NCBI GenBank assembly: GCA_007116075.1 | Contig: SKJE01000011.1 | Location: 1-48,080, forward strand | DNA from: Spirochaetia bacterium | GTDB lineage: Bacteria > Spirochaetota > Spirochaetia > PWKH01 | DNA length: 48,080 bases | Reading direction: 5' to 3' | Part shown: piece after piece, positions 1 through 48,080 of the stretch | Layout: each line of letters starts with the position of its first letter | Numbering within the stretch: position 1 is the stretch's first letter | The notes under the pieces: model-generated | Told to the model about the DNA's origin: nothing | What the model saw: the letters and a program-made list of their open reading frames with translations, nothing else | Databases searched by the model: none | Program-made: the position numbers and the translations under genes

Positions 1-146
1 AGCTGATCAGCAGGGAGTCCGGTCAATCCTTGGAAAAGGTTGAACATGATACGGACCGGGACTGCTGGCTGGATGCGAAGGAGGCGGTTTCCTATGGACT
101 GATCTCCCGGATAACAGAACATAAGGAAGATCTTTCATCGAAATAG
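1..146 (+). CDS. clpP: ATP-dependent Clp protease proteolytic subunit, C-terminal fragment (5' end outside window)
   Basis: Manual translation from position 3 gives LISRESGQSLEKVEHDTDRDCWLDAKEAVSYGLISRI..., stop TAG 144-146. This matches the ClpP C-terminal DTDRDxW/F..AxEAxxYGLI motif. Confidence 0.85.
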   Translation, partial: LISRESGQSLEKVEHDTDRDCWLDAKEAVSYGLISRITEHKEDLSSK

Positions 147-161
147 GGTACATCGGTACCT

Positions 162-215
162 TCCCTTGTCACATATGTTCTTGACTGGTATAGTTGTGGA
201 AAATGTGACAGGGGA
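162..215 (+). promoter_or_regulatory. Sigma70-type promoter flanked by a 13-bp inverted repeat (candidate operator)
   Basis: TTGTCA (166-171), 17-bp spacer, TG-n-TATAGT (189-194). Repeat arms TCCCTTGTCACAT (162-174) and ATGTGACAGGGGA (203-215), one mismatch. Confidence 0.6.
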
Positions 216-221
216 TGAGGT

Positions 222-2150
222 ATGGCAGTACACAACTCACCGAATATTATTCGCGATATAGCCCGACGCTACTACATTCAGGGCCAGCAGCAGTCTGAAA
301 TAGCCGCATATTACGCAATCTCCCGAAGCCAGGTTTCCAAGCTGCTCAAGAAGGGCCGTGAGGAGGGACTGGTCCATATCGAGATTCCCGACCACACTCC
401 CTCCGGGGAACTGCTTCGCTCCCGTTTGATGAAGACCTTTTCCCTGAAGGATGTCCTGATTGTGCCATCGGGCAGCAGGGACGCCGGAAAAGAAGGGACT
501 GCACTCCGGGTTGGGAACCAGGCGGCTGCATATCTGAAGGAGCTGCTGATGGAGGGGATGCGCATCGGGATTGAATGGGGAACATCCCTGTATCATATGC
601 TTGAACAGCTTCATGTGGACAAGCCCTATGATGTTGAGGTGTATCAGATGCACGGGGTGATCGAGTCCCCCTCCTGTGACATCGAAGGGTTTGTCCTTGC
701 CCGGAAACTTGCAAGAATACTCGGAGGCCGGGTTCGGCTGATCCAGGCTCCCATGGTGGTGGCTTCACAGCAGCTGCGGGATATGCTCGTCACGGAACAG
801 AAAATAGCAGATACCCTGGAGGGAGCTCGTAGTGCGGATGCTGTATTTATCGGTATCGGCTCCAATGAGACCGGTGAGAACGAGCTGTGCAGGGCAGGGT
901 ATCTCTCAAAAGAGGAATCCCTGGCTGTACGTGACCGGGGCGGAACGGCCACCATCAGCGGCTGGTTTCTTCACGAATCAGGACAGATCATGGAGGGAGC
1001 TCCCAACAATCGGATGATCGGGGTACACCCTGATAAGTTCAGGGATATCCCCCTGGTGGTTGCTGTGGCTTACGGTGAGTATAAACAGCGATCTATCCTC
1101 AGCGCCCTCAAGGGAGGGTACATAGATGTGCTGGCAACCGATGAGCAGACTGCCCGGGGAATTCTGGATGAACTGGAACAGCAGAGCCGCCTGCAGGATG
1201 TACCCAGGGAGGAGCTGCTGCTTATGTATGAGCGGATGCTTCGTTCCAGGCTGCTTGACCAGCGGTTGGAGGAGCTGTTTTCCGAGAAAGAGCTCTACGG
1301 GACGACCCACCTCTCCATCGGGCAGGAGGCGTCAAGCGTCGTTCCCGGATGCGCCCTGGAGCCGCAGGACTACCTCTTCGGGACTCATCGCGGCCACGGT
1401 CATGCTGTAGGCAAGGGGCTGGATGCGGCATCCTTCATGGCTGAAATGTTCGGCAAGGTAACCGGCTGTGCGGGCGGACGGGGAGGATCCATGCATCTGG
1501 TGGATGTCTCAAAGGGCATTATGGGTATGAACGGTGTTGTTGCCGGAGTCCTCCCGGTAGCGGTAGGGGCTGCTTTATCAGCCCGGATGCTTATGGAGGA
1601 CAGGGTTTCGGCGGTGTTTCTCGGGGACGGGGCAACAAATGAGGGAGCCTTCCATGAGGCGATGAACCTTGCTGCCGTCTGGAGCCTGCCGGTGCTGTTT
1701 CTCTGTGAAAACAACCTCTATGGAATGTCAGTGCACATTGAGCGGAGCATGAAAGTGGAGAATCTGGCCATCAGGGCGTCAGCCTACGGTATGCCCGGGT
1801 GGACTATTGACGGCAACAATGCCCTGGAGGTGTTTCATACCGTTAAGAGAGCCAGAAAGTATGCACGGGAACATGGCCCTCTGTTCCTGGTGATGAACAC
1901 CTACCGTATATCGGGGCATTCGAAAAGTGACGTCAACGCCTACCGTACCAGTGAGGAAATTGATGCATGGAGCAGACGTTGCCCGATTGCACGGTTCCGT
2001 TCGCAGCTGCTCTCCGGGAGGATCTGCAGTCCTGAAGATATTCTGCAGATTGACCAGAGGGAGGCGCAGCATATACGGGATGCAGAACAACTGGCGCGCC
2101 GGAGTCCGGATCCGGACCCTGAAGATGTAATGGAGTGTATATATTCATGA
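222..2150 (+). CDS. Fusion of a SorC/DeoR/LsrR-family sugar-binding regulator (aa ~1-315) and a TPP-dependent 2-oxoacid/acetoin dehydrogenase E1 alpha subunit (aa ~325-642)
   Basis: N-terminal ARRYYIQGQQQSEIA...SRSQVSKLL HTH plus sugar-binding domain (IEWGTS, IGIGS, LATDEQTA). C-terminal HLSIGQEA, THRGHGH, GRGGSMH, GDGATNEG...CENN TPP motif and YRISGHS. Confidence 0.9.
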   Translation: MAVHNSPNIIRDIARRYYIQGQQQSEIAAYYAISRSQVSKLLKKGREEGLVHIEIPDHTPSGELLRSRLMKTFSLKDVLIVPSGSRDAGKEGTALRVGNQAAAYLKELLMEGMRIGIEWGTSLYHMLEQLHVDKPYDVEVYQMHGVIESPSCDIEGFVLARKLARILGGRVRLIQAPMVVASQQLRDMLVTEQKIADTLEGARSADAVFIGIGSNETGENELCRAGYLSKEESLAVRDRGGTATISGWFLHESGQIMEGAPNNRMIGVHPDKFRDIPLVVAVAYGEYKQRSILSALKGGYIDVLATDEQTARGILDELEQQSRLQDVPREELLLMYERMLRSRLLDQRLEELFSEKELYGTTHLSIGQEASSVVPGCALEPQDYLFGTHRGHGHAVGKGLDAASFMAEMFGKVTGCAGGRGGSMHLVDVSKGIMGMNGVVAGVLPVAVGAALSARMLMEDRVSAVFLGDGATNEGAFHEAMNLAAVWSLPVLFLCENNLYGMSVHIERSMKVENLAIRASAYGMPGWTIDGNNALEVFHTVKRARKYAREHGPLFLVMNTYRISGHSKSDVNAYRTSEEIDAWSRRCPIARFRSQLLSGRICSPEDILQIDQREAQHIRDAEQLARRSPDPDPEDVMECIYS

Positions 2151-3133
2151 GACAGATAAGCTGCAGCGAGGCAGTCAGGGAAGCCATTGCCCAGGAGATG
2201 GAGCAGGACGGCCGGGTGTTCCTCATGGGTGAGGATGTCGGGGTATATGGGGGATCCTACGGGGTGCTCAAGGGACTGGTGGAGCGCTTCGGGAGTGAGC
2301 GGATCAGGGACACCCCGATATCAGAGGCGGGCTTTGTGGGTGCGGCAGTCGGGGCGGCCATGACAGGAACCCGGCCGATCGTTGAGATCATGTACAGTGA
2401 TTTTCTGCTGACAGCCATGGACCAGATTGTCAACCAGGCGGCAAAGATGCAGTACATGTTCCACGGCGCCTTCCAGCTGCCTCTGGTCATCAGGGCTCCC
2501 TCCGGATCAGGAACCGGAGCTGCAGCACAGCATTCCCAGAGCCTCGAGGCGCTCTTTACCCACATCCCGGGATTGAAGGTGGTTGCTCCCTCAACGCCCT
2601 ATGATCTCAAGGGGCTGCTTATATCCTCTATCAGGGATACTAACCCGGTGCTCTTTTTGGAGCAGAAGACCCTCTATCCGTGTATGGGGCCGGTCCCCAG
2701 GGAGTTCTATGAAATACCCCTTGGTAAAGCCAAGGTCTGCAGGGAGGGTGATGATGTTGCCGTAATAACCTATGGGAGGATGGTGCACACCGCTCTTGAT
2801 GCTGCCCGAATACTTGAAGAGCGCCATGGCATTTCTGTCCATGTACTGGACCTGAGGAGTCTGGTGCCCCTTGATGAAGAAGCCGTAATTTCTGCAGCCC
2901 TCAGGACCAGGCGGGTAGTGATCCTCCATGAGGCAGCCCGGAACGGCGGGTTCGGCGGTGAACTCGCCGCCAGGATTGCCGGACATGGGGCTGTATCATC
3001 CCTGGAGGCCCCGATCCTGCGGATCTGCGGACGGGATGTACCGATTCCCTTCTCCCGCACCCTTGAGGAGGCGGCGGTCCCCTCAGTTGAGGAGGTAATC
3101 TCCAGGACTGCCGAACTCTGTCGGCATGCCTGA
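2147..3133 (+). CDS. TPP-dependent dehydrogenase E1 beta subunit (AcoB/PdhB-like)
   Basis: GEDVG, DTPISE, AAQHSQS and DLRSLVPLD motifs. ATG 2147 overlaps the upstream stop (ATGA), with GGAG upstream. Confidence 0.92.
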   Translation: MRQISCSEAVREAIAQEMEQDGRVFLMGEDVGVYGGSYGVLKGLVERFGSERIRDTPISEAGFVGAAVGAAMTGTRPIVEIMYSDFLLTAMDQIVNQAAKMQYMFHGAFQLPLVIRAPSGSGTGAAAQHSQSLEALFTHIPGLKVVAPSTPYDLKGLLISSIRDTNPVLFLEQKTLYPCMGPVPREFYEIPLGKAKVCREGDDVAVITYGRMVHTALDAARILEERHGISVHVLDLRSLVPLDEEAVISAALRTRRVVILHEAARNGGFGGELAARIAGHGAVSSLEAPILRICGRDVPIPFSRTLEEAAVPSVEEVISRTAELCRHA

Positions 3134-3139
3134 GGGAGG

Positions 3140-3523
3140 CTATCTCCGCGCAACCGCCTCTATCTCAACCATCACTCCCAGCGGTAGTGCCGCCACTTGG
3201 ACGCACGCCCTGGCGGGGTAGGGTTCTTCGAAGTATTCTGCATAGATCCCGTTTACGGCGGGGAAGTCCTTCATGTCGGTAATATAGATATTCACCTTTA
3301 CTGCATGCTGCAGTGAAGACCCCGCCGCTTCAAGTACTGCCTTCAGGTTCTTCAGGCACTGCCGGGTCTGCGCCTCTATGGAGTTTCCATCCACAGTCCC
3401 TGTTTCCGGGTTGAGGGGGATCTGGCCGGAGCAGAACACGAGGTCACCGGTGATTACTGCCTGTGAATAGGGCCCGACAGCTGCCGGAGCATTACTGGTT
3501 GATACAATTTCTTTCTTCATCAT
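3140..3523 (-). CDS. ridA: RidA/YjgF/UK114 reactive intermediate deaminase
   Basis: APAAVGPYSQAV, SGQIPL, YPARACVQVAALP, VEIEA motifs. Confidence 0.93.
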   Translation of the reverse strand: MMKKEIVSTSNAPAAVGPYSQAVITGDLVFCSGQIPLNPETGTVDGNSIEAQTRQCLKNLKAVLEAAGSSLQHAVKVNIYITDMKDFPAVNGIYAEYFEEPYPARACVQVAALPLGVMVEIEAVARR

Positions 3524-3619
3524 TATCTCCTTGCGTGTGATTATATCAAAGAAGATGAGGGGAGTATATCAATCAGGGGGCTCTGACCGGTGTTGCTTAG
3601 GGAGTAAGGCGGTGCAGGT

Positions 3620-4624
3620 ATGAAGCGAACGGCAGTGCTCCTATTGTGTCTGGCAGTGTTCGGCTGCAGCCAGTGGTATGGCTCATATGAACAGGAGGGC
3701 ATGAGTATTATCACCTATAATGTACAGGATCTCTTCGATGCCCGGTACGACGGAGGAGAATACCCGGAATATGATCCCCGGGAAGGCCTTTGGGATGCTC
3801 CGGGATACCATCTGCGTCTCTCCCGGCTGCGGGATGTCATTGCCCGTTCAGGGTATCCCGATGTGGTGCTCCTCCAGGAGATTGAGAAACCGGAGATTCT
3901 CGATGACCTGGTCTCGGGTTATCTCTACGGCCGGGGATATCATTACCGGGCGGGAACCAGCACCGGGACATCAGCTATTGAACTGGGGGTCATCACCAGG
4001 TTTCCTATCACCCAAGTGCTTCTCCATGAGGGACAGTTTCTGGACCATGTTTCCCCGAGGCCTACCATGGAAGTTGTCCTCGATACTCCCTGGGGTCACA
4101 TTCATGTATTCAATGCCCACTGGAAGTCCAAGATAGGAGGTGCTGAAGAGACAGAACCTGCCCGACGGGCTTGTGCTGAGGCGCTTGCGAGCAGGATTGC
4201 CGATATCAGGATGGAACATGAGGATGTCTACATCATCGCAGGAGGGGACTTCAATACAACCCCCTTTGAGACTGGCTTATATGACCTGGCGCTGCTTCAA
4301 TGGGATGAGGATGTAAGGGAGGGCAGCCTGTATATCACAGCGGATGGATCCATGGTGGATGCCTCGAAGGGAGTTCTCTATTCTCCCTGGCTTCAGGAGG
4401 GAGGACTGAACCGTCCCGGCACCTATGTCTATCGGGGGGAATGGGAGGCAATTGATCATCTACTGTTCTGCAACAATTTTTTTACCGGGAAATCACCGGA
4501 TTTCCAACAGGCCTTTGTTATTGAAGAGGGGCTGCTGGATGAATGGGGAAGTCCGGCCGGATGGAACCTCAACAGCCGGGAGGGGTACTCGGACCACCTC
4601 CCCCTCGGGGCTGTGGCCCGGTAG
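3620..4624 (+). CDS. Endonuclease/exonuclease/phosphatase-family lipoprotein (extracellular nuclease-like)
   Basis: Lipobox-like AVFGC; TYNV, LQEIE, HWKSK, GDFN, IDH and YSDHLP EEP motifs. Confidence 0.85.
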   Translation: MKRTAVLLLCLAVFGCSQWYGSYEQEGMSIITYNVQDLFDARYDGGEYPEYDPREGLWDAPGYHLRLSRLRDVIARSGYPDVVLLQEIEKPEILDDLVSGYLYGRGYHYRAGTSTGTSAIELGVITRFPITQVLLHEGQFLDHVSPRPTMEVVLDTPWGHIHVFNAHWKSKIGGAEETEPARRACAEALASRIADIRMEHEDVYIIAGGDFNTTPFETGLYDLALLQWDEDVREGSLYITADGSMVDASKGVLYSPWLQEGGLNRPGTYVYRGEWEAIDHLLFCNNFFTGKSPDFQQAFVIEEGLLDEWGSPAGWNLNSREGYSDHLPLGAVAR

Positions 4625-4628
4625 AACC

Positions 4629-5291
4629 TCACTGTATAAGATCTTCCTCAGATATCAAGCTGTTTTCTGCAATATTTATTTCATAGAAAATATGCTCTAG
4701 CTCCAGGGCAATATTCACATTTCTGATGATCACTGGAGGCCGTTCATGGGTACGGGTTATCCTCAGTTCAATGGGAGAAAAATTAAGGATACCCTTAATT
4801 CCGGCTTCCTTCAGCTGGTTGAACACCTCAGTAGATGCCTGCTCATTTACGGCGATGATGGCTACCCGAATATCTTCTTCCTTGATAAATGATTCAAGCT
4901 TCTCCATGGGATAGATCGGTATCGGACACTGGTCGTCATCACAGACTGACGGGTTGATATCGAATCCCGCAGTTAAATGGATGCCGTCCATGGCGAACCC
5001 GCTGTACCGCATGAGGGCACCGCCGATTCTCCCGCATCCTACCACAACTGCCCGCTGGGGTTTATCCTTACCGAGAATTGTGTTGAGCTCTGAAATAAGG
5101 CTGCTGATATTATATCCGCCCCGTTTCTGCCCGGAAATTTTTAGTATCGTGAAATCCTTTCGGACAACTGCCCCTTTCACACCGATAGCGTCCCCAAGGT
5201 TGTTGGCAAAAACCCGTTCTAGTCCCAGAGCCTTCAGTTTATGCAAGATACGGTAGTATTTTGTAAGTCGTAAGATCATTTCTTTATGCAT
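4629..5291 (-). CDS. rex: Redox-sensing transcriptional repressor Rex
   Basis: RLTKYYRIL...VRKDF...GGY winged helix, Rossmann VGCGRIGGAL, GILNFSP. Divergent from an NADH-linked hydrogenase operon. Confidence 0.9.
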   Translation of the reverse strand: MHKEMILRLTKYYRILHKLKALGLERVFANNLGDAIGVKGAVVRKDFTILKISGQKRGGYNISSLISELNTILGKDKPQRAVVVGCGRIGGALMRYSGFAMDGIHLTAGFDINPSVCDDDQCPIPIYPMEKLESFIKEEDIRVAIIAVNEQASTEVFNQLKEAGIKGILNFSPIELRITRTHERPPVIIRNVNIALELEHIFYEINIAENSLISEEDLIQ

Positions 5292-5693
5292 AAAAATACT
5301 TATTCCCCCGTTTATATGATGAATTTCTTTTTAAATCATACAGCAATGCACTAAAAAAATCAATTACCTATTTTAAAATAATTAAATAGATTATTATTGA
5401 AAGGAATATAATCTAATTGACATTCTTGAGTTTTCGCAGACGTTGACAATATGAAGATAATTATTCTATATGATCCAATGAGATATATTAATACTGCCCC
5501 GGAAGAAACGTGTTCTGGGCAATTTTCTTCACAGCAGCTATTATAATCTTAGATCATATCATGTTAAGACCTGCGCCCAAGTTCAAAACTGACCGCTGGT
5601 GTTCCTTGTTATTGGATGTGCATGATACGGTAGTGTTTTTATAATGAATAATTTCATTTCTTTATGCATAAAAGGCAAAAAAATCCCGTTTAT
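5276..5693. repeat. Direct repeat pair: exact 20-mer TCATTTCTTTATGCATAAAA at 5276-5295 and 5654-5673, each followed 11 nt later by CCCGTTTAT (5307-5315, 5685-5693)
   Basis: Read directly from the sequence. Contains the perfect 12-bp palindrome TTTATGCATAAA. The first copy overlaps the rex start codon. Confidence 0.85.
5640..5659. promoter_or_regulatory. Candidate Rex operator overlapping a TATAAT hexamer
   Basis: TAATGAA-TAAT-TTCATTT (5642-5659) keeps the TGAA-N4-TTCA core of the Rex box TTGTGAA-N4-TTCACAA. TATAAT lies at 5640-5645. Confidence 0.5.
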
Positions 5694-5774
5694 GCGTAAT
5701 TAAGGTTTTAAAATAATGAAAAAACACAATAAAAAAACATTTTTCTAATTTAAAATAAAAAAAAGGGATTATTA

Positions 5775-5803
5775 TTGAAAATTAATTTAATCTAAAGTAC
5801 TAT
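5775..5803 (+). promoter_or_regulatory. Candidate sigma70 promoter of the hydrogenase operon
   Basis: TTGAAA (5775-5780), 17 bp, TACTAT (5798-5803), with an A-rich UP-like region upstream. The region is AT-rich, so chance matches are possible. Confidence 0.5.
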
Positions 5804-5844
5804 GATTTACAAATACAAAAGATAAAGGTTGTGTCGGAGGTTTC

Positions 5845-6321
5845 ATGGCTGAACAAAAAGAAAAATTCACCTTTTCTGATGAATTGGTGTCGTACATCAA
5901 GGAGTGGAAACAAAAAAGGGGTAACCTGATCATGGTCCTGCACCGAGTGCAACAGGAATTCAGGTACGTTCCAAAGGAAGCAGCTGAACGGGTTGCTGAA
6001 ATGCTGGATGTTCCCCTGGCAAAGATCTATGGTGTGCTGACCTTTTATCATTATTTCAAGATCAAAGAGCCTGGTGAGTACAACATCCAAGTGTGCATGG
6101 GTACTGCATGTTATCTCAAGGGCGGTGACGGACTCGTTGAGGAACTGGAGAATGTTCTTGGAGTAAGTGAACAGGAAGTAACCGAAGACGGAAGATTTTC
6201 CTTTGAATCGGTTCGTTGTGTCGGATGCTGCGGTCTTGCGCCGGTATTGGTTGTCGGGGAAGAGGTCTACGGGAAGGTTACCAAGGACCAGATTCCAGGA
6301 ATCATTGCTAAATATCAGTAA
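5845..6321 (+). CDS. hndA: [FeFe]-hydrogenase NuoE-like [2Fe-2S] subunit (HndA/HydC)
   Basis: VCMGTACYLKG and VRCVGCCGLAP motifs; GGAGG RBS. Confidence 0.9.
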   Translation: MAEQKEKFTFSDELVSYIKEWKQKRGNLIMVLHRVQQEFRYVPKEAAERVAEMLDVPLAKIYGVLTFYHYFKIKEPGEYNIQVCMGTACYLKGGDGLVEELENVLGVSEQEVTEDGRFSFESVRCVGCCGLAPVLVVGEEVYGKVTKDQIPGIIAKYQ

Positions 6322-6345
6322 GTGACAGTGTAGAGAAGGCTTGTG

Positions 6346-6912
6346 ATGCATAGAACCATCTGTGATTTCCTGCTTGATATCATCCAGAATTCCCTCGAAG
6401 CTGATTCCTCGACGGTTATTGTTCATGTACAGCAGGATGAATCCAGATGTGAGATGACTGTAGCTGATGACGGGTGCGGCATGGACCCGGGAGAGCTGAA
6501 GGCGGCCGGGAACCCCTTTTATACACGGGAGGGAAAGCATTCCCACCGTAAGGTGGGTCTTGGGATTCCCTTCCTGGCCCAGACAGCTTCCATGACCGAC
6601 GGCATCTTCGATATCCAGTCAAAAAAGGATTTTGGTACATCGGTACGTTGGGTGCTGCCCTTGGACCATATGGACACTCCCCCCCTGGGGGATCTGTCCG
6701 GAACGTTCCTGTCAGCCCTTACCTATCCGGGTGAATTTGAACTGACGATTCTGAGGAGCGCTTCATCCAAGGGAAGACAGGAGTCATATGAGCTTCAGCG
6801 GTCTGAACTGGCAGAAGCCCTGGGAGATCTGGAGTCAAGCGGATCCCTGGCACTGCTGCGGAAGTATATAACATCACAGGAGCAGGAACTGCACAAGCTG
6901 CTGAATGGATAA
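6346..6912 (+). CDS. Stand-alone HATPase_c (histidine kinase-like ATPase) protein within the hydrogenase operon
   Basis: DIIQNSLEA (N box), DDGCGM (G1), PFYT (F), VGLGIP (G2), GT. No HisKA domain. Confidence 0.8.
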   Translation: MHRTICDFLLDIIQNSLEADSSTVIVHVQQDESRCEMTVADDGCGMDPGELKAAGNPFYTREGKHSHRKVGLGIPFLAQTASMTDGIFDIQSKKDFGTSVRWVLPLDHMDTPPLGDLSGTFLSALTYPGEFELTILRSASSKGRQESYELQRSELAEALGDLESSGSLALLRKYITSQEQELHKLLNG

Positions 6913-6937
6913 GCACATTGCGAAAAGGAGGCCAGAA

Positions 6938-7339
6938 ATGGCAAAAATGACCCTACAGGAATTGAGGGCACTGCGTGAGCAGAAAAGAAAAGAAATGAAA
7001 AAGCGGGATCTATCTGATAAAACCATGCAGGTTGTTATCGGGATGGGGACCTGCGGCATTGCCGCCGGTGCGAAGGATACCCTGAATGCATTCATCCAGG
7101 AATTGGAGGAGCAGCAGGTCAGTGATGTCATCGTGACTCAGACCGGATGTATGGGCCTCTGTTATGTTGAGCCTACTATTGAGGTGATTGTTCCCGGTAT
7201 GCCGAATATAATCTACGGCAAGGTGGATCCGGAGGTTGCAAAAAACATTGTACGGGATCATCTGATGAATAAGAAAATGGTCAGCGACCATATATTTGAT
7301 CGGCCCGCTGCCGATATCATCGACCAGGGGAGGAAATAA
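6938..7339 (+). CDS. hndB: Thioredoxin-like [2Fe-2S] ferredoxin subunit (HndB/HydD)
   Basis: GMGTCGIAAGA and TGCMGLCYVEP motifs; AGGAGG RBS before ATG 6938. Confidence 0.85.
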   Translation: MAKMTLQELRALREQKRKEMKKRDLSDKTMQVVIGMGTCGIAAGAKDTLNAFIQELEEQQVSDVIVTQTGCMGLCYVEPTIEVIVPGMPNIIYGKVDPEVAKNIVRDHLMNKKMVSDHIFDRPAADIIDQGRK

Positions 7340-9126
7340 TGGCGTTAACGAATTATATTCTTGTCTGCGGTGGTACCGGATGCGAGTCCGCCAAGGCTGA
7401 CCAGATTTACAAGAACCTCCTGACTGCCGCCCAGGCTTCGGGAGTAGGTGATACTGTGCAGATCCTGAAGACCGGATGTTTCGGTTTCTGTGAACAGGGA
7501 CCTATTGTCAAGATCCTCCCGGAGGACTCCTTCTATGTCCAGGTGAAGCCCGAGGACGCAGAGGAACTCATCAAGGAGCATATTGTCAAAGGGCGGGAAG
7601 TCAAACGGCTGCTCTACGATAAAAGTGAAAGCAAGAAACATGCGAGGGTAGAGGATATTCAGTTCTACCAGAAGCAGTTCCGGATAGTCCTGCGAAACTG
7701 CGGGTTTATCAACCCGGAAGATATCGACGAATATATCGCCAGGGAAGGATATGTTGCCCTGGAGCGGGTGCTCGGCGATATGAGTCCGGATGACGTTATC
7801 CAGGAGCTGAAGAAGTCCGGTCTCAAGGGGCGGGGCGGAGCAGGATTTCCCACCTGGCTTAAATGGAACTTCACGAAGGATGTGGAAGACGATGAAAAGT
7901 ATATCGTCTGTAATGCTGATGAGGGAGATCCCGGTGCATACATGGACCGGTCAACCCTGGAGGGAGATCCCCACTCAGTTCTTGAGGCGATGACCATTGC
8001 GGGATACACCGTTGGCGCCCAGATGGGTTATATCTACATCCGGGCAGAGTATCCTCTGGCAATCAACCGTCTCAAGGCAGCAATGCAGCAGGCCAGGGAC
8101 TATGGACTGCTGGGAGAGGATATCCTGGGAACTGATTTCAGCTTCGATATAGAGATCAGGCTGGGAGCCGGTGCATTTGTCTGCGGTGAAGAAACCGCCC
8201 TGCTGGCTTCCCTCGAGGGAAACCGGGGTATGCCGAGGCCGAGACCTCCCTTCCCGGCCGTCAAGGGACTCTGGAATAAGCCGACGGTCATCAACAACGT
8301 TGAGACCTGGGCGAATATTCCGGTAATTATCCTCAAGGGCGGCGACTGGTTTGCCCAGATTGGTACAGAGGACTCCAAGGGTACCAAGGTATTTGCTCTG
8401 ACCGGTAAGATCAGGAACTCCGGTCTTGTGGAAGTACCCATGGGAACCACCCTCAGGGAAATTATCTATGATATCGGCGGAGGCATTGCCAATGACAAGG
8501 AATTCAAGGCAGTGCAGACTGGCGGTCCTTCGGGAGGAGTGATTACCAAGGAATACTTGGACACCCCAATTGACTACAAGCATTTGCAGGAACTCGGTTC
8601 CATGATGGGTTCCGGCGGTATGATCGTCATGGATGAGGATGACTGTATTGTGGATGTCACCAAGTTCTACCTCGGGTTCACCGTTGACGAGTCCTGCGGT
8701 AAGTGCTCACCATGCCGGGTCGGAGGAAGAACGCTCTACAATATGCTGGACAAGATTACCAAGGGCGAGGGAGAGATTGAGGACATCGATAAGATGCACC
8801 AGATCGGCAAGGCGATGAAAAAGGCCTCCCTGTGCGGCCTTGGACAGACAGCACCGAACCCGATTCTCTCAACCCTGAGGTACTTTGAGAAGGAATACCT
8901 GGCTCATATCAAGGAGAAGAAGTGTCCTTCGGGTAAATGTAAGGAACTGATTTCCTACTACATCCTTGCAGATAAGTGTATCGGCTGTATGGCATGTGCC
9001 CGGAAGTGTCCTGTCGCGGCTATAACCGGGGAGCGGAGGAAAATCCACCGTATTGACCAGGACATCTGTATCAAGTGCGGTATCTGCTACGAGACATGTA
9101 AGTTTGACGCAATCTACGTCGGATGA
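7339..9126 (+). CDS. hndC: NuoF-like FMN/NAD(H)-binding hydrogenase subunit (HndC/HydB)
   Basis: GRGGAGFPT, NADEGDPG, GAGAFVCGEET, GGPSGG, ESCGKCSPCRVG; N-terminal 2Fe-2S and C-terminal 2x[4Fe-4S] motifs. Confidence 0.93.
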   Translation: MALTNYILVCGGTGCESAKADQIYKNLLTAAQASGVGDTVQILKTGCFGFCEQGPIVKILPEDSFYVQVKPEDAEELIKEHIVKGREVKRLLYDKSESKKHARVEDIQFYQKQFRIVLRNCGFINPEDIDEYIAREGYVALERVLGDMSPDDVIQELKKSGLKGRGGAGFPTWLKWNFTKDVEDDEKYIVCNADEGDPGAYMDRSTLEGDPHSVLEAMTIAGYTVGAQMGYIYIRAEYPLAINRLKAAMQQARDYGLLGEDILGTDFSFDIEIRLGAGAFVCGEETALLASLEGNRGMPRPRPPFPAVKGLWNKPTVINNVETWANIPVIILKGGDWFAQIGTEDSKGTKVFALTGKIRNSGLVEVPMGTTLREIIYDIGGGIANDKEFKAVQTGGPSGGVITKEYLDTPIDYKHLQELGSMMGSGGMIVMDEDDCIVDVTKFYLGFTVDESCGKCSPCRVGGRTLYNMLDKITKGEGEIEDIDKMHQIGKAMKKASLCGLGQTAPNPILSTLRYFEKEYLAHIKEKKCPSGKCKELISYYILADKCIGCMACARKCPVAAITGERRKIHRIDQDICIKCGICYETCKFDAIYVG

Positions 9127-9140
9127 TAAGGAGGAATACT

Positions 9141-10892
9141 TTGAAGACCGTGAAAATGAAAGTAAACGGCAAGTCCATCCAGGTACCCGCTAGTTATTCG
9201 GTCCTGCAGGCTGCCAAGGAAGTAAATATAAACATTCCCACCCTCTGCTACCACCCGGACCTGCCCGCCTGGGCAGCCTGCGGTATCTGTGTAGTTAAGC
9301 TGGAGAATTCACCAAAGATGGTACGTGCCTGTGCTACTCCGGTTGCAGCCGGCATGTCAATCATTACCCATGATGCCGAACTCCACCAGATCCGCAAGAC
9401 AGTCATCGAGCTGATTCTTTCCACACACCCAAGTTCATGCCTCACCTGCGGACGAAACGGATCCTGTGAGCTTCAGAACCTGGCAGCCAACTTCGGTGTC
9501 CGGGAACAGCCCTATGAGATTCGCCTCAGGGATTTTGAGCCCGACACGTCAACTACATCTATCGTGATGAACCGGGAAAAGTGCATCAGCTGCGGGCGCT
9601 GCGCCATGGTCTGCCAGTCCCTCCAGGGAGTTTGGGCCCTGGAATTTGTTGGGCGCGGTGAGCATACTGTCATTGCCCCTGCCGGCGAAGTGCCCCTGAA
9701 CGACAGTCCCTGCATTAAGTGCGGCCAGTGTTCAGCCCATTGTCCAGTCGGTGCCATCTTTGAGAAGGATGAGACCAGAGAGTTTATGGAAGCTACCCGG
9801 GACAAGGACAAGCATGTTGTGGTTCAAATTGCTCCTGCGGTGAGAGTAGCCATCGGTGAAGCCTTCGATATGGAACCCGGGACAATCAGCACCGGACGGA
9901 CCTATGCGGCTCTGCGGGCTCTTGGTGCGGACACAGTCTTTGATACCAATTTCTCAGCTGACCTCACCATTATCGAGGAGGGCAGTGAGCTAGTTCACCG
10001 GATAACCACTGGTAAGGGGGAGCTTCCCCAGATTACCAGCTGCTGTCCTGCCTGGACCGACTACATGGAGAAATACTACCCCGATATGATTCCCAATTTC
10101 TCCACTGCAAAGTCGCCCATGATGATGCAGGGAGCCCTGACCAAGACCTACTATGCACAGAATGTCGGTGTTGATCCCAAGAACATCTATTCAGTAGCGA
10201 TCATGCCCTGTACTGCTAAGAAGTTCGAGAAGGAACGGGACGAGAATATGTACGCTTCGGGATATGCCGATGTTGATCTGGTGCTTACCACCCGGGAGCT
10301 TACCCGGCTTATCAGGTCTGCCGGTATTGACTTTGTCAACCTTGGAGAAGAAGAGGCAGACAGCCCCATCGGAGCATACAGCGGTGCAGGAACCATCTTC
10401 GGAAACACCGGTGGTGTGATGGAGGCGGCTGTACGTACTGCTTATAAGCTGGTCACCGATGAGGAACTTGGAGATGTGAACGTCACCGCTGTCCGCGGTA
10501 TGGACGGTGTCAGGAAGGGGTCAGTAGACTTTAAGGGAACGGAGATCAAGGTTGCCGTCGCCCATGGGATGGCTAATGTGAGTACCCTTCTTGAGGAAAT
10601 CAGGGAAGCCCGGAATAATAAGCAGGAGCCTCCCTATCACTTTATTGAAGTAATGGCGTGCCGGGGCGGATGTATTGCCGGTGGTGGGCAGCCCTATGCG
10701 ACTACCGATGAGGTGAGAAACAAGCGTATTGCCGGTATCTACAAGGATGACGAGCAGAGCGATATCCGTTGTTCCCATCAGAACCCGGATATCCAGAAGC
10801 TCTATGATGATTTCCTGGGTAAACCCCTGGGCAAGAAGTCCCATGATCTGCTTCATACAGGCTATCATGAGAGACCATTGTACAAGAAATAG
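9141..10892 (+). CDS. hndD: [FeFe]-hydrogenase catalytic subunit, group A (HndD/HydA)
   Basis: H-cluster motifs TSCCPAW, MPCTAKKFE, EVMACRGGCIAGGGQP; N-terminal Fe-S domains. TTG start at 9141 after AGGAGG. Confidence 0.95.
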   Translation: MKTVKMKVNGKSIQVPASYSVLQAAKEVNINIPTLCYHPDLPAWAACGICVVKLENSPKMVRACATPVAAGMSIITHDAELHQIRKTVIELILSTHPSSCLTCGRNGSCELQNLAANFGVREQPYEIRLRDFEPDTSTTSIVMNREKCISCGRCAMVCQSLQGVWALEFVGRGEHTVIAPAGEVPLNDSPCIKCGQCSAHCPVGAIFEKDETREFMEATRDKDKHVVVQIAPAVRVAIGEAFDMEPGTISTGRTYAALRALGADTVFDTNFSADLTIIEEGSELVHRITTGKGELPQITSCCPAWTDYMEKYYPDMIPNFSTAKSPMMMQGALTKTYYAQNVGVDPKNIYSVAIMPCTAKKFEKERDENMYASGYADVDLVLTTRELTRLIRSAGIDFVNLGEEEADSPIGAYSGAGTIFGNTGGVMEAAVRTAYKLVTDEELGDVNVTAVRGMDGVRKGSVDFKGTEIKVAVAHGMANVSTLLEEIREARNNKQEPPYHFIEVMACRGGCIAGGGQPYATTDEVRNKRIAGIYKDDEQSDIRCSHQNPDIQKLYDDFLGKPLGKKSHDLLHTGYHERPLYKK

Positions 10893-10916
10893 CACTTTCT
10901 TTTTCCTAGCTGTCTC

Positions 10917-10944
10917 CACAGGCTCCGGGCAACCGGAGCCTGTG
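10917..10944 (+). terminator. Perfect 12-bp hairpin with GCAA tetraloop after the hydrogenase operon (terminator or mRNA stabiliser)
   Basis: CACAGGCTCCGG-GCAA-CCGGAGCCTGTG; no classical U-tract follows. Confidence 0.65.
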
Positions 10945-10999
10945 TGCATATTGGCCATATTCGTGTACACTTACTGCAGTAACCTGACAGGGAGGTACC

Positions 11000-12310
11000 A
11001 TGTCTGATTCATCCAGAAGCAGCAATCCAAGAAAAACCTTTGTTATCGATACCAATGTATTCATCCACCGTCCCGATGCGGTGCTCTCCTTCAAGGAATC
11101 CGATGTGGTCATACCACTCTGGGTGCTGGAAGAGCTGGACAAGCTCAAGACTTATTCGGATGAACGGGGCCGCAATGCCCGCCATGCAATCCGGTTTATC
11201 GAGCAGCGGGCACAGGGGGGCAACCTGTCGGCGGGAGTGAAGATAGAGAACAGTTCAATATTACGGGTAGCCCTGGACTATGATCAGAACGCTGCCGAGG
11301 AACTTGATATCTCAAGGATCGACAACCGTATAATCCTAACTGCCCAGAAACTTGACCGGTCAGAAAAGACTGAGGTGTTCTTTGTCTCCAAGGATATCAA
11401 TGCCCGGGTGAAGGCCCGGGCATTGGGAATCAAGGCGGTGGACTACGAGAAGCAGAAAACAAGCTTTACCCGGCTCTACCGCGGATTTCTCGAAGGAGCA
11501 GTCTCCCGGGATGATGCCAGGCTGCTGGAAGAGCAGCAGCGTATACCCTGGTCTGGAAACCTGCTGGACAACCAGTTCCTCACCTCTGCCGAACACGAAA
11601 CCATAGGACGCTACCGGAGTGCAGATAGCTCCCTTAGCTGGGTTGACCGGTATGAACACGGGGTTTTTGGTATAGTTCCCCTGAATGTCCAGCAGCGTAT
11701 AGCCCTGGACCTGCTTCTCGATGATGAGATTTCCCTGGTCAGTCTTATCGGGAAAGCGGGTACCGGTAAGACGCTCCTTGCTCTGGTGGCAGGCCTGAAG
11801 AAGGTGTTTGAAAGCAAGGTGTATACCCGGGTGCTTGCCAGCAGGCCGATTATGCCCTTGGGTAAGGATATCGGGTATCTTCCCGGGGACAAGGAGGCGA
11901 AACTGAGTCATTGGATGAAGCCCCTCTATGACAACCTGGAGTTGATTATTTCCCAGCACCACCATGGAGAACTCAAGAATGTTGAGACGCTTCTTAAGAG
12001 CAGCAAGGTCGAGCTTGAGGCAATCACCTATATCCGGGGTAGGAGCCTTCCCAGGCAGTTTATTATCATCGATGAGGCGCAGAATCTCTCCCCCCATGAA
12101 ATCAAGACCATCGTCAGCAGGGCGGGAAAGGATTCAAAGATTGTGCTCACCGGGGATCCCTATCAAATAGATACTCCCTATCTGGATAGTGACTCAAACG
12201 GGTTGACCTTTCTGGTAGAGGCCTTCAAAGGACAGTCCCTCTACGGGCATGTGACCCTGGAGAAGACTGAACGGAGTCCCTTGGCCGAACTGGCGGCGGA
12301 GCTGTTATGA
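11000..12310 (+). CDS. PIN-PhoH (PhoH2-type) ATPase/ribonuclease
   Basis: VIDTNV and SKDINAR (PIN); GKAGTGKT, IGYLPG, YIRGRS, DEAQN, GDPYQID (PhoH). Confidence 0.92.
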   Translation: MSDSSRSSNPRKTFVIDTNVFIHRPDAVLSFKESDVVIPLWVLEELDKLKTYSDERGRNARHAIRFIEQRAQGGNLSAGVKIENSSILRVALDYDQNAAEELDISRIDNRIILTAQKLDRSEKTEVFFVSKDINARVKARALGIKAVDYEKQKTSFTRLYRGFLEGAVSRDDARLLEEQQRIPWSGNLLDNQFLTSAEHETIGRYRSADSSLSWVDRYEHGVFGIVPLNVQQRIALDLLLDDEISLVSLIGKAGTGKTLLALVAGLKKVFESKVYTRVLASRPIMPLGKDIGYLPGDKEAKLSHWMKPLYDNLELIISQHHHGELKNVETLLKSSKVELEAITYIRGRSLPRQFIIIDEAQNLSPHEIKTIVSRAGKDSKIVLTGDPYQIDTPYLDSDSNGLTFLVEAFKGQSLYGHVTLEKTERSPLAELAAELL

Positions 12311-12993
12311 TATCCCGGGAAGATATCCTGCAATTGACCAAAGCCCGGATCTTTGCAGGGGGATCTACGGAACGAGTATCCCGGTGGCTCGGTGCGCTTC
12401 CGGGGTACAGCGAGCAGTTCCAGAGCGGACAGGTGATCCATTTTCAGGGAGACCGGTATGACCGGCTGATACTGCTTATAGAGGGAAAGGCCGATGCCCG
12501 CTTTCAGGACCCCTCCGGAAAGGTCATGCAGATTGAGACCCTAACCGGTCCTGAGGCTGTGGCTCCTGCTGTGCTGTTCTCCTCAGAGCAGCAGCTGCCG
12601 GTGACCCTCTATGCTGAGACCAAGGTCCGCCTCTTTCGGGTGAATCGTTCAGATCTTCTGGCCTTACTTCATAAGGAGCCCCAGATGCTGGAAAACACCC
12701 TCCTCGATATGGGAGACCGGCTGGTCTTTCTCGCAGAGAAGGTGCGGTTTATCCGGTTTGCCAACCTGCGACAGAAGATCTGTTCCTACCTGCTGCAGCT
12801 GCGCAGCCGCAGCGTAACGCCGAAGGTGAATTTCACCTATACCAGGGAGAAGCTTGCAGAGATGTTTGGGGTGGAGCGTCCCTCCCTGTCCAGGGAGCTC
12901 TCCCGCATGGTGAATGAAGGAATTATAACCATCGAGGGCAGGCAGGTTACCATATGCGATGAAGAATTTTTACGAGATTGTCTCGAACAGTAA
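12307..12993 (+). CDS. Crp/Fnr-family transcriptional regulator (HcpR-like)
   Basis: cNMP-like N-terminal domain and C-terminal HTH TREKLAEMFGVERPSLSREL. ATGA overlap with phoH. Confidence 0.88.
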   Translation: MISREDILQLTKARIFAGGSTERVSRWLGALPGYSEQFQSGQVIHFQGDRYDRLILLIEGKADARFQDPSGKVMQIETLTGPEAVAPAVLFSSEQQLPVTLYAETKVRLFRVNRSDLLALLHKEPQMLENTLLDMGDRLVFLAEKVRFIRFANLRQKICSYLLQLRSRSVTPKVNFTYTREKLAEMFGVERPSLSRELSRMVNEGIITIEGRQVTICDEEFLRDCLEQ

Positions 12994-13005
12994 CACAGGT
13001 TACAG
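12988..13005. promoter_or_regulatory. Crp/Fnr-type palindromic operator (HcpR-like box)
   Basis: CA-GTAAC-ACAG-GTTAC-AG, overlapping the regulator's TAA stop and about 60 nt upstream of the Fe-S gene. Confidence 0.65.
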
Positions 13006-13063
13006 GTTTTATTCCTCTGTCTGATTACTATGGAAAAAAAACGAATTCAGGAGAGGATATACC

Positions 13064-13918
13064 ATGAAACGAGATATTATCACTATAGATGAGCAGCTCT
13101 GTGACGGATGCGGAAACTGTATACCAGGATGCCCCGAGGGGGCCCTCCAGCTTATAGACGGCAAGGCGCGGCTGGTGAGCGACCTGTTCTGTGACGGACT
13201 GGGGGCGTGCATCGGTTCCTGTCCCCAGGGGGCGATTGTTATTGAGTCCCGGGAGGCCGAGCCCTATGATGAGCACCGCGTCATGACCGAGCGCATCATC
13301 CCCCAGGGGGAAGCAACTATTATCGCCCATCTCAAGCACCTGCTTGACCACGGTGCCGATACCTACTACCAGCAGGCGGTTTCCTCCCTGCGGGAATCCT
13401 ATCCCGGGGCAGGGAAGCTCATTGAAGCGGTTGAGGCTCCGCAGAAGCAGGAAGAGTCCGGATGTGCCGGCGGCTGCCCCGGATCCCTCTCAAAGATCTT
13501 TGGTGAAAAACCGGTCCTGGCGACACAGCAGTCCTCAGCCCTGACCCACTGGCCAATCCAGATGCATCTGCTCAACCCTGCTTCTCCCCAGTTTCGGGGA
13601 AAGGATTTCCTGTTCGCTGCGGACTGCACCGCCTTCAGCCTTGGAGCGTTTCACAGCACCCTTCTGGCGGGCAAGGCATTGGGGATTGGCTGTCCCAAAC
13701 TTGATGCCGGTACCGATATCTATCGGGATAAACTAATTAAGCTCATCGATCACAGCGGCATCCACACCTTGACTGTAGCAATCATGGAGGTTCCATGCTG
13801 CGGATCCCTGCTCAAGATAGCCCTGGATGCTGTTTCCAGAGCGCAGCGGCGGGTCCCGGTGAAACTGATCCAGATCAGCGTTGAGGGAGATATTTTGAAG
13901 GAGGAATGGGTAGCCTAA
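13064..13918 (+). CDS. 4Fe-4S dicluster protein with conserved Cys-rich C-terminal domain (family commonly found with hcp/HcpR)
   Basis: CDGCGNCIPGCP, CDGLGACIGSCP, GCPGS, WPIQ, AADC, GCPKLD, MEVPCC. Confidence 0.85.
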   Translation: MKRDIITIDEQLCDGCGNCIPGCPEGALQLIDGKARLVSDLFCDGLGACIGSCPQGAIVIESREAEPYDEHRVMTERIIPQGEATIIAHLKHLLDHGADTYYQQAVSSLRESYPGAGKLIEAVEAPQKQEESGCAGGCPGSLSKIFGEKPVLATQQSSALTHWPIQMHLLNPASPQFRGKDFLFAADCTAFSLGAFHSTLLAGKALGIGCPKLDAGTDIYRDKLIKLIDHSGIHTLTVAIMEVPCCGSLLKIALDAVSRAQRRVPVKLIQISVEGDILKEEWVA

Positions 13919-13931
13919 ACATATTACCCGG

Positions 13932-13940
13932 TGTTATACT
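13932..13940 (+). promoter_or_regulatory. Extended -10 promoter driving the riboswitch-like leader
   Basis: TG-T-TATACT ending about 14 nt before the first stem of the RNA motif. Confidence 0.6.
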
Positions 13941-13952
13941 GTTTGCACAACA

Positions 13953-14048
13953 AACTTCCGAGTCCCTGACCGCTTCGGCTTCTGTCATGCGGGGGGACCG
14001 ATGGGCTGTACTGGAAACGGTGCAGCCTCCCGTGTTTGGAAAGGAAGG
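13953..14048 (+). ncRNA. Moco (molybdenum/tungsten cofactor) riboswitch-like RNA motif
   Basis: P1 CTTCC (13955-59)/GGAAG (14043-47) sequesters the RBS. CCGAG junction. P2 GTCCCT/GGGGAC; P3 CCGC/GCGG; P4 GGCTGTACTG-GAAA-CGGTGCAGCC; P5 TCC...GGA, ending CTCCCG...GGAAAGGA. This is the Moco motif layout. ATG at 14055. Confidence 0.85.
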
Positions 14049-14054
14049 CAACCT

Positions 14055-15464
14055 ATGCGTATCATTATTTCTGTGCTGCTCCTGGCGGTACTGCTCCCTG
14101 CGGGGGCATTGGATCTGACCTTCAACGGATCACCGGTGGAGGCAACCTTGCAGAAGGCCGCAGAGCTGGGGTACCTGGACAGGGGTGTTCCGACGGTGTC
14201 CCTGGGTGATCTGCTGCCCCTCACCTATGGTACCAGCTCTGTCCATGTCATTGACGGCCGGGAACAGTCCCGACGGTTTACCACAGAGAACCTGTTTCAG
14301 GTAGAGCTCAGGTTTCCAGATACCGGGGTGATATTAGTCGCTCCCGATGGGGAGTTCCTTGAAACCAGGGAGGTTATGGTCACCTCCAATGAGCTTGACC
14401 TGCGGCCCATTGAGGTGTGGGTAAGCTGGGAGTCAACTGACCTGCTCAAGGCAGAGGCTGAACGGTTTTCCCGGCGCTACCACATGCCGGTTACCATACG
14501 GGATGTTCCGGGTATCAGTCGGAGGATAACTGCATACGAGCGGTCGGGACAGCAGATGCCCGATGTGGTAATGGTCCAGGCAGACTATATCCCTGAACTG
14601 CTGGCCCACCGGATCCTGCAGCCCGTCAGACGGGATGGATCCGATGCTTTTACACTGGAAGGAGATCAGTGGGCTGTTCCCTTTTCTCTCGATACCCATA
14701 TTGCTGTATACAATCCGGATCAGTTGAACCTGCCCGACAGGGACTATACCCTGGAGGAACTGTTCCGGGGTATTACCGATACCGGAATTCCTGCATCATG
14801 GAATGTATACTCTTTCTACTGGCTGCTTCCGATGCTTTATCATGCTGCAGATGCTCCTTTCCCAGATCCCCATACTGTACAGATTGACTCCCCTGAAGCA
14901 GCAGCAGCAATCTGTCAGCTTCTGACGTGGATGTCTGAAGGAGTGCTTCTACCGCGGGAGCGTGACGGCATGATAGACGGGTTTCTCCGGGGGGAGGTCT
15001 CCTACATGCTTACTGGATCATATATGCTCGGACTGCTGGATAAACTCGGTATAGCCTATGAGGCAGCTGTATATCCAATTGATATGACGCCGCTGCTTGA
15101 CTGGAAGGGATTCTCCGTCACCAGGCGGTCACTGAATCCAGCAGGGGCCAGAGCCTTTATTGACTACTTCACCTCCCCGGCGGTTCAGCGGAACCTCCCG
15201 GCAGCCATGGGTAAACTTCCGGCAGATTCCCGGGCACTGAGCTTTGCTGCTGAAAACATACAGCATGGGCAGGTACTGCTCGACAGCAGGCTTCGGGGAG
15301 TACCGGTTCCTGCCGGCAGTTCCTATGCTGTCACGAAGGACGTTATGTGGGGCATGCTGCGGCTTATGCTCCACCGTTCAGTATCTCCTTCGGACGGACT
15401 TGTCCGCGCCCAGGGGATGATCGAACGGAGATTATCCGATGCAGCTCTCAGGGAGGGTCTATGA
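14055..15464 (+). CDS. ABC transporter solute-binding protein, MalE/CUT1-like, with an extra ~115-aa N-terminal domain
   Basis: Signal peptide MRIIISVLLLAVLLPAGA; PDVVMV, WAVPFSLDTHIAVYNPD, FLRGEVSYMLTG, ARAFIDYFTS. Start placed after the AGGAAGG RBS. Confidence 0.8.
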   Translation: MRIIISVLLLAVLLPAGALDLTFNGSPVEATLQKAAELGYLDRGVPTVSLGDLLPLTYGTSSVHVIDGREQSRRFTTENLFQVELRFPDTGVILVAPDGEFLETREVMVTSNELDLRPIEVWVSWESTDLLKAEAERFSRRYHMPVTIRDVPGISRRITAYERSGQQMPDVVMVQADYIPELLAHRILQPVRRDGSDAFTLEGDQWAVPFSLDTHIAVYNPDQLNLPDRDYTLEELFRGITDTGIPASWNVYSFYWLLPMLYHAADAPFPDPHTVQIDSPEAAAAICQLLTWMSEGVLLPRERDGMIDGFLRGEVSYMLTGSYMLGLLDKLGIAYEAAVYPIDMTPLLDWKGFSVTRRSLNPAGARAFIDYFTSPAVQRNLPAAMGKLPADSRALSFAAENIQHGQVLLDSRLRGVPVPAGSSYAVTKDVMWGMLRLMLHRSVSPSDGLVRAQGMIERRLSDAALREGL

Positions 15465-16213
15465 AACTGATCCTCCTGTGTATTCTGATGCTTGTTCCCA
15501 CACATGGTCAGGGGACCAGCTGGCTGGTAGTGGATATCTGCGGAAGCAGATACGCAGGTGTCCCCCTCTCCTCCTATGTCCGTGATATTGATCCTCCCTT
15601 TGAGATTTCCCTGGAAAATCACCAGGGTGCATGGGTAACCCTCTCCTCGGATGCTCGGCTGGATCACGTCATCATTGCCGAGTATAAGGATGGGACTGCA
15701 CTGGAACCGACCCTTGTGGGCTCCGATGTACCCCCTGATCTCCACCTTGAGGGTATCCGCACAGTCGAGGTGCGGCGGCTTGAGCCGGCACAAATAGAAC
15801 CGCCGGTGCTGGAAGTGCTCTCAGGCGGGGATCTCATCCAGGTGGAACTCTCGCACCTGGAGCCATTTATCCTGGAAGGAGACGGGGAGATCCGCTCCTC
15901 TACCGGGAGGGTCACCCAAGGCAGGTATGCCGGGATACCCCTCCTGGACCTTGCCCGGATGTTTCACGGATCATCACATCCGGGGACGATTACAGCAGAG
16001 GCGGCAGACGGATACCGGGTTTCCTATGAAGTGTCCTGGCTGGAGGATCATGAGGGTACATGGATTCTGGCTTGGAGGGATGAAAAGGGGATGATGGATC
16101 AATCCTACGGTCCCTTCCGTACGATAAGCGTCGGAGATCCCCCGCCCCGGACAGAGGGGCGGAGAAGTGCCAGGCAGGTTGTTCGGATCATCTTTGAGGG
16201 AACCCGGAAATGA
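15461..16213 (+). CDS. Secreted molybdopterin-binding (Oxidored_molyb / sulfite-oxidase-fold)-like protein with apparent internal duplication
   Basis: Signal peptide; YAGVPLSSY and YAGIPLLDL; AEAADGY, ILAW, GPFR, RSARQVVRI match the family pattern GVxLxxLL..AxDGY..LA..GPxR..VxxI. ATGA-coupled at both ends. Confidence 0.7.
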   Translation: MKLILLCILMLVPTHGQGTSWLVVDICGSRYAGVPLSSYVRDIDPPFEISLENHQGAWVTLSSDARLDHVIIAEYKDGTALEPTLVGSDVPPDLHLEGIRTVEVRRLEPAQIEPPVLEVLSGGDLIQVELSHLEPFILEGDGEIRSSTGRVTQGRYAGIPLLDLARMFHGSSHPGTITAEAADGYRVSYEVSWLEDHEGTWILAWRDEKGMMDQSYGPFRTISVGDPPPRTEGRRSARQVVRIIFEGTRK

Positions 16214-18123
16214 AGCGCGTGCACCTGGTACTTGGACTGCCGGCATTACTGCTGTGCGGTCTGCTGCTGGTTTTTCCTGCACTTCATGCACTGGGATATT
16301 CCCTTCACGGCTGGAATCTTGACGGATACCGATTTGCCCTTCAGGACAGGGGATTCTCCTTCAGTCTGGTGATTACCCTGCTCTGGACCGGGGCCAATAC
16401 GCTGTCAGTACTTTGGCTCGGGCTTCATGGGGCCGTGTTTGCCCTTGAACACCCTAGATGGAGCCGACCGCTGTTTTTCCTGCTGTTTCTTCCCTGGGTG
16501 ATTCCAGTATATATTGCTGCACCCCTCGCACGGGGCGTATTATACGGAGGGGGAGGGACTTCGCTGGCTGCATGGCTGACGGGTTTTGACATACCCTTCA
16601 CCACTAATGCCTCAGCGGGTTTTACTGCCGCCCTGGTAGTGAGTCTCTGGCTGCGTCTTCCCGCTGTTCTCTTTATCATATACGGAAGCCTGAAGAAGAT
16701 TTCAAGGGATCTGGTAGAGGCGTCCCATGTTGACGGATGCACCCGGTATCATCGAATCCGGGAAATCTATCTGCCGGGAACAGCTTCTGCACTCCGCGCA
16801 GGAGGGTTTCTTACTGCACTTTCAGGGTTCACTGAATTTAGTCTGCTGTTTCTCCTCACCGGTGGAGGTCCCCCGATGGTTTCCGGAATTACTGACCGGT
16901 ATATTATCGGGGCAACAACTACGGTGGGAGTATTCCTCTACCGGGTGTTCCAGGGGATCTATGACTACCGGGTGACAGCATCGGTGGGGACCCTGACCGT
17001 CTTCGGAGTTGTGGTACTGCTGATGTTATGGAATGCTTCAAGCCGGGAGGGGGAACAGCGCAGGCGAATGCTATTGATGATTACTGCAGTGGTACACATG
17101 GTCTCCTTTGGTTCCTGGGTCCAGATTTTTGCAGTCGGCTTCCTGGTGAGCCTGAGATTCCCGAAACTTTTTTTACCCCTGGTGGTCCTGGAAACTGCAG
17201 TATTGGGGTATGTGGTTTATCTGTCGGGTGTCCTTGCAGGTCTAGCCCCGGCAGCCCTCATATCCTTGGCTGCCGGCATACTGCTATCTGACCATCCGCC
17301 CCTACTTGCACGGTGGCATCACGCTGCGGTGGGTTTGATGGCAGTGGTGCTTGCCAGTCTGTCTGCTCTGCTGATGCTGATGCTGCTCCGACTGACCATA
17401 TCCGGAGCAGGTATCATTTCAGTGCAGACACTGCTCCCTGCGTATCCGTCACTAGAGGCCTACCGGCGGGTGCTCACAGACATACAGGTATGGCGGAGTA
17501 TCGGGAATTCCCTCACCATAGCCCTGGGCAGTTCCCTCCTGCTGCTTATGGTGCTGCTTCCGGCGTATACCCTGGCGGCCCTGGTCTCCAGGAAGTCACG
17601 CCAGCGGGCCGTTGCCATTGCCCATACGGTCCAGTCCTCGGGAGGAATTCATACCCTCATTCCGCTGTTTTTCCTGTTCACACCCCTCGCTCTTATTGAT
17701 ACCAGGATGTCTGTCATGCTTGTCTGCGCTGCCGGAGCCGTAGCCCCGGCACTTATGATCAGCAGTTCATATCTGGAGGGTCATCCCGATTCACTTCGGG
17801 AAGCGGCGGAACTCGAGGGGGCCGGACTCATCCAGTGGGCCAGATGGATACTCCTGCCGCTCTCAATACCAGTACTTGCAGTATCGGCGGTGCTCGCTTT
17901 CCTGAGGGGGTACAATACCTTCCTCGTACCGCTGCTGATGCTTCAGCGGGAGGAACTCTATCCGGTAAGCTTGAGAATATACCAGTTTGCAGGTGACCCA
18001 TCAGGTGCCCAGGCTGACTGGTCCGGTTTCGGGGTGCTCGCACTGGTGCATCTTGTGACAGCCTCTGCTGTGATGTGGAAGGTGTCCAGGTATTTCGGGC
18101 ATACTGCCCTGGGTGACCACTAA
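16210..18123 (+). CDS. Fused double ABC permease (MalF-MalG-like, CUT1)
   Basis: Highly hydrophobic; two EAA loops (LVEASHVDGC, LREAAELEGA), LPWVIP, LLTGGGP. Confidence 0.85.
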   Translation: MKRVHLVLGLPALLLCGLLLVFPALHALGYSLHGWNLDGYRFALQDRGFSFSLVITLLWTGANTLSVLWLGLHGAVFALEHPRWSRPLFFLLFLPWVIPVYIAAPLARGVLYGGGGTSLAAWLTGFDIPFTTNASAGFTAALVVSLWLRLPAVLFIIYGSLKKISRDLVEASHVDGCTRYHRIREIYLPGTASALRAGGFLTALSGFTEFSLLFLLTGGGPPMVSGITDRYIIGATTTVGVFLYRVFQGIYDYRVTASVGTLTVFGVVVLLMLWNASSREGEQRRRMLLMITAVVHMVSFGSWVQIFAVGFLVSLRFPKLFLPLVVLETAVLGYVVYLSGVLAGLAPAALISLAAGILLSDHPPLLARWHHAAVGLMAVVLASLSALLMLMLLRLTISGAGIISVQTLLPAYPSLEAYRRVLTDIQVWRSIGNSLTIALGSSLLLLMVLLPAYTLAALVSRKSRQRAVAIAHTVQSSGGIHTLIPLFFLFTPLALIDTRMSVMLVCAAGAVAPALMISSSYLEGHPDSLREAAELEGAGLIQWARWILLPLSIPVLAVSAVLAFLRGYNTFLVPLLMLQREELYPVSLRIYQFAGDPSGAQADWSGFGVLALVHLVTASAVMWKVSRYFGHTALGDH

Positions 18124-20165
18124 CGGATATCGAAGACGAACAGGGCGTGCTGGGAAGCAGATATTGCGTACAGGTAATTCCCGGCAGGATCGATATGAAG
18201 CTGGTGGATCGGTGCACAGGGGGTGAAAGAGAGAAACTCCACACTGCCGTCGGGATTGATGTCGAATGCGGTAATACCCCGGGATGTGACGCTGCCGACA
18301 TAGAGCTTTTCCCTCCATGGATCCGTCACGACGCTCCGGAGTCCGGCCATGCGGCAGGAGTCGAAATCATCCTGTTTTATCCGGTAGCCATAATGGAATT
18401 CCTGTTGATCATAACTGAAACGGCAGAGGAAGTTATTGGATGTAGTGAAAAGGGTGCCGTCGTGGTAGAAATGGGCATTATTTACTTGGCTGATACCCAT
18501 AGTCCCGTCTGTGGAGTAGCTGAAGGACTGGATGGGATCAAGAGCCCCTGCTCTATCGATTGAGAAGAGCTGCAGCGAGCTGTTGTTCCTATTAGTTGAT
18601 GCAAGGTGGGTTCCCGCAGGATTGATTGCCATTTTTCTCGGAGAGGAGAGGCCGGGGCTCAATGCTGATGCTTGGACACCCCCCAGATTGAGCCGGATCC
18701 CGTCCCATATAAGATGGTAGATCACATCATTACCCTGATCACTTACATAGATATGTGAGCTCTTCGGGGATATGACCACATCCGATAGCAGGTCAAAGGG
18801 TTCCATGCCGGCGCCGGGGCTGCCGGAGCGTACGGCACTGTGGAGGTATGTCCCGCTGTCATAGCAGTAGCTGAATATATTGACTGACCGGTCGTACTCT
18901 GAGAGGGTGCAGATAAAGGATCCGTCGGGGGCTGCATCAACGGCCTTTACACCGTGCAATGGAGCCCCCGACGAACCCTCAATGGTATAGAGCAGTTCCA
19001 GCAGGCCGTCATGACGGGGGACAAAGACCTGCAGCAGGTCTCCGGACTTTGATGCAGTAATCACTTCTCCCCGGGATGTCACCGTGAAGTCTGAGACATT
19101 TCGCAGGATAGCCTGATCATGCCCATCCTCAATGACCTGGATCAGCATAAGGTCTTCTGTAAGTTCGTAGTCCAGTGCCTCAAAGGAGAGCGATGCGGAA
19201 GCGATGCTGCCCTGCTGCGGGGTATATGCAATCACGTCCATCCGGTGAATTCCTGCATCCGGGGAGATAATCTCCCTGGCATCCCCGGTAGTCTTCCGGA
19301 TGATCTGCCCGTTGAGGTACCATTCAAGGGTGAGGGATGCAATATCGGTACCGTCGGGATCGTCGAGCAGGTAGGTGAATTCAATAGGGATGTGTTCATA
19401 GATAATATAGGGGTCACCGGCTATAGAGCCGGTAACCCGCTGAGTGGTGTCGATGAACAGCAGATCTGGATTCACTTCTGTCAAGTGGGTGGTGATATCG
19501 GGAATATTGAGATTGAGGGTGGTCCCTGGATAGACAGTTGCCTCAAATACTGCTGTACCGCATGAATCATAGTTTTCATCGAACAGTTCGACCTGGAATA
19601 CATAGTCTCCTGCAGCGATAGTGTCTGTATAGATCCCTCCGGCTGTCCCGATAGTAAGGTTTTTCACATCGGGCTGATCATTACTTCCCGCTTCCCGGAG
19701 GGTAACTTCTCCCTGCATGATCTTGATATCCTGGTCATTCCAGGATACCGATAACTGCAGGGTACCGTCACCCTCGGCCGGTTCAAGCTCAAGCGCAATA
19801 GAATCGGTATGCTTGTCTATGTGGACAGTACGCTCTCCGGAGATCAGAACAGTTCCTGCACTATTGAGTCCCTCGGCGCTGAATGTCCACTCCCCTGCAT
19901 AGATCTCCTTGAGTTCGGTGGAACTCGATGAGCTGGTCAGCGTAAAGGAGCTGCTGCGGGGGCCTGAGCAAGTGAGACTGTATTCCGTAATCTCAGGTTC
20001 CGGTTCGTAGGTGCTCATAACGGATGATGTCCGTGGAGCACCAAGGGGAGACGTAAAATTGAGCACCAGGTGAACCGTGTCGGGCAGTTGGTCCCGGCAG
20101 CCGAAGCTGACTAGCAGAAGTGCCAGCAAGAAAACCGGGAGACTAAGCATCTGGTATTTCTTCAT
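18120..20165 (-). CDS. Lipoprotein with Ig-like N-terminal region and C-terminal lactonase-like beta-propeller
   Basis: MKKYQ start after GGAGG, lipobox-like VSFGC; propeller-type repeats (AAPDGSFI, ISPKSSHIYV, INPAGTHL, IDPAGNYLY). Confidence 0.7.
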   Translation of the reverse strand: MKKYQMLSLPVFLLALLLVSFGCRDQLPDTVHLVLNFTSPLGAPRTSSVMSTYEPEPEITEYSLTCSGPRSSSFTLTSSSSSTELKEIYAGEWTFSAEGLNSAGTVLISGERTVHIDKHTDSIALELEPAEGDGTLQLSVSWNDQDIKIMQGEVTLREAGSNDQPDVKNLTIGTAGGIYTDTIAAGDYVFQVELFDENYDSCGTAVFEATVYPGTTLNLNIPDITTHLTEVNPDLLFIDTTQRVTGSIAGDPYIIYEHIPIEFTYLLDDPDGTDIASLTLEWYLNGQIIRKTTGDAREIISPDAGIHRMDVIAYTPQQGSIASASLSFEALDYELTEDLMLIQVIEDGHDQAILRNVSDFTVTSRGEVITASKSGDLLQVFVPRHDGLLELLYTIEGSSGAPLHGVKAVDAAPDGSFICTLSEYDRSVNIFSYCYDSGTYLHSAVRSGSPGAGMEPFDLLSDVVISPKSSHIYVSDQGNDVIYHLIWDGIRLNLGGVQASALSPGLSSPRKMAINPAGTHLASTNRNNSSLQLFSIDRAGALDPIQSFSYSTDGTMGISQVNNAHFYHDGTLFTTSNNFLCRFSYDQQEFHYGYRIKQDDFDSCRMAGLRSVVTDPWREKLYVGSVTSRGITAFDINPDGSVEFLSFTPCAPIHQLHIDPAGNYLYAISASQHALFVFDIR

Positions 20166-20249
20166 ATATTTCCTCCTTTTGCACAACAAGGAGGTGATCA
20201 GTCTATCAGTTGATTCAATTGTTCAGGATTATATGGCATACTCCTACAT

Positions 20250-21095
20250 ATGGTATCTGTAATTATTCCGGTATACAATCGTCGTGAGCTTGTGCTGCAG
20301 GCAGTCTCATCGGTTCTTGGACAAAGTTGGGGTGATCTTGAAATCATCCTGGCAGATGACGGATCGACAGACGGTCTGGATGAAGCAGTTATTCCCTACT
20401 GCCGTGACCACCGTCTGAGGTATATCCCTCTGGAACATCACGGATATCCCGGTGCAGTGCGAAACCGTGGTGCTGAACATGCCCGGGGAGACTGGATTGC
20501 CTTTCTCGATTCTGATGATCTCTGGCTGCCGGAGAAGCTCCAGCACCAGATGGAACTGAGCATGACCCGGCCGGAGCTTCAGTGTATTCACTGCACTGAA
20601 ATATGGCTGCGCGGAGAGCAGGTAATCAGCCAGCGGACCCAGCGGCACCGGAGAGAGGGATATCTCTTTTCTGATTCCCTGAAAAAGTGCATCATCGGAC
20701 CTTCAACAGTAATAATCCGCCGAAACCTCTATGAATTGCTGGACGGATTCCGGGAGGATATGGTGGTGGCGGAGGATTACGAGCTCTGGCTTCGCCTTAC
20801 CGCCAGGGAGGAGGTGGGGTATGTCCACCAGCCCTTAGTGGTAAAACGTGCAGGCTACGGGGGGGATCAGCTGTCGGAGCGGTACGGCCAGATTGAAGTG
20901 TTCAGGATCCAGGGACTGCTGGATCTTCTGAACACTGGATGGCTTAAGGAGCGTCCCGGGAAGCGGGAGGAGGCCTGCCGGGAACTGGCAAGAAAATGCC
21001 TGATCTATGCAGGCGGTGCCAGGAAACGGGGACATGAGCAGGAAGCCGGACACTATGAATCTATTGCCCGGGAGTTCAGTGCGGCCTCTTCGTAG
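20250..21095 (+). CDS. Glycosyltransferase family 2
   Basis: VSVIIPVYN, DDGSTD, RNRG, FLDSDD, EDYELWLR. Confidence 0.92.
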   Translation: MVSVIIPVYNRRELVLQAVSSVLGQSWGDLEIILADDGSTDGLDEAVIPYCRDHRLRYIPLEHHGYPGAVRNRGAEHARGDWIAFLDSDDLWLPEKLQHQMELSMTRPELQCIHCTEIWLRGEQVISQRTQRHRREGYLFSDSLKKCIIGPSTVIIRRNLYELLDGFREDMVVAEDYELWLRLTAREEVGYVHQPLVVKRAGYGGDQLSERYGQIEVFRIQGLLDLLNTGWLKERPGKREEACRELARKCLIYAGGARKRGHEQEAGHYESIAREFSAASS

Positions 21096-21910
21096 ACAAC
21101 ATCAGCCAGATCTTTCCGGCCCAGGGCATAGCGCAGCAGTGCCCTGAGATATCCCTGGGGAGATCCAATATCAAGGCGCTCACCGGAAATCCTTCGGTGA
21201 ACCACCCTGCGCCTGTCCATGAGCTGCTTCAGTGCATAGATATGGTAGTACTCTCCTTCCGCTGTATCATGGCTCCGCCAGCCCTCTTCAAGGAGCGGGA
21301 AGATATCAGGGGTGTAGAGATATCGGCCGATGCTCGCCTCCCGGCTGGGTTCGCTGCCCTTCGGGGGTTTTTCAATGATATTCTCTACATGGATGCCGTC
21401 ATCGGCCAGGTCGAGCACTCCGTAGCGCTGCAGCTGGGGAGGATCATGGAGGGATGCAAGAACCGTACAGCCGGTCTGCTGGTAGGCTTCTATGAGTTGG
21501 GCTGACAGTGATGGAGTTCCAAAGTGGATATCATCGGGGTATGCGCAGATGAACGGCTCATCTCCCATAAGACTGCGTGCCTGGAGCAGTGCGTGCCCGG
21601 TTCCCAGCATCTCCTGCTGCCGGATAAAGGATACCCTGACCTTCGGCGGGATGATCTGCATGAGTTTTTCCCTGTTTCCCTCTTTCTCAAAGAGTCCCTC
21701 AAGTTCGACATCCCGGTCAAAGAAGTCCTCAAGGCTCTTTTTCCTCCTTGAGGTGACGATGACAATGTCCTCAATACCCGCACTGATAAACTCGTCAATG
21801 ACAAAGGAGATGCTTGGAGTGTCGATCAGGGGAAGCATCTCCTTGGGCACAGTTTTTGTTACAGGAAGAAATCGGGTTCCATATCCGGCGGCGATGATAA
21901 GTCCTTTCAT
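21053..21910 (-). CDS. galU: UTP--glucose-1-phosphate uridylyltransferase
   Basis: AAGYGTRFLPVTKTVPKEMLP, GTGHA, IIEKP, IGRY. Confidence 0.9.
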   Translation of the reverse strand: MKGLIIAAGYGTRFLPVTKTVPKEMLPLIDTPSISFVIDEFISAGIEDIVIVTSRRKKSLEDFFDRDVELEGLFEKEGNREKLMQIIPPKVRVSFIRQQEMLGTGHALLQARSLMGDEPFICAYPDDIHFGTPSLSAQLIEAYQQTGCTVLASLHDPPQLQRYGVLDLADDGIHVENIIEKPPKGSEPSREASIGRYLYTPDIFPLLEEGWRSHDTAEGEYYHIYALKQLMDRRRVVHRRISGERLDIGSPQGYLRALLRYALGRKDLADVVYEEAALNSRAIDS

Positions 21911-21987
21911 GGGCAGCTCCTTTATACGATTATCATAGGTGAGGGCAATATATTTTTCAAGTAGAATATCCCATGGTACAATGATGT

Positions 21988-23589
21988 ATGAAGTATACCG
22001 TCATTTCGTTGTCCGGAGCCTACCGGGAAACCGGAAGCCGGCTCCCCAAACTTCCCTCCTCCGGTGAACACCGGGAATTTCGGCTTGACAGGTTTATTGA
22101 ACAGGTTGATCGGCTGCTGAAGAGACGAAAACTTCCTGTCCTAGTCGTATACCGGAGGGCAGATTTTCATCTTCCCCCCTTCGGGGCAATGGAGGAACTG
22201 TATTACCAGCTGGGACGGCTCGCCCAGAGGGGGGGAGAACTCTGGTACTACGCTGATTCCTATCGCATGATCGACTGCTATCTTTCATCACAGTGCAGCT
22301 GCCGCTGTATTAACTACCTTGGTACAGTTACCTTTCGGGGAGCAGCCAAGTCGGGTCTGTTCTTCACAAAAGCATTCGCTTCACAGGGCATCGGCGTGAA
22401 GGTTATTCGTCAGGGAGAGTATAAGAGTGCCGGAGCCCCCTTCACCGAAGAACAGTTTGACCAATATGATCGGGAGCAGTGGGAGACGCTGCTGCGCTGC
22501 AGTGTAGATCATATTGCACAACGAACCGCTGCAGGGAAAGGCTTCTCCCAGGAGCTGATTGATGAACTGCTGTCGGGAGTGCAGTTAACCGCGGAACAGG
22601 CGGTACAGCGGGAGGTCATTGAGAGAATAACAACCTTCGGGGAGCTTTGTTCCTACTGGAAGGGAGAGAAGCTGGGAAAGAGGCCCCTGCCGAAACCGCG
22701 GGGAACATGGGGCTGGAACTGGAGGGGCCGAAGTGTGGCCCTGCTTTTTCTTGAGGGAGCTGTTATGGATGGTAAGGACAGAAACAGCCCTCTGCTCGGA
22801 CAGGTGCTTGGGGACGAACCTCTCGTGAAGACCATCAGCGAACTGGCCGGGCGTTCACGGATCAAGGCTGTAGTGCTACGGATAAACTCGGGAGGTGGTT
22901 CAGCAATTGCGCATGAGAATATCCTCAAGGCCTTAGAGATGCTGGCAAGGAAGAAGCCCCTTGTGATATCCATGGGACCTGTAGCCGCAAGCGGCGGATA
23001 CTGGATTGCCCATGCAGGACGGAGCGTGCTGGCAGGAGAAACCACTGTTACCGGATCAATCGGGGTGGTTGGACTGTTCTTCACCATCCACAGGTTTCTC
23101 CAATCCCGGGGCATCACTGTAGATATGATTAAAAAGGGCGATTTCTCCGATGAGGGCAGTGTGCTGCGTGATATGAATGAAGCTGAGGTGAGCGATATTG
23201 AAACTTCCATACGCCAGGTGTATCGGACCTTTGTCCGAAGGACCGCAGCAGCACGATCTATGTCCGAAAACCAGGTAGAAGAGGTTGCCCGGGGAAGAGT
23301 GTGGTGCGGGAGGGATGCATTAGACCAGGGACTCATAGACGAGATCGGCACCTTATCCCGGGCATTGGAACTGGCCATGAGCGAAGCTGGGGGAGGAAGC
23401 TATAAGGTGAAGGTCTATCCGAAGAGGAAGCCTTCGCTGATCCAGAAGCTGCTGTTTTCGTCATCCTCCCAGGTGTTTAGGGATATCCGTCTTCTTGCCG
23501 GTGAAGCTGCTGCGGTTTCCGGAAAACCCCTGCTTCTGGACATTCACAGTCTGGAGTATACCCAGTCTCACTTGCCACTTGACATATGA
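21988..23589 (+). CDS. sppA: Signal peptide peptidase SppA (two S49 domains, no obvious N-terminal anchor)
   Basis: GEYKSA, LRINSGGGS, AASGGYW, TGSIGV, GRVW..GLID. Confidence 0.88.
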   Translation: MKYTVISLSGAYRETGSRLPKLPSSGEHREFRLDRFIEQVDRLLKRRKLPVLVVYRRADFHLPPFGAMEELYYQLGRLAQRGGELWYYADSYRMIDCYLSSQCSCRCINYLGTVTFRGAAKSGLFFTKAFASQGIGVKVIRQGEYKSAGAPFTEEQFDQYDREQWETLLRCSVDHIAQRTAAGKGFSQELIDELLSGVQLTAEQAVQREVIERITTFGELCSYWKGEKLGKRPLPKPRGTWGWNWRGRSVALLFLEGAVMDGKDRNSPLLGQVLGDEPLVKTISELAGRSRIKAVVLRINSGGGSAIAHENILKALEMLARKKPLVISMGPVAASGGYWIAHAGRSVLAGETTVTGSIGVVGLFFTIHRFLQSRGITVDMIKKGDFSDEGSVLRDMNEAEVSDIETSIRQVYRTFVRRTAAARSMSENQVEEVARGRVWCGRDALDQGLIDEIGTLSRALELAMSEAGGGSYKVKVYPKRKPSLIQKLLFSSSSQVFRDIRLLAGEAAAVSGKPLLLDIHSLEYTQSHLPLDI

Positions 23590-23634
23590 AAGTGATACAC
23601 TGTCCCTGCAGTATATGTACATTGGGGAGCAGGA

Positions 23635-24081
23635 ATGAAGCTGAAGCAAGTTCTTAATAAAGAGGTAGTTACCACTGACCTCCAGGGCAGCACCAAGCGG
23701 GAGATCATCGAGGAGCTGCTGGATATCTTGATGAATACGGGGAAGGTTGCAGACCGCAGCACCGCACTGAAGGATCTGCTTGACCGGGAGGCTAAGATGT
23801 CCACCGGCATACAGCATGGGGTGGCTATACCCCATGCCAAAACGAAGGCAGTTACTGGGCTTGTAGCCTGTATAGGGGTCCACCGGGAGGGCATGGACTT
23901 TGAATCCCTCGACGGAGTTCCCAGCACTATTTTTGTCATGACCCTTTCTCCGGAAAACCGAACCGGCCCTCATGTGCAGTTTCTTGCGGAGATCAGCATG
24001 GTACTTAAGTCCCCGCCAGTGCGCAGCGCCATCATGAAGGTAACCGACCCGGGAGAGCTGCTTGAGCTCTTTGGGGCGTAG
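23635..24081 (+). CDS. PTS EIIA component, fructose/Ntr-type
   Basis: REAKMSTGIQHGVAIPHA containing the phospho-His; FESLDG. Confidence 0.9.
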   Translation: MKLKQVLNKEVVTTDLQGSTKREIIEELLDILMNTGKVADRSTALKDLLDREAKMSTGIQHGVAIPHAKTKAVTGLVACIGVHREGMDFESLDGVPSTIFVMTLSPENRTGPHVQFLAEISMVLKSPPVRSAIMKVTDPGELLELFGA

Positions 24082-24092
24082 GAGCAAGTTCC

Positions 24093-25757
24093 GTGACCCA
24101 TCGAATGACCCTTTTGATCCTGCAGTTGGCATTCATCATCCTGGCGACCCGACTGTTCGGATGGATTGCTGCAAAGAAACTGAAGCAGCCGGAGGTGCTT
24201 GGGGAGATGGTGTCGGGCATGGTGATCGGTCCCTACCTACTGGGGGGGATTGCGATTCCCCTGCTCCATGGACCGCTGTTTCCCCTGCAGGACGGGCAGA
24301 TACCCGTTACTCCCGAACTCTACGGTATTGCAGTGCTCGGTTCGGTGATCCTGCTCTTTCTCTCCGGTCTCGAGACCGATGTGAAGACCTTCCTGAGATT
24401 CTCCGGCAAGGGTACCGCCGTCGGATTGGGCGGCGTCATATTGCCCTTCATCTTAGGAAGCAGCATTACAGTCCTGCTGCTTCCCAATGTGCATACAATA
24501 TTTGATCCCGCAGCTCTCTTCCTGGGTGTTGTCTCTACGGCAACTTCAGTCGGTATCACCGCACGTATCCTCAGTGATCAGCGAAAGCTCTCTTCTCCGG
24601 AAGGGGTGACTATTCTCTCTGCTGCCGTACTTGATGACGTGCTGAGCATTGTAATCCTGGCGGTGGCAGCCGGTCTAGCCGGAGTTGCCGGCACAGGAGG
24701 ATCGATCCCCTGGGGCGAGATTGGTGTGGTGGCGGCTAAGGCCTTCGGGTTCTGGATTGTATGCACCGCAGTTGGTATCTTCCTGGCCCCCCGCATTACC
24801 CGGGGGATGAAACGATTCCAGTCTGTCAGCATGACTGCTGCGGTGTCCCTGGGGCTGGCCTTGCTGCTGGCCGGACTGGCAGAGCTTTCAGGGCTGGCCA
24901 TGATTATCGGGGCATATATAACCGGTCTTGCCTTCTCCCAGACAGATGTCTCCCATGAAATCCATGAACGGGTTCAGGGATTGTATGAGTTCCTAGTACC
25001 GGTCTTTTTTTGCGTCATGGGTATGATGGTGAATTTTGCAGCCCTTACCCAGGTATGGGTATTCGGACTGGTCTTTGCACTGCTCGCCATGTTCGGGAAG
25101 GTGGTAGGTTCCGGTCTCCCTGCATTGCTGGTTGGGTTCAACCTGAGGGGAGCACTGAGAATCGGATCAGGCATGCTGCCCCGGGGAGAGGTGACCTTGA
25201 TTATTGCCGGTGTCGGGCTTTCCAGCGGCGCTATCGGCCAGGACCTCTTCGGGGTTGCGGTGATTACCATGCTGCTGGCTTCGGTAGTGGCTCCGCCAAC
25301 GCTGATTTTTTTCTTCAGTCGGGGCGGTTCCGGATATACCCGGAAACTGCCCGGGGACGGGGAGGATTCGGTCACCATTGAACTGGATTTTCCTGCGGAA
25401 CGAACTGCATTGTTCATGCTGAGGGAGGCGCTCAGTGCATTCCGTGCAGAGGGATACTACGTGCACCAGCCGGACAACCACAGAAGATTCTATACCCTGC
25501 GCCGGGAGGGGAGCGCTGTCTCTGTTCACCAGGATGGAGTGAATCTGGTCATAACCACAAGGCGGGATGAAGAGCAGTTTGTAAGATTGCTGATGATGGA
25601 GGAACTGCTTGGCCTCAAGGATTTTCTCTCCTCCCTTGAGGGAATGAAGAGTCCTGACATGATGGGAGCTGAGTTGATGATGGGCATGTTTGCCCTGGAG
25701 GATGCCCGGCTTGACCGGGAAGCTCAGCAGGACGAATCAGAGAGGGCCGAAACGTAG
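24093..25757 (+). CDS. CPA2-family cation:proton antiporter with C-terminal soluble domain
   Basis: GPYLLG, LFLSGLE, ATSVGIT, AAVLDD, GMLPRGEV; GTG start after AGGAG. Confidence 0.9.
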   Translation: MTHRMTLLILQLAFIILATRLFGWIAAKKLKQPEVLGEMVSGMVIGPYLLGGIAIPLLHGPLFPLQDGQIPVTPELYGIAVLGSVILLFLSGLETDVKTFLRFSGKGTAVGLGGVILPFILGSSITVLLLPNVHTIFDPAALFLGVVSTATSVGITARILSDQRKLSSPEGVTILSAAVLDDVLSIVILAVAAGLAGVAGTGGSIPWGEIGVVAAKAFGFWIVCTAVGIFLAPRITRGMKRFQSVSMTAAVSLGLALLLAGLAELSGLAMIIGAYITGLAFSQTDVSHEIHERVQGLYEFLVPVFFCVMGMMVNFAALTQVWVFGLVFALLAMFGKVVGSGLPALLVGFNLRGALRIGSGMLPRGEVTLIIAGVGLSSGAIGQDLFGVAVITMLLASVVAPPTLIFFFSRGGSGYTRKLPGDGEDSVTIELDFPAERTALFMLREALSAFRAEGYYVHQPDNHRRFYTLRREGSAVSVHQDGVNLVITTRRDEEQFVRLLMMEELLGLKDFLSSLEGMKSPDMMGAELMMGMFALEDARLDREAQQDESERAET

Positions 25758-26782
25758 TGCCTGATGAGCGGAGCCAGTTCCTTGCGGGAACATCGGGTGT
25801 TCTTCTGTAAGTAACAGCCCTGGCCGGGACCGCCTAGCTTTTCAAGGCCGAATCCGCCCCTGCAGTTCAGGAATTCAACTAATCCTTGCTCATGGGGACC
25901 CAGAAGCACCAGTTCACGGTGGAAGCCCCGGTGCTCATACCTGCACATGACGGCCAGGAGATCAGCAGATGTCCTGCTTCGATACTTCTCCATCAGTGCA
26001 GGAAGATCCGGCTCTTCCCTGAGCCAGCTGCGGAGGGATATACCAACTGAACAGATTGTCCAGCGAAAGGTCCCCAAAGTATAGGATTTTTGGTCCCGCT
26101 CCAGCCGCTGCTCTGTTGATAGAAAGCTGTAGTCATATAATTCTGTGCTGAGCTGTTCGTAAAGTGCGGAAACATCGCTCCCGCTTATCTTAGCAAGCAA
26201 GGACGCCTGCCTTATATCCTCTTCGGTCGTTCTTCCCCCGCTTCCTCCAAGACCTGCCGTATCAAGCAGAATTGGACCCAGCAGCAGTAAGGACGCAGTC
26301 CGGTCAAGCAGTTCCGGACTAGTACTGCTTATAATCCTTGATAGAAGAGTTGCTGTGGAACCGACAGGCTCGATGGTCCGTCGGGAATCCGGATGAAATC
26401 CCTCATCCCGGTGATGATCGATGATTTCGGTAACCTGACAGTTGCCTTGCCCGACAGCGGGAATACCGTTATGGTCCACCAGGGTGCAGGTACTCTTTTG
26501 ATGGTCGAGCAGGGGTTCCAGGGCGGGGGAGTCGGAGAAAAGCAGTCCAGAGGGATCAATGCCGCAGCGGTCCAGATGGCCGATGACCTCCCTCCTCAGC
26601 TGGAGTTCCGATCTTGGTACAGGGATGACCGGGAGGACCCTGCCGTGGCCGTTTGCAGATACAGCCCAGGACCATACCGCAGCACACACAACCGAGTCCA
26701 GATCCGCTGAATCATTGCAGATCACCAGGTGAGCGGGAGGACGGTGAGTAAGTGAAGCAAGATAGCTCTGCAGGTTCAGCAA
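25724..26782 (-). CDS. DHH/DHHA2 phosphoesterase of PPX1/prune type (putative exopolyphosphatase)
   Basis: NDSADLDS, LVDHN, IIDHH, VGSTATL, LLDT, D.K and C-terminal SRK motifs; TTG start after GGAGGT. Confidence 0.78.
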   Translation of the reverse strand: MLNLQSYLASLTHRPPAHLVICNDSADLDSVVCAAVWSWAVSANGHGRVLPVIPVPRSELQLRREVIGHLDRCGIDPSGLLFSDSPALEPLLDHQKSTCTLVDHNGIPAVGQGNCQVTEIIDHHRDEGFHPDSRRTIEPVGSTATLLSRIISSTSPELLDRTASLLLLGPILLDTAGLGGSGGRTTEEDIRQASLLAKISGSDVSALYEQLSTELYDYSFLSTEQRLERDQKSYTLGTFRWTICSVGISLRSWLREEPDLPALMEKYRSRTSADLLAVMCRYEHRGFHRELVLLGPHEQGLVEFLNCRGGFGLEKLGGPGQGCYLQKNTRCSRKELAPLIRHYVSALSDSSC

Positions 26783-26854
26783 CTGGAAACACCTCCTTTA
26801 TGTATAAAATGGTCGTTCCATGATATCATGAAGGAACATGTTGGGTAAACGGAG

Positions 26855-27514
26855 ATGAAGAGGATGGAACTGTTCAAGAATCGAAGCAGGGAGCTGCTGA
26901 ATCACATTAACGGATACCTGGGCTATGTCGCAGAATCTGCCCTCCATATGGAGGAGGCAATGGTGGATTACCTGCAGGGGCACATGGAGGAGTTCGAGCG
27001 CCGCTGCGGGGTCGTAGCAGATACCGAGCGACGTGCTGATGAAGTACTGCGGGCGGTGAAGTATGAGCTCTATGCCTTTATGCTGATCCCCGACACCAGG
27101 GCGGACGTGTACAGGCTCATGGATGATCTGGATGATGTTATCGATGAAGCAAAGGATCTGCTGGTGGAGCTTTCCATAGAACAGCCGGAAATTCCGCAGT
27201 GCATCATTGAGGATGTGCTGCGTCTTACCCAGGCTTCCTCAAAGGCAGCACAGGCCCTGGTAAAGGCGGTGAGGGCGTTCTTCAGCCAGATGAAATCCGT
27301 AGAGGGAGAGGTTGATAAGGTGATTTTCTATGAAAAGGAGGCTGACCGCCTGGAGGTATCGATCAAGCGGTGTGTCTTTTCATCACAAGAGATTCCTGAT
27401 CTCAGCAGGAAGATGCAACTGCGGTTCTTTACAGAACGTATTGCCCTGCTCTCTGATATTTCTGAGGATATTGCTAAGAACCTGCTGATCTATACGGTCA
27501 AGCGGAAGATATAG
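26855..27514 (+). CDS. DUF47/PhoU-like phosphate transport regulator (start may be 26864)
   Basis: Helical repeats ERRAD and EKEAD, LDDVID; directly upstream of a PiT transporter. Confidence 0.85.
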   Translation: MKRMELFKNRSRELLNHINGYLGYVAESALHMEEAMVDYLQGHMEEFERRCGVVADTERRADEVLRAVKYELYAFMLIPDTRADVYRLMDDLDDVIDEAKDLLVELSIEQPEIPQCIIEDVLRLTQASSKAAQALVKAVRAFFSQMKSVEGEVDKVIFYEKEADRLEVSIKRCVFSSQEIPDLSRKMQLRFFTERIALLSDISEDIAKNLLIYTVKRKI

Positions 27515-27538
27515 TTCCGAAAAAGGGGTACGTTCATT

Positions 27539-28588
27539 ATGGGGTTGGAGGCTCTGATCTTCTTATCAAGCGGCCTGTTTATGGGATGGTCTCTTGGGGC
27601 AAACGATGCGGCGAATATTTTCGGAACCGCCGTGGGTACCAGGATGGTCCGATTCAGGACCGCCGCATGTGTAATCAGTATATTTGTGCTTCTTGGTGCG
27701 GTTTTCGGCGGAATAGGCACTACTGAGGGACTGGGAGCTCTCGGTACAGTCAATGCCCTGCCGGGATCCTTTGTGGTCTCCTTTGCCGCAGGGTTTACGG
27801 TCATGTGGATGACCCGGTTCGGTCTGCCTGTATCAACCACCCAGGCGATAGTGGGATCAATAGTCGGCTGGAATCTCTATTCCGGAAACCCGACTGACAT
27901 GAGCGTGCTCAGCAGGATTGCCTTGACCTGGGTGGCGGGTCCGCTGCTGGCTGCGCTTTGTGCTGTTCCTCTTTATCTTATCATCCGACGAGTAATTGAG
28001 CATACGTCAATACACCTCATCTGGATTGACCGGTATACCAGAATTGCCTTAGTTGTAGCCGGAGCCTTTGGTGCGTACAGTCTCGGCAAGAACAATATTG
28101 CCAATGTCATGGGTGTCTTTGTCTCATCCTTCCCGGTGGAAGGAACCTACCTGTTCGGTATATGGATTCCCGGGTTCCAGCTGCTGTTTCTCCTAGGTGG
28201 TATTGCCATCGCCGCCGGGGTGTTTACTTTTTCCAAGCGGGTGATGATGACGGTAGGCAAAGAGCTCTTTGAACTCTCGCCGATTACCGCCTTTATCGTG
28301 ATTCTCTCTACCGCCCTGGTGCTATTTCTTTTTGCCTCCCAGGGACTCCATGACTGGCTGGTCCAGCGGGGACTGCCTGCCCTGCCCCTGGTGCCGGTAT
28401 CACAGTCCCAAGGGTGCGTCGGTGCGGTACTGGGAATAAGTCTGGCAAAGGGCGGAAGGAATATCAATATACGACTGCTCCGGAATATAGTTGTGGGATG
28501 GGCGGCCACCCCCGCTGCTGCGGCTGTCTTGTCCTTTATCCTGCTGTTCTTCATGGAACATATATTCCTCCAGCAGGTGTATTACTAG
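27539..28588 (+). CDS. Inorganic phosphate transporter, PiT/PHO4 family
   Basis: GANDAAN, GLPVSTTQ, GKNNIAN, PVSQSQ signature repeats. Confidence 0.9.
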   Translation: MGLEALIFLSSGLFMGWSLGANDAANIFGTAVGTRMVRFRTAACVISIFVLLGAVFGGIGTTEGLGALGTVNALPGSFVVSFAAGFTVMWMTRFGLPVSTTQAIVGSIVGWNLYSGNPTDMSVLSRIALTWVAGPLLAALCAVPLYLIIRRVIEHTSIHLIWIDRYTRIALVVAGAFGAYSLGKNNIANVMGVFVSSFPVEGTYLFGIWIPGFQLLFLLGGIAIAAGVFTFSKRVMMTVGKELFELSPITAFIVILSTALVLFLFASQGLHDWLVQRGLPALPLVPVSQSQGCVGAVLGISLAKGGRNINIRLLRNIVVGWAATPAAAAVLSFILLFFMEHIFLQQVYY

Positions 28589-28658
28589 AAAAACCTTTCC
28601 TGAACAGCATCGGCCGGGCTGGAATTCCCCAGGCGTTTTGTATATCTTTTCAACCACC

Positions 28659-30116
28659 ATGAAAGGGATATTTCTGTTTTTGATGATGCTGCTTGCCGGC
28701 ATGTCAGTACCCACTGCCAACGATCTCTCATTTCTTGCTGAGGTTGATGCCTCGGTCCTGCTGGAGGCTGCCAGTCCCGGGGGCACTCCGCTGCTGCTGG
28801 AACTCTCACTCAAGGATTCCAATGGATATGTTCAGCGGGCTGAGTTTGATTTCGGCTCCAACGGCGTTATTGACCTCTCTGTTAATCCCCATGATCTCGA
28901 GGAGGATCAGCCGCTCTATCGGGGGATCCCCTTCCGCTCATTCGGGAGGCTTCACACTATGGATATATATCTTCATACTGAGGCAGGAATACTTCGTCGG
29001 AGCATTGAGACGGCCTTTGCTGACTACCAGTGGGGAAGGGATAATCTTTCCTTTGCCAATGATAACCGGTTCAGGGATACCGCCGGGGCGGTGTCGACGT
29101 ATCTGCTTGACTGGGCGGAGAGCCGATTCGGAACCCTATCCGATGAAGAGACCTACCTTCTGGTGAGCCTCATGTATCGTCTGTTCAGGGGAAATATCGG
29201 CAGGTGCTACGGGTTTTCTTCCCTGGGACTGTACTATCAGGACTATCCCGGGAGTATCTCCGGTAATTACGCCTCTGCCTATGAATTGGATGAGCGGGAT
29301 CCGGAAGTGCTCTCCTTGATCCATATACTTCAGAATGACATCGTCTACCATATTTTCTCCACCCGGGAAGTTTCTCCTGAACTGGATCATGAGCCGGAGG
29401 ATCTCTCTTTTCAGCGCGAAGAGATTATAGCCTCCTTGCAAGAGGGGAGACCGGTTGTTCTGGGATACCTCAGCAGTAGGACCCACCACTCAATGGTAGT
29501 CTACGGGTATATCAACTTGGTTGACCAGGACCGGATCCTGCTGACGGCGGGAAACAACTGGAATCGCAATCAGCAGGACAATATGAGCAGTGATGATGCG
29601 GTACTGCTTCCGCTGTATAGACAGGATGGTTCCTACCGTCTTGACTGGCTCAGCTACACCTACCGGCCGGAGGACCGAGTATTTGTCCTTCATCCGACCC
29701 GCCAGTATCATCCCAGCAGGGAGACCCTGGCTGCCCTGCTTGAGCAGGAGCGTGTTCAGATTATTGAAGACAATAAGCACAGAATCATCGTGGAGCACTT
29801 CGAGTGGGCCTATCTGGAGGATGATAAGGGATCTAAACGCGGATATGACGGCACCCGGGGCTGGTGGGGTTTCCCGGGTGTTGAGTACCGGCGGTTTGAC
29901 GACATTTTTATCTTTAATGTACCTGCTGACTTGGAAGCATGGCTGGCTATCGGGCCTGCGAACTGGAATGACCGGCTTGAGAGGCCGAAGAATGCCCATG
30001 TCTCAGCAGCCCTTTTTGAAGAAGGAGTCCTGGATGTGTTTGTCCTCAGGGATATTCTTCACGGGGAGGAGGAAAAAAAGATTCTCCCGCTGAACTCACC
30101 CCTTGGTTTCAAGTGA
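28659..30116 (+). CDS. Secreted protein with a papain-like (Cys-His-Asn) peptidase-type domain
   Basis: Signal peptide MKGIFLFLMMLLAG; GRCYGFS, GRPVVLG...HHSMVVYGY, GNNW. Confidence 0.6.
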   Translation: MKGIFLFLMMLLAGMSVPTANDLSFLAEVDASVLLEAASPGGTPLLLELSLKDSNGYVQRAEFDFGSNGVIDLSVNPHDLEEDQPLYRGIPFRSFGRLHTMDIYLHTEAGILRRSIETAFADYQWGRDNLSFANDNRFRDTAGAVSTYLLDWAESRFGTLSDEETYLLVSLMYRLFRGNIGRCYGFSSLGLYYQDYPGSISGNYASAYELDERDPEVLSLIHILQNDIVYHIFSTREVSPELDHEPEDLSFQREEIIASLQEGRPVVLGYLSSRTHHSMVVYGYINLVDQDRILLTAGNNWNRNQQDNMSSDDAVLLPLYRQDGSYRLDWLSYTYRPEDRVFVLHPTRQYHPSRETLAALLEQERVQIIEDNKHRIIVEHFEWAYLEDDKGSKRGYDGTRGWWGFPGVEYRRFDDIFIFNVPADLEAWLAIGPANWNDRLERPKNAHVSAALFEEGVLDVFVLRDILHGEEEKKILPLNSPLGFK

Positions 30117-31050
30117 GCTCTTCAAGCTCCTCGCAGGGAGAGAAGGACGATGAGCAGATCCGGTATTTCTTAACAAACCCGGTCGGTCGATAGCTCATCT
30201 TTGCCTGCCTGAGGCCCTGATCTCCCAGATCCTGCTCCCGGTTGATGTACAGGATTGACTCATCCATCATGGAGGCAAAGGATTGGTTTATAAACTGGTA
30301 GATGCCCCGGTATGAGCCGATTGCTTTTTCGAAATGGAGGGCAAACATGCTGCCTTGGTTAAACACTTCTCCCATGGAGAAGGCACTCGGTTTTCCGTCA
30401 ACATAGGTGATGCACCCTCTCAGGTTGAGTTCTTCAATAAGGTCTATGGCCTCCTTCGCGGATGCATAATCTGCCGGATCTTCCCGCTCGGATTTCCATA
30501 CCTCAAGAATGGTATAGAGGTCACACCGGTTGCTGCCGGTTATACGTTTCTCCTCGTAGCTATAGTTGTTTACGAAGCCGTTGACCAGATTCCGTTTCTT
30601 GTGGAATTTCTTACCCGACAGCTCAGCCAGGTCTTTCCTGGTATATATGTAGTCGAAATTATCTCTATCCTGCAGTACGCAGTAACCCCTTCGCTCAATT
30701 TCAATACGATGAGTTTCAGCTTCATGTTCACTCAGGTTCTTAATGCCGCAGAACTGTTCAAGCAGTTCATCCACCAGCCTGATGCCCGGAAAACCCTGGG
30801 GAAGCATGACGAAGGTTTCTTCTTCTCCCTCGCTGTTGCGCTGGGTTCCGGATACCATGAGCTGTCCCTTACGTTCTTCACAGAAGGAGGGGGTAAGGGA
30901 AATGCGGTATGTGTAGTTGTTTCTGAAGAGGAAAAGCCCCGCAAAGGTATACTCCGAGATGCCGTCAGACAGCGTCTTCAGCAGTGATTTAATGTCTCTT
31001 TGGTGGTTCAGTTCCAGCTTCGTCCATTCGGGATAAATAGGTAGGTTCAT
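30109..31050 (-). CDS. DUF2156 / aminoacyl-phosphatidylglycerol synthase-like GNAT domain protein
   Basis: DRDNFDYIY, LSGKKFHKKRN, HFEKA, GIYQFIN, INREQDLGDQGLRQAKMSYRP. Confidence 0.85.
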   Translation of the reverse strand: MNLPIYPEWTKLELNHQRDIKSLLKTLSDGISEYTFAGLFLFRNNYTYRISLTPSFCEERKGQLMVSGTQRNSEGEEETFVMLPQGFPGIRLVDELLEQFCGIKNLSEHEAETHRIEIERRGYCVLQDRDNFDYIYTRKDLAELSGKKFHKKRNLVNGFVNNYSYEEKRITGSNRCDLYTILEVWKSEREDPADYASAKEAIDLIEELNLRGCITYVDGKPSAFSMGEVFNQGSMFALHFEKAIGSYRGIYQFINQSFASMMDESILYINREQDLGDQGLRQAKMSYRPTGFVKKYRICSSSFSPCEELEELT

Positions 31051-31113
31051 AGGAAATAACATAACCAAGAAAAGGACTCGTTGCAAGATGTTTTTTCTGA
31101 TACAATTGGTTCT

Positions 31114-31632
31114 ATGAAACGGTTGGTTCGAATGTTACTGCTCGTATCCTTTGCGGCTGTGGTACTTGTTGCCATGGCCGGAGGTCCTGAATGGCTGATA
31201 GTGCTCGGTTTCCTGGCGATGTTCGCCCTGGTGGGAGTGAACTATATGATGGTCTACGGAATCAGTGTGAAACAGCTTGATGAGCTTCTCGAGGGAGAGC
31301 AGGTCAAGTTCAGTGCCTTTGCCACCAGGCTGCGTTCTCTGGCTGATGCAGGACTGCCGAAGAACCGGGCAGACAGTGAACGGGGCCGTCTGGTGGTGAC
31401 TGACCAAGCCCTGCGGTTCTTTGTGAAGCAGGAGCATCCAAAGGGGTTTCTGATCAAGGAGACCTTCAAGCTGAAGCTTCAGGATATCGAAGCGGTAGGA
31501 CTGGGCCAGGTGCTCACCAGCAGCAGCGGATTGATCGTTTCGGGCACAAAAAAACGTGAAGGGCACTTTGCCGTATTCGGCATGGATAAAAAGTTTCCTG
31601 ATTTTAAGCACGCCCTTGGCTGGGATACCTGA
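31114..31632 (+). CDS. Hypothetical membrane protein (two TM helices plus possible PH-like domain)
   Basis: Hydrophobic N-terminal hairpin; GRLVVTDQALRF is typical of PH/GRAM-like folds. Confidence 0.6.
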   Translation: MKRLVRMLLLVSFAAVVLVAMAGGPEWLIVLGFLAMFALVGVNYMMVYGISVKQLDELLEGEQVKFSAFATRLRSLADAGLPKNRADSERGRLVVTDQALRFFVKQEHPKGFLIKETFKLKLQDIEAVGLGQVLTSSSGLIVSGTKKREGHFAVFGMDKKFPDFKHALGWDT

Positions 31633-31645
31633 CAGGTGATAAAGC

Positions 31646-32557
31646 ATGAGCTCATGCCCATTCCCCGCAGCGGCAGTAATCCAGTGGTCCCTCTCTTCCC
31701 GGGACATCACAGACAGGGATTCGTTCCGTCGAGCTGTTATTGAACGTATTGAAACAGCCTGCAGCTCTCCGGGAGTCGTGCTCGTTGTCTTTCCCGAACT
31801 GACCGGTCTCTGGCTCCAGATGACCCGGCTGCTCGGAATTTTTCCCACCGGCAGGGCAGCCCAGCTGCTGCATACCCTCACTCTGACCCCTGTACTTCTG
31901 GGAGGATTCCTGCGCAAAAACGGTGCGGCTGTACTTGCAGATCAGCAGGGCCCTGAGTCATGGCTTGAGCCATTCCAGGAAGCTGCACGACGGCGGGGTA
32001 TATATATCTGTCCCGGCAGCAGCTTCATTCGGGACAATGCAGATCGAAGGATATACAATACCTCCTGCCTGATCAGTCCCGAGGGTGCTGTACTGGGATT
32101 ACGGCGGAAGATTCACCTCACCCCCATAGAAGGGCATCTCGGCGTTTCTTCAGGAAGCACACACCAGGATCTTGATCCCTTTCATACACCCTTTGCATCA
32201 GTTGGGATAGCGATCTGCCTGGATGGTTTCTTCGAAGATGTAGTGGGTCGGCTCGACCAGGCGGGTACGGAGCTGATCCTCCAGCCCTCGGCAAACAGTG
32301 TGGACTGGAACCGCTCCCTCAAGCGGAAGGGGTACCGGGTACTTCAGCGGGATGAATGGCTTTCATCCGGTATAGGTTCACTTATCCAGGGGCGCAGTTC
32401 TATTATGACGGCATTGAATCCAATGGATGTCACAACCCATCCCCTGCTGCATAACAGTGGATGTTCTACTGCATGGAAGAGGGGTGAGCGAACCCCCATA
32501 GCGATAGCTCCCGATCCGAGAAGGGAGCACCAGCTGATTGTTCATATAGGGAGGTAA
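31646..32557 (+). CDS. Carbon-nitrogen hydrolase (nitrilase superfamily)
   Basis: Triad motifs VFPE, RKIHL, AICLD. Confidence 0.85.
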   Translation: MSSCPFPAAAVIQWSLSSRDITDRDSFRRAVIERIETACSSPGVVLVVFPELTGLWLQMTRLLGIFPTGRAAQLLHTLTLTPVLLGGFLRKNGAAVLADQQGPESWLEPFQEAARRRGIYICPGSSFIRDNADRRIYNTSCLISPEGAVLGLRRKIHLTPIEGHLGVSSGSTHQDLDPFHTPFASVGIAICLDGFFEDVVGRLDQAGTELILQPSANSVDWNRSLKRKGYRVLQRDEWLSSGIGSLIQGRSSIMTALNPMDVTTHPLLHNSGCSTAWKRGERTPIAIAPDPRREHQLIVHIGR

Positions 32558-32563
32558 CCTGGT

Positions 32564-33901
32564 ATGGAAGGAATTCCACGGGGTAGACGGTTTCTCTACA
32601 ATATGTCCGCTGCAGGATGGACAATCCTGGATTCGCTGCTGCTGACCTACTATGTCATATTCCTTTTGCCGCCGGCAGAGCGGGTAACAGCAGGCATGAT
32701 ACAGTTTGTACCGGACACCTCCTTCGTGTTCGGGCTTACTGCACTGGGGGGGATCATGCTTTTCGGCCGGGTGATTGATGCGGTTGCTGATCCTCTGGTG
32801 GCTTCGTGGTCTGACCGGTGCAGGTCCCCCTTCGGCCGGAGACGGTTATTCCTTGCTCTCGGAGCTGTTCCCCTTGCGGTTTCGGTGGGAGCGGCATTCT
32901 TTCCCCCTGTCGCGGAAACATCCTGGATCAACACGGTCTACCTGGCGACTATCTTTGGACTCTATTTTTTCAGCTTTACCGTCTATGTAGGACCCTATCT
33001 TTCCTTGATACCGGAGCTTGGAAGGAACGAGCGTGAGCGTTTGGGTATGACCACTGCCCAGGGTTACTGGACCCTGGGGGGCAGTGCCCTGGTGATGATC
33101 CTCGGTCCCCTGCTGATATCAAACCTCATGGGCAGCAGAACGATGGTAGGGGCTTACCAGATGGGGATCCTTCTCATGGCTGTTCCGGGACTGCTGCTCT
33201 GTTTTGCAGCGGTTTTTGCAGTTGATGAGAAGCGCTACTGCAGATCACATCCGTCGACCATTGCCCTGAAGGAATCATTTATACGGACTGTATCAAACAG
33301 AAATTTCCTGATCTACCTCATCGGGTATATGGCGCTCTGGTTCTACTTTAATATTCTCCGTTCAACCAGTGTCTCTATGGCAATTATCCTGGCAGAGGGC
33401 GGTGAAGCATTTGCATCCCTGCTGTTTATTATTGTGATCGGCACAGCAGCCCTCTGTTTCCCCCTTGCTGCGTATCTGGCTCCCCGGGTAGGGAAGAAAC
33501 GGCTTATGCTGACAGCTCTGCTGGGGTTCGTGCTTTCCGGAGTGCTCTTTGCACTTACAGGCATCACGCCGATTCCTGCCAAAGGGTGGATGCTCTTTGC
33601 CGGTATTGTTTCAGCATTTTCAGTTGCCGTAGTGATCATTATCCCCAATGTGATGCTTTCGGAAATCAGCCAGCGGGATGCACACACCAGCGGGGAGCAC
33701 CGAGAGGCGATGTTCTTCGGGGTACAGGGTTTTTTTATGAAACTCAACCTGGGTCTCTCCGGAGCTGTTATCGCTGGGTTCTACACCGTCTTCGGTCGTG
33801 ATATCGCCCAACCCCTGGGAGTCAGACTTACCCCCCTGGTCGGTGCAGCAGTTGCCCTGGTGGGATTCTTTGTCATGCTGGCATATCGGGAGGAGTCATG
33901 A
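32564..33901 (+). CDS. MFS transporter, GPH/MelB-like
   Basis: DAVADPL..WSDR.RSPFGRRR, PYLSLIPEL, HREAMFFG. Confidence 0.88.
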   Translation: MEGIPRGRRFLYNMSAAGWTILDSLLLTYYVIFLLPPAERVTAGMIQFVPDTSFVFGLTALGGIMLFGRVIDAVADPLVASWSDRCRSPFGRRRLFLALGAVPLAVSVGAAFFPPVAETSWINTVYLATIFGLYFFSFTVYVGPYLSLIPELGRNERERLGMTTAQGYWTLGGSALVMILGPLLISNLMGSRTMVGAYQMGILLMAVPGLLLCFAAVFAVDEKRYCRSHPSTIALKESFIRTVSNRNFLIYLIGYMALWFYFNILRSTSVSMAIILAEGGEAFASLLFIIVIGTAALCFPLAAYLAPRVGKKRLMLTALLGFVLSGVLFALTGITPIPAKGWMLFAGIVSAFSVAVVIIIPNVMLSEISQRDAHTSGEHREAMFFGVQGFFMKLNLGLSGAVIAGFYTVFGRDIAQPLGVRLTPLVGAAVALVGFFVMLAYREES

Positions 33902-35025
33902 TTCGTATCGGGGTAATCGGGTGCGGCCAGCGGATGCGCAGTCTCGCCAGGGAACTTGTTGGTTTCGGGGACATCTCTCTTAAAATGGTCTATGATCCCC
34001 AGCCAGGCCAGGTTGAACGGTTCGTTCAGGAACTTGGGCAATCTATGCGTCCGAGACAAGCTGATTCCTGGAAGCAGCTCGTAGAAAACAAATCCTTAGA
34101 CTGGGTCCTCATCGGTTCCCCGAATGCTCACCATGCTAAGCAGGCAGCGGCTTCCTTGACTGCAGGAAAACAGGTGTTTCTTGAAAAACCACTGGCGGTG
34201 ACCATGGATGAATGCCTTGAGCTCATGCGAGTTCAAGAGGAAACCGGGAGTAAACTGGTGACAGGGTTCGTGCTTCGCTGGAGCCCCCTGTATCAGCGAA
34301 TGCATCGACTGCTCAGTGAGCTTGATTTCGGGCCGGTAGTATCCTTCCAGGCCTGCGAGCATATCAGCTATGAACACGGTGCATACATGATGCGGGGTTG
34401 GAGAAGAGACAGGAGTATTGCTGGAAGTTATGCACTGGAGAAGTGCGTTCATGATCTTGACCTGATCCAGTGGATGACCGGCTCTCCGGTCTGTGCTGTT
34501 ACCGCTTTGGGGGGCAGAAAGATATATATTGGAAAAAACCGGGAAGCACTGCCGATCCTGAAAGATATCCAGTGGGAAGAAAAGGGCAATCTCGACCTGC
34601 CCCATCCATGTTTCGATGAACCTGACCTTGTTGAGGACCATTTCTCGGCACTCATCCGCTGCAGCTCAGGGATTTCCGGTGTGCTCCAGGCTTCCGCGGG
34701 CAGTACTGTGCCTCTTCGCCGGTTATCACTGCATTGCCTGACCGGATGGATTGAGGCGGAACTCTACAGCGGGACCCTGCGCTACAGGACCTGCTCCATG
34801 GAACATGAAAAGCTGTTGTCATGGAGTTTTAATGACCTTCACGGGGGAGGGGATGCGCCCCTGGCTGCAGGGCTTCATCTGAGCATGTTATCACGAGAGA
34901 ATGAGCGGCAGCAGATGATAGAGGGGGTTCAGGCCACAATGGCCGGGATTGCACTGGGGGAATCTATGGATCGTAGAGAGTGGATAGATATTTCAGCACA
35001 ACTGGGTCTAATTGACTACAGATAA
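33898..35025 (+). CDS. Gfo/Idh/MocA-family oxidoreductase
   Basis: IGVIGCG, SPNAHH, LEKP, GFVLRW, KCVHDLD, HGGGD; ATGA-coupled to the MFS gene. Confidence 0.9.
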   Translation: MIRIGVIGCGQRMRSLARELVGFGDISLKMVYDPQPGQVERFVQELGQSMRPRQADSWKQLVENKSLDWVLIGSPNAHHAKQAAASLTAGKQVFLEKPLAVTMDECLELMRVQEETGSKLVTGFVLRWSPLYQRMHRLLSELDFGPVVSFQACEHISYEHGAYMMRGWRRDRSIAGSYALEKCVHDLDLIQWMTGSPVCAVTALGGRKIYIGKNREALPILKDIQWEEKGNLDLPHPCFDEPDLVEDHFSALIRCSSGISGVLQASAGSTVPLRRLSLHCLTGWIEAELYSGTLRYRTCSMEHEKLLSWSFNDLHGGGDAPLAAGLHLSMLSRENERQQMIEGVQATMAGIALGESMDRREWIDISAQLGLIDYR

Positions 35026-35505
35026 AGTTTACCACAGGGAGAAACTGTGCGTGATGCGGTTGTAATGTTTCATGAAGCGCCTAGGCTGAGTATAGAGCTG
35101 GTGTAATGAGAAGACTGAATGATAGACTTGACTGTCAGGACTGACGGCATCAGCTGGTATCAGGGCCAACAGTTCAGCCTTGAGAGCATGGCATCCAGAG
35201 TACCGATTCCAGCCTGCACACTTGGTCCAACAGCTGCTTTGCAACCTTTATGCCTCCCCATGTTTTTCTTTGGGTTATAATACCTCTCCGCCCGGACTTG
35301 TTATACACTGTTATCAAAAGGGATACGAACCAATCAATATGTTCCAATGAAAAGAGAGTATATACTACTTTTTGAGCTTATGTGCAGAAATATAATCGTT
35401 TTTACAAAAACATATGTACTTTTACAGACAATCTGCAATGAATAGTCGCCTTGCTAGTTATAAGAACTATAATTTCACGAGCATCCTCAATAGTAATATA
35501 ATTTG

Positions 35506-35534
35506 TTGACATAACTGGGAAATATAATTATATT
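35506..35534 (+). promoter_or_regulatory. Sigma70 promoter of the Fic gene
   Basis: TTGACA (35506-11), 17 bp, TATATT (35529-34). Confidence 0.65.
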
Positions 35535-35567
35535 TGCACTACAACACTACTTTTATGAGGTTTGTCT

Positions 35568-37076
35568 ATGGGAATACATGTTTCTGAACAACGACCGGCG
35601 GGGTATGCATATCTTCTTGAAAAACTCGCGATCGTAGGCATACCAAATTGGCACCGATCGATGGTTTCCACCAAAGGTACACACTCCTCAAAGATACAGG
35701 GGAGTTTTGTTGATGAAGTGTTCAGATCCCAATATTGGCCCGGAGAAACGGTCGGCGACCACCTAGAGTTTGCGCTGAAATATGATGGGGTGAATCTGGC
35801 ATTGCTGGCAAAAATCTTCGAAAAGGTATCTCCTGAGGCACTCGCCGAGTATATAAGATCAAAACCAACTGGGAAATATGCTCGAAGGATTTGGTTTTTC
35901 TATGAGTTTCTGACCGAAAAGCAGCTGCCTGTCAACGATATGACCACCGGCAACTATGTCGATGCCTTGGAAGCTAAAGATTATTATACCGTCCGGAACG
36001 GAGAAAGATCTTCGCGCCAACGCATTGTGAACAATCTTCTTGGCCCCCGATCCTTTTGTCCTGTCGTCAGGAGAACCGAGAGGCTTTCAAAACTGAATAC
36101 CACAGCCTTGCAGCAGAGGTGTGAGGAAATTGTTGCTTCCTATCCCCCACAGCTGCTTCGCCGGGCACTGAGTTACCTCTACAAGAAAGAGACAAAATCT
36201 TCCTTTGAAATTGAACATATAAAAAGCAATGCTTCCCGGACAGAGAAATTCATTGCATCCCTGGAGCTTGCAGAACAAGAGGACTTTTGTGAAAAGGGCA
36301 GGCTGATTGAGCTGCAGAACCGTATTGTTGACCCGCGATTTGCTGATAGAGACTATCGGGTGAGTCAAAACTATGTTGGTCAGACGGTTACGTATCAGAA
36401 AGAGCTCATCCATTATATCTGCCCAAGACCTGAAGATCTGCCGAGTCTGATGACAGGGTTGCTCGCTTCACATACCAGTATGAAAACAGGTGGGATCTCA
36501 CCTGTTGTCCACGCCGCGGTGATAGCCTATGGGTTTGTGTTTCTGCACCCGTTTGAGGATGGAAACGGACGAATTCATCGATTTTTAATACATAACATCC
36601 TTTCTTTGCAGAAGATGTTGCCACGCGGACTCATGTTTCCCGTTTCAGTTGTCATGCTGAAGCATCCAGAGGATTATGATAGATCGTTGGAAGCTTTCTC
36701 TCGGCCTTTGCTACAGGTTATCGATTATCGGTTGGATGAAATGGGGCGAATGACTGTCGAGCATGAAACCTCAAGCTGGTATTCCTATATGGATATGACA
36801 GCCCAGGCAGAAGCCTTGTCCGAGTTTATTCTTAAAACGATTGAAGAAGAGCTTGTAGAAGAACTCAGCTTTTTGGCCAGCTATGACACTACTAAAAAGG
36901 CGATTCAGGATATTATTGATTTGCCTGACCGTCTCATCGATCTGTTCATCCGGTTATGTCTGCAGAGCAATGGCACCCTTTCTGCAAGAAAGAGAGCTGC
37001 ATATTTTGACTTTCTGACAGATGAAGAGCTTGCAGCCATGGAACAGGCAGTGAAAGATAGCTATAAACAGGTATAG
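35568..37076 (+). CDS. Fic-family protein (~500 aa)
   Basis: Canonical HPFEDGNGRIHR; SFEIEH resembles the (S/T)xxxE inhibitory helix; GAGGT RBS. Confidence 0.92.
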   Translation: MGIHVSEQRPAGYAYLLEKLAIVGIPNWHRSMVSTKGTHSSKIQGSFVDEVFRSQYWPGETVGDHLEFALKYDGVNLALLAKIFEKVSPEALAEYIRSKPTGKYARRIWFFYEFLTEKQLPVNDMTTGNYVDALEAKDYYTVRNGERSSRQRIVNNLLGPRSFCPVVRRTERLSKLNTTALQQRCEEIVASYPPQLLRRALSYLYKKETKSSFEIEHIKSNASRTEKFIASLELAEQEDFCEKGRLIELQNRIVDPRFADRDYRVSQNYVGQTVTYQKELIHYICPRPEDLPSLMTGLLASHTSMKTGGISPVVHAAVIAYGFVFLHPFEDGNGRIHRFLIHNILSLQKMLPRGLMFPVSVVMLKHPEDYDRSLEAFSRPLLQVIDYRLDEMGRMTVEHETSSWYSYMDMTAQAEALSEFILKTIEEELVEELSFLASYDTTKKAIQDIIDLPDRLIDLFIRLCLQSNGTLSARKRAAYFDFLTDEELAAMEQAVKDSYKQV

Positions 37077-37267
37077 GTGTCATAGGTATGGCTTCCCCCA
37101 TACGTGGAGTAGAGACTGGTAGGATCCGACTCTACGGTTCTCGGCTTGAGGTATACCGAGAAAAATAGATTGACAGCTGAAATGAGTATGACCGCCGTAA
37201 TGAATTCCTTCCCTTTCATACCAAATCCTTTTTTATATCAAGGAGAAAAACGTGTCATTAAAAAAAC

Positions 37268-37293
37268 CTATTCCCTCCAATATTGGGGAATAG
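37268..37293. promoter_or_regulatory. Inverted repeat, candidate operator
   Basis: CTATTCCC-N10-GGGAATAG upstream of the 37340 gene and near a LuxR/NarL regulator. Confidence 0.4.
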
Positions 37294-37339
37294 CTAACCT
37301 CTCATTGAGGATGTACATTAGGGCAGAAGGAGGCCGAAG

Positions 37340-37861
37340 ATGAAAAGAATGATAGCACTCATCTTTTGTGCTGCTGCCGTTTTTTCGGTATTCCCTGAGG
37401 AAATGCCAGGTCCAGTCTCTCTGGGGCTTGTAAGTCAGGATATAGACGGAATTCTTATGAGGCAGTACCAGATCGGCGGGATATGTTCTCTGGACATTAA
37501 CCGGTGGTTTACCCTTTCTGTTCCGGTGATGTATACCTACGACCAGCAGTCTTCTGCATGGATGGTGGAATCATCAGCTCATGGGTCAGTATATCCCGGA
37601 GGAGGGAATATATGGATTGGTACGACGATTCTTCACCATATCATGCTTCATACTCCTGATCTTGAGCATCTCTGGATGCAAGAACTTTCCCTGGGGTATG
37701 TCTTTACTATTGCCTCCCGCTGGCGAATTACTCCCTATATTGTGTTCAGGGATCCCTTTCGTCGGTATCAAGAGGAGCTGACACAGCTGCAGGAACACTT
37801 TCCCTCCTATGGAACAGTAGAGCCGGGAATTGCTGTCAGGTGGTACCCGGGGTCATCCTGA
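37340..37861 (+). CDS. Hypothetical exported protein (possible small beta-barrel)
   Basis: Signal peptide MKRMIALIFCAAAVFS; amphipathic beta-like segments with aromatic residues; GGAGG RBS. Confidence 0.55.
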   Translation: MKRMIALIFCAAAVFSVFPEEMPGPVSLGLVSQDIDGILMRQYQIGGICSLDINRWFTLSVPVMYTYDQQSSAWMVESSAHGSVYPGGGNIWIGTTILHHIMLHTPDLEHLWMQELSLGYVFTIASRWRITPYIVFRDPFRRYQEELTQLQEHFPSYGTVEPGIAVRWYPGSS

Positions 37862-37950
37862 AACACTGTGTAACTGGATCTTTAAGACGGTTCTACTCTG
37901 TTATATATGCAAGTACACTGATGCGGGAAAACCAAAACGGAGGCAGTGCT

Positions 37951-38571
37951 ATGAACATCAAGGTAATACTGGCAACGCGCGAAGTGCTCTTTGGTGAGCT
38001 GCTATCAAGTTATTTGGAGCAGTCGGGAATTTCTGTTCTTAACACAGTTCATAATTGTAGTGAGCTGTTGGAGAAAGTTCAAGAACAGGTATGGTCCATT
38101 GATTTGCTATTAATCGATACATATCTTCCTCCTTATGGGGGAAGTGATGTGGCACAAGGAACTCTGCAGCTCAATCCTAAAGTGAAGATACTATTGATGT
38201 CTGGAGATGATGTTTCCACAATTCCGAAGGATAAAAGGATCGGGTATATCTCAAAACACCTAAGCTGCAGTGAAATTCTAGTCTGGATTAGGGAGGCTCT
38301 GCGGGGAAGACGGGTGATTGCTCGACAAATCCCGGAGTTCTGTATGGACTCAGGACCACACTACTGTCCCTCCTCTATTACACCCAGAGAACGTGATGTT
38401 ATTAGCCTGATGGTGCAGGGATTGAATACCAAAGAAATAGCATTTGAATTGAGTATCACCTCAAGTACAGTTGAAACTCATCGCAAGCATATTAGAAAGA
38501 AAACAGGATTCAGCAGCCCCCTCGGACTTGCAAGGTTTGCCCAGAGTTACGGGCTGCTGAACAGGAACTGA
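37951..38571 (+). CDS. NarL/LuxR-family response regulator, orphan, atypical receiver
   Basis: LLIDT, LLMSG, GYISK receiver elements; ITPRERDV...TKEIA...TVETHRKHI LuxR HTH; GGAGG before ATG 37951. Confidence 0.88.
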   Translation: MNIKVILATREVLFGELLSSYLEQSGISVLNTVHNCSELLEKVQEQVWSIDLLLIDTYLPPYGGSDVAQGTLQLNPKVKILLMSGDDVSTIPKDKRIGYISKHLSCSEILVWIREALRGRRVIARQIPEFCMDSGPHYCPSSITPRERDVISLMVQGLNTKEIAFELSITSSTVETHRKHIRKKTGFSSPLGLARFAQSYGLLNRN

Positions 38572-38582
38572 AACCGTAGTGG

Positions 38583-38768
38583 CTACTCCACAATTATAGC
38601 TCCTACAGGACACTGATCACCTGCATCCTGAGCAGCCTCTTCAGCTTCTGCAGGAACGGCATCCTTAACTGCTATGGCAATGTCCCCGTTCATAGAAAAA
38701 ACTTCAGGACAAATGTCGACACAGAGTTCACATCCAGTACAGAGATCGGGATCTACATAAGCCTTCAT
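38583..38768 (-). CDS. Monocluster ferredoxin
   Basis: CTGCELCVDICP...QCPVGAI, 61 aa; AGGAGG RBS. Confidence 0.92.
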   Translation of the reverse strand: MKAYVDPDLCTGCELCVDICPEVFSMNGDIAIAVKDAVPAEAEEAAQDAGDQCPVGAIIVE

Positions 38769-38818
38769 AATGTATTCCTCCTAAAAATCAGCTACTTAAC
38801 CATTATACACTCAATTGG

Positions 38819-41560
38819 TCAGTAGGAAACACCTAATTGATTTTCTTGTTCGTCGAAGCCTGTTATCAGTCCAGACAGCGTCAAATTAATAAAGGGAGCA
38901 TAGTCTCCTGTGAAGGTATTCACTGTAATACCTACAGAGGGTCTTATGGAGCCCAGTCCGCTGAGGGAAAACTCGGTGGTAAATTCAGCTCCGGCATAGA
39001 CCGTCTCTTCCCAGAGCAGTGCTTCCTGGGTGACATAGAGGGCGCTCTGGGCAAACAGGGAGAGGCCGAACCCTGTTATCCCCCCGAAGGGGACGGGAAT
39101 ATCTGTCATGGCGATGGGAATCCGGTAGTCCAGGGTTCCCCGCAACTTTGCTCTAGCTTCGGAAACTACACGCCCCCAGTCATCAGTACCCCTGGCGGGG
39201 TAAAGCCGTTCCGTATTTAAGAACCCTTTGATGATTGCTGCCCCGTCGATGGATGTTCTCACCGCCTGGTTTCTCCAGGGCAGCTCACGTTGGATGAGGC
39301 CAGAGGCAAAAGGGAATAGCCCTGTTTCTGCCTGGGAAATAGAGGCCTGGGAACCCACGGTCAAGGCTGCCTGATGGGAACCGAAGAAAGCACCCCTCGG
39401 GGCATGGGAGACCTGCTGCCAGCCGGTTCCCAGGGTTATAATCAGGGAGTCATCTTCCTTGATGCGCCAAAGGGCTGATGAGAAGAGGGATACTCCATAT
39501 GAGCTCTGCAGGTCCCGGTATGAGTAGAGCGGAAGATTGACACTCAATCCGAGCTGGTGGATTCGCTCCCCGCCGAAGAGCTGATTATATCCCCCCTCAA
39601 TAAGCAGGGTTCCCCATTGGTGCTGAAGAAAGTAGTTTGCTGAGAGTGTCGGGCGGGGCTGGTCAAGGAACCATCCTCCCTGTACCTGGAGCTGCTGGGT
39701 TCCCAGGATACCCTGCATCATCAGGAGAGCTCCCGGGGCTATCTTATAATCTCCCTCCACCAATGGCAGGGGAAGCCAGAGACCCATCCGGGGAATATCC
39801 CGGTACCTGGTGCTTTCATAGTGCTCCACTGGAGCGGGAGGAGAATCAAGCTCAAACTGTTCTTGGGGGGTATCTACGAGGCGGGGTTCAAGGAGCTGTA
39901 ACGGGACAGCGTGCAGGGTATAACCACTGCTGCGGTAAGCGCTGAACACCAGCTTGTCGCCTGATGAAATCCCGCCGAGAACTCCCACCGGGTCTTCAAG
40001 CACCAAAAAAGTTTCACCAGTTTGTCGTTTGTATGTATAGAGTCGGTAAGCATCCCCTCTCTGGGCACTATAGAGCAGCGTGTCCTGGTCCAGGTACCTG
40101 GGAGAAAAGAGCCCCTCCGGCTGGTGCGGCCACAGCACCGATACATCACCATCCAGGGATATTTCCACAAGGGAGGCATGTCCCCGGATAGATTCCACCG
40201 CAGCCAGCTTTGAGCCGTCCGGGGAAAATCTCGGTTCATAGATAGACCGATGCGTATGATCATAGAGAATACGTTCTTCTCCAGTTTCAAGGTCAATAAG
40301 AACCATACGGTACCTGCTGCCCACAGGTTCAATTGCTGCAATCATTGTACCTTCAGGATGAAGTACAGGGTGGAGAAGCCGTCGCCCCTGGGTAATTCGG
40401 CTTGATATTCCGTTGACCAGGTCAATAATGAAAAGATCGGCATAGCTGACCGATGCGTTGGAGAACCTTCCCGGATGGGCTGCATCTATCCAGACCAGGG
40501 ACACCGCAGCACGCGTGCCGTCGGGCGTAACATCAAAGGAGAAGATATCCCCTACGGGAGAGCTGTAGATCAGGTCTGCAGAGCCCTGTCCGTCATAGCG
40601 ATAGAATCCCCTGCCCTGCCGGAGATGGGAGGCCCAGCCGATGAGTCCATGATCTGTAGCGACGGGAAGATAATAATTCCCATATCCTTCAGGGGATATC
40701 TGTGTCCCTGACTGCTCAAAGGTTGAGTCCTGATAAAACCCCTTCCGTTCACTGACCATTTCCCGATAGAGGTCTCTGCCGCTGGTGCCGGTGACTCGCC
40801 TTAGTGCTGAGGATATTCCCAGGAAGGGGAAACGGGCATATTCGCTGTTTGCCTTCCTGAATATATCTTCACCGAACCGGTCGATCAGGTATTCGGTGAA
40901 AAGGTATCCTGCAGAGTAGATGCGTCCGGCCGGGGGGAAGGGGCCGGGATAGGCGCTTTGACCGTAGCTCCACATGGAATCCTCAAGCATAGGGGCCTTC
41001 CAGGTCTGCTCGAATCGTGCTTCAGAACCCCTTCCTCCGGGTGCATAGGTGCTCTCAGTATAGGTAGTAATGCCTTCATACCACCATCCGGGCATGAAAA
41101 TGGAGTTCATCATGGTTATATCAGGGCCGAAAACCGGGGCAAGGTATTTCGGCAGGCCTACAGGCGAGGTAAAATGGATGTAGTGGGTCAGTTCATGGAT
41201 AAAAAGCGTACGCAGCCAGTCCTCGGTGACTGAACCGATGAACCGGTCAGAGGGACTTGTAATATACAGTGTGATCGAGTGGGGCAGGGGGCTGTAGTAT
41301 CCGTTTGCAAATGCACTCCTGCTGGTAATTACCACCGGGATGGGTTTCTTCGGTATATGACCCAGGAGGTCTCCCAGGATCTCTACCTCCCGGTCCCCGA
41401 ACCGGGCAAGTTCCTGGGCGTAGTCCCCATCGGTTGGTTCAAATATGATGCGCAGATACTCCGTCCGAATCTCTTCCCTTCCAGTGAAGGGTGAGTCCGC
41501 ATGTAAACCTGCCGCTGCACAGCACAGCAATATGATTACTCCAATGGTCCGTATGCTCAT
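38819..41560 (-). CDS. Exported multidomain protein: HEXXH metallopeptidase-like domain, TolB/PD40-like propeller, beta-rich C-terminus
   Basis: Signal peptide; FIHELTHY...WWYEG; PDGTR, PEGTM, PRFSPDGSKLA repeats; C-terminal amphipathic strands. Confidence 0.72.
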   Translation of the reverse strand: MSIRTIGVIILLCCAAAGLHADSPFTGREEIRTEYLRIIFEPTDGDYAQELARFGDREVEILGDLLGHIPKKPIPVVITSRSAFANGYYSPLPHSITLYITSPSDRFIGSVTEDWLRTLFIHELTHYIHFTSPVGLPKYLAPVFGPDITMMNSIFMPGWWYEGITTYTESTYAPGGRGSEARFEQTWKAPMLEDSMWSYGQSAYPGPFPPAGRIYSAGYLFTEYLIDRFGEDIFRKANSEYARFPFLGISSALRRVTGTSGRDLYREMVSERKGFYQDSTFEQSGTQISPEGYGNYYLPVATDHGLIGWASHLRQGRGFYRYDGQGSADLIYSSPVGDIFSFDVTPDGTRAAVSLVWIDAAHPGRFSNASVSYADLFIIDLVNGISSRITQGRRLLHPVLHPEGTMIAAIEPVGSRYRMVLIDLETGEERILYDHTHRSIYEPRFSPDGSKLAAVESIRGHASLVEISLDGDVSVLWPHQPEGLFSPRYLDQDTLLYSAQRGDAYRLYTYKRQTGETFLVLEDPVGVLGGISSGDKLVFSAYRSSGYTLHAVPLQLLEPRLVDTPQEQFELDSPPAPVEHYESTRYRDIPRMGLWLPLPLVEGDYKIAPGALLMMQGILGTQQLQVQGGWFLDQPRPTLSANYFLQHQWGTLLIEGGYNQLFGGERIHQLGLSVNLPLYSYRDLQSSYGVSLFSSALWRIKEDDSLIITLGTGWQQVSHAPRGAFFGSHQAALTVGSQASISQAETGLFPFASGLIQRELPWRNQAVRTSIDGAAIIKGFLNTERLYPARGTDDWGRVVSEARAKLRGTLDYRIPIAMTDIPVPFGGITGFGLSLFAQSALYVTQEALLWEETVYAGAEFTTEFSLSGLGSIRPSVGITVNTFTGDYAPFINLTLSGLITGFDEQENQLGVSY

Positions 41561-41643
41561 TACCCGCTCCTGCCTGTAAGATAAATCATACTATAGAGGC
41601 TCTATAAGGAGGATGCAATCCCCGGATTATGTAGTTTCTCCTG

Positions 41644-43086
41644 CTAAGAGATCTCCACCACCTTGATCATATTGGTCTTGCCCGGAGAGCCAACCGGGAC
41701 ACCTGCAGTGATAACAATAGTATCTCCCGGCCTGACCAGACCCAGGGACTTCAGATGCTCCGAGGCATAGTCGAGCAGGTCGTCCACGGTGGTGAGATCT
41801 TCCACAAGCAGGGGTGTTACACCCCAAGAAAGTGCAAGACGCTGCACAGTCTGTTGTATCGGGCTGAAGCCGATAATCGGTACTCCCGGGCGGAACTTTG
41901 AGACCAGCCGTGCGGATCCGCCTGAATGGGTGAAGCTGGCAATATAGGATGCCCTGATTGCCAAGGCCAGTTCCCTCGTAGCCAGTCCTACCGCTTCTGT
42001 CATGCTCTTTTTCCTCTTCAGCTCAATATCTTCCCGATTGAGCCGCTGGTCCAGGACAATCCGCTGATATGCTTCACTCTGTTCAGTATGCGAAACGATA
42101 CGGTGCATCATTTCTACAGACTGGAGGGGATAGGTCCCAGCAGCGGTCTCTCCTGAGAGCATCACCGCACTTGTTCCGTCCAGGATCGCGTTGGCTACAT
42201 CCCCCGCCTCAGCCCGGGTGGGCCTGGGATTGCTGATCATTGATTCAAGCATCTGGGTTGCCGTGATGACTGGAACACCGGCAAGGTTGCAGGATCGTAT
42301 GATCCTTTTCTGGATGATCGGCACCTCCTCAGGGGAGGTTTCAACCCCGAGATCTCCCCGGGCAACCATAACGGCACTTGAGGATTCAATGATTTGGTCA
42401 ATATCCTCAACAGCCTCGGGCTTTTCAATTTTTGAAATAATCGGTATCTCTTCATCGAAGGTCTTGAGCATATATGCCCTGAGGGCTTTGACATCCTCAG
42501 CACTGCGTACAAATGAGAGGGCTACATAGTCAAGCTTGTGTTCGAAAGCAAATGAGAGGTCAGCACAGTCCTTCTCGGTAAAGGATGAAAGACGCGAAAG
42601 GGCAATACCCGGGAGATTGACTCCCTTGCGGGGTTTCAGTCTCCCCCCGTCAGTCACCCTGGCGGTGATATGCTCTCCATTGATATCCTCGACAATCAGG
42701 GATATCAGACCGTCATCAATGAGCATTCGGTGTCCCGGGGATATCTCCTCGTGAAGCGTGGGATAGTCAATGCTGAAAAGCTTATGGGTTCCCAGCATCG
42801 GCTTCGTTGATATACTCACCACATCACCCCGCTCCAGGTCATAATAGGGCTCCTTGAGTTCTCCTACCCGGATTTTCGGACCCTGGAGATCCTGGAATAT
42901 TGCAATAGGGGTATCCAGTTCCTCAGAAGCCTTTCTTGCCCAAGTTACCGTGGCGTGGTGCTCATCCCGGTTGCCGTGGCTGAAATTGAGCCTGATAACC
43001 CGGGTCCCTGCTGAGATCATGTCCCTGATAGTCCCATAGCGCCTGGAAGCAGGTCCTATGGTTGCTATGATTTTTGCCTTTGTCAT
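41644..43086 (-). CDS. pyk: Pyruvate kinase
   Basis: KIIATIGPAS, RLNFSHG, DLQGPKIR, SKIE, VMVARGDLG, TQMLESM, MLSGETA. Confidence 0.97.
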   Translation of the reverse strand: MTKAKIIATIGPASRRYGTIRDMISAGTRVIRLNFSHGNRDEHHATVTWARKASEELDTPIAIFQDLQGPKIRVGELKEPYYDLERGDVVSISTKPMLGTHKLFSIDYPTLHEEISPGHRMLIDDGLISLIVEDINGEHITARVTDGGRLKPRKGVNLPGIALSRLSSFTEKDCADLSFAFEHKLDYVALSFVRSAEDVKALRAYMLKTFDEEIPIISKIEKPEAVEDIDQIIESSSAVMVARGDLGVETSPEEVPIIQKRIIRSCNLAGVPVITATQMLESMISNPRPTRAEAGDVANAILDGTSAVMLSGETAAGTYPLQSVEMMHRIVSHTEQSEAYQRIVLDQRLNREDIELKRKKSMTEAVGLATRELALAIRASYIASFTHSGGSARLVSKFRPGVPIIGFSPIQQTVQRLALSWGVTPLLVEDLTTVDDLLDYASEHLKSLGLVRPGDTIVITAGVPVGSPGKTNMIKVVEIS

Positions 43087-43092
43087 ACCAGT

Positions 43093-43121
43093 ATGATACG
43101 ACGAGCTGCTGGTGCAATCAA
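43093..43121 (-). promoter_or_regulatory. Promoter implying a leaderless pyk mRNA
   Basis: Minus strand TTGATT, 17 bp, TATCAT, 6 nt, ATG; no Shine-Dalgarno. Confidence 0.6.
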
Positions 43122-43124
43122 TAT

Positions 43125-44276
43125 CTAAAGGGTCTGGTACAGCGGATTTATGCAGCTATACCAGACCTCCTGGTCCCCCCTCATGTCTGTATCCGGTGTA
43201 GCTGCAAGATAGGTGCGTTGGGTTCTGCGGAAGGCCCTTCCAGCAGTCCTGAAGGCACTCCTTCGCTCCGGACTAAGGGACTCAACCGCACCCTGTATGA
43301 GGGTAACCTTTCTCCCTTTCATGAGGATGAAGTCCAGCTCCACACCGTTCTGGTCACGGTAGCAGAACAGGGACAGACCGGGTTCCCAACGCAGGGACTT
43401 CCATAGTTCCCCGAAGACGATGTGGTTCCATATAAAATGGTAACGGGGATGCTGCTCAAGGGATGTACTGCCGTTTATACCCAGAAGGCTGCAGAGCATT
43501 CCCGGATCATGAAAGTAAAGCTTCGGTGCCTTGATAATCCTTCTGGGAATCAGTCCGGAACAGCTCGGAAGCAGACAGATCACACCGGTACGCTCCAGAG
43601 CCTTGATCCAGGCCTTGACCGTATTGGCGCTGACCTTTGTATGCCGTGCGAGGTGTGCGTAGTTCACCATCTCACCGGCACTCTGGGCGCAGAGACGGAG
43701 AAACCGGTGAAACTCCAGCTCATGTTTCACCTGTACCAATGATCTCAGGTCCCGCTCAATAAAGGTATGCAGATAATCATCAAAGAAGCGGGATATCCTG
43801 GCGTTTGAATCTTCCCAAAGGGCAGGATATCCTCCCCTCCAGCAGTAGGCGGTACGCTGCCGGGAGGAGATCCAGGTTGACCTCAGTTCCTCCGCTGATA
43901 TGGTGGAGAGCCGAATGACCTCCGCTGCAGGTCCGAGCCGGTTCAGTTCCCGCTCCATTTCATTGGTCAGGTAGGTACAGGTAAAAATCCAACGACAGCT
44001 ACCGCGTAGTGAAGCATCAATACCGCCGAGGAGGAAGGGTGCGTACTGGAGGTGATCAAGGATACAGGGTGCCGGCAGCTCCTGAAGAAATTCAGCAGGA
44101 TCTCCGGAAGCCCTGAGCACCACATCGCTGCGGTCCAGGGGGACATGGGTCCAGTTGGGGAACAATCGTCTTGTCAGTTCCCGTTTCCCTGTTCCCCGGG
44201 GACCAACAAGAATGATAACAGGCGTCTGGTCGGCTCGTTCAGAGAGCCGATGCTCTACAGTTCGTTCAATCCACAT
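43125..44276 (-). CDS. AAA_14 + DUF4143-family ATP-binding protein with degenerate motifs
   Basis: GPRGTGK, ILDHLQYAP, GGYP, YLHTFIERD, KAPKLYFHDPG, YRDQNGVELDF; GAGGAG before ATG 44276. Confidence 0.82.
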   Translation of the reverse strand: MWIERTVEHRLSERADQTPVIILVGPRGTGKRELTRRLFPNWTHVPLDRSDVVLRASGDPAEFLQELPAPCILDHLQYAPFLLGGIDASLRGSCRWIFTCTYLTNEMERELNRLGPAAEVIRLSTISAEELRSTWISSRQRTAYCWRGGYPALWEDSNARISRFFDDYLHTFIERDLRSLVQVKHELEFHRFLRLCAQSAGEMVNYAHLARHTKVSANTVKAWIKALERTGVICLLPSCSGLIPRRIIKAPKLYFHDPGMLCSLLGINGSTSLEQHPRYHFIWNHIVFGELWKSLRWEPGLSLFCYRDQNGVELDFILMKGRKVTLIQGAVESLSPERRSAFRTAGRAFRRTQRTYLAATPDTDMRGDQEVWYSCINPLYQTL

Positions 44277-44390
44277 ATCAGATGCTCCTCGACAAATGGC
44301 TGTCTCTTTACTCAGGAAGGACATGACTCCTTCCAGGGTTATTGTGCTGTGTGTATTCTTTTGATTGTGATGAACTTTTTATATTCTGCC

Positions 44391-44669
44391 CTACCAGCGC
44401 AGTGAAAAGGCAGGTTCCCCTTCCTGAAGCTGATCTATCGGGGTGACGACCACCCGGTCAACACGGGCCGAGAGAGGGCCCTTATGTATTGCCTTTGTAA
44501 ATTCCTGCAGAGCTTCCCTGCTTCCCTGTGCTTCAATCTCTACTGTACCATGCACAGTATTGCGTGCCATTCCGGTTATTCCCAACCGATCGGCAATATT
44601 CATGGCAAAAAACCTGAATCCCACCATCTGGACTGAACCGAATACTTCAAGGTGAATTCGACGTAACAC
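44391..44669 (-). CDS. acyP: Acylphosphatase
   Basis: GSVQMVGFR, G.ARN...GTVE, GP.SARV; GTG start after GGAGGAG. Confidence 0.88.
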   Translation of the reverse strand: MLRRIHLEVFGSVQMVGFRFFAMNIADRLGITGMARNTVHGTVEIEAQGSREALQEFTKAIHKGPLSARVDRVVVTPIDQLQEGEPAFSLRW

Positions 44670-44829
44670 TGTCAAACTCCTCCAGCACAGGGTACAACAT
44701 GGAACGTGATTCAGCAAGGTTTTTCATAAGAGGATTAGTCCAGATTGCAGATTGAAGGATAGAATATGGTTTCTAATTGTGCTGAGATGATTTATACTTA
44801 TTTCGGGAGATAGTTGATAACCTATGGAT

Positions 44830-47800
44830 ATGCAGGAAGTACTTGCCTCATTCCGTGAAGCATGTACACAGTGTGATGAGCACACACTACAGGTTCCGGA
44901 CTCAGCCTTTGACTGTTCAGATCTTGATGCGGTCTGGGACAATCCCTTCTGTGAGCAGGTACTGCTGCCCTATCTTCTGGAGCGGCCGGATCATCCCCTC
45001 CAGCTGTTTCCTGAGGTGCCCTTCGGCAGTTCAGAAGAGACTGACCGACAGCTGTCGAGACTCTCTGATGTTGACCATCGTAAGTCTCGTCTCACTGGAA
45101 TTGGACATCTTTCCGCAGGGTATCCCCTCTTCGCCGGCACCTTGCCCGACGGCAGCCATCTGTGCGCCCCGGTCTTTCTCTTCCCCCTCACCCTTACCCA
45201 TGAGACCCTGGACAGCGGGCTGCCTGGATGGAGCTTGAGTCACCGCTGCAGGTCCCATGTGCAGGTAAATTACAGCTTGGTTAAGGCCTTTGAACAGCAC
45301 TATGGGCTGCATTCTTCGGAGCTTGATGAACTGTTTTTTATCCCGCCCAGGCAGACAGGGGTGCTTGGGGTTATAGAGGCTGTCCAGAACCTGTTCCGCC
45401 AGCTTGATATCCCCCTGTTTCCTGATGTTACCATATCGAAGGGGATTCAACCGAGACAACCAGTATCGGAGCAGCAGGAGGGTTTCTGCATCCAGGCAAA
45501 CCTGATACTCGACACCTTTACCCACTTGCCTGCATTTCTTTATGACCAGTACAGTAAGATGATTGATGGATCGCTCTCCTCAAGCGCTGTTGTGCAGCTG
45601 CTTGGGAGGGAGGAGACCCACCACCCAAGTTCAGAGGAACTCAACGGGATGGATATAGATGAGAACAGATGCAGTTTTATCACATCTCTGGACAGTTCCC
45701 AGGAACGCGCTGTACAGGCTGTCACCTACGGGGGCAACCTGGCGATCCAGGGACCTCCCGGTTCAGGCATCACCCAGGTTCTGGTGAATATAGCATCGGA
45801 TGCGCTGGCCAGAGGGAAACGGGTGCTTATGGTATCTCCGGTCCGTGCAGATGTAATCTCCTTTCACCAGCGGCTGCAGGATAACGGATTGGGGTCCTGG
45901 TGCATGTCCACCACTGATCCCTGCCGGGACGGTGAGGAGATGCTGGAACGTATCAATGACCGCCTCAAGCATCCAGTCGAAGAGCATTTTGACGAAACCG
46001 AATCCGCTCGTCTGAAGACCCGGTTTCAGGAGCTGTCCCATGGAATAGATAAACAGCTTGCCAGGCTGGAGCAGGTCCTGGCTGTTATGGATCAGCCCGG
46101 GACTATGGGAATAGCTCTGGGCAGGCTGTATGCGATGGTTTCCGGGGACCCTTCCAGGGTGATTGAAGAACTCATGGAACTTCCGGGATCCTTAGGCTCC
46201 CTGGATGAACAGGAGCTTGAAGAGCTTACTGCACTGCTCCATAAACTGGCACCGGGGCTTCCTTCCTGCTGCCCCGATCATCTGCTCTTTGACCGGAGAT
46301 CCTTTTCCGGGGCCGACAGGGAGTCCAGGGACAGCTGGATCGGGTCGGTGGAAGCGGTGCGCCGCCAGGCAGAGCAATTCCTTGCAAAGGGAGACCCCTC
46401 ACTGAAGGCCTGGGCTCTGGAACATCTTGTCCGTAACCGTGGAGATGCCACTGATGATCCCTCCAGCAGGCTCAGCCGCCTGCTGGACCAGACACTGGCT
46501 GAACTGGAAAACTCCCGGCTCCTGGGACCGGAGGATGTCGGTGATCCGGAATTGCTTCGGGGGCTGCTTGATGCGGTTGGCAATTCCCATGCCTGGAAGG
46601 CCAGGTTCTGGAAAGGAATTGGTCGACTGAAGAAGCTGAAAGGAGGCGAGGGAATCTTTGCCTACAGCAGACGTATCCGATACACCCTGAACCTTCTGGA
46701 CCGACTGAAGGAGATAGAGGCCCTCAGCGGTATATCGATTGCGTATCAGCAGCCGCATGTACTCAAAGACGCGCTTGTTCAGCTGAAGGAGTCAGCTGAC
46801 GGGTACATACAACTGCTGGATGCGTATTCGCATCTTGAGGAGTTTCTGCTTCCCGAGCGGGTAGGTGAGCTGTTTGCCATGAATATATCCGGTTCAGGGT
46901 CTTCTGTCCTGGGTGTACTCTCATCCTTGCAGGACCATCTTGATGAACAGTTTGATGCAGTATCAGAAGCAGACCGGGTCCTGGAAGAGGTTCCTGAACA
47001 CTGGACAACAGCAATCAGCGCACTTCTCCGGCACTGCTCCTATGATATAGCCCAAGTCGTGCAGGAGGGAGGCAGCATACTCAAGAACACCGCATACCTG
47101 CTCCAGATACGGGAAATCGAGAGCCGACATCCCGAAGTCTCCGGAATCCCTGAAGAAATCGATGAATACATCAGTTCGGTGAACAACCAGATGGAGGAGA
47201 AACGGCTGCTTGTCCGGCGCCTGATTTCCCGCAGGTGGAATACCCGCATTGCCGATATGATGGATAAGAGCTGGCAGCCCGGCGAACTGGTCCATGATCT
47301 CCAGGATACGAAAACCAACCCCATAGCAGGCAGGTATGTGAAGCGGTACCTTACCGAAGGACTGCAGGAGTTCTTCCCCTGCTGGGCAATGGGGATTGAT
47401 GCTGCCCTGGAAATGCTTCCCTGCCTGCAGGCCTTTGACCTGGTGCTGGTGGATGGTGCTTCGCACCTGAGCGAGGCGGAACTGATTCCCCTGGTACTGA
47501 GGGGAGAGCATGCTGTCGTAGCCGGACATCCCAGCAGGATTGAGGACAACAACGCCCTTGACCTTGCGGCCGGGTGTTTTTCCGCCATGAACCTGGGCTG
47601 GCAGTATCGACAGCGATCCAGCCTGCTCAGTACATTTGCATCCAACCGATGGTACAGCGGAACCATGAAATTTATCCCTGTTCCCCAGGAACCGGAAACA
47701 CCGTTCAGGGTGATCCCTGTCGACGATGTATGCGAGTTTCTTTCAGGTCATCAGGGCGACTATGACGGAGTTATCGCTGCGAGCGAAGCCGTGCTCCCTG

Positions 47801-48080
47801 TGGAATCATCCCGGGCATACCTGCAGTGGGAACTTCCAGGTCTCAGCTGGAGTCGGGTACTGGCTGCTTTGGGTTCCTTTGAAGATATAAAATCCGGTGA
47901 TCATGGCGAAGAGCTGCTGTCAACTCTGGTATTCGCAGCCGAAAATTCTCTGGATCTTGTCGTGCCGCAGGAAGCATCACTTCATATGCATGAGGGACTG
48001 AAGGCTCTCTTGGCTTGTGCAGAGAATCCCTCTGGTTGTACGGATCAATCCGAGCTTCCCAAGATCATTGCACAGCTTGC
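44830..48080 (+). CDS. DUF4011 / SF1 (DNA2-NAM7-like) helicase-family protein with degenerate motifs; runs off the window end (alternative ATG 44824)
   Basis: Manual translation shows no stop from 44824 to 48080 (>1,080 codons); absent from the ORF track. Motifs GYPLF..CAPVFLFPLTL, LDSSQERAV, IQGPPGSGITQ, GKRVLMVS, FPCWAM, FDLVLVDGASH, WQYR..FASNRWYSG. Confidence 0.8.
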   Translation, partial: MQEVLASFREACTQCDEHTLQVPDSAFDCSDLDAVWDNPFCEQVLLPYLLERPDHPLQLFPEVPFGSSEETDRQLSRLSDVDHRKSRLTGIGHLSAGYPLFAGTLPDGSHLCAPVFLFPLTLTHETLDSGLPGWSLSHRCRSHVQVNYSLVKAFEQHYGLHSSELDELFFIPPRQTGVLGVIEAVQNLFRQLDIPLFPDVTISKGIQPRQPVSEQQEGFCIQANLILDTFTHLPAFLYDQYSKMIDGSLSSSAVVQLLGREETHHPSSEELNGMDIDENRCSFITSLDSSQERAVQAVTYGGNLAIQGPPGSGITQVLVNIASDALARGKRVLMVSPVRADVISFHQRLQDNGLGSWCMSTTDPCRDGEEMLERINDRLKHPVEEHFDETESARLKTRFQELSHGIDKQLARLEQVLAVMDQPGTMGIALGRLYAMVSGDPSRVIEELMELPGSLGSLDEQELEELTALLHKLAPGLPSCCPDHLLFDRRSFSGADRESRDSWIGSVEAVRRQAEQFLAKGDPSLKAWALEHLVRNRGDATDDPSSRLSRLLDQTLAELENSRLLGPEDVGDPELLRGLLDAVGNSHAWKARFWKGIGRLKKLKGGEGIFAYSRRIRYTLNLLDRLKEIEALSGISIAYQQPHVLKDALVQLKESADGYIQLLDAYSHLEEFLLPERVGELFAMNISGSGSSVLGVLSSLQDHLDEQFDAVSEADRVLEEVPEHWTTAISALLRHCSYDIAQVVQEGGSILKNTAYLLQIREIESRHPEVSGIPEEIDEYISSVNNQMEEKRLLVRRLISRRWNTRIADMMDKSWQPGELVHDLQDTKTNPIAGRYVKRYLTEGLQEFFPCWAMGIDAALEMLPCLQAFDLVLVDGASHLSEAELIPLVLRGEHAVVAGHPSRIEDNNALDLAAGCFSAMNLGWQYRQRSSLLSTFASNRWYSGTMKFIPVPQEPETPFRVIPVDDVCEFLSGHQGDYDGVIAASEAVLPVESSRAYLQWELPGLSWSRVLAALGSFEDIKSGDHGEELLSTLVFAAENSLDLVVPQEASLHMHEGLKALLACAENPSGCTDQSELPKIIAQL

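Follow-up and report, generated by a model that had tools for sequence, protein, structure and literature searches.

A SorC/DeoR-type repressor module joined in one frame to a heterotetramer-type E1-alpha in uncultured spirochaetes

Regulators of the SorC/DeoR subfamily bind as tetramers to two-part operators of 39-45 bp in the promoters of the genes that they regulate, and leave the DNA on binding a phosphorylated sugar (PMC11229326). A SorC-family relative, CggR of Bacillus subtilis, is encoded by the first gene of the gapA operon, which it represses, and responds to glycolytic sugar-phosphate effectors (PMC11229326). PutA, BirA, NadR, and RbkR are trigger enzymes, in which a DNA-binding domain is fused to an enzyme; as presented in section 14 of PMC5397151, they consist of a bare DNA-binding domain and an enzyme that acts as the sensor, and they belong to vitamin or cofactor metabolism or to amino-acid metabolism.

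The stretch of spirochaete DNA analyzed here (48,080 nucleotides; hereafter the window) carries an ATG-initiated gene at 222-2150, on the plus strand like all features of the operon and its promoter described below, that encodes a 642-amino-acid protein with no internal stop: a helix-turn-helix (HTH) domain, a SorC effector domain, and an E1-alpha subunit. The first-pass annotation had described both domains as full-length, with intact motifs and in a single frame, and the open reading frame scan, the Pfam coverage, and an alignment of 12 fusion proteins all agree with that description. DNA-binding and catalytic domains are present in one polypeptide, as in the trigger enzymes, on the evidence of the reading frame, the Pfam matches, and the motif alignment. 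The pairing seems to be undescribed, as the annotation had suspected; no description of a SorC repressor joined to E1-alpha was found in the literature searched for it, although one paper does contain both accessions, PF04198 and PF00676.

The gene resembles cggR in that a SorC-family autorepressor would be co-transcribed with the enzymes it controls, but CggR is a protein of its own, with a winged HTH, whereas the present regulator shares one frame with the first enzyme and has a DNA-binding domain of the DeoR type. [quoted passage not shown]

Over its N-terminal 315 residues the protein aligns, from one end to the other, with B. subtilis DeoR (102 bits versus 8r7y) and E. coli LsrR (118 bits versus 4go1). 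The HTH domain of the SorC/DeoR subfamily lies at 252-386 (residues 11-55). Alignment, structural model, and Foldseek concur in placing at the N-terminus the homeodomain-like HTH of 50-60 residues that characterizes the subfamily: the LsrR and DeoR DNA-binding domains align with residues 12-55, three helices (7-19, 24-31, and 35-47) are present in the AF2 model, and the full-length DeoR-DNA structure 8r7y_B is matched with a TMt of 0.77. The motif SRSxxSKxLK is invariant across the 12 fusions, and R35 aligns with R39 of DeoR, which is reported to contact a base (PMC11229326). Pfam HTH models give weak matches at residues 13-51, below their own cut-offs.

The sugar-phosphate effector-binding domain (414-1166, residues 65-315) has the approximately 250 residues and the signature (PF04198 / IPR007324) expected of the subfamily; the Pfam Sugar-bind match (6e-57) covers positions 9-256 of the 257 in the profile, and Foldseek gives a TMt of 0.73-0.77 versus LsrR, DeoR, and SorC. 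Within it WGTSLY, QxHG, QAPM, SGWF, AxGxxK, and TD show no variation among the 12 fusions, and the pocket-region motifs WGT, AxGxxK, and TD are common to the fusions, DeoR, and LsrR. The His of QMHG in the fusion aligns with the Lys of QLKGG in DeoR, presumably the Lys that forms the covalent bond in that protein, and therefore the effector of the fusion is probably not deoxyribose-5-phosphate. In DeoR and LsrR the effector domain is the last one, whereas the chain studied here runs on for 327 more residues into E1-alpha; it also scores below both NCBIfam equivalog cut-offs in the comparison with DeoR and LsrR (168.5 versus 420 and 134.8 versus 486). By its sequence, it is a SorC-family module within a larger protein and not a typical member of the family with two domains.

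Between the two modules lies a junction (1167-1223, residues 316-334) that is variable in sequence and length; the linker cited by the first-pass annotation, GILDELEQQSRLQDVPREELL, corresponds to residues 313-333. Mean column identity in the fusion alignment is 0.37 in the junction, versus 0.71 in the HTH, 0.68 in the effector domain, and 0.69 in E1-alpha, and in one subclade of the 12 fusions as many as 6 residues are inserted in the junction. In the AF2 model of the fusion (pLDDT 91.2, pTM 0.78) each half matches the fold of its own family by Foldseek. The model renders the junction as a pair of helices (308-325 and 329-354, pLDDT >90) separated by a three-residue break; given this and the pTM of 0.78, the SorC and E1-alpha modules may be held in a fixed geometry.

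An alignment of eight fused loci reveals, at fixed spacing, a conserved promoter/operator block of approximately 50 bp (162-215) upstream of the fused gene in all eight, with the consensus ..TTGTcaCAtATGttcc....TGgTA..ATtGt...AaaTGTGAt; 23 of its columns are invariant among six loci, and an inverted repeat of 13 nt, 92% complementary, joins 162-174 to 203-215. A promoter scan places a sigma-70-type promoter, TTGTCA-17-TATAGT, its -10 preceded by TG, at 166-194 (10/12 matches), and the hexamers align across all eight loci. Operator-like site 1 (TTGTCACATATGTTCTT, 166-182) overlaps the -35. Its core, ACATATGTTC, recurs unchanged as a 10-nt stretch of the DeoR operator of B. subtilis, as given in PMC11229326. 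Site 1 scores 23.9 bits with the position weight matrix, the best value genome-wide (the next, 19.2 bits, falls within an open reading frame on contig C142), and its 14-mer, with one mismatch allowed, occurs once in the 2.2-Mb genome, where the block as a whole is likewise unique. Operator-like site 2 (AAAATGTGACA core, 197-215) lies just 3' of the -10; its distance from site 1 is 35 nt in 8/8 loci. The likeness to DeoR and LsrR extends from the fold to putative operators that overlap the promoter, with two halves and a length of approximately 40 bp, and to ACATATGTTC itself, common to site 1 and the DeoR operator.

The regulator is complete, it retains a conserved effector domain of its own, and an operator-like block stands on its own promoter; these observations lead us to ordinary SorC-type autorepression as the first explanation, and the fusion probably represses its own gene. 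The reading that we favor, and hold to be probably correct with appreciable room for error, is that an autorepressor of the SorC/DeoR type, releasable by a sugar phosphate, is tethered to an active E1-alpha of the pyruvate- or acetoin-dehydrogenase type. The fusion and E1-beta would assemble as (SorC-alpha)2-beta2, and the SorC modules would occupy the two sites, 35 bp apart, that overlap the -35 and the transcription start, which is predicted near 200-202. Binding at both sites, in the manner of SorC tetramers on 39-45-bp operators, would repress the operon of fusion and E1-beta until a phosphorylated sugar in the SorC pocket released the DNA. Because each repressor molecule doubles as an enzyme subunit, the concentration of E1 would feed directly back on E1 synthesis.

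The assignment of the operator to the HTH of the fusion is indirect, since a factor other than the fusion could bind the conserved block; two other candidates were considered and set aside. A gene at 4629-5291 has domains typical of Rex. The Rex consensus has no match with up to three mismatches near 160-220, and its matches elsewhere in the window number 2 versus 1.48 expected. The CRP/FNR-like palindrome lies elsewhere in the genome, upstream of prismane/hcp on contig C50. It came to light in the genome-wide matrix scan, which gave the fusion's own promoter and, as the next hits, the C142 match and this palindrome, and we rejected a wider regulon. A search of 1-3700 for riboswitches and other known RNAs at E <= 0.01 returned none.

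Two things speak for a SorC module that has lost DNA binding and acts solely on E1 activity, as an allosteric sensor of sugar phosphates: the Pfam HTH matches are subthreshold, and enzymes commonly acquire allostery by fusion to a ligand-binding domain. We nonetheless judge this very unlikely, since the HTH is conserved to the same degree as the catalytic domain (0.71 versus 0.69), SRSxxSKxLK is invariant with R35 opposite the reported base-contacting residue of DeoR, and the DeoR-like block stands on the promoter at every one of the eight loci.

The TPP-dependent E1-alpha module occupies 1224-2147 (residues 335-642). Its PF00676 E1_dh match (3.4e-71, residues 339-634) covers positions 4-300 of the 300 in the profile, it scores 202 bits against human pyruvate dehydrogenase (PDH) E1-alpha, and Foldseek aligns it with 1ni4_A over 311 columns (TMt 0.81, rmsd 1.6). 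In the TPP/Mg-binding motif GDG...NN (1623-1715, residues 468-498), G468, D469, G470, N497, and N498 do not vary among the 12 fusions and align with GDGAANQG...CENN of human E1-alpha. The active-site loop YRISGHSKSD (1902-1931, residues 561-570) aligns with YRYHGHSMSD of the human protein, and Y561, R562, G565, H566, S567, K568, S569, and D570 are likewise invariant. A full E1_dh domain, the TPP motif, and the active-site His loop are what is expected of the alpha subunit of a heterotetrameric E1. The module is not assigned to PDH E1-alpha proper, its score falling below the cut-off of the PDH equivalog TIGR03182 (318.4 versus 393.85 bits).

The expected partner is encoded by the adjacent gene, an E1-beta at 2147-3133 (PF02779 and PF02780; NF006667 at 382.5 bits, above the cut-off of 321). 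The open reading frame list gives its start as GTG 2135; the in-frame ATG at 2147 overlaps the TGA of the fusion as ATGA, the arrangement of translationally coupled genes. The E1-beta start overlaps the fusion stop in five of five loci, in four of them as ATGA. The catalytic Glu and His, E60 and H129, are invariant in 11 E1-beta sequences; E60 we take to be the cofactor-activating Glu. The locus resembles the heterotetrameric E1 enzymes for pyruvate, branched-chain substrates, and acetoin in its full E1_dh domain, TPP motif, active-site loop, and coupled E1-beta, and differs from them in the N-terminal regulator, the score below the PDH equivalog cut-off, and an operon without E2 or E3, neither of which was found at any of the seven fused loci that have downstream sequence. 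The source genome carries E2 genes on three other contigs, and E2 proteins with peripheral-subunit-binding domains are encoded outside the fused operon. In genomes G001, G003, and G004 (85, 89, and 55% complete, respectively) the only E2 genes found adjoin a different E1 of approximately 823 amino acids or start a contig, and the fused E1-alpha is the only full-length E1-alpha of the heterotetramer type found. We infer that the E1 part would be catalytically active, using E2 and E3 encoded elsewhere or acting without them. A neighboring MFS-HEAT gene was looked up in the Atlas, which returned only clusters named "MFS transporter" and no clue to a substrate.

The lack of E2 and E3 in the operon and the sub-cut-off score of E1-alpha could also be taken to mean that the E1-alpha/beta pair is a non-catalytic sensor of the transcription factor, a pseudo-enzyme such as has been proposed for some regulator families. 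We give this hardly any credence: the cofactor and active-site motifs of both subunits are invariant over 45-100% identity, translational coupling is preserved in all five loci, and no other full-length E1-alpha of this type was found in the three genomes named above.

The same absence, in 7/7 fused operons, of E2 and E3 genes that are kept in a paralogous unfused operon (contig C151) lends itself to the reading of the first-pass annotation, a trigger enzyme whose E1 part would chiefly govern DNA binding. Free (SorC-alpha)2-beta2 would repress the operon, docking on an E2 core or the binding of TPP or substrate would lift it off the DNA, and E1 synthesis would track the free E2 sites. The peripheral-subunit-binding domains of the E2 proteins encoded elsewhere are consistent with such a scheme, and the short, confidently helical junction with a pTM of 0.78 would permit mechanical coupling of the modules. 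Against it, the SorC effector domain retains its own conserved pocket motifs, which implies that a separate ligand input is kept, enough to explain regulation, and we regard a trigger enzyme of this kind as unlikely. A combined form, in which free (SorC-E1alpha)2-E1beta2 occupies its own promoter until docking on the E2 core encoded elsewhere removes it, and in which a glycolytic sugar phosphate sets the gain, we consider a rather long shot. Were it true, the DNA-binding subunit would gauge assembly of the complex and match the amount of E1 to the number of empty E2 sites, and a multienzyme complex would for the first time be seen to have its stoichiometry set by a subunit that doubles as a transcription factor.

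The first-pass annotation would have given up the fusion if reads revealed a stop or frameshift at the junction or if all relatives had two separate genes, and neither is the case. Among 401 genomes of the class, eight, from two families, have the uninterrupted fused frame; it is open in G001, G003, G004, G010, G047, and G095, and in G002 as far as the contig end. At least 12 proteins (clusters) among the 120 database matches listed contain both domains, covering 94-100% of the query at 45-100% identity, and in an exhaustive profile search one 50%-identity representative spans both halves. Metagenome contigs from three runs cross 1150-1230 with no gaps. Record 8 of run X1, which is possibly the very sample from which the window was assembled, covers 372-3200; record 13 of X2 covers 1089-1285 with no differences; and record 21 of X3 (644-1308) has 14 substitutions, all 14 at third codon positions of the frame that begins at 222. 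Across the junction the fusion is under purifying selection. The fused database proteins, the independent contigs, and the eight genomes rule out an assembly artefact or a junction frameshift.

That the gene might instead yield two proteins was raised by the first-pass annotation, which pointed to GGAGGAG approximately 9 nt before an in-frame ATG at 1224, from which free E1-alpha would be made besides the fusion. The motif (1208-1214) and the ATG, 9 nt further on, are present in the window as described, but the internal start is not conserved, and we rejected it as a conserved feature. Of the 12 fusion proteins, seven have Met at the corresponding position and the other five have Ile or Val, a GGAG-type motif 9-12 nt upstream occurs in three of six loci, and a strain that is approximately 98% identical has two of the seven Shine-Dalgarno (SD)-like bases changed. 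The GGAG bases also encode a conserved Arg/Glu-Glu of the E1-alpha N-terminal helix. There is in our view only a slim chance that a two-protein or artefact reading is right.

A separate SorC gene lies inside or beside an E1a-E1b(-E2-E3) operon in seven genomes of the class (G016, G005, G010, G025, G024, G019, and G236), and therefore the fusion joins the regulator to its probable target, the E1 operon, as gene order suggests. Such operons (compared for G016, G005, G010 on contig C67, G025, and G236) contain the same two protein families as the fusion and a related operator core: ACAWWTGT occurs upstream of E1-alpha in four of the five unfused operons with SorC, against a background of 25 occurrences in 264 kb that includes these sites. 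E2 is present in the four whose sequence runs to the end of the operon, and three of these also have E3, whereas the fused operon has neither. The order sorC-E1a-E1b in G236, on a contig that stops within E1-beta, resembles the fusion and is in the same frame, yet a TGA and a 21-nt spacer with its own SD sequence separate the genes.

The fused E1-alpha sequences form a single clade (100/100) apart from the unfused-operon E1-alpha of the same class. The fused SorC sequences also form one (100/100) in a second SorC tree, from which the rows UNF_G024op and UNF_G019op were left out for their long branches. Both the E1-alpha and the SorC of the unfused operons lie outside the fused clades, and G236, whose two proteins fall in the unfused-operon clades, was rejected as a direct unfused ancestor. 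Since each half forms one clade, the trees fit a single fusion event. Twelve other long proteins that contain E1-alpha were scanned, none of which carries an HTH or PF04198; their extra parts are lipoyl, TSCPD, ketoacyl-synthase, or E1-beta domains. A search for the SorC domain in other longer proteins returned only 11 of the same fusions, which is weak evidence on the point.

Regulator-enzyme fusions are few, and what seems new here is the union of a complete ligand-sensing repressor with a subunit of a pyruvate-dehydrogenase-type E1. As a "Rosetta stone," the fusion supports a connection, in spirochaetes, of PDH-like operons with sugar-phosphate sensors of the SorC type. With a single promoter, two genes, and a predicted operator, it is also a compact natural system in which to ask how the tethering of repressor to enzyme alters feedback; its reach is limited by its narrow distribution, among uncultured organisms of salt and soda lakes. 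The carriers are a small group of spirochaetes from such lakes. No RNA data set was among those listed as containing the stretch; one metatranscriptome contig spans 100-264 only, and libraries of this kind can contain DNA. The association of SorC genes with PDH-like operons is also seen as a gene neighborhood across the class.

The fusion gene (positions 222-2150, forward strand) is one open frame of 642 codons with an ATG start. In Pfam, residues 65-315 match a SorC-type sugar-binding domain (PF04198, 6e-57) and residues 339-634 a complete E1 dehydrogenase domain (PF00676, 3.4e-71); helix-turn-helix (HTH) matches at residues 13-51 are weak and fall below cut-offs. The top-ranked NCBIfam models are PDH E1-alpha (318.4 vs. 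a cut-off of 393.85), DeoR (168.5 vs. 420), and LsrR (134.8 vs. 486), none of which reaches its equivalog cut-off. The next gene encodes E1-beta (PF02779 and PF02780; NF006667, 382.5 bits vs. a cut-off of 321); the fusion's TGA and an in-frame E1-beta ATG at 2147 share bases in the overlap ATGA.

The first-pass annotation had described a SorC-type regulator fused to E1-alpha in one frame, and database evidence bears this out. Twelve of the best 120 proteins listed from a 5.8-billion-protein collection (P0001-P0012, 627-662 aa) carry both domains, with 45-100% identity over 94-100% of the query; the remaining 108 match the E1 half only. Nine of 401 genomes of the class match the fusion at E <= 1e-120, eight of them without a stop within the match (G000, the window's genome, through G004, and G010, G047, and G095, representing two families; the G002 match ends at a contig end). 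The junction (residues 316-334) is crossed without gap, stop, or frameshift by contigs of three sequencing runs labelled as soda-lake, salt-lake, and sediment metagenomes, one of which (X1) is possibly the source sample of the window's assembly. Together, the contigs and the frame conserved in proteins and genomes therefore rule out an assembly or sequencing artefact. In one contig from a strain approximately 98% identical (run X3, record 21, 644-1308), all 14 differences lie at third positions of the 222 frame, four of them in junction codons; judged by sequence comparison, this is a single fused frame under purifying selection. Two runs also yielded contigs of a strain variant in which a 1-nt deletion at 350, within the HTH-coding part, is offset by a 1-nt insertion at 353/354, so that one or two codons change and the frame is restored.

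As a three-module protein, the fusion is real and conserved, and its distribution is narrow. When a profile of the 12 fusions was searched against 1.84 billion representatives, P0007 was the only listed match across both halves (positions 4-647); the other 149 comprised 145 to the E1 half only and four to the SorC half only. Neither an HTH nor PF04198 was found in any of 12 long E1-alpha-containing proteins among the listed matches, the extra parts of which are lipoyl, TSCPD, ketoacyl-synthase, or E1-beta domains, and a SorC-half search among proteins of 561-2000 aa returned nothing beyond 11 of the 12 known fusions. No description of the SorC-E1-alpha pairing was found in the open-access literature searched, in which one paper names both Pfam accessions. 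Regulator-enzyme fusions are already known as a kind; what seems to be new here is the joining of a whole SorC/DeoR-type repressor to a central-carbon-type E1-alpha. The unusual architecture offers a clean experimental system, yet its individual parts are ordinary and the organisms uncultured.

All three modules retain their motifs across the 12 fusions (45-100% identity). Invariant are SRSxxSKxLK in the HTH; WGTSLY, QxHG, QAPM, SGWF, AxGxxK, and TD in the SorC domain; and GTTHLxxGQEASS, GTHRGHG, GGSMH, GDG...CENN, and TYRxxGHSKSD in E1-alpha. Fusion residue R35 aligns with R39 of Bacillus subtilis DeoR, a base contact according to the DeoR-DNA paper (PMC11229326); the E1-alpha motifs align with their counterparts in human E1-alpha, and E60 and H129 of E1-beta are kept in 11 of 11 sequences. 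Column identity averages 0.71 in the HTH, 0.68 in the effector domain, 0.69 in E1-alpha, and 0.37 in the junction. The AlphaFold2 model (pLDDT 91.2, pTM 0.78) renders the junction as two helices (308-325 and 329-354) separated by a three-residue break, with pLDDT above 90 throughout, so that this region is variable in sequence yet not predicted to be disordered. The E1 half matches the fold of 1ni4_A (TMt 0.81) and the SorC half that of 8r7y_B (TMt 0.77); the structure search found no solved chain spanning both halves (TMq <= 0.47).

The linker reported earlier, and the GGAGGAG lying 9 nt before an in-frame ATG at 1224, are both present in the sequence. As the proposed internal start, this ATG is not conserved: methionine is found there in seven of 12 proteins and a Shine-Dalgarno-like motif in three of six loci, and a near-identical strain alters the motif. 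A minor free E1-alpha species made alongside the fusion is possible.

Upstream, a promoter scan identified TTGTCA-17-TATAGT, with TG before the -10, at 166-194. A 50-bp block around this promoter is conserved, with fixed spacing, upstream of all eight fused genes. It contains site 1 (TTGTCACATATGTTC), overlapping the -35, and site 2 (AAATGTGAY), 35 nt beyond site 1 and just past the -10; in the window the two extend into a 13-nt inverted repeat. A search for the site 1 14-mer, allowing up to one mismatch, gave a single occurrence in the 2.2-Mb genome, and a position weight matrix scored the fusion's own promoter at 23.9 bits, the runner-up (19.2 bits) lying within an ORF. [quoted passage not shown] A shorter core, ACAWWTGT, lies upstream of E1-alpha in four of five unfused SorC-containing operons and four of five fused ones, out of 25 occurrences in 264 kb of fetched DNA with the operon sites counted in. 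Window positions 1-3700 matched no Rfam family, and no Rex consensus was found in the conserved block. Likeness to site 1 alone brought up a palindrome, TGTCACCTATGTTACA (G000:C50:2677-2693, locus L046); it resembles a CRP/FNR-type site and has a prismane/hybrid-cluster-protein gene approximately 75 nt downstream.

E1-alpha modules from 13 fused proteins group as a single clade (bootstrap/SH-aLRT 100/100), as do the SorC modules (100/100, in a tree without two long-branch rows); the main subgroups are common to both trees, with the deepest split unresolved in the SorC tree. Because each module is a single clade and the subgroups recur, the phylogeny is consistent with a single fusion that was then inherited vertically. 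The possibility that all relatives have two genes does not hold, the fused frame being present in eight of 401 genomes; more distant members of the class keep SorC and E1-alpha as separate genes within one operon, ordered E1a-E1b-E2-E3-SorC (G016, G005, and G010:C67), E1a-E1b-E2-SorC (G025), SorC-E1a-E1b-E2 (G024), or SorC-E1a(partial)-E1b (G019). The G019 E1-alpha (G019:C64, L035:7224-8144), beside a 408-aa SorC gene and overlapped by the E1-beta frame, matches only 185 of the 300 positions of the profile; the gene may be broken. In G236 (G236:C610, L043:922-2865, minus strand), sorC and E1-alpha are in a single frame, parted by one TGA and a 21-nt spacer with GGAGGA before the ATG, and E1-beta follows, likewise in frame; a divergent FGGY (XylB/LsrK-like) sugar kinase lies upstream. 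Loss of one stop codon from such an arrangement could give a fusion of the same order. G236 itself was rejected as the direct ancestor, since both its proteins sit in unfused clades.

G010 has both fused and unfused systems, and contigs C151 and C90 make the same probable for the window's genome. C151 (L040) carries E1a-E1b-E2 and runs off the contig, and C90 (L039) begins within a SorC gene, followed by lipoate-protein-ligase-like and radical-SAM (lipoyl-synthase-like) genes; the unfused system seems to be split over these contig ends. The unfused operon scores as PDH-like. In G010, one and the same element of approximately 138 nt (L032:60-136 on C67, and the contig end of L028 on C38; both contigs break inside it) precedes the promoters of the fused and the unfused E1 operon, stopping 25-40 nt short of each, and Rfam identifies it as a group II intron 3' end (domains V-VI; 51.5 bits vs. 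a gathering score of 40).

Neither E2 nor E3 was found in any of the seven fused loci with downstream sequence. In G001, G003, and G004 (85, 89, and 55% complete), no full-length heterotetramer-type E1-alpha other than the fused one was found, and the E2 genes found adjoin an E1 of approximately 823 aa or sit at a contig start. Most likely, the fusion is an autorepressor and enzyme subunit in one, regulating its own two-gene operon; its DNA binding, effector, oligomeric state, and activity we infer as follows. The fusion and its translationally coupled E1-beta would assemble as (SorC-alpha)2-beta2, with the SorC modules sitting on the two predicted sites over the promoter until a phosphorylated sugar frees them; for its activity, the E1 part would work with E2/E3 encoded elsewhere. 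It is possible instead that the protein is a trigger enzyme, as first proposed, with assembly or substrate state controlling DNA binding; the missing E2/E3 and a short, predicted helical junction speak for this, whereas the retained SorC effector domain makes such control unnecessary.

Four of the seven fused loci (G003, G010, G047, and G095), but not the window, have after E1-beta an uncharacterised protein of approximately 730-770 aa that combines an MFS transporter domain with HEAT repeats (L026:3987-6242; L028:8892-11087, minus strand; L044:7250-9430; L045:942-3131, minus strand). In G095 the gap to E1-beta is 30 nt; its look-alikes in the Atlas fall into unnamed MFS/HEAT clusters, most of them from Spirochaetota. 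Gene order is conserved after the operon (window positions 3140-10892), beginning with RidA (minus strand) and continuing with an endonuclease/exonuclease/phosphatase protein and a Rex-type regulator (minus strand). After Rex, relatives carry a NuoE-like, HATPase, and NuoF-like cluster, with an Fe-only hydrogenase in G010; the window's domain scan reached as far as Rex, beyond which lie ORFs of sizes matching that cluster. The downstream gene order is kept also in the second family with the fusion.

Follow-up and report, generated by a model that had tools for sequence, protein, structure and literature searches.

The window analyzed here, a stretch of 48,080 nucleotides from a Spirochaetia bacterium, carries on its plus strand (13944-18123) an operon of three genes behind a Moco-class riboswitch (Table 1). 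ATGA overlaps join gene 1 to gene 2 (15461-15464) and gene 2 to gene 3 (16210-16213), and we place the end of the operon at gene 3 because the next gene (18120-20189, minus strand) is convergent. Neither an ATPase gene nor any sugar-catabolism gene was found within the operon. The genome from which the window comes is 2.2 Mb in size and 93.9% complete. The initial annotation had read this locus as a Moco-motif leader in which the 3' strand of P1 is the ribosome-binding site (RBS), followed by three ATGA-coupled genes for a MalE-like binding protein, a secreted protein of sulfite-oxidase-like fold and a fused MalF-MalG-like permease; each of these assignments is borne out by the searches and models described below.

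Table 1. Features of the riboswitch-led operon, with positions in the window.
Feature	Position	Strand	Basis
Possible extended -10 promoter element TGTTATACT	13932-13940	+	Read from sequence
Moco/tungsten-cofactor riboswitch aptamer, P3-lacking type	13944-14063	+	RF01055 match
Gene 1: secreted MalE-like substrate-binding protein, 469 aa	14055-15464	+	PF13416, family profile
Gene 2: secreted two-domain SUOX/PruR-fold protein, 250 aa	15461-16213	+	AF2 model, fold matches
Gene 3: fused MalF-like/MalG-like ABC permease, 637 aa	16210-18123	+	PF00528, NCBIfam

In cmscan the leader matches the covariance model RF01055 over its entire length (model positions 1-135 of 135), scoring 65.3 bits (E = 1.4e-13) where the gathering score is 36, and this match is unique within the genome. 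The 5' strand of P1, CUUCC (13955-13959), pairs with GGAAG of the GGAAGG sequence (14043-14048) that serves as the RBS, and the sequence and structure line show that the outer pairs of P1 extend as far as the AUG (14055-14057). It is this AUG that fits both the RBS and the signal peptide of gene 1; the open reading frame as listed starts at 14001. The promoter/terminator scan found no terminator-like site in the leader. A P3 stem had been reported as present and taken to favor Mo over W, but this did not hold: the cmscan alignment has gaps throughout the model's P3 positions, and the aligned related leaders (60 of 60) leave only 3-4 nt between P2 and P4, all of them being P3-less. We therefore assign the riboswitch to the P3-lacking subclass, which Regulski et al. 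2008 tied to the tungsten cofactor (PMC2408646). By that correlation the aptamer points to the tungsten cofactor, an assignment that agrees with aldehyde:ferredoxin oxidoreductase (AOR) genes as the main client enzymes.

The gene 1 product starts with a signal-peptide-like N-terminus, followed by an extra domain (approximately residues 20-120) and a MalE-like core. Its only Pfam matches are PF13416 (44.3 bits over residues 169-391), PF01547 and PF13343, which places it outside the oxyanion-binding classes of ModA, WtpA and TupA (PF13531 and PF12849). Profile comparison shows the core to be nearest to the maltose-binding proteins, the family profile matching the PDB entries of T. maritima MalE1/MalE2 at E = 4.6e-41. 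A sugar-transporter label had been anticipated from automated annotation, and one homologue does carry the name 'sugar ABC transporter substrate-binding protein' in its source. The N-terminal domain might be a third SUOX-like domain; the hhalign probability against the SUOX-like domain is only 52%, and its structural neighbours in the Atlas (TM 0.61-0.66) all lie below threshold.

Gene 2 encodes a protein that itself has no match in Pfam or NCBIfam, and a word-index search with it returned only the self-match. A HMMER search of representatives gave 52 matches, and five of seven homologues pass the PF00174 cut-off. The AF2 model, built from a 35-sequence alignment, has a pLDDT of 90.1, compared with only 38.7 for single-sequence AF2. 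Foldseek ranks PruR entries first to sixth for this model. Residues 111-250 superpose on PruR 7kp2 with a Z of 16.0 (rmsd 2.6 Å, 131 residues aligned), a second PruR Z is 13.8, and residues 110-248 match the SUOX family with Z values of 13.4 (2blf, sulfite dehydrogenase SorA), 12.0 (2a99) and 10.2 (1xdq), while the next unrelated chain reaches only 5.6. The N-terminal domain duplicates the C-terminal one (hhalign 98%); most relatives have three domains where the protein in the window has two. Two longer ORFs (1,017 and 1,041 aa, at loci L094 and L140) were considered as fusions of gene 2 with the permease and rejected as open alternative frames in GC-rich DNA.

The fold comes without the Mo-ligand cysteine of the molybdoenzymes, there being no Cys in residues 111-250, and among aligned relatives the SUOX-like domain is Cys-free in 33 of 35, with no conserved Cys column; we therefore do not file the protein as a SUOX-family (PF00174) enzyme. 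Its N-terminus is signal-peptide-like, and to the eye the N-termini of the family resemble Sec or lipoprotein signals and not twin-arginine signals. The hairpin is long (strands 138-145 and 151-160), its tip reads S-S-T-G or T-T-S-A-G, and it has no PW motif. According to the HMM alignment alone, the N-D-Y of 7kom aligns with D-G-Y of the family, where D183 never varies and at least 90% of members keep Y185. The pterin-stacking Tyr and hydrogen-bonding Asn of A. tumefaciens PruR are Y104 and N102 (PMC11194511). The fold model of a complex between the gene 1 and gene 2 products has an ipSAE of 0.75, against 0.00 for the best of three controls; in the benchmark 58 of 80 solved complexes attain this mark, as do 2 of 110 mismatched pairs. 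At least 88% of contacts are shared between runs, with partner pLDDT values of at least 85. This predicted interface supports binding between the two proteins. The gene 2 product is a candidate pterin-binding partner of the MalE-like protein.

The third gene contains two stretches of PF00528 (BPD_transp_1, 60.2 bits) in a single protein. Its best NCBIfam matches are MalG (54.9 bits, residues 425-622) and MalF (53.4 bits, residues 90-270), far below the equivalog cut-offs of 261 and 392, and the MalE score of the binding protein (16.6 against 291) is likewise low; the permease also weakly matches the Mo_ABC_porter and ModB models. We found no ATPase gene in or beside the operon at any of 74 loci, and no MalK-type C-terminal domain (OB_MalK, TOBE_2) in the genome of the window at its 93.9% completeness. 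That genome has 59 ABC_tran matches, of which four ATPases of 348-420 aa were considered as partners and set aside as ProV-like (two), OppD-like and ECF-type components of other systems. The partner ATPase may be unlinked or may lie on unassembled sequence.

The arrangement is widely conserved. A search with a closer set of sequences yielded 74 loci in as many species genomes, of which 71 bear spirochaete names, and at 60 of the 74 loci a P3-less riboswitch lies on the same strand as the operon. The remaining 14 contigs are cut off upstream, with at most 1,778 nt before the match; in L102 and L135, the two of the 14 with the most upstream contig, the binding-protein ORF starts no more than 62 nt from the contig end. 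The start of that ORF falls within the last ~15 nt of the RF01055 match in 58 of the 60 leaders, and among nine loci of relatives, once widened to reach the leaders, seven showed the riboswitch.

The genome of the window encodes two full-length AORs and one DMSO-reductase-family enzyme, and yet, in this 93.9%-complete assembly, searches that included the MoaA C-domain and MoeA_N found no MoaA, MoaC, MoaE, MoeA, MogA/MoaB or MobA; the DMSO-reductase-family gene is present without any MobA-like match, and the sole MoCF_biosynth match is CinA. ModA/WtpA and TupA were not found either: the SBP_bac_11 matches are binding proteins, one for thiamine and one for ferric iron, and the sole PBP_like_2 match is PstS. 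MoaC and MoeA were found in none of the window's own family (four relatives and G000). In a 41-genome sample of the class, made up like the other carriers mostly of incomplete metagenome bins in which one lost contig can hide the clustered moa genes, MoaC was found in 2 of 9 AOR-positive genomes with the operon versus 10 of 15 without it. Fifty further carriers, counted without completeness figures, have AOR in 49 cases, MoaC in 15 and MoeA_N over the cut-off in 16; 33 have neither marker, and 32 of these have AOR. Such co-occurrence counts overstate the evidence because kin are not independent. The long-contig carriers G067 and G068 have no MoaA over the cut-off and no MoCF_biosynth, and G017 retains a moaE frame with two stops together with moeA scraps, remnants that look like pathway decay. 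MoaE is otherwise a poor marker in this class, being found in 5 of 41 genomes versus 13 of 41 for MoaC. MoaC and/or MoeA_N do occur in 17 of the 50 carriers and also in G005 and G012, so that auxotrophs are not the only carriers of the importer. In five genomes with AOR but no MoaC match (G001, G010, G011, G015 and G016), neither operon nor riboswitch was found.

What, then, does this importer carry? Its genomic context makes it rather probable that the operon is a riboswitch-repressed ABC importer that salvages a tungsten or molybdenum pterin cofactor or a pterin precursor; what it carries, what each periplasmic protein does and which way the switch acts are inferred. The cargo is most likely W- or Mo-molybdopterin, and a metal-free pterin precursor is less likely. 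We put at about even the chances of the more specific proposal that this is a dedicated uptake system for the mature Mo/W pterin cofactor, with the MalE-like protein and the Cys-less SUOX-fold catcher as its receptor, and that auxotrophy for it extends to many free-living spirochaetes of anaerobic habit and to a few Thermotogota. The initial annotation had proposed a cofactor-scavenging importer, and had suggested testing whether homologous operons keep the riboswitch and occur in genomes with molybdoenzymes but without moaA and moaC. The proposal gains from the retained riboswitches and from carriers that mostly have pterin-dependent enzymes but lack MoaA, MoaC and MoeA, but it fits less well the 17 carriers with biosynthesis genes. 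Two further points weigh against salvage, namely the closeness of the binding-protein core to maltose-binding proteins and the great lability of free Moco (PMC7849362).

Salvage could proceed as follows. When the cofactor is short, the P3-less aptamer would be empty, leaving the RBS and AUG free for translation of the MalE-like protein, with translation continuing across the ATGA overlaps into the SUOX/PruR-fold protein and then the permease. The Cys-less SUOX-like protein would be exported as an apo-protein and, seated on the MalE-like binding protein, would capture the pterin cofactor outside the cytoplasmic membrane, the source being the environment of anaerobic spirochaetes that have presumably lost its biosynthesis. 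The pair would then pass the cargo to the permease, with import driven by an ATPase encoded elsewhere. Imported cofactor would supply AOR-type enzymes, and any surplus would bind the aptamer, close P1 and switch translation off.

Moco RNAs commonly precede oxyanion transporters (PMC2408646), and the operon might instead encode a new type of tungstate/molybdate importer, whose SUOX-like protein binds the oxyanion at the once metal-adjacent site and whose riboswitch represses metal uptake at high cofactor levels, in the way known for ModABC, TupABC and WtpABC. The weak Mo_ABC_porter and ModB matches of the permease are consistent with this, pterin synthesis is possible in those 17 of 50 carriers, and with no ModA, WtpA or TupA found in the genome of the window a cell that made the pterin would need some other way of obtaining the metal. 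However, tungstate would be unusable in the other 33 carriers and in the window's own family, where MoaC and MoeA were not found; the binding protein is MalE-like and not of the PF13531 or PF12849 class, and its partner has a pterin-binding fold. We consider an oxyanion importer unlikely. Very unlikely, in our view, is the import of some other solute (for example a sugar or an organic compound of sulfur or nitrogen) alongside an exported SUOX-type enzyme whose need for cofactor accounts for the riboswitch. The MalE-like core and the PF00174 matches of gene 2 homologues would suit such an operon, and Moco RNAs are found before genes for enzymes that use the cofactor as well, for example putative sulfite oxidases in S. 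wolfei (PMC2408646), but the near-complete lack of Cys in the SUOX-like domain and the Sec- or lipoprotein-like N-termini argue against an enzyme of this kind. Moreover, an off-switch that lowers the enzyme amid abundant cofactor makes little sense, and the lack of biosynthesis in carriers would be left unexplained.

The best structural matches of gene 2 suggest a third function, the sensing or uptake of simple pterins (of the neopterin, monapterin or biopterin type) in the manner of PruR, one of whose structures was solved with neopterin (PMC11194511), and unrelated to Mo/W cofactors. This is barely probable: all 60 of the 60 leaders contain a Moco-class aptamer, the operon tracks AOR genes, and the hallmarks of PruR, a truncated PW hairpin and a DcpA-type partner gene, are missing.

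Salvage of the Mo/W pterin cofactor would place the operon beside known riboswitch-controlled cofactor importers, such as BtuFCD under the cobalamin riboswitch and the thiamine ABC and ECF systems under the TPP riboswitch. Their logic is shared here: an aptamer for the finished cofactor stands before a binding-protein-dependent importer, the RBS is hidden, and many carriers are without the pathway. The difference lies in the parts, which here are a MalEFG-type permease and binding protein with an extra periplasmic subunit of SUOX fold. A table of riboswitch-regulated coenzyme uptake includes B12, thiamin, riboflavin, queuosine and folate, and lists no Moco transporter (PMC3766115). The oxyanion importers ModABC, TupABC and WtpABC are under Moco RNA control, the P3-less type going with tungsten use (PMC2408646). 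Our operon resembles them in having the same RNA family before an ABC importer, but differs in its class of binding protein, its pterin-fold partner and the absence of MPT synthesis from most carriers. Homology to the maltose importer MalEFGK2 (CUT1) extends over the core of the binding protein and the two halves of the permease, whereas the fused permease, the extra N-terminal domain of the binding protein, the lack of a detectable MalK and the scores far below equivalogs set it apart.

PruR, a periplasmic pterin-binding protein of Proteobacteria (7kou, 7kos, 7kom, 7kp2, 7rkb), is, like the gene 2 product, a secreted protein of SUOX fold with no Mo-ligand Cys and no catalytic partner domain. 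It is a single domain with a shortened hairpin bearing the PW motif; its ligands are small pterins, and it passes its signal to DcpA (PMC11194511). In contrast, the gene 2 product has two domains, its long hairpin ends in a T-T-S-A-G tip, and its gene lies in an ABC operon headed by a Moco riboswitch; it is PruR-like in fold, yet not a member of the PruR family. A precedent for the passage of ready-made cofactor between organisms comes from C. elegans, an animal, unlike the spirochaetes studied here, which takes up dietary Moco with protein-bound Moco as the bioavailable form and the transporter unknown; according to that 2021 paper, C. elegans alone had so far been described as acquiring Moco in both ways, from outside and by its own synthesis, and no transporter is named (PMC7849362). 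Molybdopterin cross-feeding between bacteria has been proposed in metagenome papers (cited in PMC9909701). Searches of the main texts of mostly open-access literature found no bacterial importer or salvage system for Moco or Wco; such operons may be listed in the supplement of Regulski 2008 (Table S, Fig. S4).

If the more specific proposal is correct, the operon would be a dedicated uptake system for the mature Mo/W pterin cofactor, of which our literature searches found none described for any organism. Carriers would then depend on neighbouring organisms for the cofactor of as many as 11 AOR paralogues, and in anoxic sediments the Mo/W cofactor would be traded as a public good. For genome annotators the operon would serve as a marker of Mo/W-cofactor auxotrophy and correct a systematic 'sugar transporter' annotation, and the P3-less 'tungsten' riboswitch class would gain a clean physiological context. 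The proteins could also offer a scaffold for stabilizing and moving a cofactor whose instability limits therapy of human Moco deficiency (PMC7849362). The conserved, riboswitch-marked gene set would make the question of bacterial Moco uptake testable at the bench.

Transcription of the operon was considered from the promoter and from assembled contigs. The element TGTTATACT had been described as an extended -10 and can be read as one, but the sigma-70 promoter scan left it uncalled for want of a fitting -35. Among the Logan contigs, where a lack of coverage carries no information, one from X2 bridges 13879 and 13998; one side of its junction has just 24 letters, and we take it to derive from another organism or a repeat. 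In the RNA-library run X8, a 54-nt match to the aptamer core has unlike flanks and probably comes from another organism. The same run contains two near-identical contigs of ~170 nt, covering 15409-15578 and 16976-17146, which are at most a weak hint that the operon is transcribed.

The leader of the operon contains a Moco RNA motif (RF01055) that cmscan matches over the whole model and above its gathering score, which confirms the element on which the initial annotation was built. It is the sole Rfam family matched in the 48-kb window and the only RF01055 match across the window's genome (2.2 Mb, 200 contigs, 93.9% complete). Because the upstream gene stops at 13918, the aptamer occupies nearly the entire intergenic space. 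The inner 5' strand of P1, CUUCC (13955-13959), pairs with the GGAAG of GGAAGG (14043-14048), indicating that the 3' strand of P1 is the ribosome-binding site, as had been proposed, and in the cmscan structure line the outer P1 pairs reach the AUG (14055-14057). The promoter/terminator scan found no terminator-like site in the window leader, whose anatomy is that of a predicted translational off-switch. The extended -10 reported earlier is readable as such ahead of the aptamer, but the same scan did not call it.

Features of the window and of related genomes
Feature	Location	Strand	Description
Moco RNA motif RF01055	13944-14063	+	cmscan, 65.3 bits vs gathering score 36, E 1.4e-13
Possible extended -10, TGTTATACT	13932-13940	+	read from sequence
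Gene 1, binding protein	starts 14055	+	469 aa; signal-peptide-like N-terminus
Gene 2, middle protein	15461-16213	+	250 aa
Gene 3, fused permease	16210-18123	+	637 aa; two PF00528 stretches
Convergent neighbour	18120-20189	-	689 aa; lactonase-type 7-bladed beta-propeller, PF10282 53 bits
Group A6 NADH-dependent [FeFe] hydrogenase	9123-10892		799.9 bits
PhoH2	11000-12310
Crp/Fnr-type regulator	12307-12993
4Fe-4S protein	13064-13918		284 aa
DMSO-reductase-family protein	G000:C55:3336-5384 (L066; window's genome)		682 aa; dmsA_ynfE 334 bits
Second P3-less riboswitch	G019:C111:4295-4417	+	directly before AOR 4475-5041
Second P3-less riboswitch	G017:C77:5870-5986	-	directly before AOR 4852-5451

One element of the initial reading has to be reversed. 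A P3 stem had been claimed for this leader and taken to favor Mo over W; in the cmscan alignment, all fifteen P3 positions of the model are aligned to gaps, and P3 is likewise absent in all 60 aligned leaders of related operons. In the part of Regulski et al. (PMC2408646) cited here, P3 is lacking in 58 of 176 Moco RNAs, with a near-perfect correlation with tungsten-cofactor genes. The P3-less leader thus shifts the preference to W.

Three genes follow, coupled by ATGA overlaps at 15461-15464 and 16210-16213, as described previously. The first is best started at 14055; the ORF as listed begins at 14001, within the aptamer. Its product carries PF13416 at residues 169-391, and when 13 orthologues are combined into a profile, the maltose-binding proteins of Thermotoga maritima are matched at E about 5e-41, in line with the MalE-like assignment, while ∼100 N-terminal residues fall outside the maltose-binding-protein-like core. 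The description of the third gene as a MalF-MalG fusion is also supported: the closest NCBIfam models are MalG over residues 425-622 and MalF over residues 90-270, with scores well short of the equivalog cut-offs in each case. The next gene is convergent, its end overlapping the permease stop by 4 nt, so that the operon comprises three genes and lacks an ATPase; none could be assigned to the importer anywhere in the window's genome.

The middle protein has no Pfam or NCBIfam match, and a word-index search returned only itself. Among 1.84 billion representatives, HMMER detected 52 relatives with E of 0.001 or less, and of seven orthologues drawn from related genomes, five score above the cut-off of PF00174 (Oxidored_molyb). 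Its AlphaFold2 model (35-sequence alignment) has a pLDDT of 90.1, and Foldseek places crystal structures of PruR, which binds pterins in the periplasm of Proteobacteria, at ranks 1-6, with enzymes of the sulfite oxidase (SUOX) family next. In a Foldseek-independent search, residues 111-250 gave Z scores of 16.0 against V. cholerae PruR, 13.8 against K. pneumoniae PruR with neopterin, 13.4 against sulfite dehydrogenase, 12.0 against chicken sulfite oxidase and 10.2 against YedY, the nearest unrelated chain scoring 5.6; the sulfite-oxidase-like fold recognized at the outset is therefore well founded. The N-terminal part (residues 20-110) repeats the C-terminal domain in shortened form (hhalign 98%, E 2e-13). 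The SUOX-like domain contains no cysteine in the window's protein or in 33 of 35 relatives, so the Mo ligand that defines SUOX enzymes is absent. PruR, in the portion of its description cited here (PMC11194511), has a truncated cysteine hairpin and a PW motif, whereas in the middle-protein family the hairpin stays long and has T-T-S-A-G as its conserved tip. In fold the protein is similar to both PruR and Moco domains; by their membership tests it belongs to neither family.

A complex prediction for the binding protein and the middle protein scored 0.75 (best of three controls, 0.00). Of 80 solved complexes 58 score at least this well, as do 2 of 110 mismatched pairs; these counts apply approximately here, since custom alignments were used. 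The runs share at least 88% of contacts, with partner pLDDT of at least 85, and the prediction supports binding of the middle protein to the binding protein. We know of no solved complex of such a pair. In the ESM Atlas, one Chloroflexota cluster neighboring the N-terminal domain of the binding protein (P0001, residues 20-120; score under the tool's bar) combines PF09819 (ABC_cobalt, ECF-type membrane component) with PF00174; as a lead only, the cluster could represent a further kind of transporter in which a SUOX-like domain is employed.

The arrangement is genuine and tightly conserved. A six-frame search detected the middle gene in 9 of 40 relatives, with RF01055 upstream in seven of the nine widened loci; the other two contigs end before the leader. 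One genome per GTDB species was scanned with patterns derived from spirochaete sequences, so that other phyla are possible; this yielded 74 loci (by record title 71 spirochaete, 2 Thermotogota and 1 'uncultured bacterium'). A covariance model trained on 19 leaders found the riboswitch at 60 of these, always on the operon strand, and at 58 of the 60 an ORF of 475-707 aa starts in the final ∼15 nt of the riboswitch match, the register seen in the window. At none of the 14 remaining loci does the contig extend more than 1,778 nt upstream of the pattern match, and at the two where it extends furthest (L102, L135) the binding-protein ORF begins at most 62 nt from the contig end; homologous operons thus keep the riboswitch. 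Downstream genes vary between loci, with no ATPase among them. A short contig, L132 (G012:C221), suggests a variant architecture: riboswitch at 1-55, a 220-aa ORF at 91-753, a 267-aa SUOX-like gene at 681-1484 and a 546-aa permease-sized ORF at 1610-3250, without a 500-aa binding protein. At L020 (G003:C4), a second riboswitch (41.2 bits, 3050-3214) precedes a lone 359-aa two-domain SUOX-like gene (3337-4416) with no binding-protein gene ahead of it and 121 nt of contig behind it.

What, then, supplies the cofactor-using enzymes? The window's genome encodes two full-length aldehyde:ferredoxin oxidoreductases (AOR; 647 and 662 aa) and one DMSO-reductase-family protein, which probably lacks a Tat leader, since its dmsA_ynfE match starts at profile position 45. 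MoaC, the MoaA C-terminal domain, MoaE, MoeA_N and MobA were not found in this 93.9% complete genome, the pattern expected of a scavenger in the initial annotation; the DMSO-reductase-family gene thus coexists with no detected MobA for making the dinucleotide cofactor. Other domain matches in this genome are all unrelated to Mo/W handling: the sole MoCF_biosynth match is CinA, the two SBP_bac_11 matches are a thiamine and a ferric-iron binding protein, and the sole PBP_like_2 match is PstS. The same pathway absences recur in all four other family genomes (85, 81, 89 and 55% complete), in G019 (96%) and in G022 (94%), and the operon-bearing G017 (92%) retains just moeA scraps and a moaE frame interrupted by two stops. 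These pieces (G017:C1:11521-11823 (-) and G017:C50:1204-1570 (-), L058) comprise the moaE frame with internal TAG and TAA and a 39-position MoeA_N scrap beside a MoCF_biosynth piece with TGA, and look like remnants of a decayed cofactor pathway.

Among AOR-positive genomes of a 41-genome sample, MoaC occurs in 2 of 9 operon carriers versus 10 of 15 non-carriers. We then consider the first 50 of the 74 species genomes, at least two of which (G019, G017) are also in that sample: AOR is present in 49 (1-11 matches apiece), MoaC in 15 and MoeA_N over cut-off in 16, with either in 17 and neither in 33, and 32 of these 33 have AOR. G067 and G068, with megabase-scale contigs, have no MoaA over cut-off and no MoCF_biosynth domain. 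Five AOR-positive, MoaC-negative genomes yielded neither operon nor riboswitch. Kin are not independent in these counts. With genomes that are for the most part metagenome bins, and with moa genes lying in clusters, a pathway missing from one genome means little, and the argument rests on the repetition of that absence across families. The 17 carriers with biosynthesis genes indicate that the system is not restricted to auxotrophs, and the cargo could be something useful to both kinds of carrier. G017 and G019, in which biosynthesis genes were not found, each have a second riboswitch directly before an AOR gene, so that cofactor-using enzymes would also be gated by the predicted imported ligand.

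In genomes with up to eleven intact AOR genes, a cofactor-sensing RNA and no molybdopterin route, the cofactor or a late precursor must come from outside, and in the window's genome the importer genes are the only ones under a Moco-class RNA. This need, together with a binding protein of a large-ligand class paired with a protein of pterin-binding fold, favors a salvage importer, and we consider it probable that the operon imports a tungsten (or molybdenum) pterin cofactor; the scavenging idea stands after the tests that were feasible, its metal changed from Mo to W. MoeA and MogA/MoaB were also not found, which would make a metal-loaded form more likely as cargo than cPMP or metal-free MPT. 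A new oxyanion importer is the first rival to consider, though an unlikely one. That the SUOX-like protein is an exported enzyme encoded alongside an importer unrelated to it seems still less likely, and a system for simple pterins, for all the likeness to neopterin-bound PruR, is very improbable: each of the three leaves unexplained either why biosynthesis was lost, why the cysteine is missing or why the aptamer is of the Moco class.

Riboswitch-gated ABC importers of cofactors are a known kind, from which a salvage importer of this design would differ in its accessory subunit and predicted cargo, both without precedent. Literature searches, supplementary gene lists excepted, returned no bacterial Moco or tungsten-cofactor importer. 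Within the parts of the sources cited, coenzyme uptake in a 2013 riboswitch-regulon survey comprises B12, thiamin, riboflavin, queuosine and folate, with metal transporters alone given for Mo and W (PMC3766115), a 2021 paper names C. elegans alone as known for Moco uptake (PMC7849362), a 2026 review describes how pterins cross bacterial membranes as unknown (PMC13259868), and molybdopterin cross-feeding to anammox bacteria is a proposal from metagenomes (PMC9909701).

The source organism is evidently a strict anaerobe; a hydrogenase and PhoH2 are encoded nearby, and the Crp/Fnr-type regulator and 4Fe-4S protein are syntenic in G003 (L013). Near-identical copies of the stretch occur in soda-lake, salt-lake and sediment metagenomes, and two matching contigs of about 170 nt in one RNA library give a weak hint that the operon region is transcribed.

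Follow-up and report, generated by a model that had tools for sequence, protein, structure and literature searches.

A riboswitch-controlled cassette in a spirochaete as a candidate importer of the tungsten/molybdenum pyranopterin cofactor

The DNA analyzed here, 48,080 nucleotides of a Spirochaetia bacterium (contig SKJE01000011.1; hereafter the window), harbors a cassette that probably encodes an importer, repressed by a riboswitch, that salvages the tungsten/molybdenum pyranopterin cofactor (most likely the tungsten form), with sulfite oxidase-like (SUOX-like) modules as its putative extracytoplasmic capture modules. The cassette comprises, in this order, a riboswitch, a MalE-like substrate-binding protein (SBP) with a SUOX-like N-terminal domain, a multi-unit SUOX-like protein and a fused MalFG-type permease, and was seen again in 49-50 related loci, mostly of Spirochaetota with some of Thermotogae. 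No bacterial importer of this cofactor was found in the literature searched, and we give an even chance that this candidate takes up the intact cofactor and would be the first bacterial system dedicated to that task, serving anaerobic spirochaetes and some Thermotogae that have lost their own biosynthesis. The following features were assigned:

13944 to 14063, plus strand: P3-less Moco/Wco riboswitch aptamer, RF01055 (Rfam match)
14055 to 15464, plus strand: SBP of 469 aa with signal peptide, extra N-terminal domain and MalE-like core (PF13416)
14109 to 14417, plus strand: extra N-terminal domain of the SBP, residues 19-121, predicted truncated SUOX/PruR-like fold (AF2 model)
15461 to 16213, plus strand: exported 250-aa protein with two SUOX/PruR-like units (homologues with PF00174; conserved gene order)
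15533 to 15760, plus strand: unit 1 (residues ~25-100), degenerate 'unit A', RYAGVPL kept and A-x-D-G-Y lost
15860 to 16192, plus strand: unit 2 (residues 134-244), well-conserved 'unit B', with RYAGIPL, AADGY, GTWILAW and GPFRT
16210 to 18123, plus strand: fused two-domain ABC importer permease of MalF/MalG type, 637 aa (PF00528 twice, E 2.9e-16)

The RNA upstream of the SBP gene matched the full RF01055 model (positions 1-135) with 65.3 bits (E 1.4e-13), above the Rfam gathering score of 36, and was the single match in the window's genome. Model positions ~60-75 (P3) are gaps in this RNA, as expected for the P3-less ('Tuco') subclass; sequence at the P3 positions was present in none of seven aligned cassette riboswitches, and in an alignment of 52 riboswitch matches P2 and P4 are spaced by just 9 columns. 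In the MFE fold, CUUCC (13955-13959) was paired with GGAAG (14043-14047) to form the P1 helix, and this 3' strand of P1 is at the same time the Shine-Dalgarno (SD) sequence of the SBP gene, whose ATG lies at 14055. RF01055 was located immediately 5' of the SBP gene in all six loci of relatives having upstream sequence. A model built here (R1) detected the riboswitch in 50 of 52 loci with upstream sequence (57 fetched), ~44 of the 50 being independent of the R1 training set, and re-testing of related loci with Rfam confirmed it in 14 of 14. As given in PMC2408646, the ligand sensed by this riboswitch class is the finished cofactor, and tungsten-cofactor metabolism correlates with P3-less Moco RNAs. 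In relatives, RF01055 also lies 5' of genes for aldehyde:ferredoxin oxidoreductases (AOR), which are cofactor users; this counts against the salvage reading, since riboswitch control alone does not prove a supply role.

Related loci were collected using an SBP alignment as query. Of 51 related loci with downstream sequence, 49 have the SUOX-like gene directly 3' of the SBP gene, and in 46 of these 49 the fused permease gene comes next. The SUOX-like modules are repeated two to four times in a cassette. In the window, the ATG of the 250-aa gene, preceded by an AGGGAGG SD, overlaps the SBP stop codon (ATGA), and the start of the permease gene likewise overlaps the end of the 250-aa gene (ATGA); the 250-aa gene is translationally coupled to both neighbours. 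The type I ABC importer parts found in the window are the SBP and the two PF00528 stretches. No ORF with both Walker A and LSGGQ was detected in the 48 kb, and the cassette is thus without an ATPase gene; unlinked ATPase candidates lie elsewhere in the genome, the best with 46% identity to a MalK-like ATPase that adjoins the cassette in four relatives.

To what family the transporter core belongs was analyzed by sequence comparison. Residues 169-391 of the SBP matched PF13416 (E 2.6e-11) and residues 119-459 matched Thermotoga maritima maltose-binding proteins (6dts, E 6e-13), while its homologues are publicly named sugar or glycerol-3-phosphate binding proteins; both observations count against the salvage reading. 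The best NCBIfam matches of the permease were MalG (9.8e-15) and MalF (1.8e-14), both far below their own cut-offs. MalEFGK2/CUT1 sugar importers are accordingly nearest to the SBP core and to both permease halves, but remote; importers of this family typically rely on an ATPase that is unlinked or shared. Unlike these importers, the SBP carries an extra SUOX-fold domain and the cassette has a cofactor riboswitch instead of a sugar regulator. Given the riboswitch and the association with AOR, sugar import, which the MalE-like core had suggested, was not accepted as the main reading.

It is distinctly unlikely that the cassette imports tungstate or molybdate oxyanions, with the SUOX-like modules as accessories, even though such transporters are the kind commonly found downstream of Moco RNAs (PMC2408646; PMC3766115). 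Moco biosynthesis and Mo/W ion transporters are the sole categories that PMC3766115 gives in its treatment of this riboswitch. The permease matched Mo_ABC_porter (9e-7) and ModB (0.0047) weakly, and no ModA above cut-off was found in five cassette genomes examined. However, the MalG and MalF matches are far stronger than that to ModB, and the MalE-like SBP reached just E 0.14 against the oxyanion-binder profile PF13531 (12.3 bits versus 25) and had no ModA-type NCBIfam match. Oxyanion import also leaves the pterin-domain-like modules, three or four in each cassette, without an explanation, and with MoaA, MoaC, MoaE and MoeA absent (see below) an oxyanion would be of no use to the window's genome. 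ModABC, TupABC and WtpABC share with the cassette the riboswitch family and the general role of supplying the cofactor pathway (PMC2408646), but they have an SBP of another family, and the cassette occurs in genomes without detectable MPT synthesis.

Structure prediction of the ~100-aa N-terminal domain of the SBP with AF2 and a 51-sequence alignment yielded a confident model (pLDDT 92.6, pTM 0.82) with a SUOX fold; the unrelated fold that would have spoken against the sequence-only reading was not obtained. In a VIA-align wide search, SUOX-fold chains were 10 of the best 11 among 48,161 chains (Z 8.1-4.5, 91-94 residues aligned), namely SorT (Z 8.1), PruR (7kp2, Z 7.6; 7rkb, Z 6.5) and further SoxCD, SorA, nitrate reductase, chicken sulfite oxidase and YedY. 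A structure search of the ESM Atlas returned matches that included PF00174-bearing clusters (TM 0.61-0.66). Against the salvage reading, the top Z of 8.1 is graded middling by the search tool. Also against it, a Foldseek comparison of the model with the PDB had no match at E<=0.001, and the matches listed did not include a SUOX chain. By sequence, the domain did not match the profile of the SUOX-like units significantly, neither with hmmsearch (E 0.96) nor in comparison with shuffles (rank 65) nor with hhalign (probability 10% and 5%, P 0.003 and 0.008), whose register was the one proposed earlier, and it is without the ligand motif of the SUOX-like family. The model points to a truncated SUOX fold, and the resemblance between this domain and the SUOX-like units that had been proposed holds for the fold and not for the sequence.

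The 250-aa protein is composed of two divergent units, of which unit 1 is degenerate. BLASTP aligned RYAGVPL of the first half to RYAGIPL of the second, but weakly (E 7e-4), and against a query-free profile of the unit-2-like regions of homologues unit 1 scored 3.0 bits (rank 9 of 2002 against 2000 shuffles), which is non-significant alone. The two-unit reading is right: in homologues, the first unit is clearly related to unit 1 by descent (six proteins, phmmer E 8e-15 to 1e-4), and the first unit of 49/49 related proteins matches the unit profile with 20-50 bits. Unit 1 has ENHQGAW at the A-x-D-G-Y position of the family, a motif loss that counts against the salvage reading. Unit 2 scored 116.9 bits against the unit profile and keeps all four motifs listed above; family-invariant residues are, in window numbering, G158, D183, A204, G217 and R220. 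The earlier description of two similar units was therefore right as to the two-unit make-up, although unit 1 is degenerate, and the better conservation of the second was borne out.

Neither the SBP nor the 250-aa protein matched PF00174 at E<=1, and the absence of any Pfam match of the 250-aa protein at this threshold counts against the salvage reading. Exhaustive HMMER searches found 51 other family proteins, where a word-indexed search had returned the 250-aa protein only, and 43 of the 51 matched PF00174 at E<=0.01, with scores that exceeded the curated cut-off in 40. The PF00174 comparison proposed beforehand thus failed for the window protein itself and succeeded for its homologues, through which alone the SUOX relationship becomes visible. 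The match always covered profile positions ~55-169, the C-terminal two thirds, and begins after the profile position of the Mo-ligating Cys. When the family profile was searched against the PDB, PruR (7kom, E 0.001; 7kos, E 0.0017) and SorA (E 0.0056) were obtained, with unit B aligned to the former (7kom) and, in SorA, to residues 124-230. Where, in our judgement, the SUOX 'KW' motif would have its W, the family consensus is M (Q in the window protein), which again argues against the salvage reading. Matches of the 250-aa protein to Sm proteins (phmmer against the PDB, E 0.02-0.03) were at chance level, and its single-sequence AF2 model was unusable (pLDDT 38.7).

Catalytic SUOX domains (SorT, SorA, SoxC, chicken sulfite oxidase, YedY/MsrP; PF00174) have the fold in common with the modules (Z 8.1-4.5 for the SBP N-domain) as well as the W/Y-x-G-v-P-L and G-x-P-x-R stretches of the family. 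Unlike these enzymes, both units and the SBP N-domain lack the Mo-ligating Cys. As had been noticed before, unit 2 contains no Cys, and the same is true of 48 of 50 unit-B sequences; the single Cys of the mature 250-aa protein is at a non-conserved position. Neither the window protein nor its homologues showed a dimerisation or haem domain in Pfam searches. The earlier assignment of the signal peptides as non-Tat also stood: reading by eye revealed no twin arginine in either N-terminus (MRIIISVLLL..., MKLILLCILM...). Cofactor-loaded proteins need Tat for export. A catalytic role of the modules in the window is not expected.

Most relatives possess a third unit (unit C), missing in the window protein, with a Cys-His conserved in 37 of 44 sequences ~18 residues upstream of Y-t-G-x-P-L, so that 'Cys-less' is true of the window protein and not of the whole family. 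That unit C was not found elsewhere in the window's genus counts against the salvage reading. PF00174 matched just 5 of 44 unit-C sequences, and nucleoporin matches of the unit-C profile in the PDB were spurious. This Cys-His lies roughly where SUOX enzymes bear the Mo ligand, a putative equivalence, and it would suit cofactor-using periplasmic oxidoreductases or sensors, accompanied by a transporter for their substrate or for an unrelated sugar. In that case the riboswitch would control the genes as users of the cofactor, as it does the AOR genes of relatives, and PruR, too, is a sensor partner and not a transport protein. We regard this as the least probable of the alternatives. The missing Cys of unit 2, the non-conserved sole Cys and the missing accessory domains argue against it, as does the tight coupling to importer genes in 46 loci. 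Without a twin-arginine signal the protein would cross the membrane unfolded and free of cofactor, and with the SD inside P1 the presence of cofactor shuts expression down, the opposite of what a cofactor user would need.

The best or near-best match of the modules in both sequence and structure is PruR (Agrobacterium, Vibrio, Klebsiella; PDB 7kos, 7kou, 7kom, 7kp2, 7rkb), described in PMC11194511 as a Cys-less truncated SUOX fold that binds pterins. PruR is likewise exported, non-catalytic and without the Mo-ligating Cys, and its pairing of a secretion signal with a Cys-less truncated SUOX fold was also found here. In the HMMER alignment, A-x-D-G-Y of the family falls on the pterin-contacting A-L-N-D-Y of PruR (N102/Y104), with the Tyr kept and Asn replaced by Asp; the stacking Trp W160 and the P-W motif that replaces the Cys in PruR both lie outside this alignment. 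PruR is a single domain of ~140-170 aa, a signal receptor for non-Moco pterins whose gene adjoins that of the c-di-GMP enzyme DcpA, whereas the cassette modules are repeated and all lie in an importer operon under a Moco/Wco riboswitch, one of them as a fused part of an ABC binding protein. In place of a DcpA-type partner, SBP and ABC permease genes are the neighbours in the window and in 46-49 related loci.

The likeness to PruR raises the question if the imported substrate is a pterin without metal (molybdopterin, its stable precursor cPMP or a non-Moco pterin as bound by PruR) instead of the finished metal cofactor, which we consider unlikely. According to PMC11194511 and PMC13259868, domains of the PruR type bind small pterins other than Moco and have a truncated cleft that is described as unable to accommodate Moco; the modules match just the C-terminal two thirds of PF00174, and the 16 of 33 cassette genomes with AOR and MoaC could complete a precursor. 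On the other hand, the window's genome and six other carriers are without intact MoaE or MoeA, so that a metal-free precursor would not be convertible to cofactor there. In addition, the riboswitch class senses the finished cofactor (PMC2408646), and unit B keeps the SUOX-like G-P-F-R, aligned to G-Y-P-L-R of SorA, and is thus less truncated than PruR.

Subsequently, need for and supply of the cofactor were compared across genomes. The window's genome, a draft of 200 contigs (93.9% complete), carries two intact AOR genes and one DMSOR-family gene; tungsten is the usual metal of AOR-family enzymes. Profile searches of this genome gave no match for the MoaA C-domain, MoaC, MoaE or MoeA_N, and the sole PF00994 match is CinA. 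MobA was not found either, the TIGR02665 matches being non-specific and below or without a meaningful cut-off, and the PBP_like_2 search was uninformative for the same reason. Among 41 relatives the cassette was present in 10, of which 7 have AOR without MoaA, MoaC and MoeA; in the window's genome and six other carriers of this set, MoaE and MoeA were absent or present as decayed fragments only. A wider sample of 201 genomes of the class comprised 25 with AOR and no MoaC, 51 with both and 125 without AOR, and the cassette was found in 16, 16 and 1 of them, respectively. The Fisher p values for the association with AOR (5e-15) and, within AOR-positive genomes, for that with missing MoaC (0.013) are overstated, as related genomes are not independent. 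The nine of 25 AOR-positive genomes that have neither MoaC nor cassette count against the salvage reading, and the 16 of 33 cassette genomes with AOR and MoaC indicate that the system is not restricted to auxotrophs.

An apparent auxotrophy could also arise from assembly, the cassette then being an ordinary accessory of cofactor-making organisms. A draft of 200 contigs could lack a clustered moa/moe operon for want of assembly, which also counts against the salvage reading; in relatives these genes do cluster on one contig and could all be lost together, and half of the cassette carriers have MoaC. We nevertheless judge an artefact very unlikely. MoaA, MoaC and MoeA were found in 0/5 genomes of the window's family, the markers were also not found in the relatives G019 (96% complete) and G022 (94%), and relative G017 holds remnants of moeA, a mogA-like gene and moaE with stop codons. 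In the 201-genome set, the 16 carriers with AOR and without MoaC belong to 10 families and are at least 90% complete.

Taken together, the fold, the missing Cys, the riboswitch-controlled importer and the cofactor enzymes without biosynthesis genes make a cofactor-related, non-catalytic, transport-linked role the best reading. The sequence-only reading had proposed such a role and is supported in part: the SUOX/PruR fold, the non-Tat signals and the importer cassette agree with it, and it is qualified by the lost motif of unit 1, by the SBP N-domain having just the fold in common and by the Cys-bearing third unit of most relatives. An OFF riboswitch, an importer and cofactor enzymes without biosynthesis genes make scavenging of the cofactor from outside probable; that the free cofactor is very labile counts against it. 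For substrate, ligand binding by the modules and hand-off we infer the following scheme. With ample cofactor, the P3-less RF01055 aptamer would close P1 over the SD of the first gene and turn the translationally coupled three-gene operon off. With scarce cofactor, the MalE-like SBP with its SUOX-fold N-domain, the Sec-exported two-unit protein and the fused MalFG-type permease would be made, the latter energised by an unlinked ATPase. The SUOX-like modules, as relatives of the Moco-binding domain and of pterin-binding PruR, may catch the labile pterin cofactor in the extracytoplasmic space and hand it over to SBP and permease, and the imported cofactor would go to the aldehyde:ferredoxin oxidoreductases of the genome.

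Riboswitch-controlled cofactor importers are known from BtuFCD under the B12 riboswitch and from thiamine ABC systems under the TPP riboswitch. They follow the same logic, in which an OFF riboswitch for the finished cofactor controls an SBP-dependent importer, often in organisms that do not make the cofactor; to our knowledge, these systems have no extra capture modules that derive from the fold of the cofactor's own enzymes. In eukaryotes, Chlamydomonas MCP and plant MoBPs are Moco carrier or binding proteins, and C. elegans reportedly takes up dietary Moco. These cases share the idea that non-catalytic proteins can hold Moco, shield it and pass it on, and that it can come from an external source, but the carrier folds are unrelated to the SUOX-like modules, and we know of no Moco transporter in them. 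Coenzyme-uptake categories under riboswitches are given in PMC3766115.

In the textbook view, Moco and Wco are too labile for exchange and every user must make its own, and the dietary Moco of C. elegans is, as far as we know, the only documented uptake. If the salvage reading is true, it would explain AOR-positive genomes without moa/moe genes (25 of the 201 sampled, 16 of these with the cassette), and Moco/Wco would join the cross-fed cofactors as a 'vitamin' exchanged in anoxic communities. The public names of the SBP homologues, at present sugar or glycerol-3-phosphate binding proteins, would be corrected, and the widespread 'molybdopterin-dependent oxidoreductase' annotations without catalytic Cys would gain a testable function. 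The modules would be natural proteins that may stabilise the cofactor and would be of interest for handling Moco in vitro. Anaerobic spirochaetes and some Thermotogae without cofactor biosynthesis would then run tungsten enzymes on cofactor released by their neighbours, and to catch and shield it they would have reused the fold of its own enzymes in extracellular modules.

The cassette consists of a riboswitch and three overlapping genes:

13944-14063, plus strand: Moco/tungsten-cofactor riboswitch RF01055 (Rfam, 65.3 bits; gathering score 36)
14055-15464, plus strand: substrate-binding protein (SBP), 469 aa, first of the three overlapping genes
15461-16213, plus strand: 250-aa protein, middle gene, with an AGGGAGG Shine-Dalgarno sequence
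16210-18123, plus strand: fused two-domain permease, 637 aa, third overlapping gene

Both gene junctions (SBP/250-aa protein and 250-aa protein/permease) are ATGA overlaps. The riboswitch covers the full RF01055 model with the P3 hairpin deleted, and no second RF01055 match was obtained in the window's genome. Its architecture was reproduced by the MFE fold, in which CUUCC (13955-13959) pairs with GGAAG (14043-14047), the Shine-Dalgarno sequence of the SBP gene, located 7-12 nt upstream of its start codon (ATG, 14055). As predicted from this fold, the riboswitch over the SBP gene is an OFF design. According to Regulski et al. (PMC2408646), the correlation of P3-less RF01055 representatives with tungsten-cofactor metabolism is almost perfect. 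In relatives, other RF01055 sites precede aldehyde:ferredoxin oxidoreductase (AOR) genes and moa/moe operons. One related locus carries a second match to the riboswitch model 2 kb upstream of the cassette and on the opposite strand to it (L064:2837-2960, minus strand, 56 bits).

Pfam recognised the SBP only from residue ~127 onward (PF13416, E 2.6e-11), and its core (residues 119-459) is closest to Thermotoga maltose-binding proteins (6dts, E 6e-13). The permease contains two BPD_transp_1 stretches, and its halves are closest to MalG and MalF (NCBIfam, E about 1e-14, far under the cut-offs). No ABC ATPase is encoded within the cassette; unlinked ATPase candidates are present in the window's genome. 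In four high-GC relatives, a gene for a MalK-sized, MalK-like ABC ATPase lies on the minus strand just upstream of the riboswitch and divergent from it (L051:2866-4014, L056:3179-4354, L059:3626-4768 and L060:3620-4879). Its product is a candidate for the energising subunit absent from the cassette.

The 250-aa protein had no Pfam match even at E<=1, and a word-indexed search with it found no relatives. An exhaustive HMMER search yielded 52 proteins including the query, and the sulfite-oxidase likeness proposed in the sequence-only reading became visible through these homologues: 43 of the 51 other proteins matched PF00174 (Oxidored_molyb) at E<=0.01, always over profile positions ~55-169, and 40 of the 43 passed the curated cut-off. 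The family profile also matched PDB chains of PruR (7kom, E 0.001, with unit B; 7kos, E 0.0017, with unit A) and of SorA (E 0.0056). Three types of unit (A, B and C) were distinguished in the family. Unit A is weak and short at its C-terminal side, and unit B is strongly conserved (Y-G-G-v-x-L, A-m-D-G-Y, G-x-W-i-L-A-F and D-P-G-Y-i-R). The window protein combines a degenerate A, in which ENHQGAW replaces A-x-D-G-Y, with a good B, and has no unit C. The same reading had seen two similar units in this protein. Their direct similarity is weak: the halves align at BLASTP E 7e-4, with RYAGVPL over RYAGIPL, and unit 1 scored a non-significant 3.0 bits against a profile of unit-2-like regions built without the query (rank 9 of 2002, with 2000 shuffled sequences as control). 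The claim nevertheless holds by way of the homologues: in six of them the first unit shows homology to unit 1 (E 8e-15 to 1e-4), and each of the 49 related proteins from other loci has a first unit that scores 20-50 bits against the unit profile.

A weak resemblance to these units had also been suggested for the extra N-terminal domain of the SBP (14109-14417). At the level of sequence no link was obtained (hmmsearch E 0.96; hhalign probability 10%, falling to 5% when the alignment was deepened). The hhalign register was, however, the one originally proposed, and the predicted fold speaks for the resemblance. A model built with 50 orthologous N-domains from related loci was confident (pLDDT 92.6, pTM 0.82). 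Foldseek returned nothing at E<=0.001 for this model. In an exhaustive VIA-align comparison with 48,161 chains, SUOX-fold chains took 10 of the first 11 ranks, the sole exception being a ferredoxin at rank 8:

SorT: Z 8.1 (rated middling by VIA-align's own note for Z about 8), 94 residues aligned
PruR 7kp2: Z 7.6, 93 residues aligned
SoxCD: Z 7.1
SorA: Z 6.6
PruR 7rkb: Z 6.5
Nitrate reductase: Z 6.2
Thermus sulfite dehydrogenase: Z 5.3
Chicken sulfite oxidase: Z 5.2 and 5.1
YedY: Z 4.5

The enrichment of the SUOX family among the matches of this predicted structure is clear. A structure search of the ESM Atlas with the N-domain gave PF00174-bearing clusters (TM 0.61-0.66), taken as a lead only. 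The conserved ligand motif is missing from both unit 1 and the N-domain. Since the N-domain model matches the SUOX fold, the window cassette would contain three SUOX-like modules and that of most relatives four.

The third unit type carries a cysteine. Its motif D-R-Q-T-x-Q-S-G-V-S-C-H is conserved in most relatives (loci L024-L079), ~18 residues before Y-t-G-x-P-L; the motif Cys occurs in 37 of 44 sequences, and 16 of the 44 have another Cys three positions before it. Unit-C proteins without the motif Cys, seven in all, also lack a ~22-residue insert (D-D-P-x-Y-A-P-H-K-Q-D...). None of the three genomes of the window's genus (G000, G001 and G002) yielded a unit C. In a sister genus (G003, contig C4) it is missing from the main cassette protein and occurs in a separate riboswitch-controlled gene, preceded by that genome's second RF01055 (41.2 bits; region L021:3050-4413). 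This gene encodes a stand-alone 359-aa PF00174-like protein with a unit B-like part and a Cys-bearing unit C; the contig ends directly after it.

The order SBP, SUOX-like protein and fused permease was kept in seven of seven relatives' loci with differing flanks, and RF01055 preceded the SBP gene in all six that had upstream sequence. A scan with the SBP alignment, using one genome per species, extended the set to 57 loci, by their titles nearly all Spirochaetota MAGs, with three from Thermotoga or Thermotogae and two from Thermosipho. Upstream of the SBP gene, 50 of these loci were matched by a covariance model built from seven known riboswitch copies, about 44 of them independently, as some six loci probably are contigs used in building the model; five loci have no upstream sequence. 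Rfam confirmed RF01055 in all 14 loci re-tested. The two loci with upstream sequence and no match are those of distant Thermosipho SBPs (22-23% identity), from which the SUOX-like gene is also missing. Of the 51 loci that have downstream sequence, 49 show the SUOX-like gene directly behind the SBP gene, and in 46 of these 49 the fused permease comes next. The permease is genuinely absent in a Thermotoga MAG (L073, 2302-5767), where riboswitch, SBP and a four-unit SUOX-like protein (617 aa) are present and the downstream genes (DUF4234, DUF72 and radical SAM) are convergent and unrelated.

Certain flanking genes were seen in no family but the window's own (locus L013 has them too): upstream a Crp/Fnr-type regulator and a 284-aa 2x[4Fe-4S] protein (12307-13918), downstream a beta-propeller (Lactonase) lipoprotein-like gene (18120-20189). 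All three lie outside the riboswitch-controlled unit. Elsewhere in the window, a NuoF-like flavoprotein (Complex1_51K, NADH_4Fe-4S) precedes an [FeFe]-hydrogenase large subunit to which a small-subunit domain is fused (7339-10892), consistent with a strict anaerobe. A single 642-aa ORF (222-2150) joins a SorC-type Sugar-bind domain (residues 65-315) to a dehydrogenase E1 component (residues 339-634), an unusual fusion, and an E1 beta-like gene comes after it.

The genome of the window, 93.9% complete in 200 contigs, encodes two intact AORs (AFOR_N + AFOR_C) and a complete DMSO-reductase-family protein. A gene for a putative vitamin uptake transporter (Vut_1) adjoins the latter (L086:3882-4556 on contig C55, minus strand). 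In this draft no match was found to MoaC, MoeA_N, the MoaA C-domain, MoaE or MobA; the sole MoCF_biosynth match is CinA, and ModA gave none above the cut-off. Among 41 relatives, ten carry the cassette. Seven of these ten have AOR without MoaA, MoaC or MoeA, and three have biosynthesis markers. Five other AOR-positive genomes without such markers have neither cassette nor riboswitch. One of the seven carriers without these markers (G017, with four AOR genes) retains what, from their sequences, look like decayed cofactor-biosynthesis genes:

C50:1204-1570: moeA and mogA-like remnants, reading frames of 57 and 75 aa with one internal TGA
C1:11521-11823: moaE remnant with two stop codons

A wider sample of 201 genomes of the class, evenly drawn with at least 90% completeness requested, contained the cassette in 33, AOR in 76 and MoaC in 75. 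The cassette occurred as follows:

AOR-positive, MoaC-negative genomes: 16 of 25
AOR-positive, MoaC-positive genomes: 16 of 51
AOR-negative genomes: 1 of 125

Naive Fisher tests on this split gave 5e-15 and 0.013, values that are overstated because related genomes are not independent. The AOR-positive, MoaC-negative carriers span 10 families. Half of the cassette carriers are themselves able to make the cofactor, and nine of the 25 apparent auxotrophs have no cassette (G010, G011, G015, G041, G143, G152, G173, G190 and G203). Each of these nine has a single AOR-family match, and the three included in the riboswitch search (G010, G011 and G015) have no RF01055 either; such genomes may use another supply route or may encode an atypical AOR homologue.

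Through its riboswitch, the cassette is linked to the tungsten/molybdenum cofactor. As no cofactor synthesis was detected in the window's genome, the riboswitch ligand must come from outside, and the cassette transporter is the only riboswitch target in that genome. An oxyanion as the transported substrate would be useless to this organism without MPT synthesis and MoeA. Taken together, these three points favour import of the finished cofactor. In importer architecture and OFF logic, the window cassette resembles the vitamin importers that riboswitches control. Our literature searches turned up no bacterial importer of the Mo/W cofactor, and a regulon survey (PMC3766115) has only biosynthesis and Mo/W ion transporters under this riboswitch; ABC genes of the present kind may be among the 'other' riboswitch-associated genes in Table 1 and Fig. 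S4 of PMC2408646. The cassette modules are related to the SUOX/PruR fold family, the only one known to bind Moco (SUOX enzymes) or free periplasmic pterins (PruR; PMC11194511). We therefore consider it rather likely that the window cassette imports finished cofactor, probably in the tungsten form, which is favoured because of the P3-less aptamer and the AORs. The SUOX-like modules may serve in cofactor capture, shielding, stripping from foreign proteins or docking onto the SBP.
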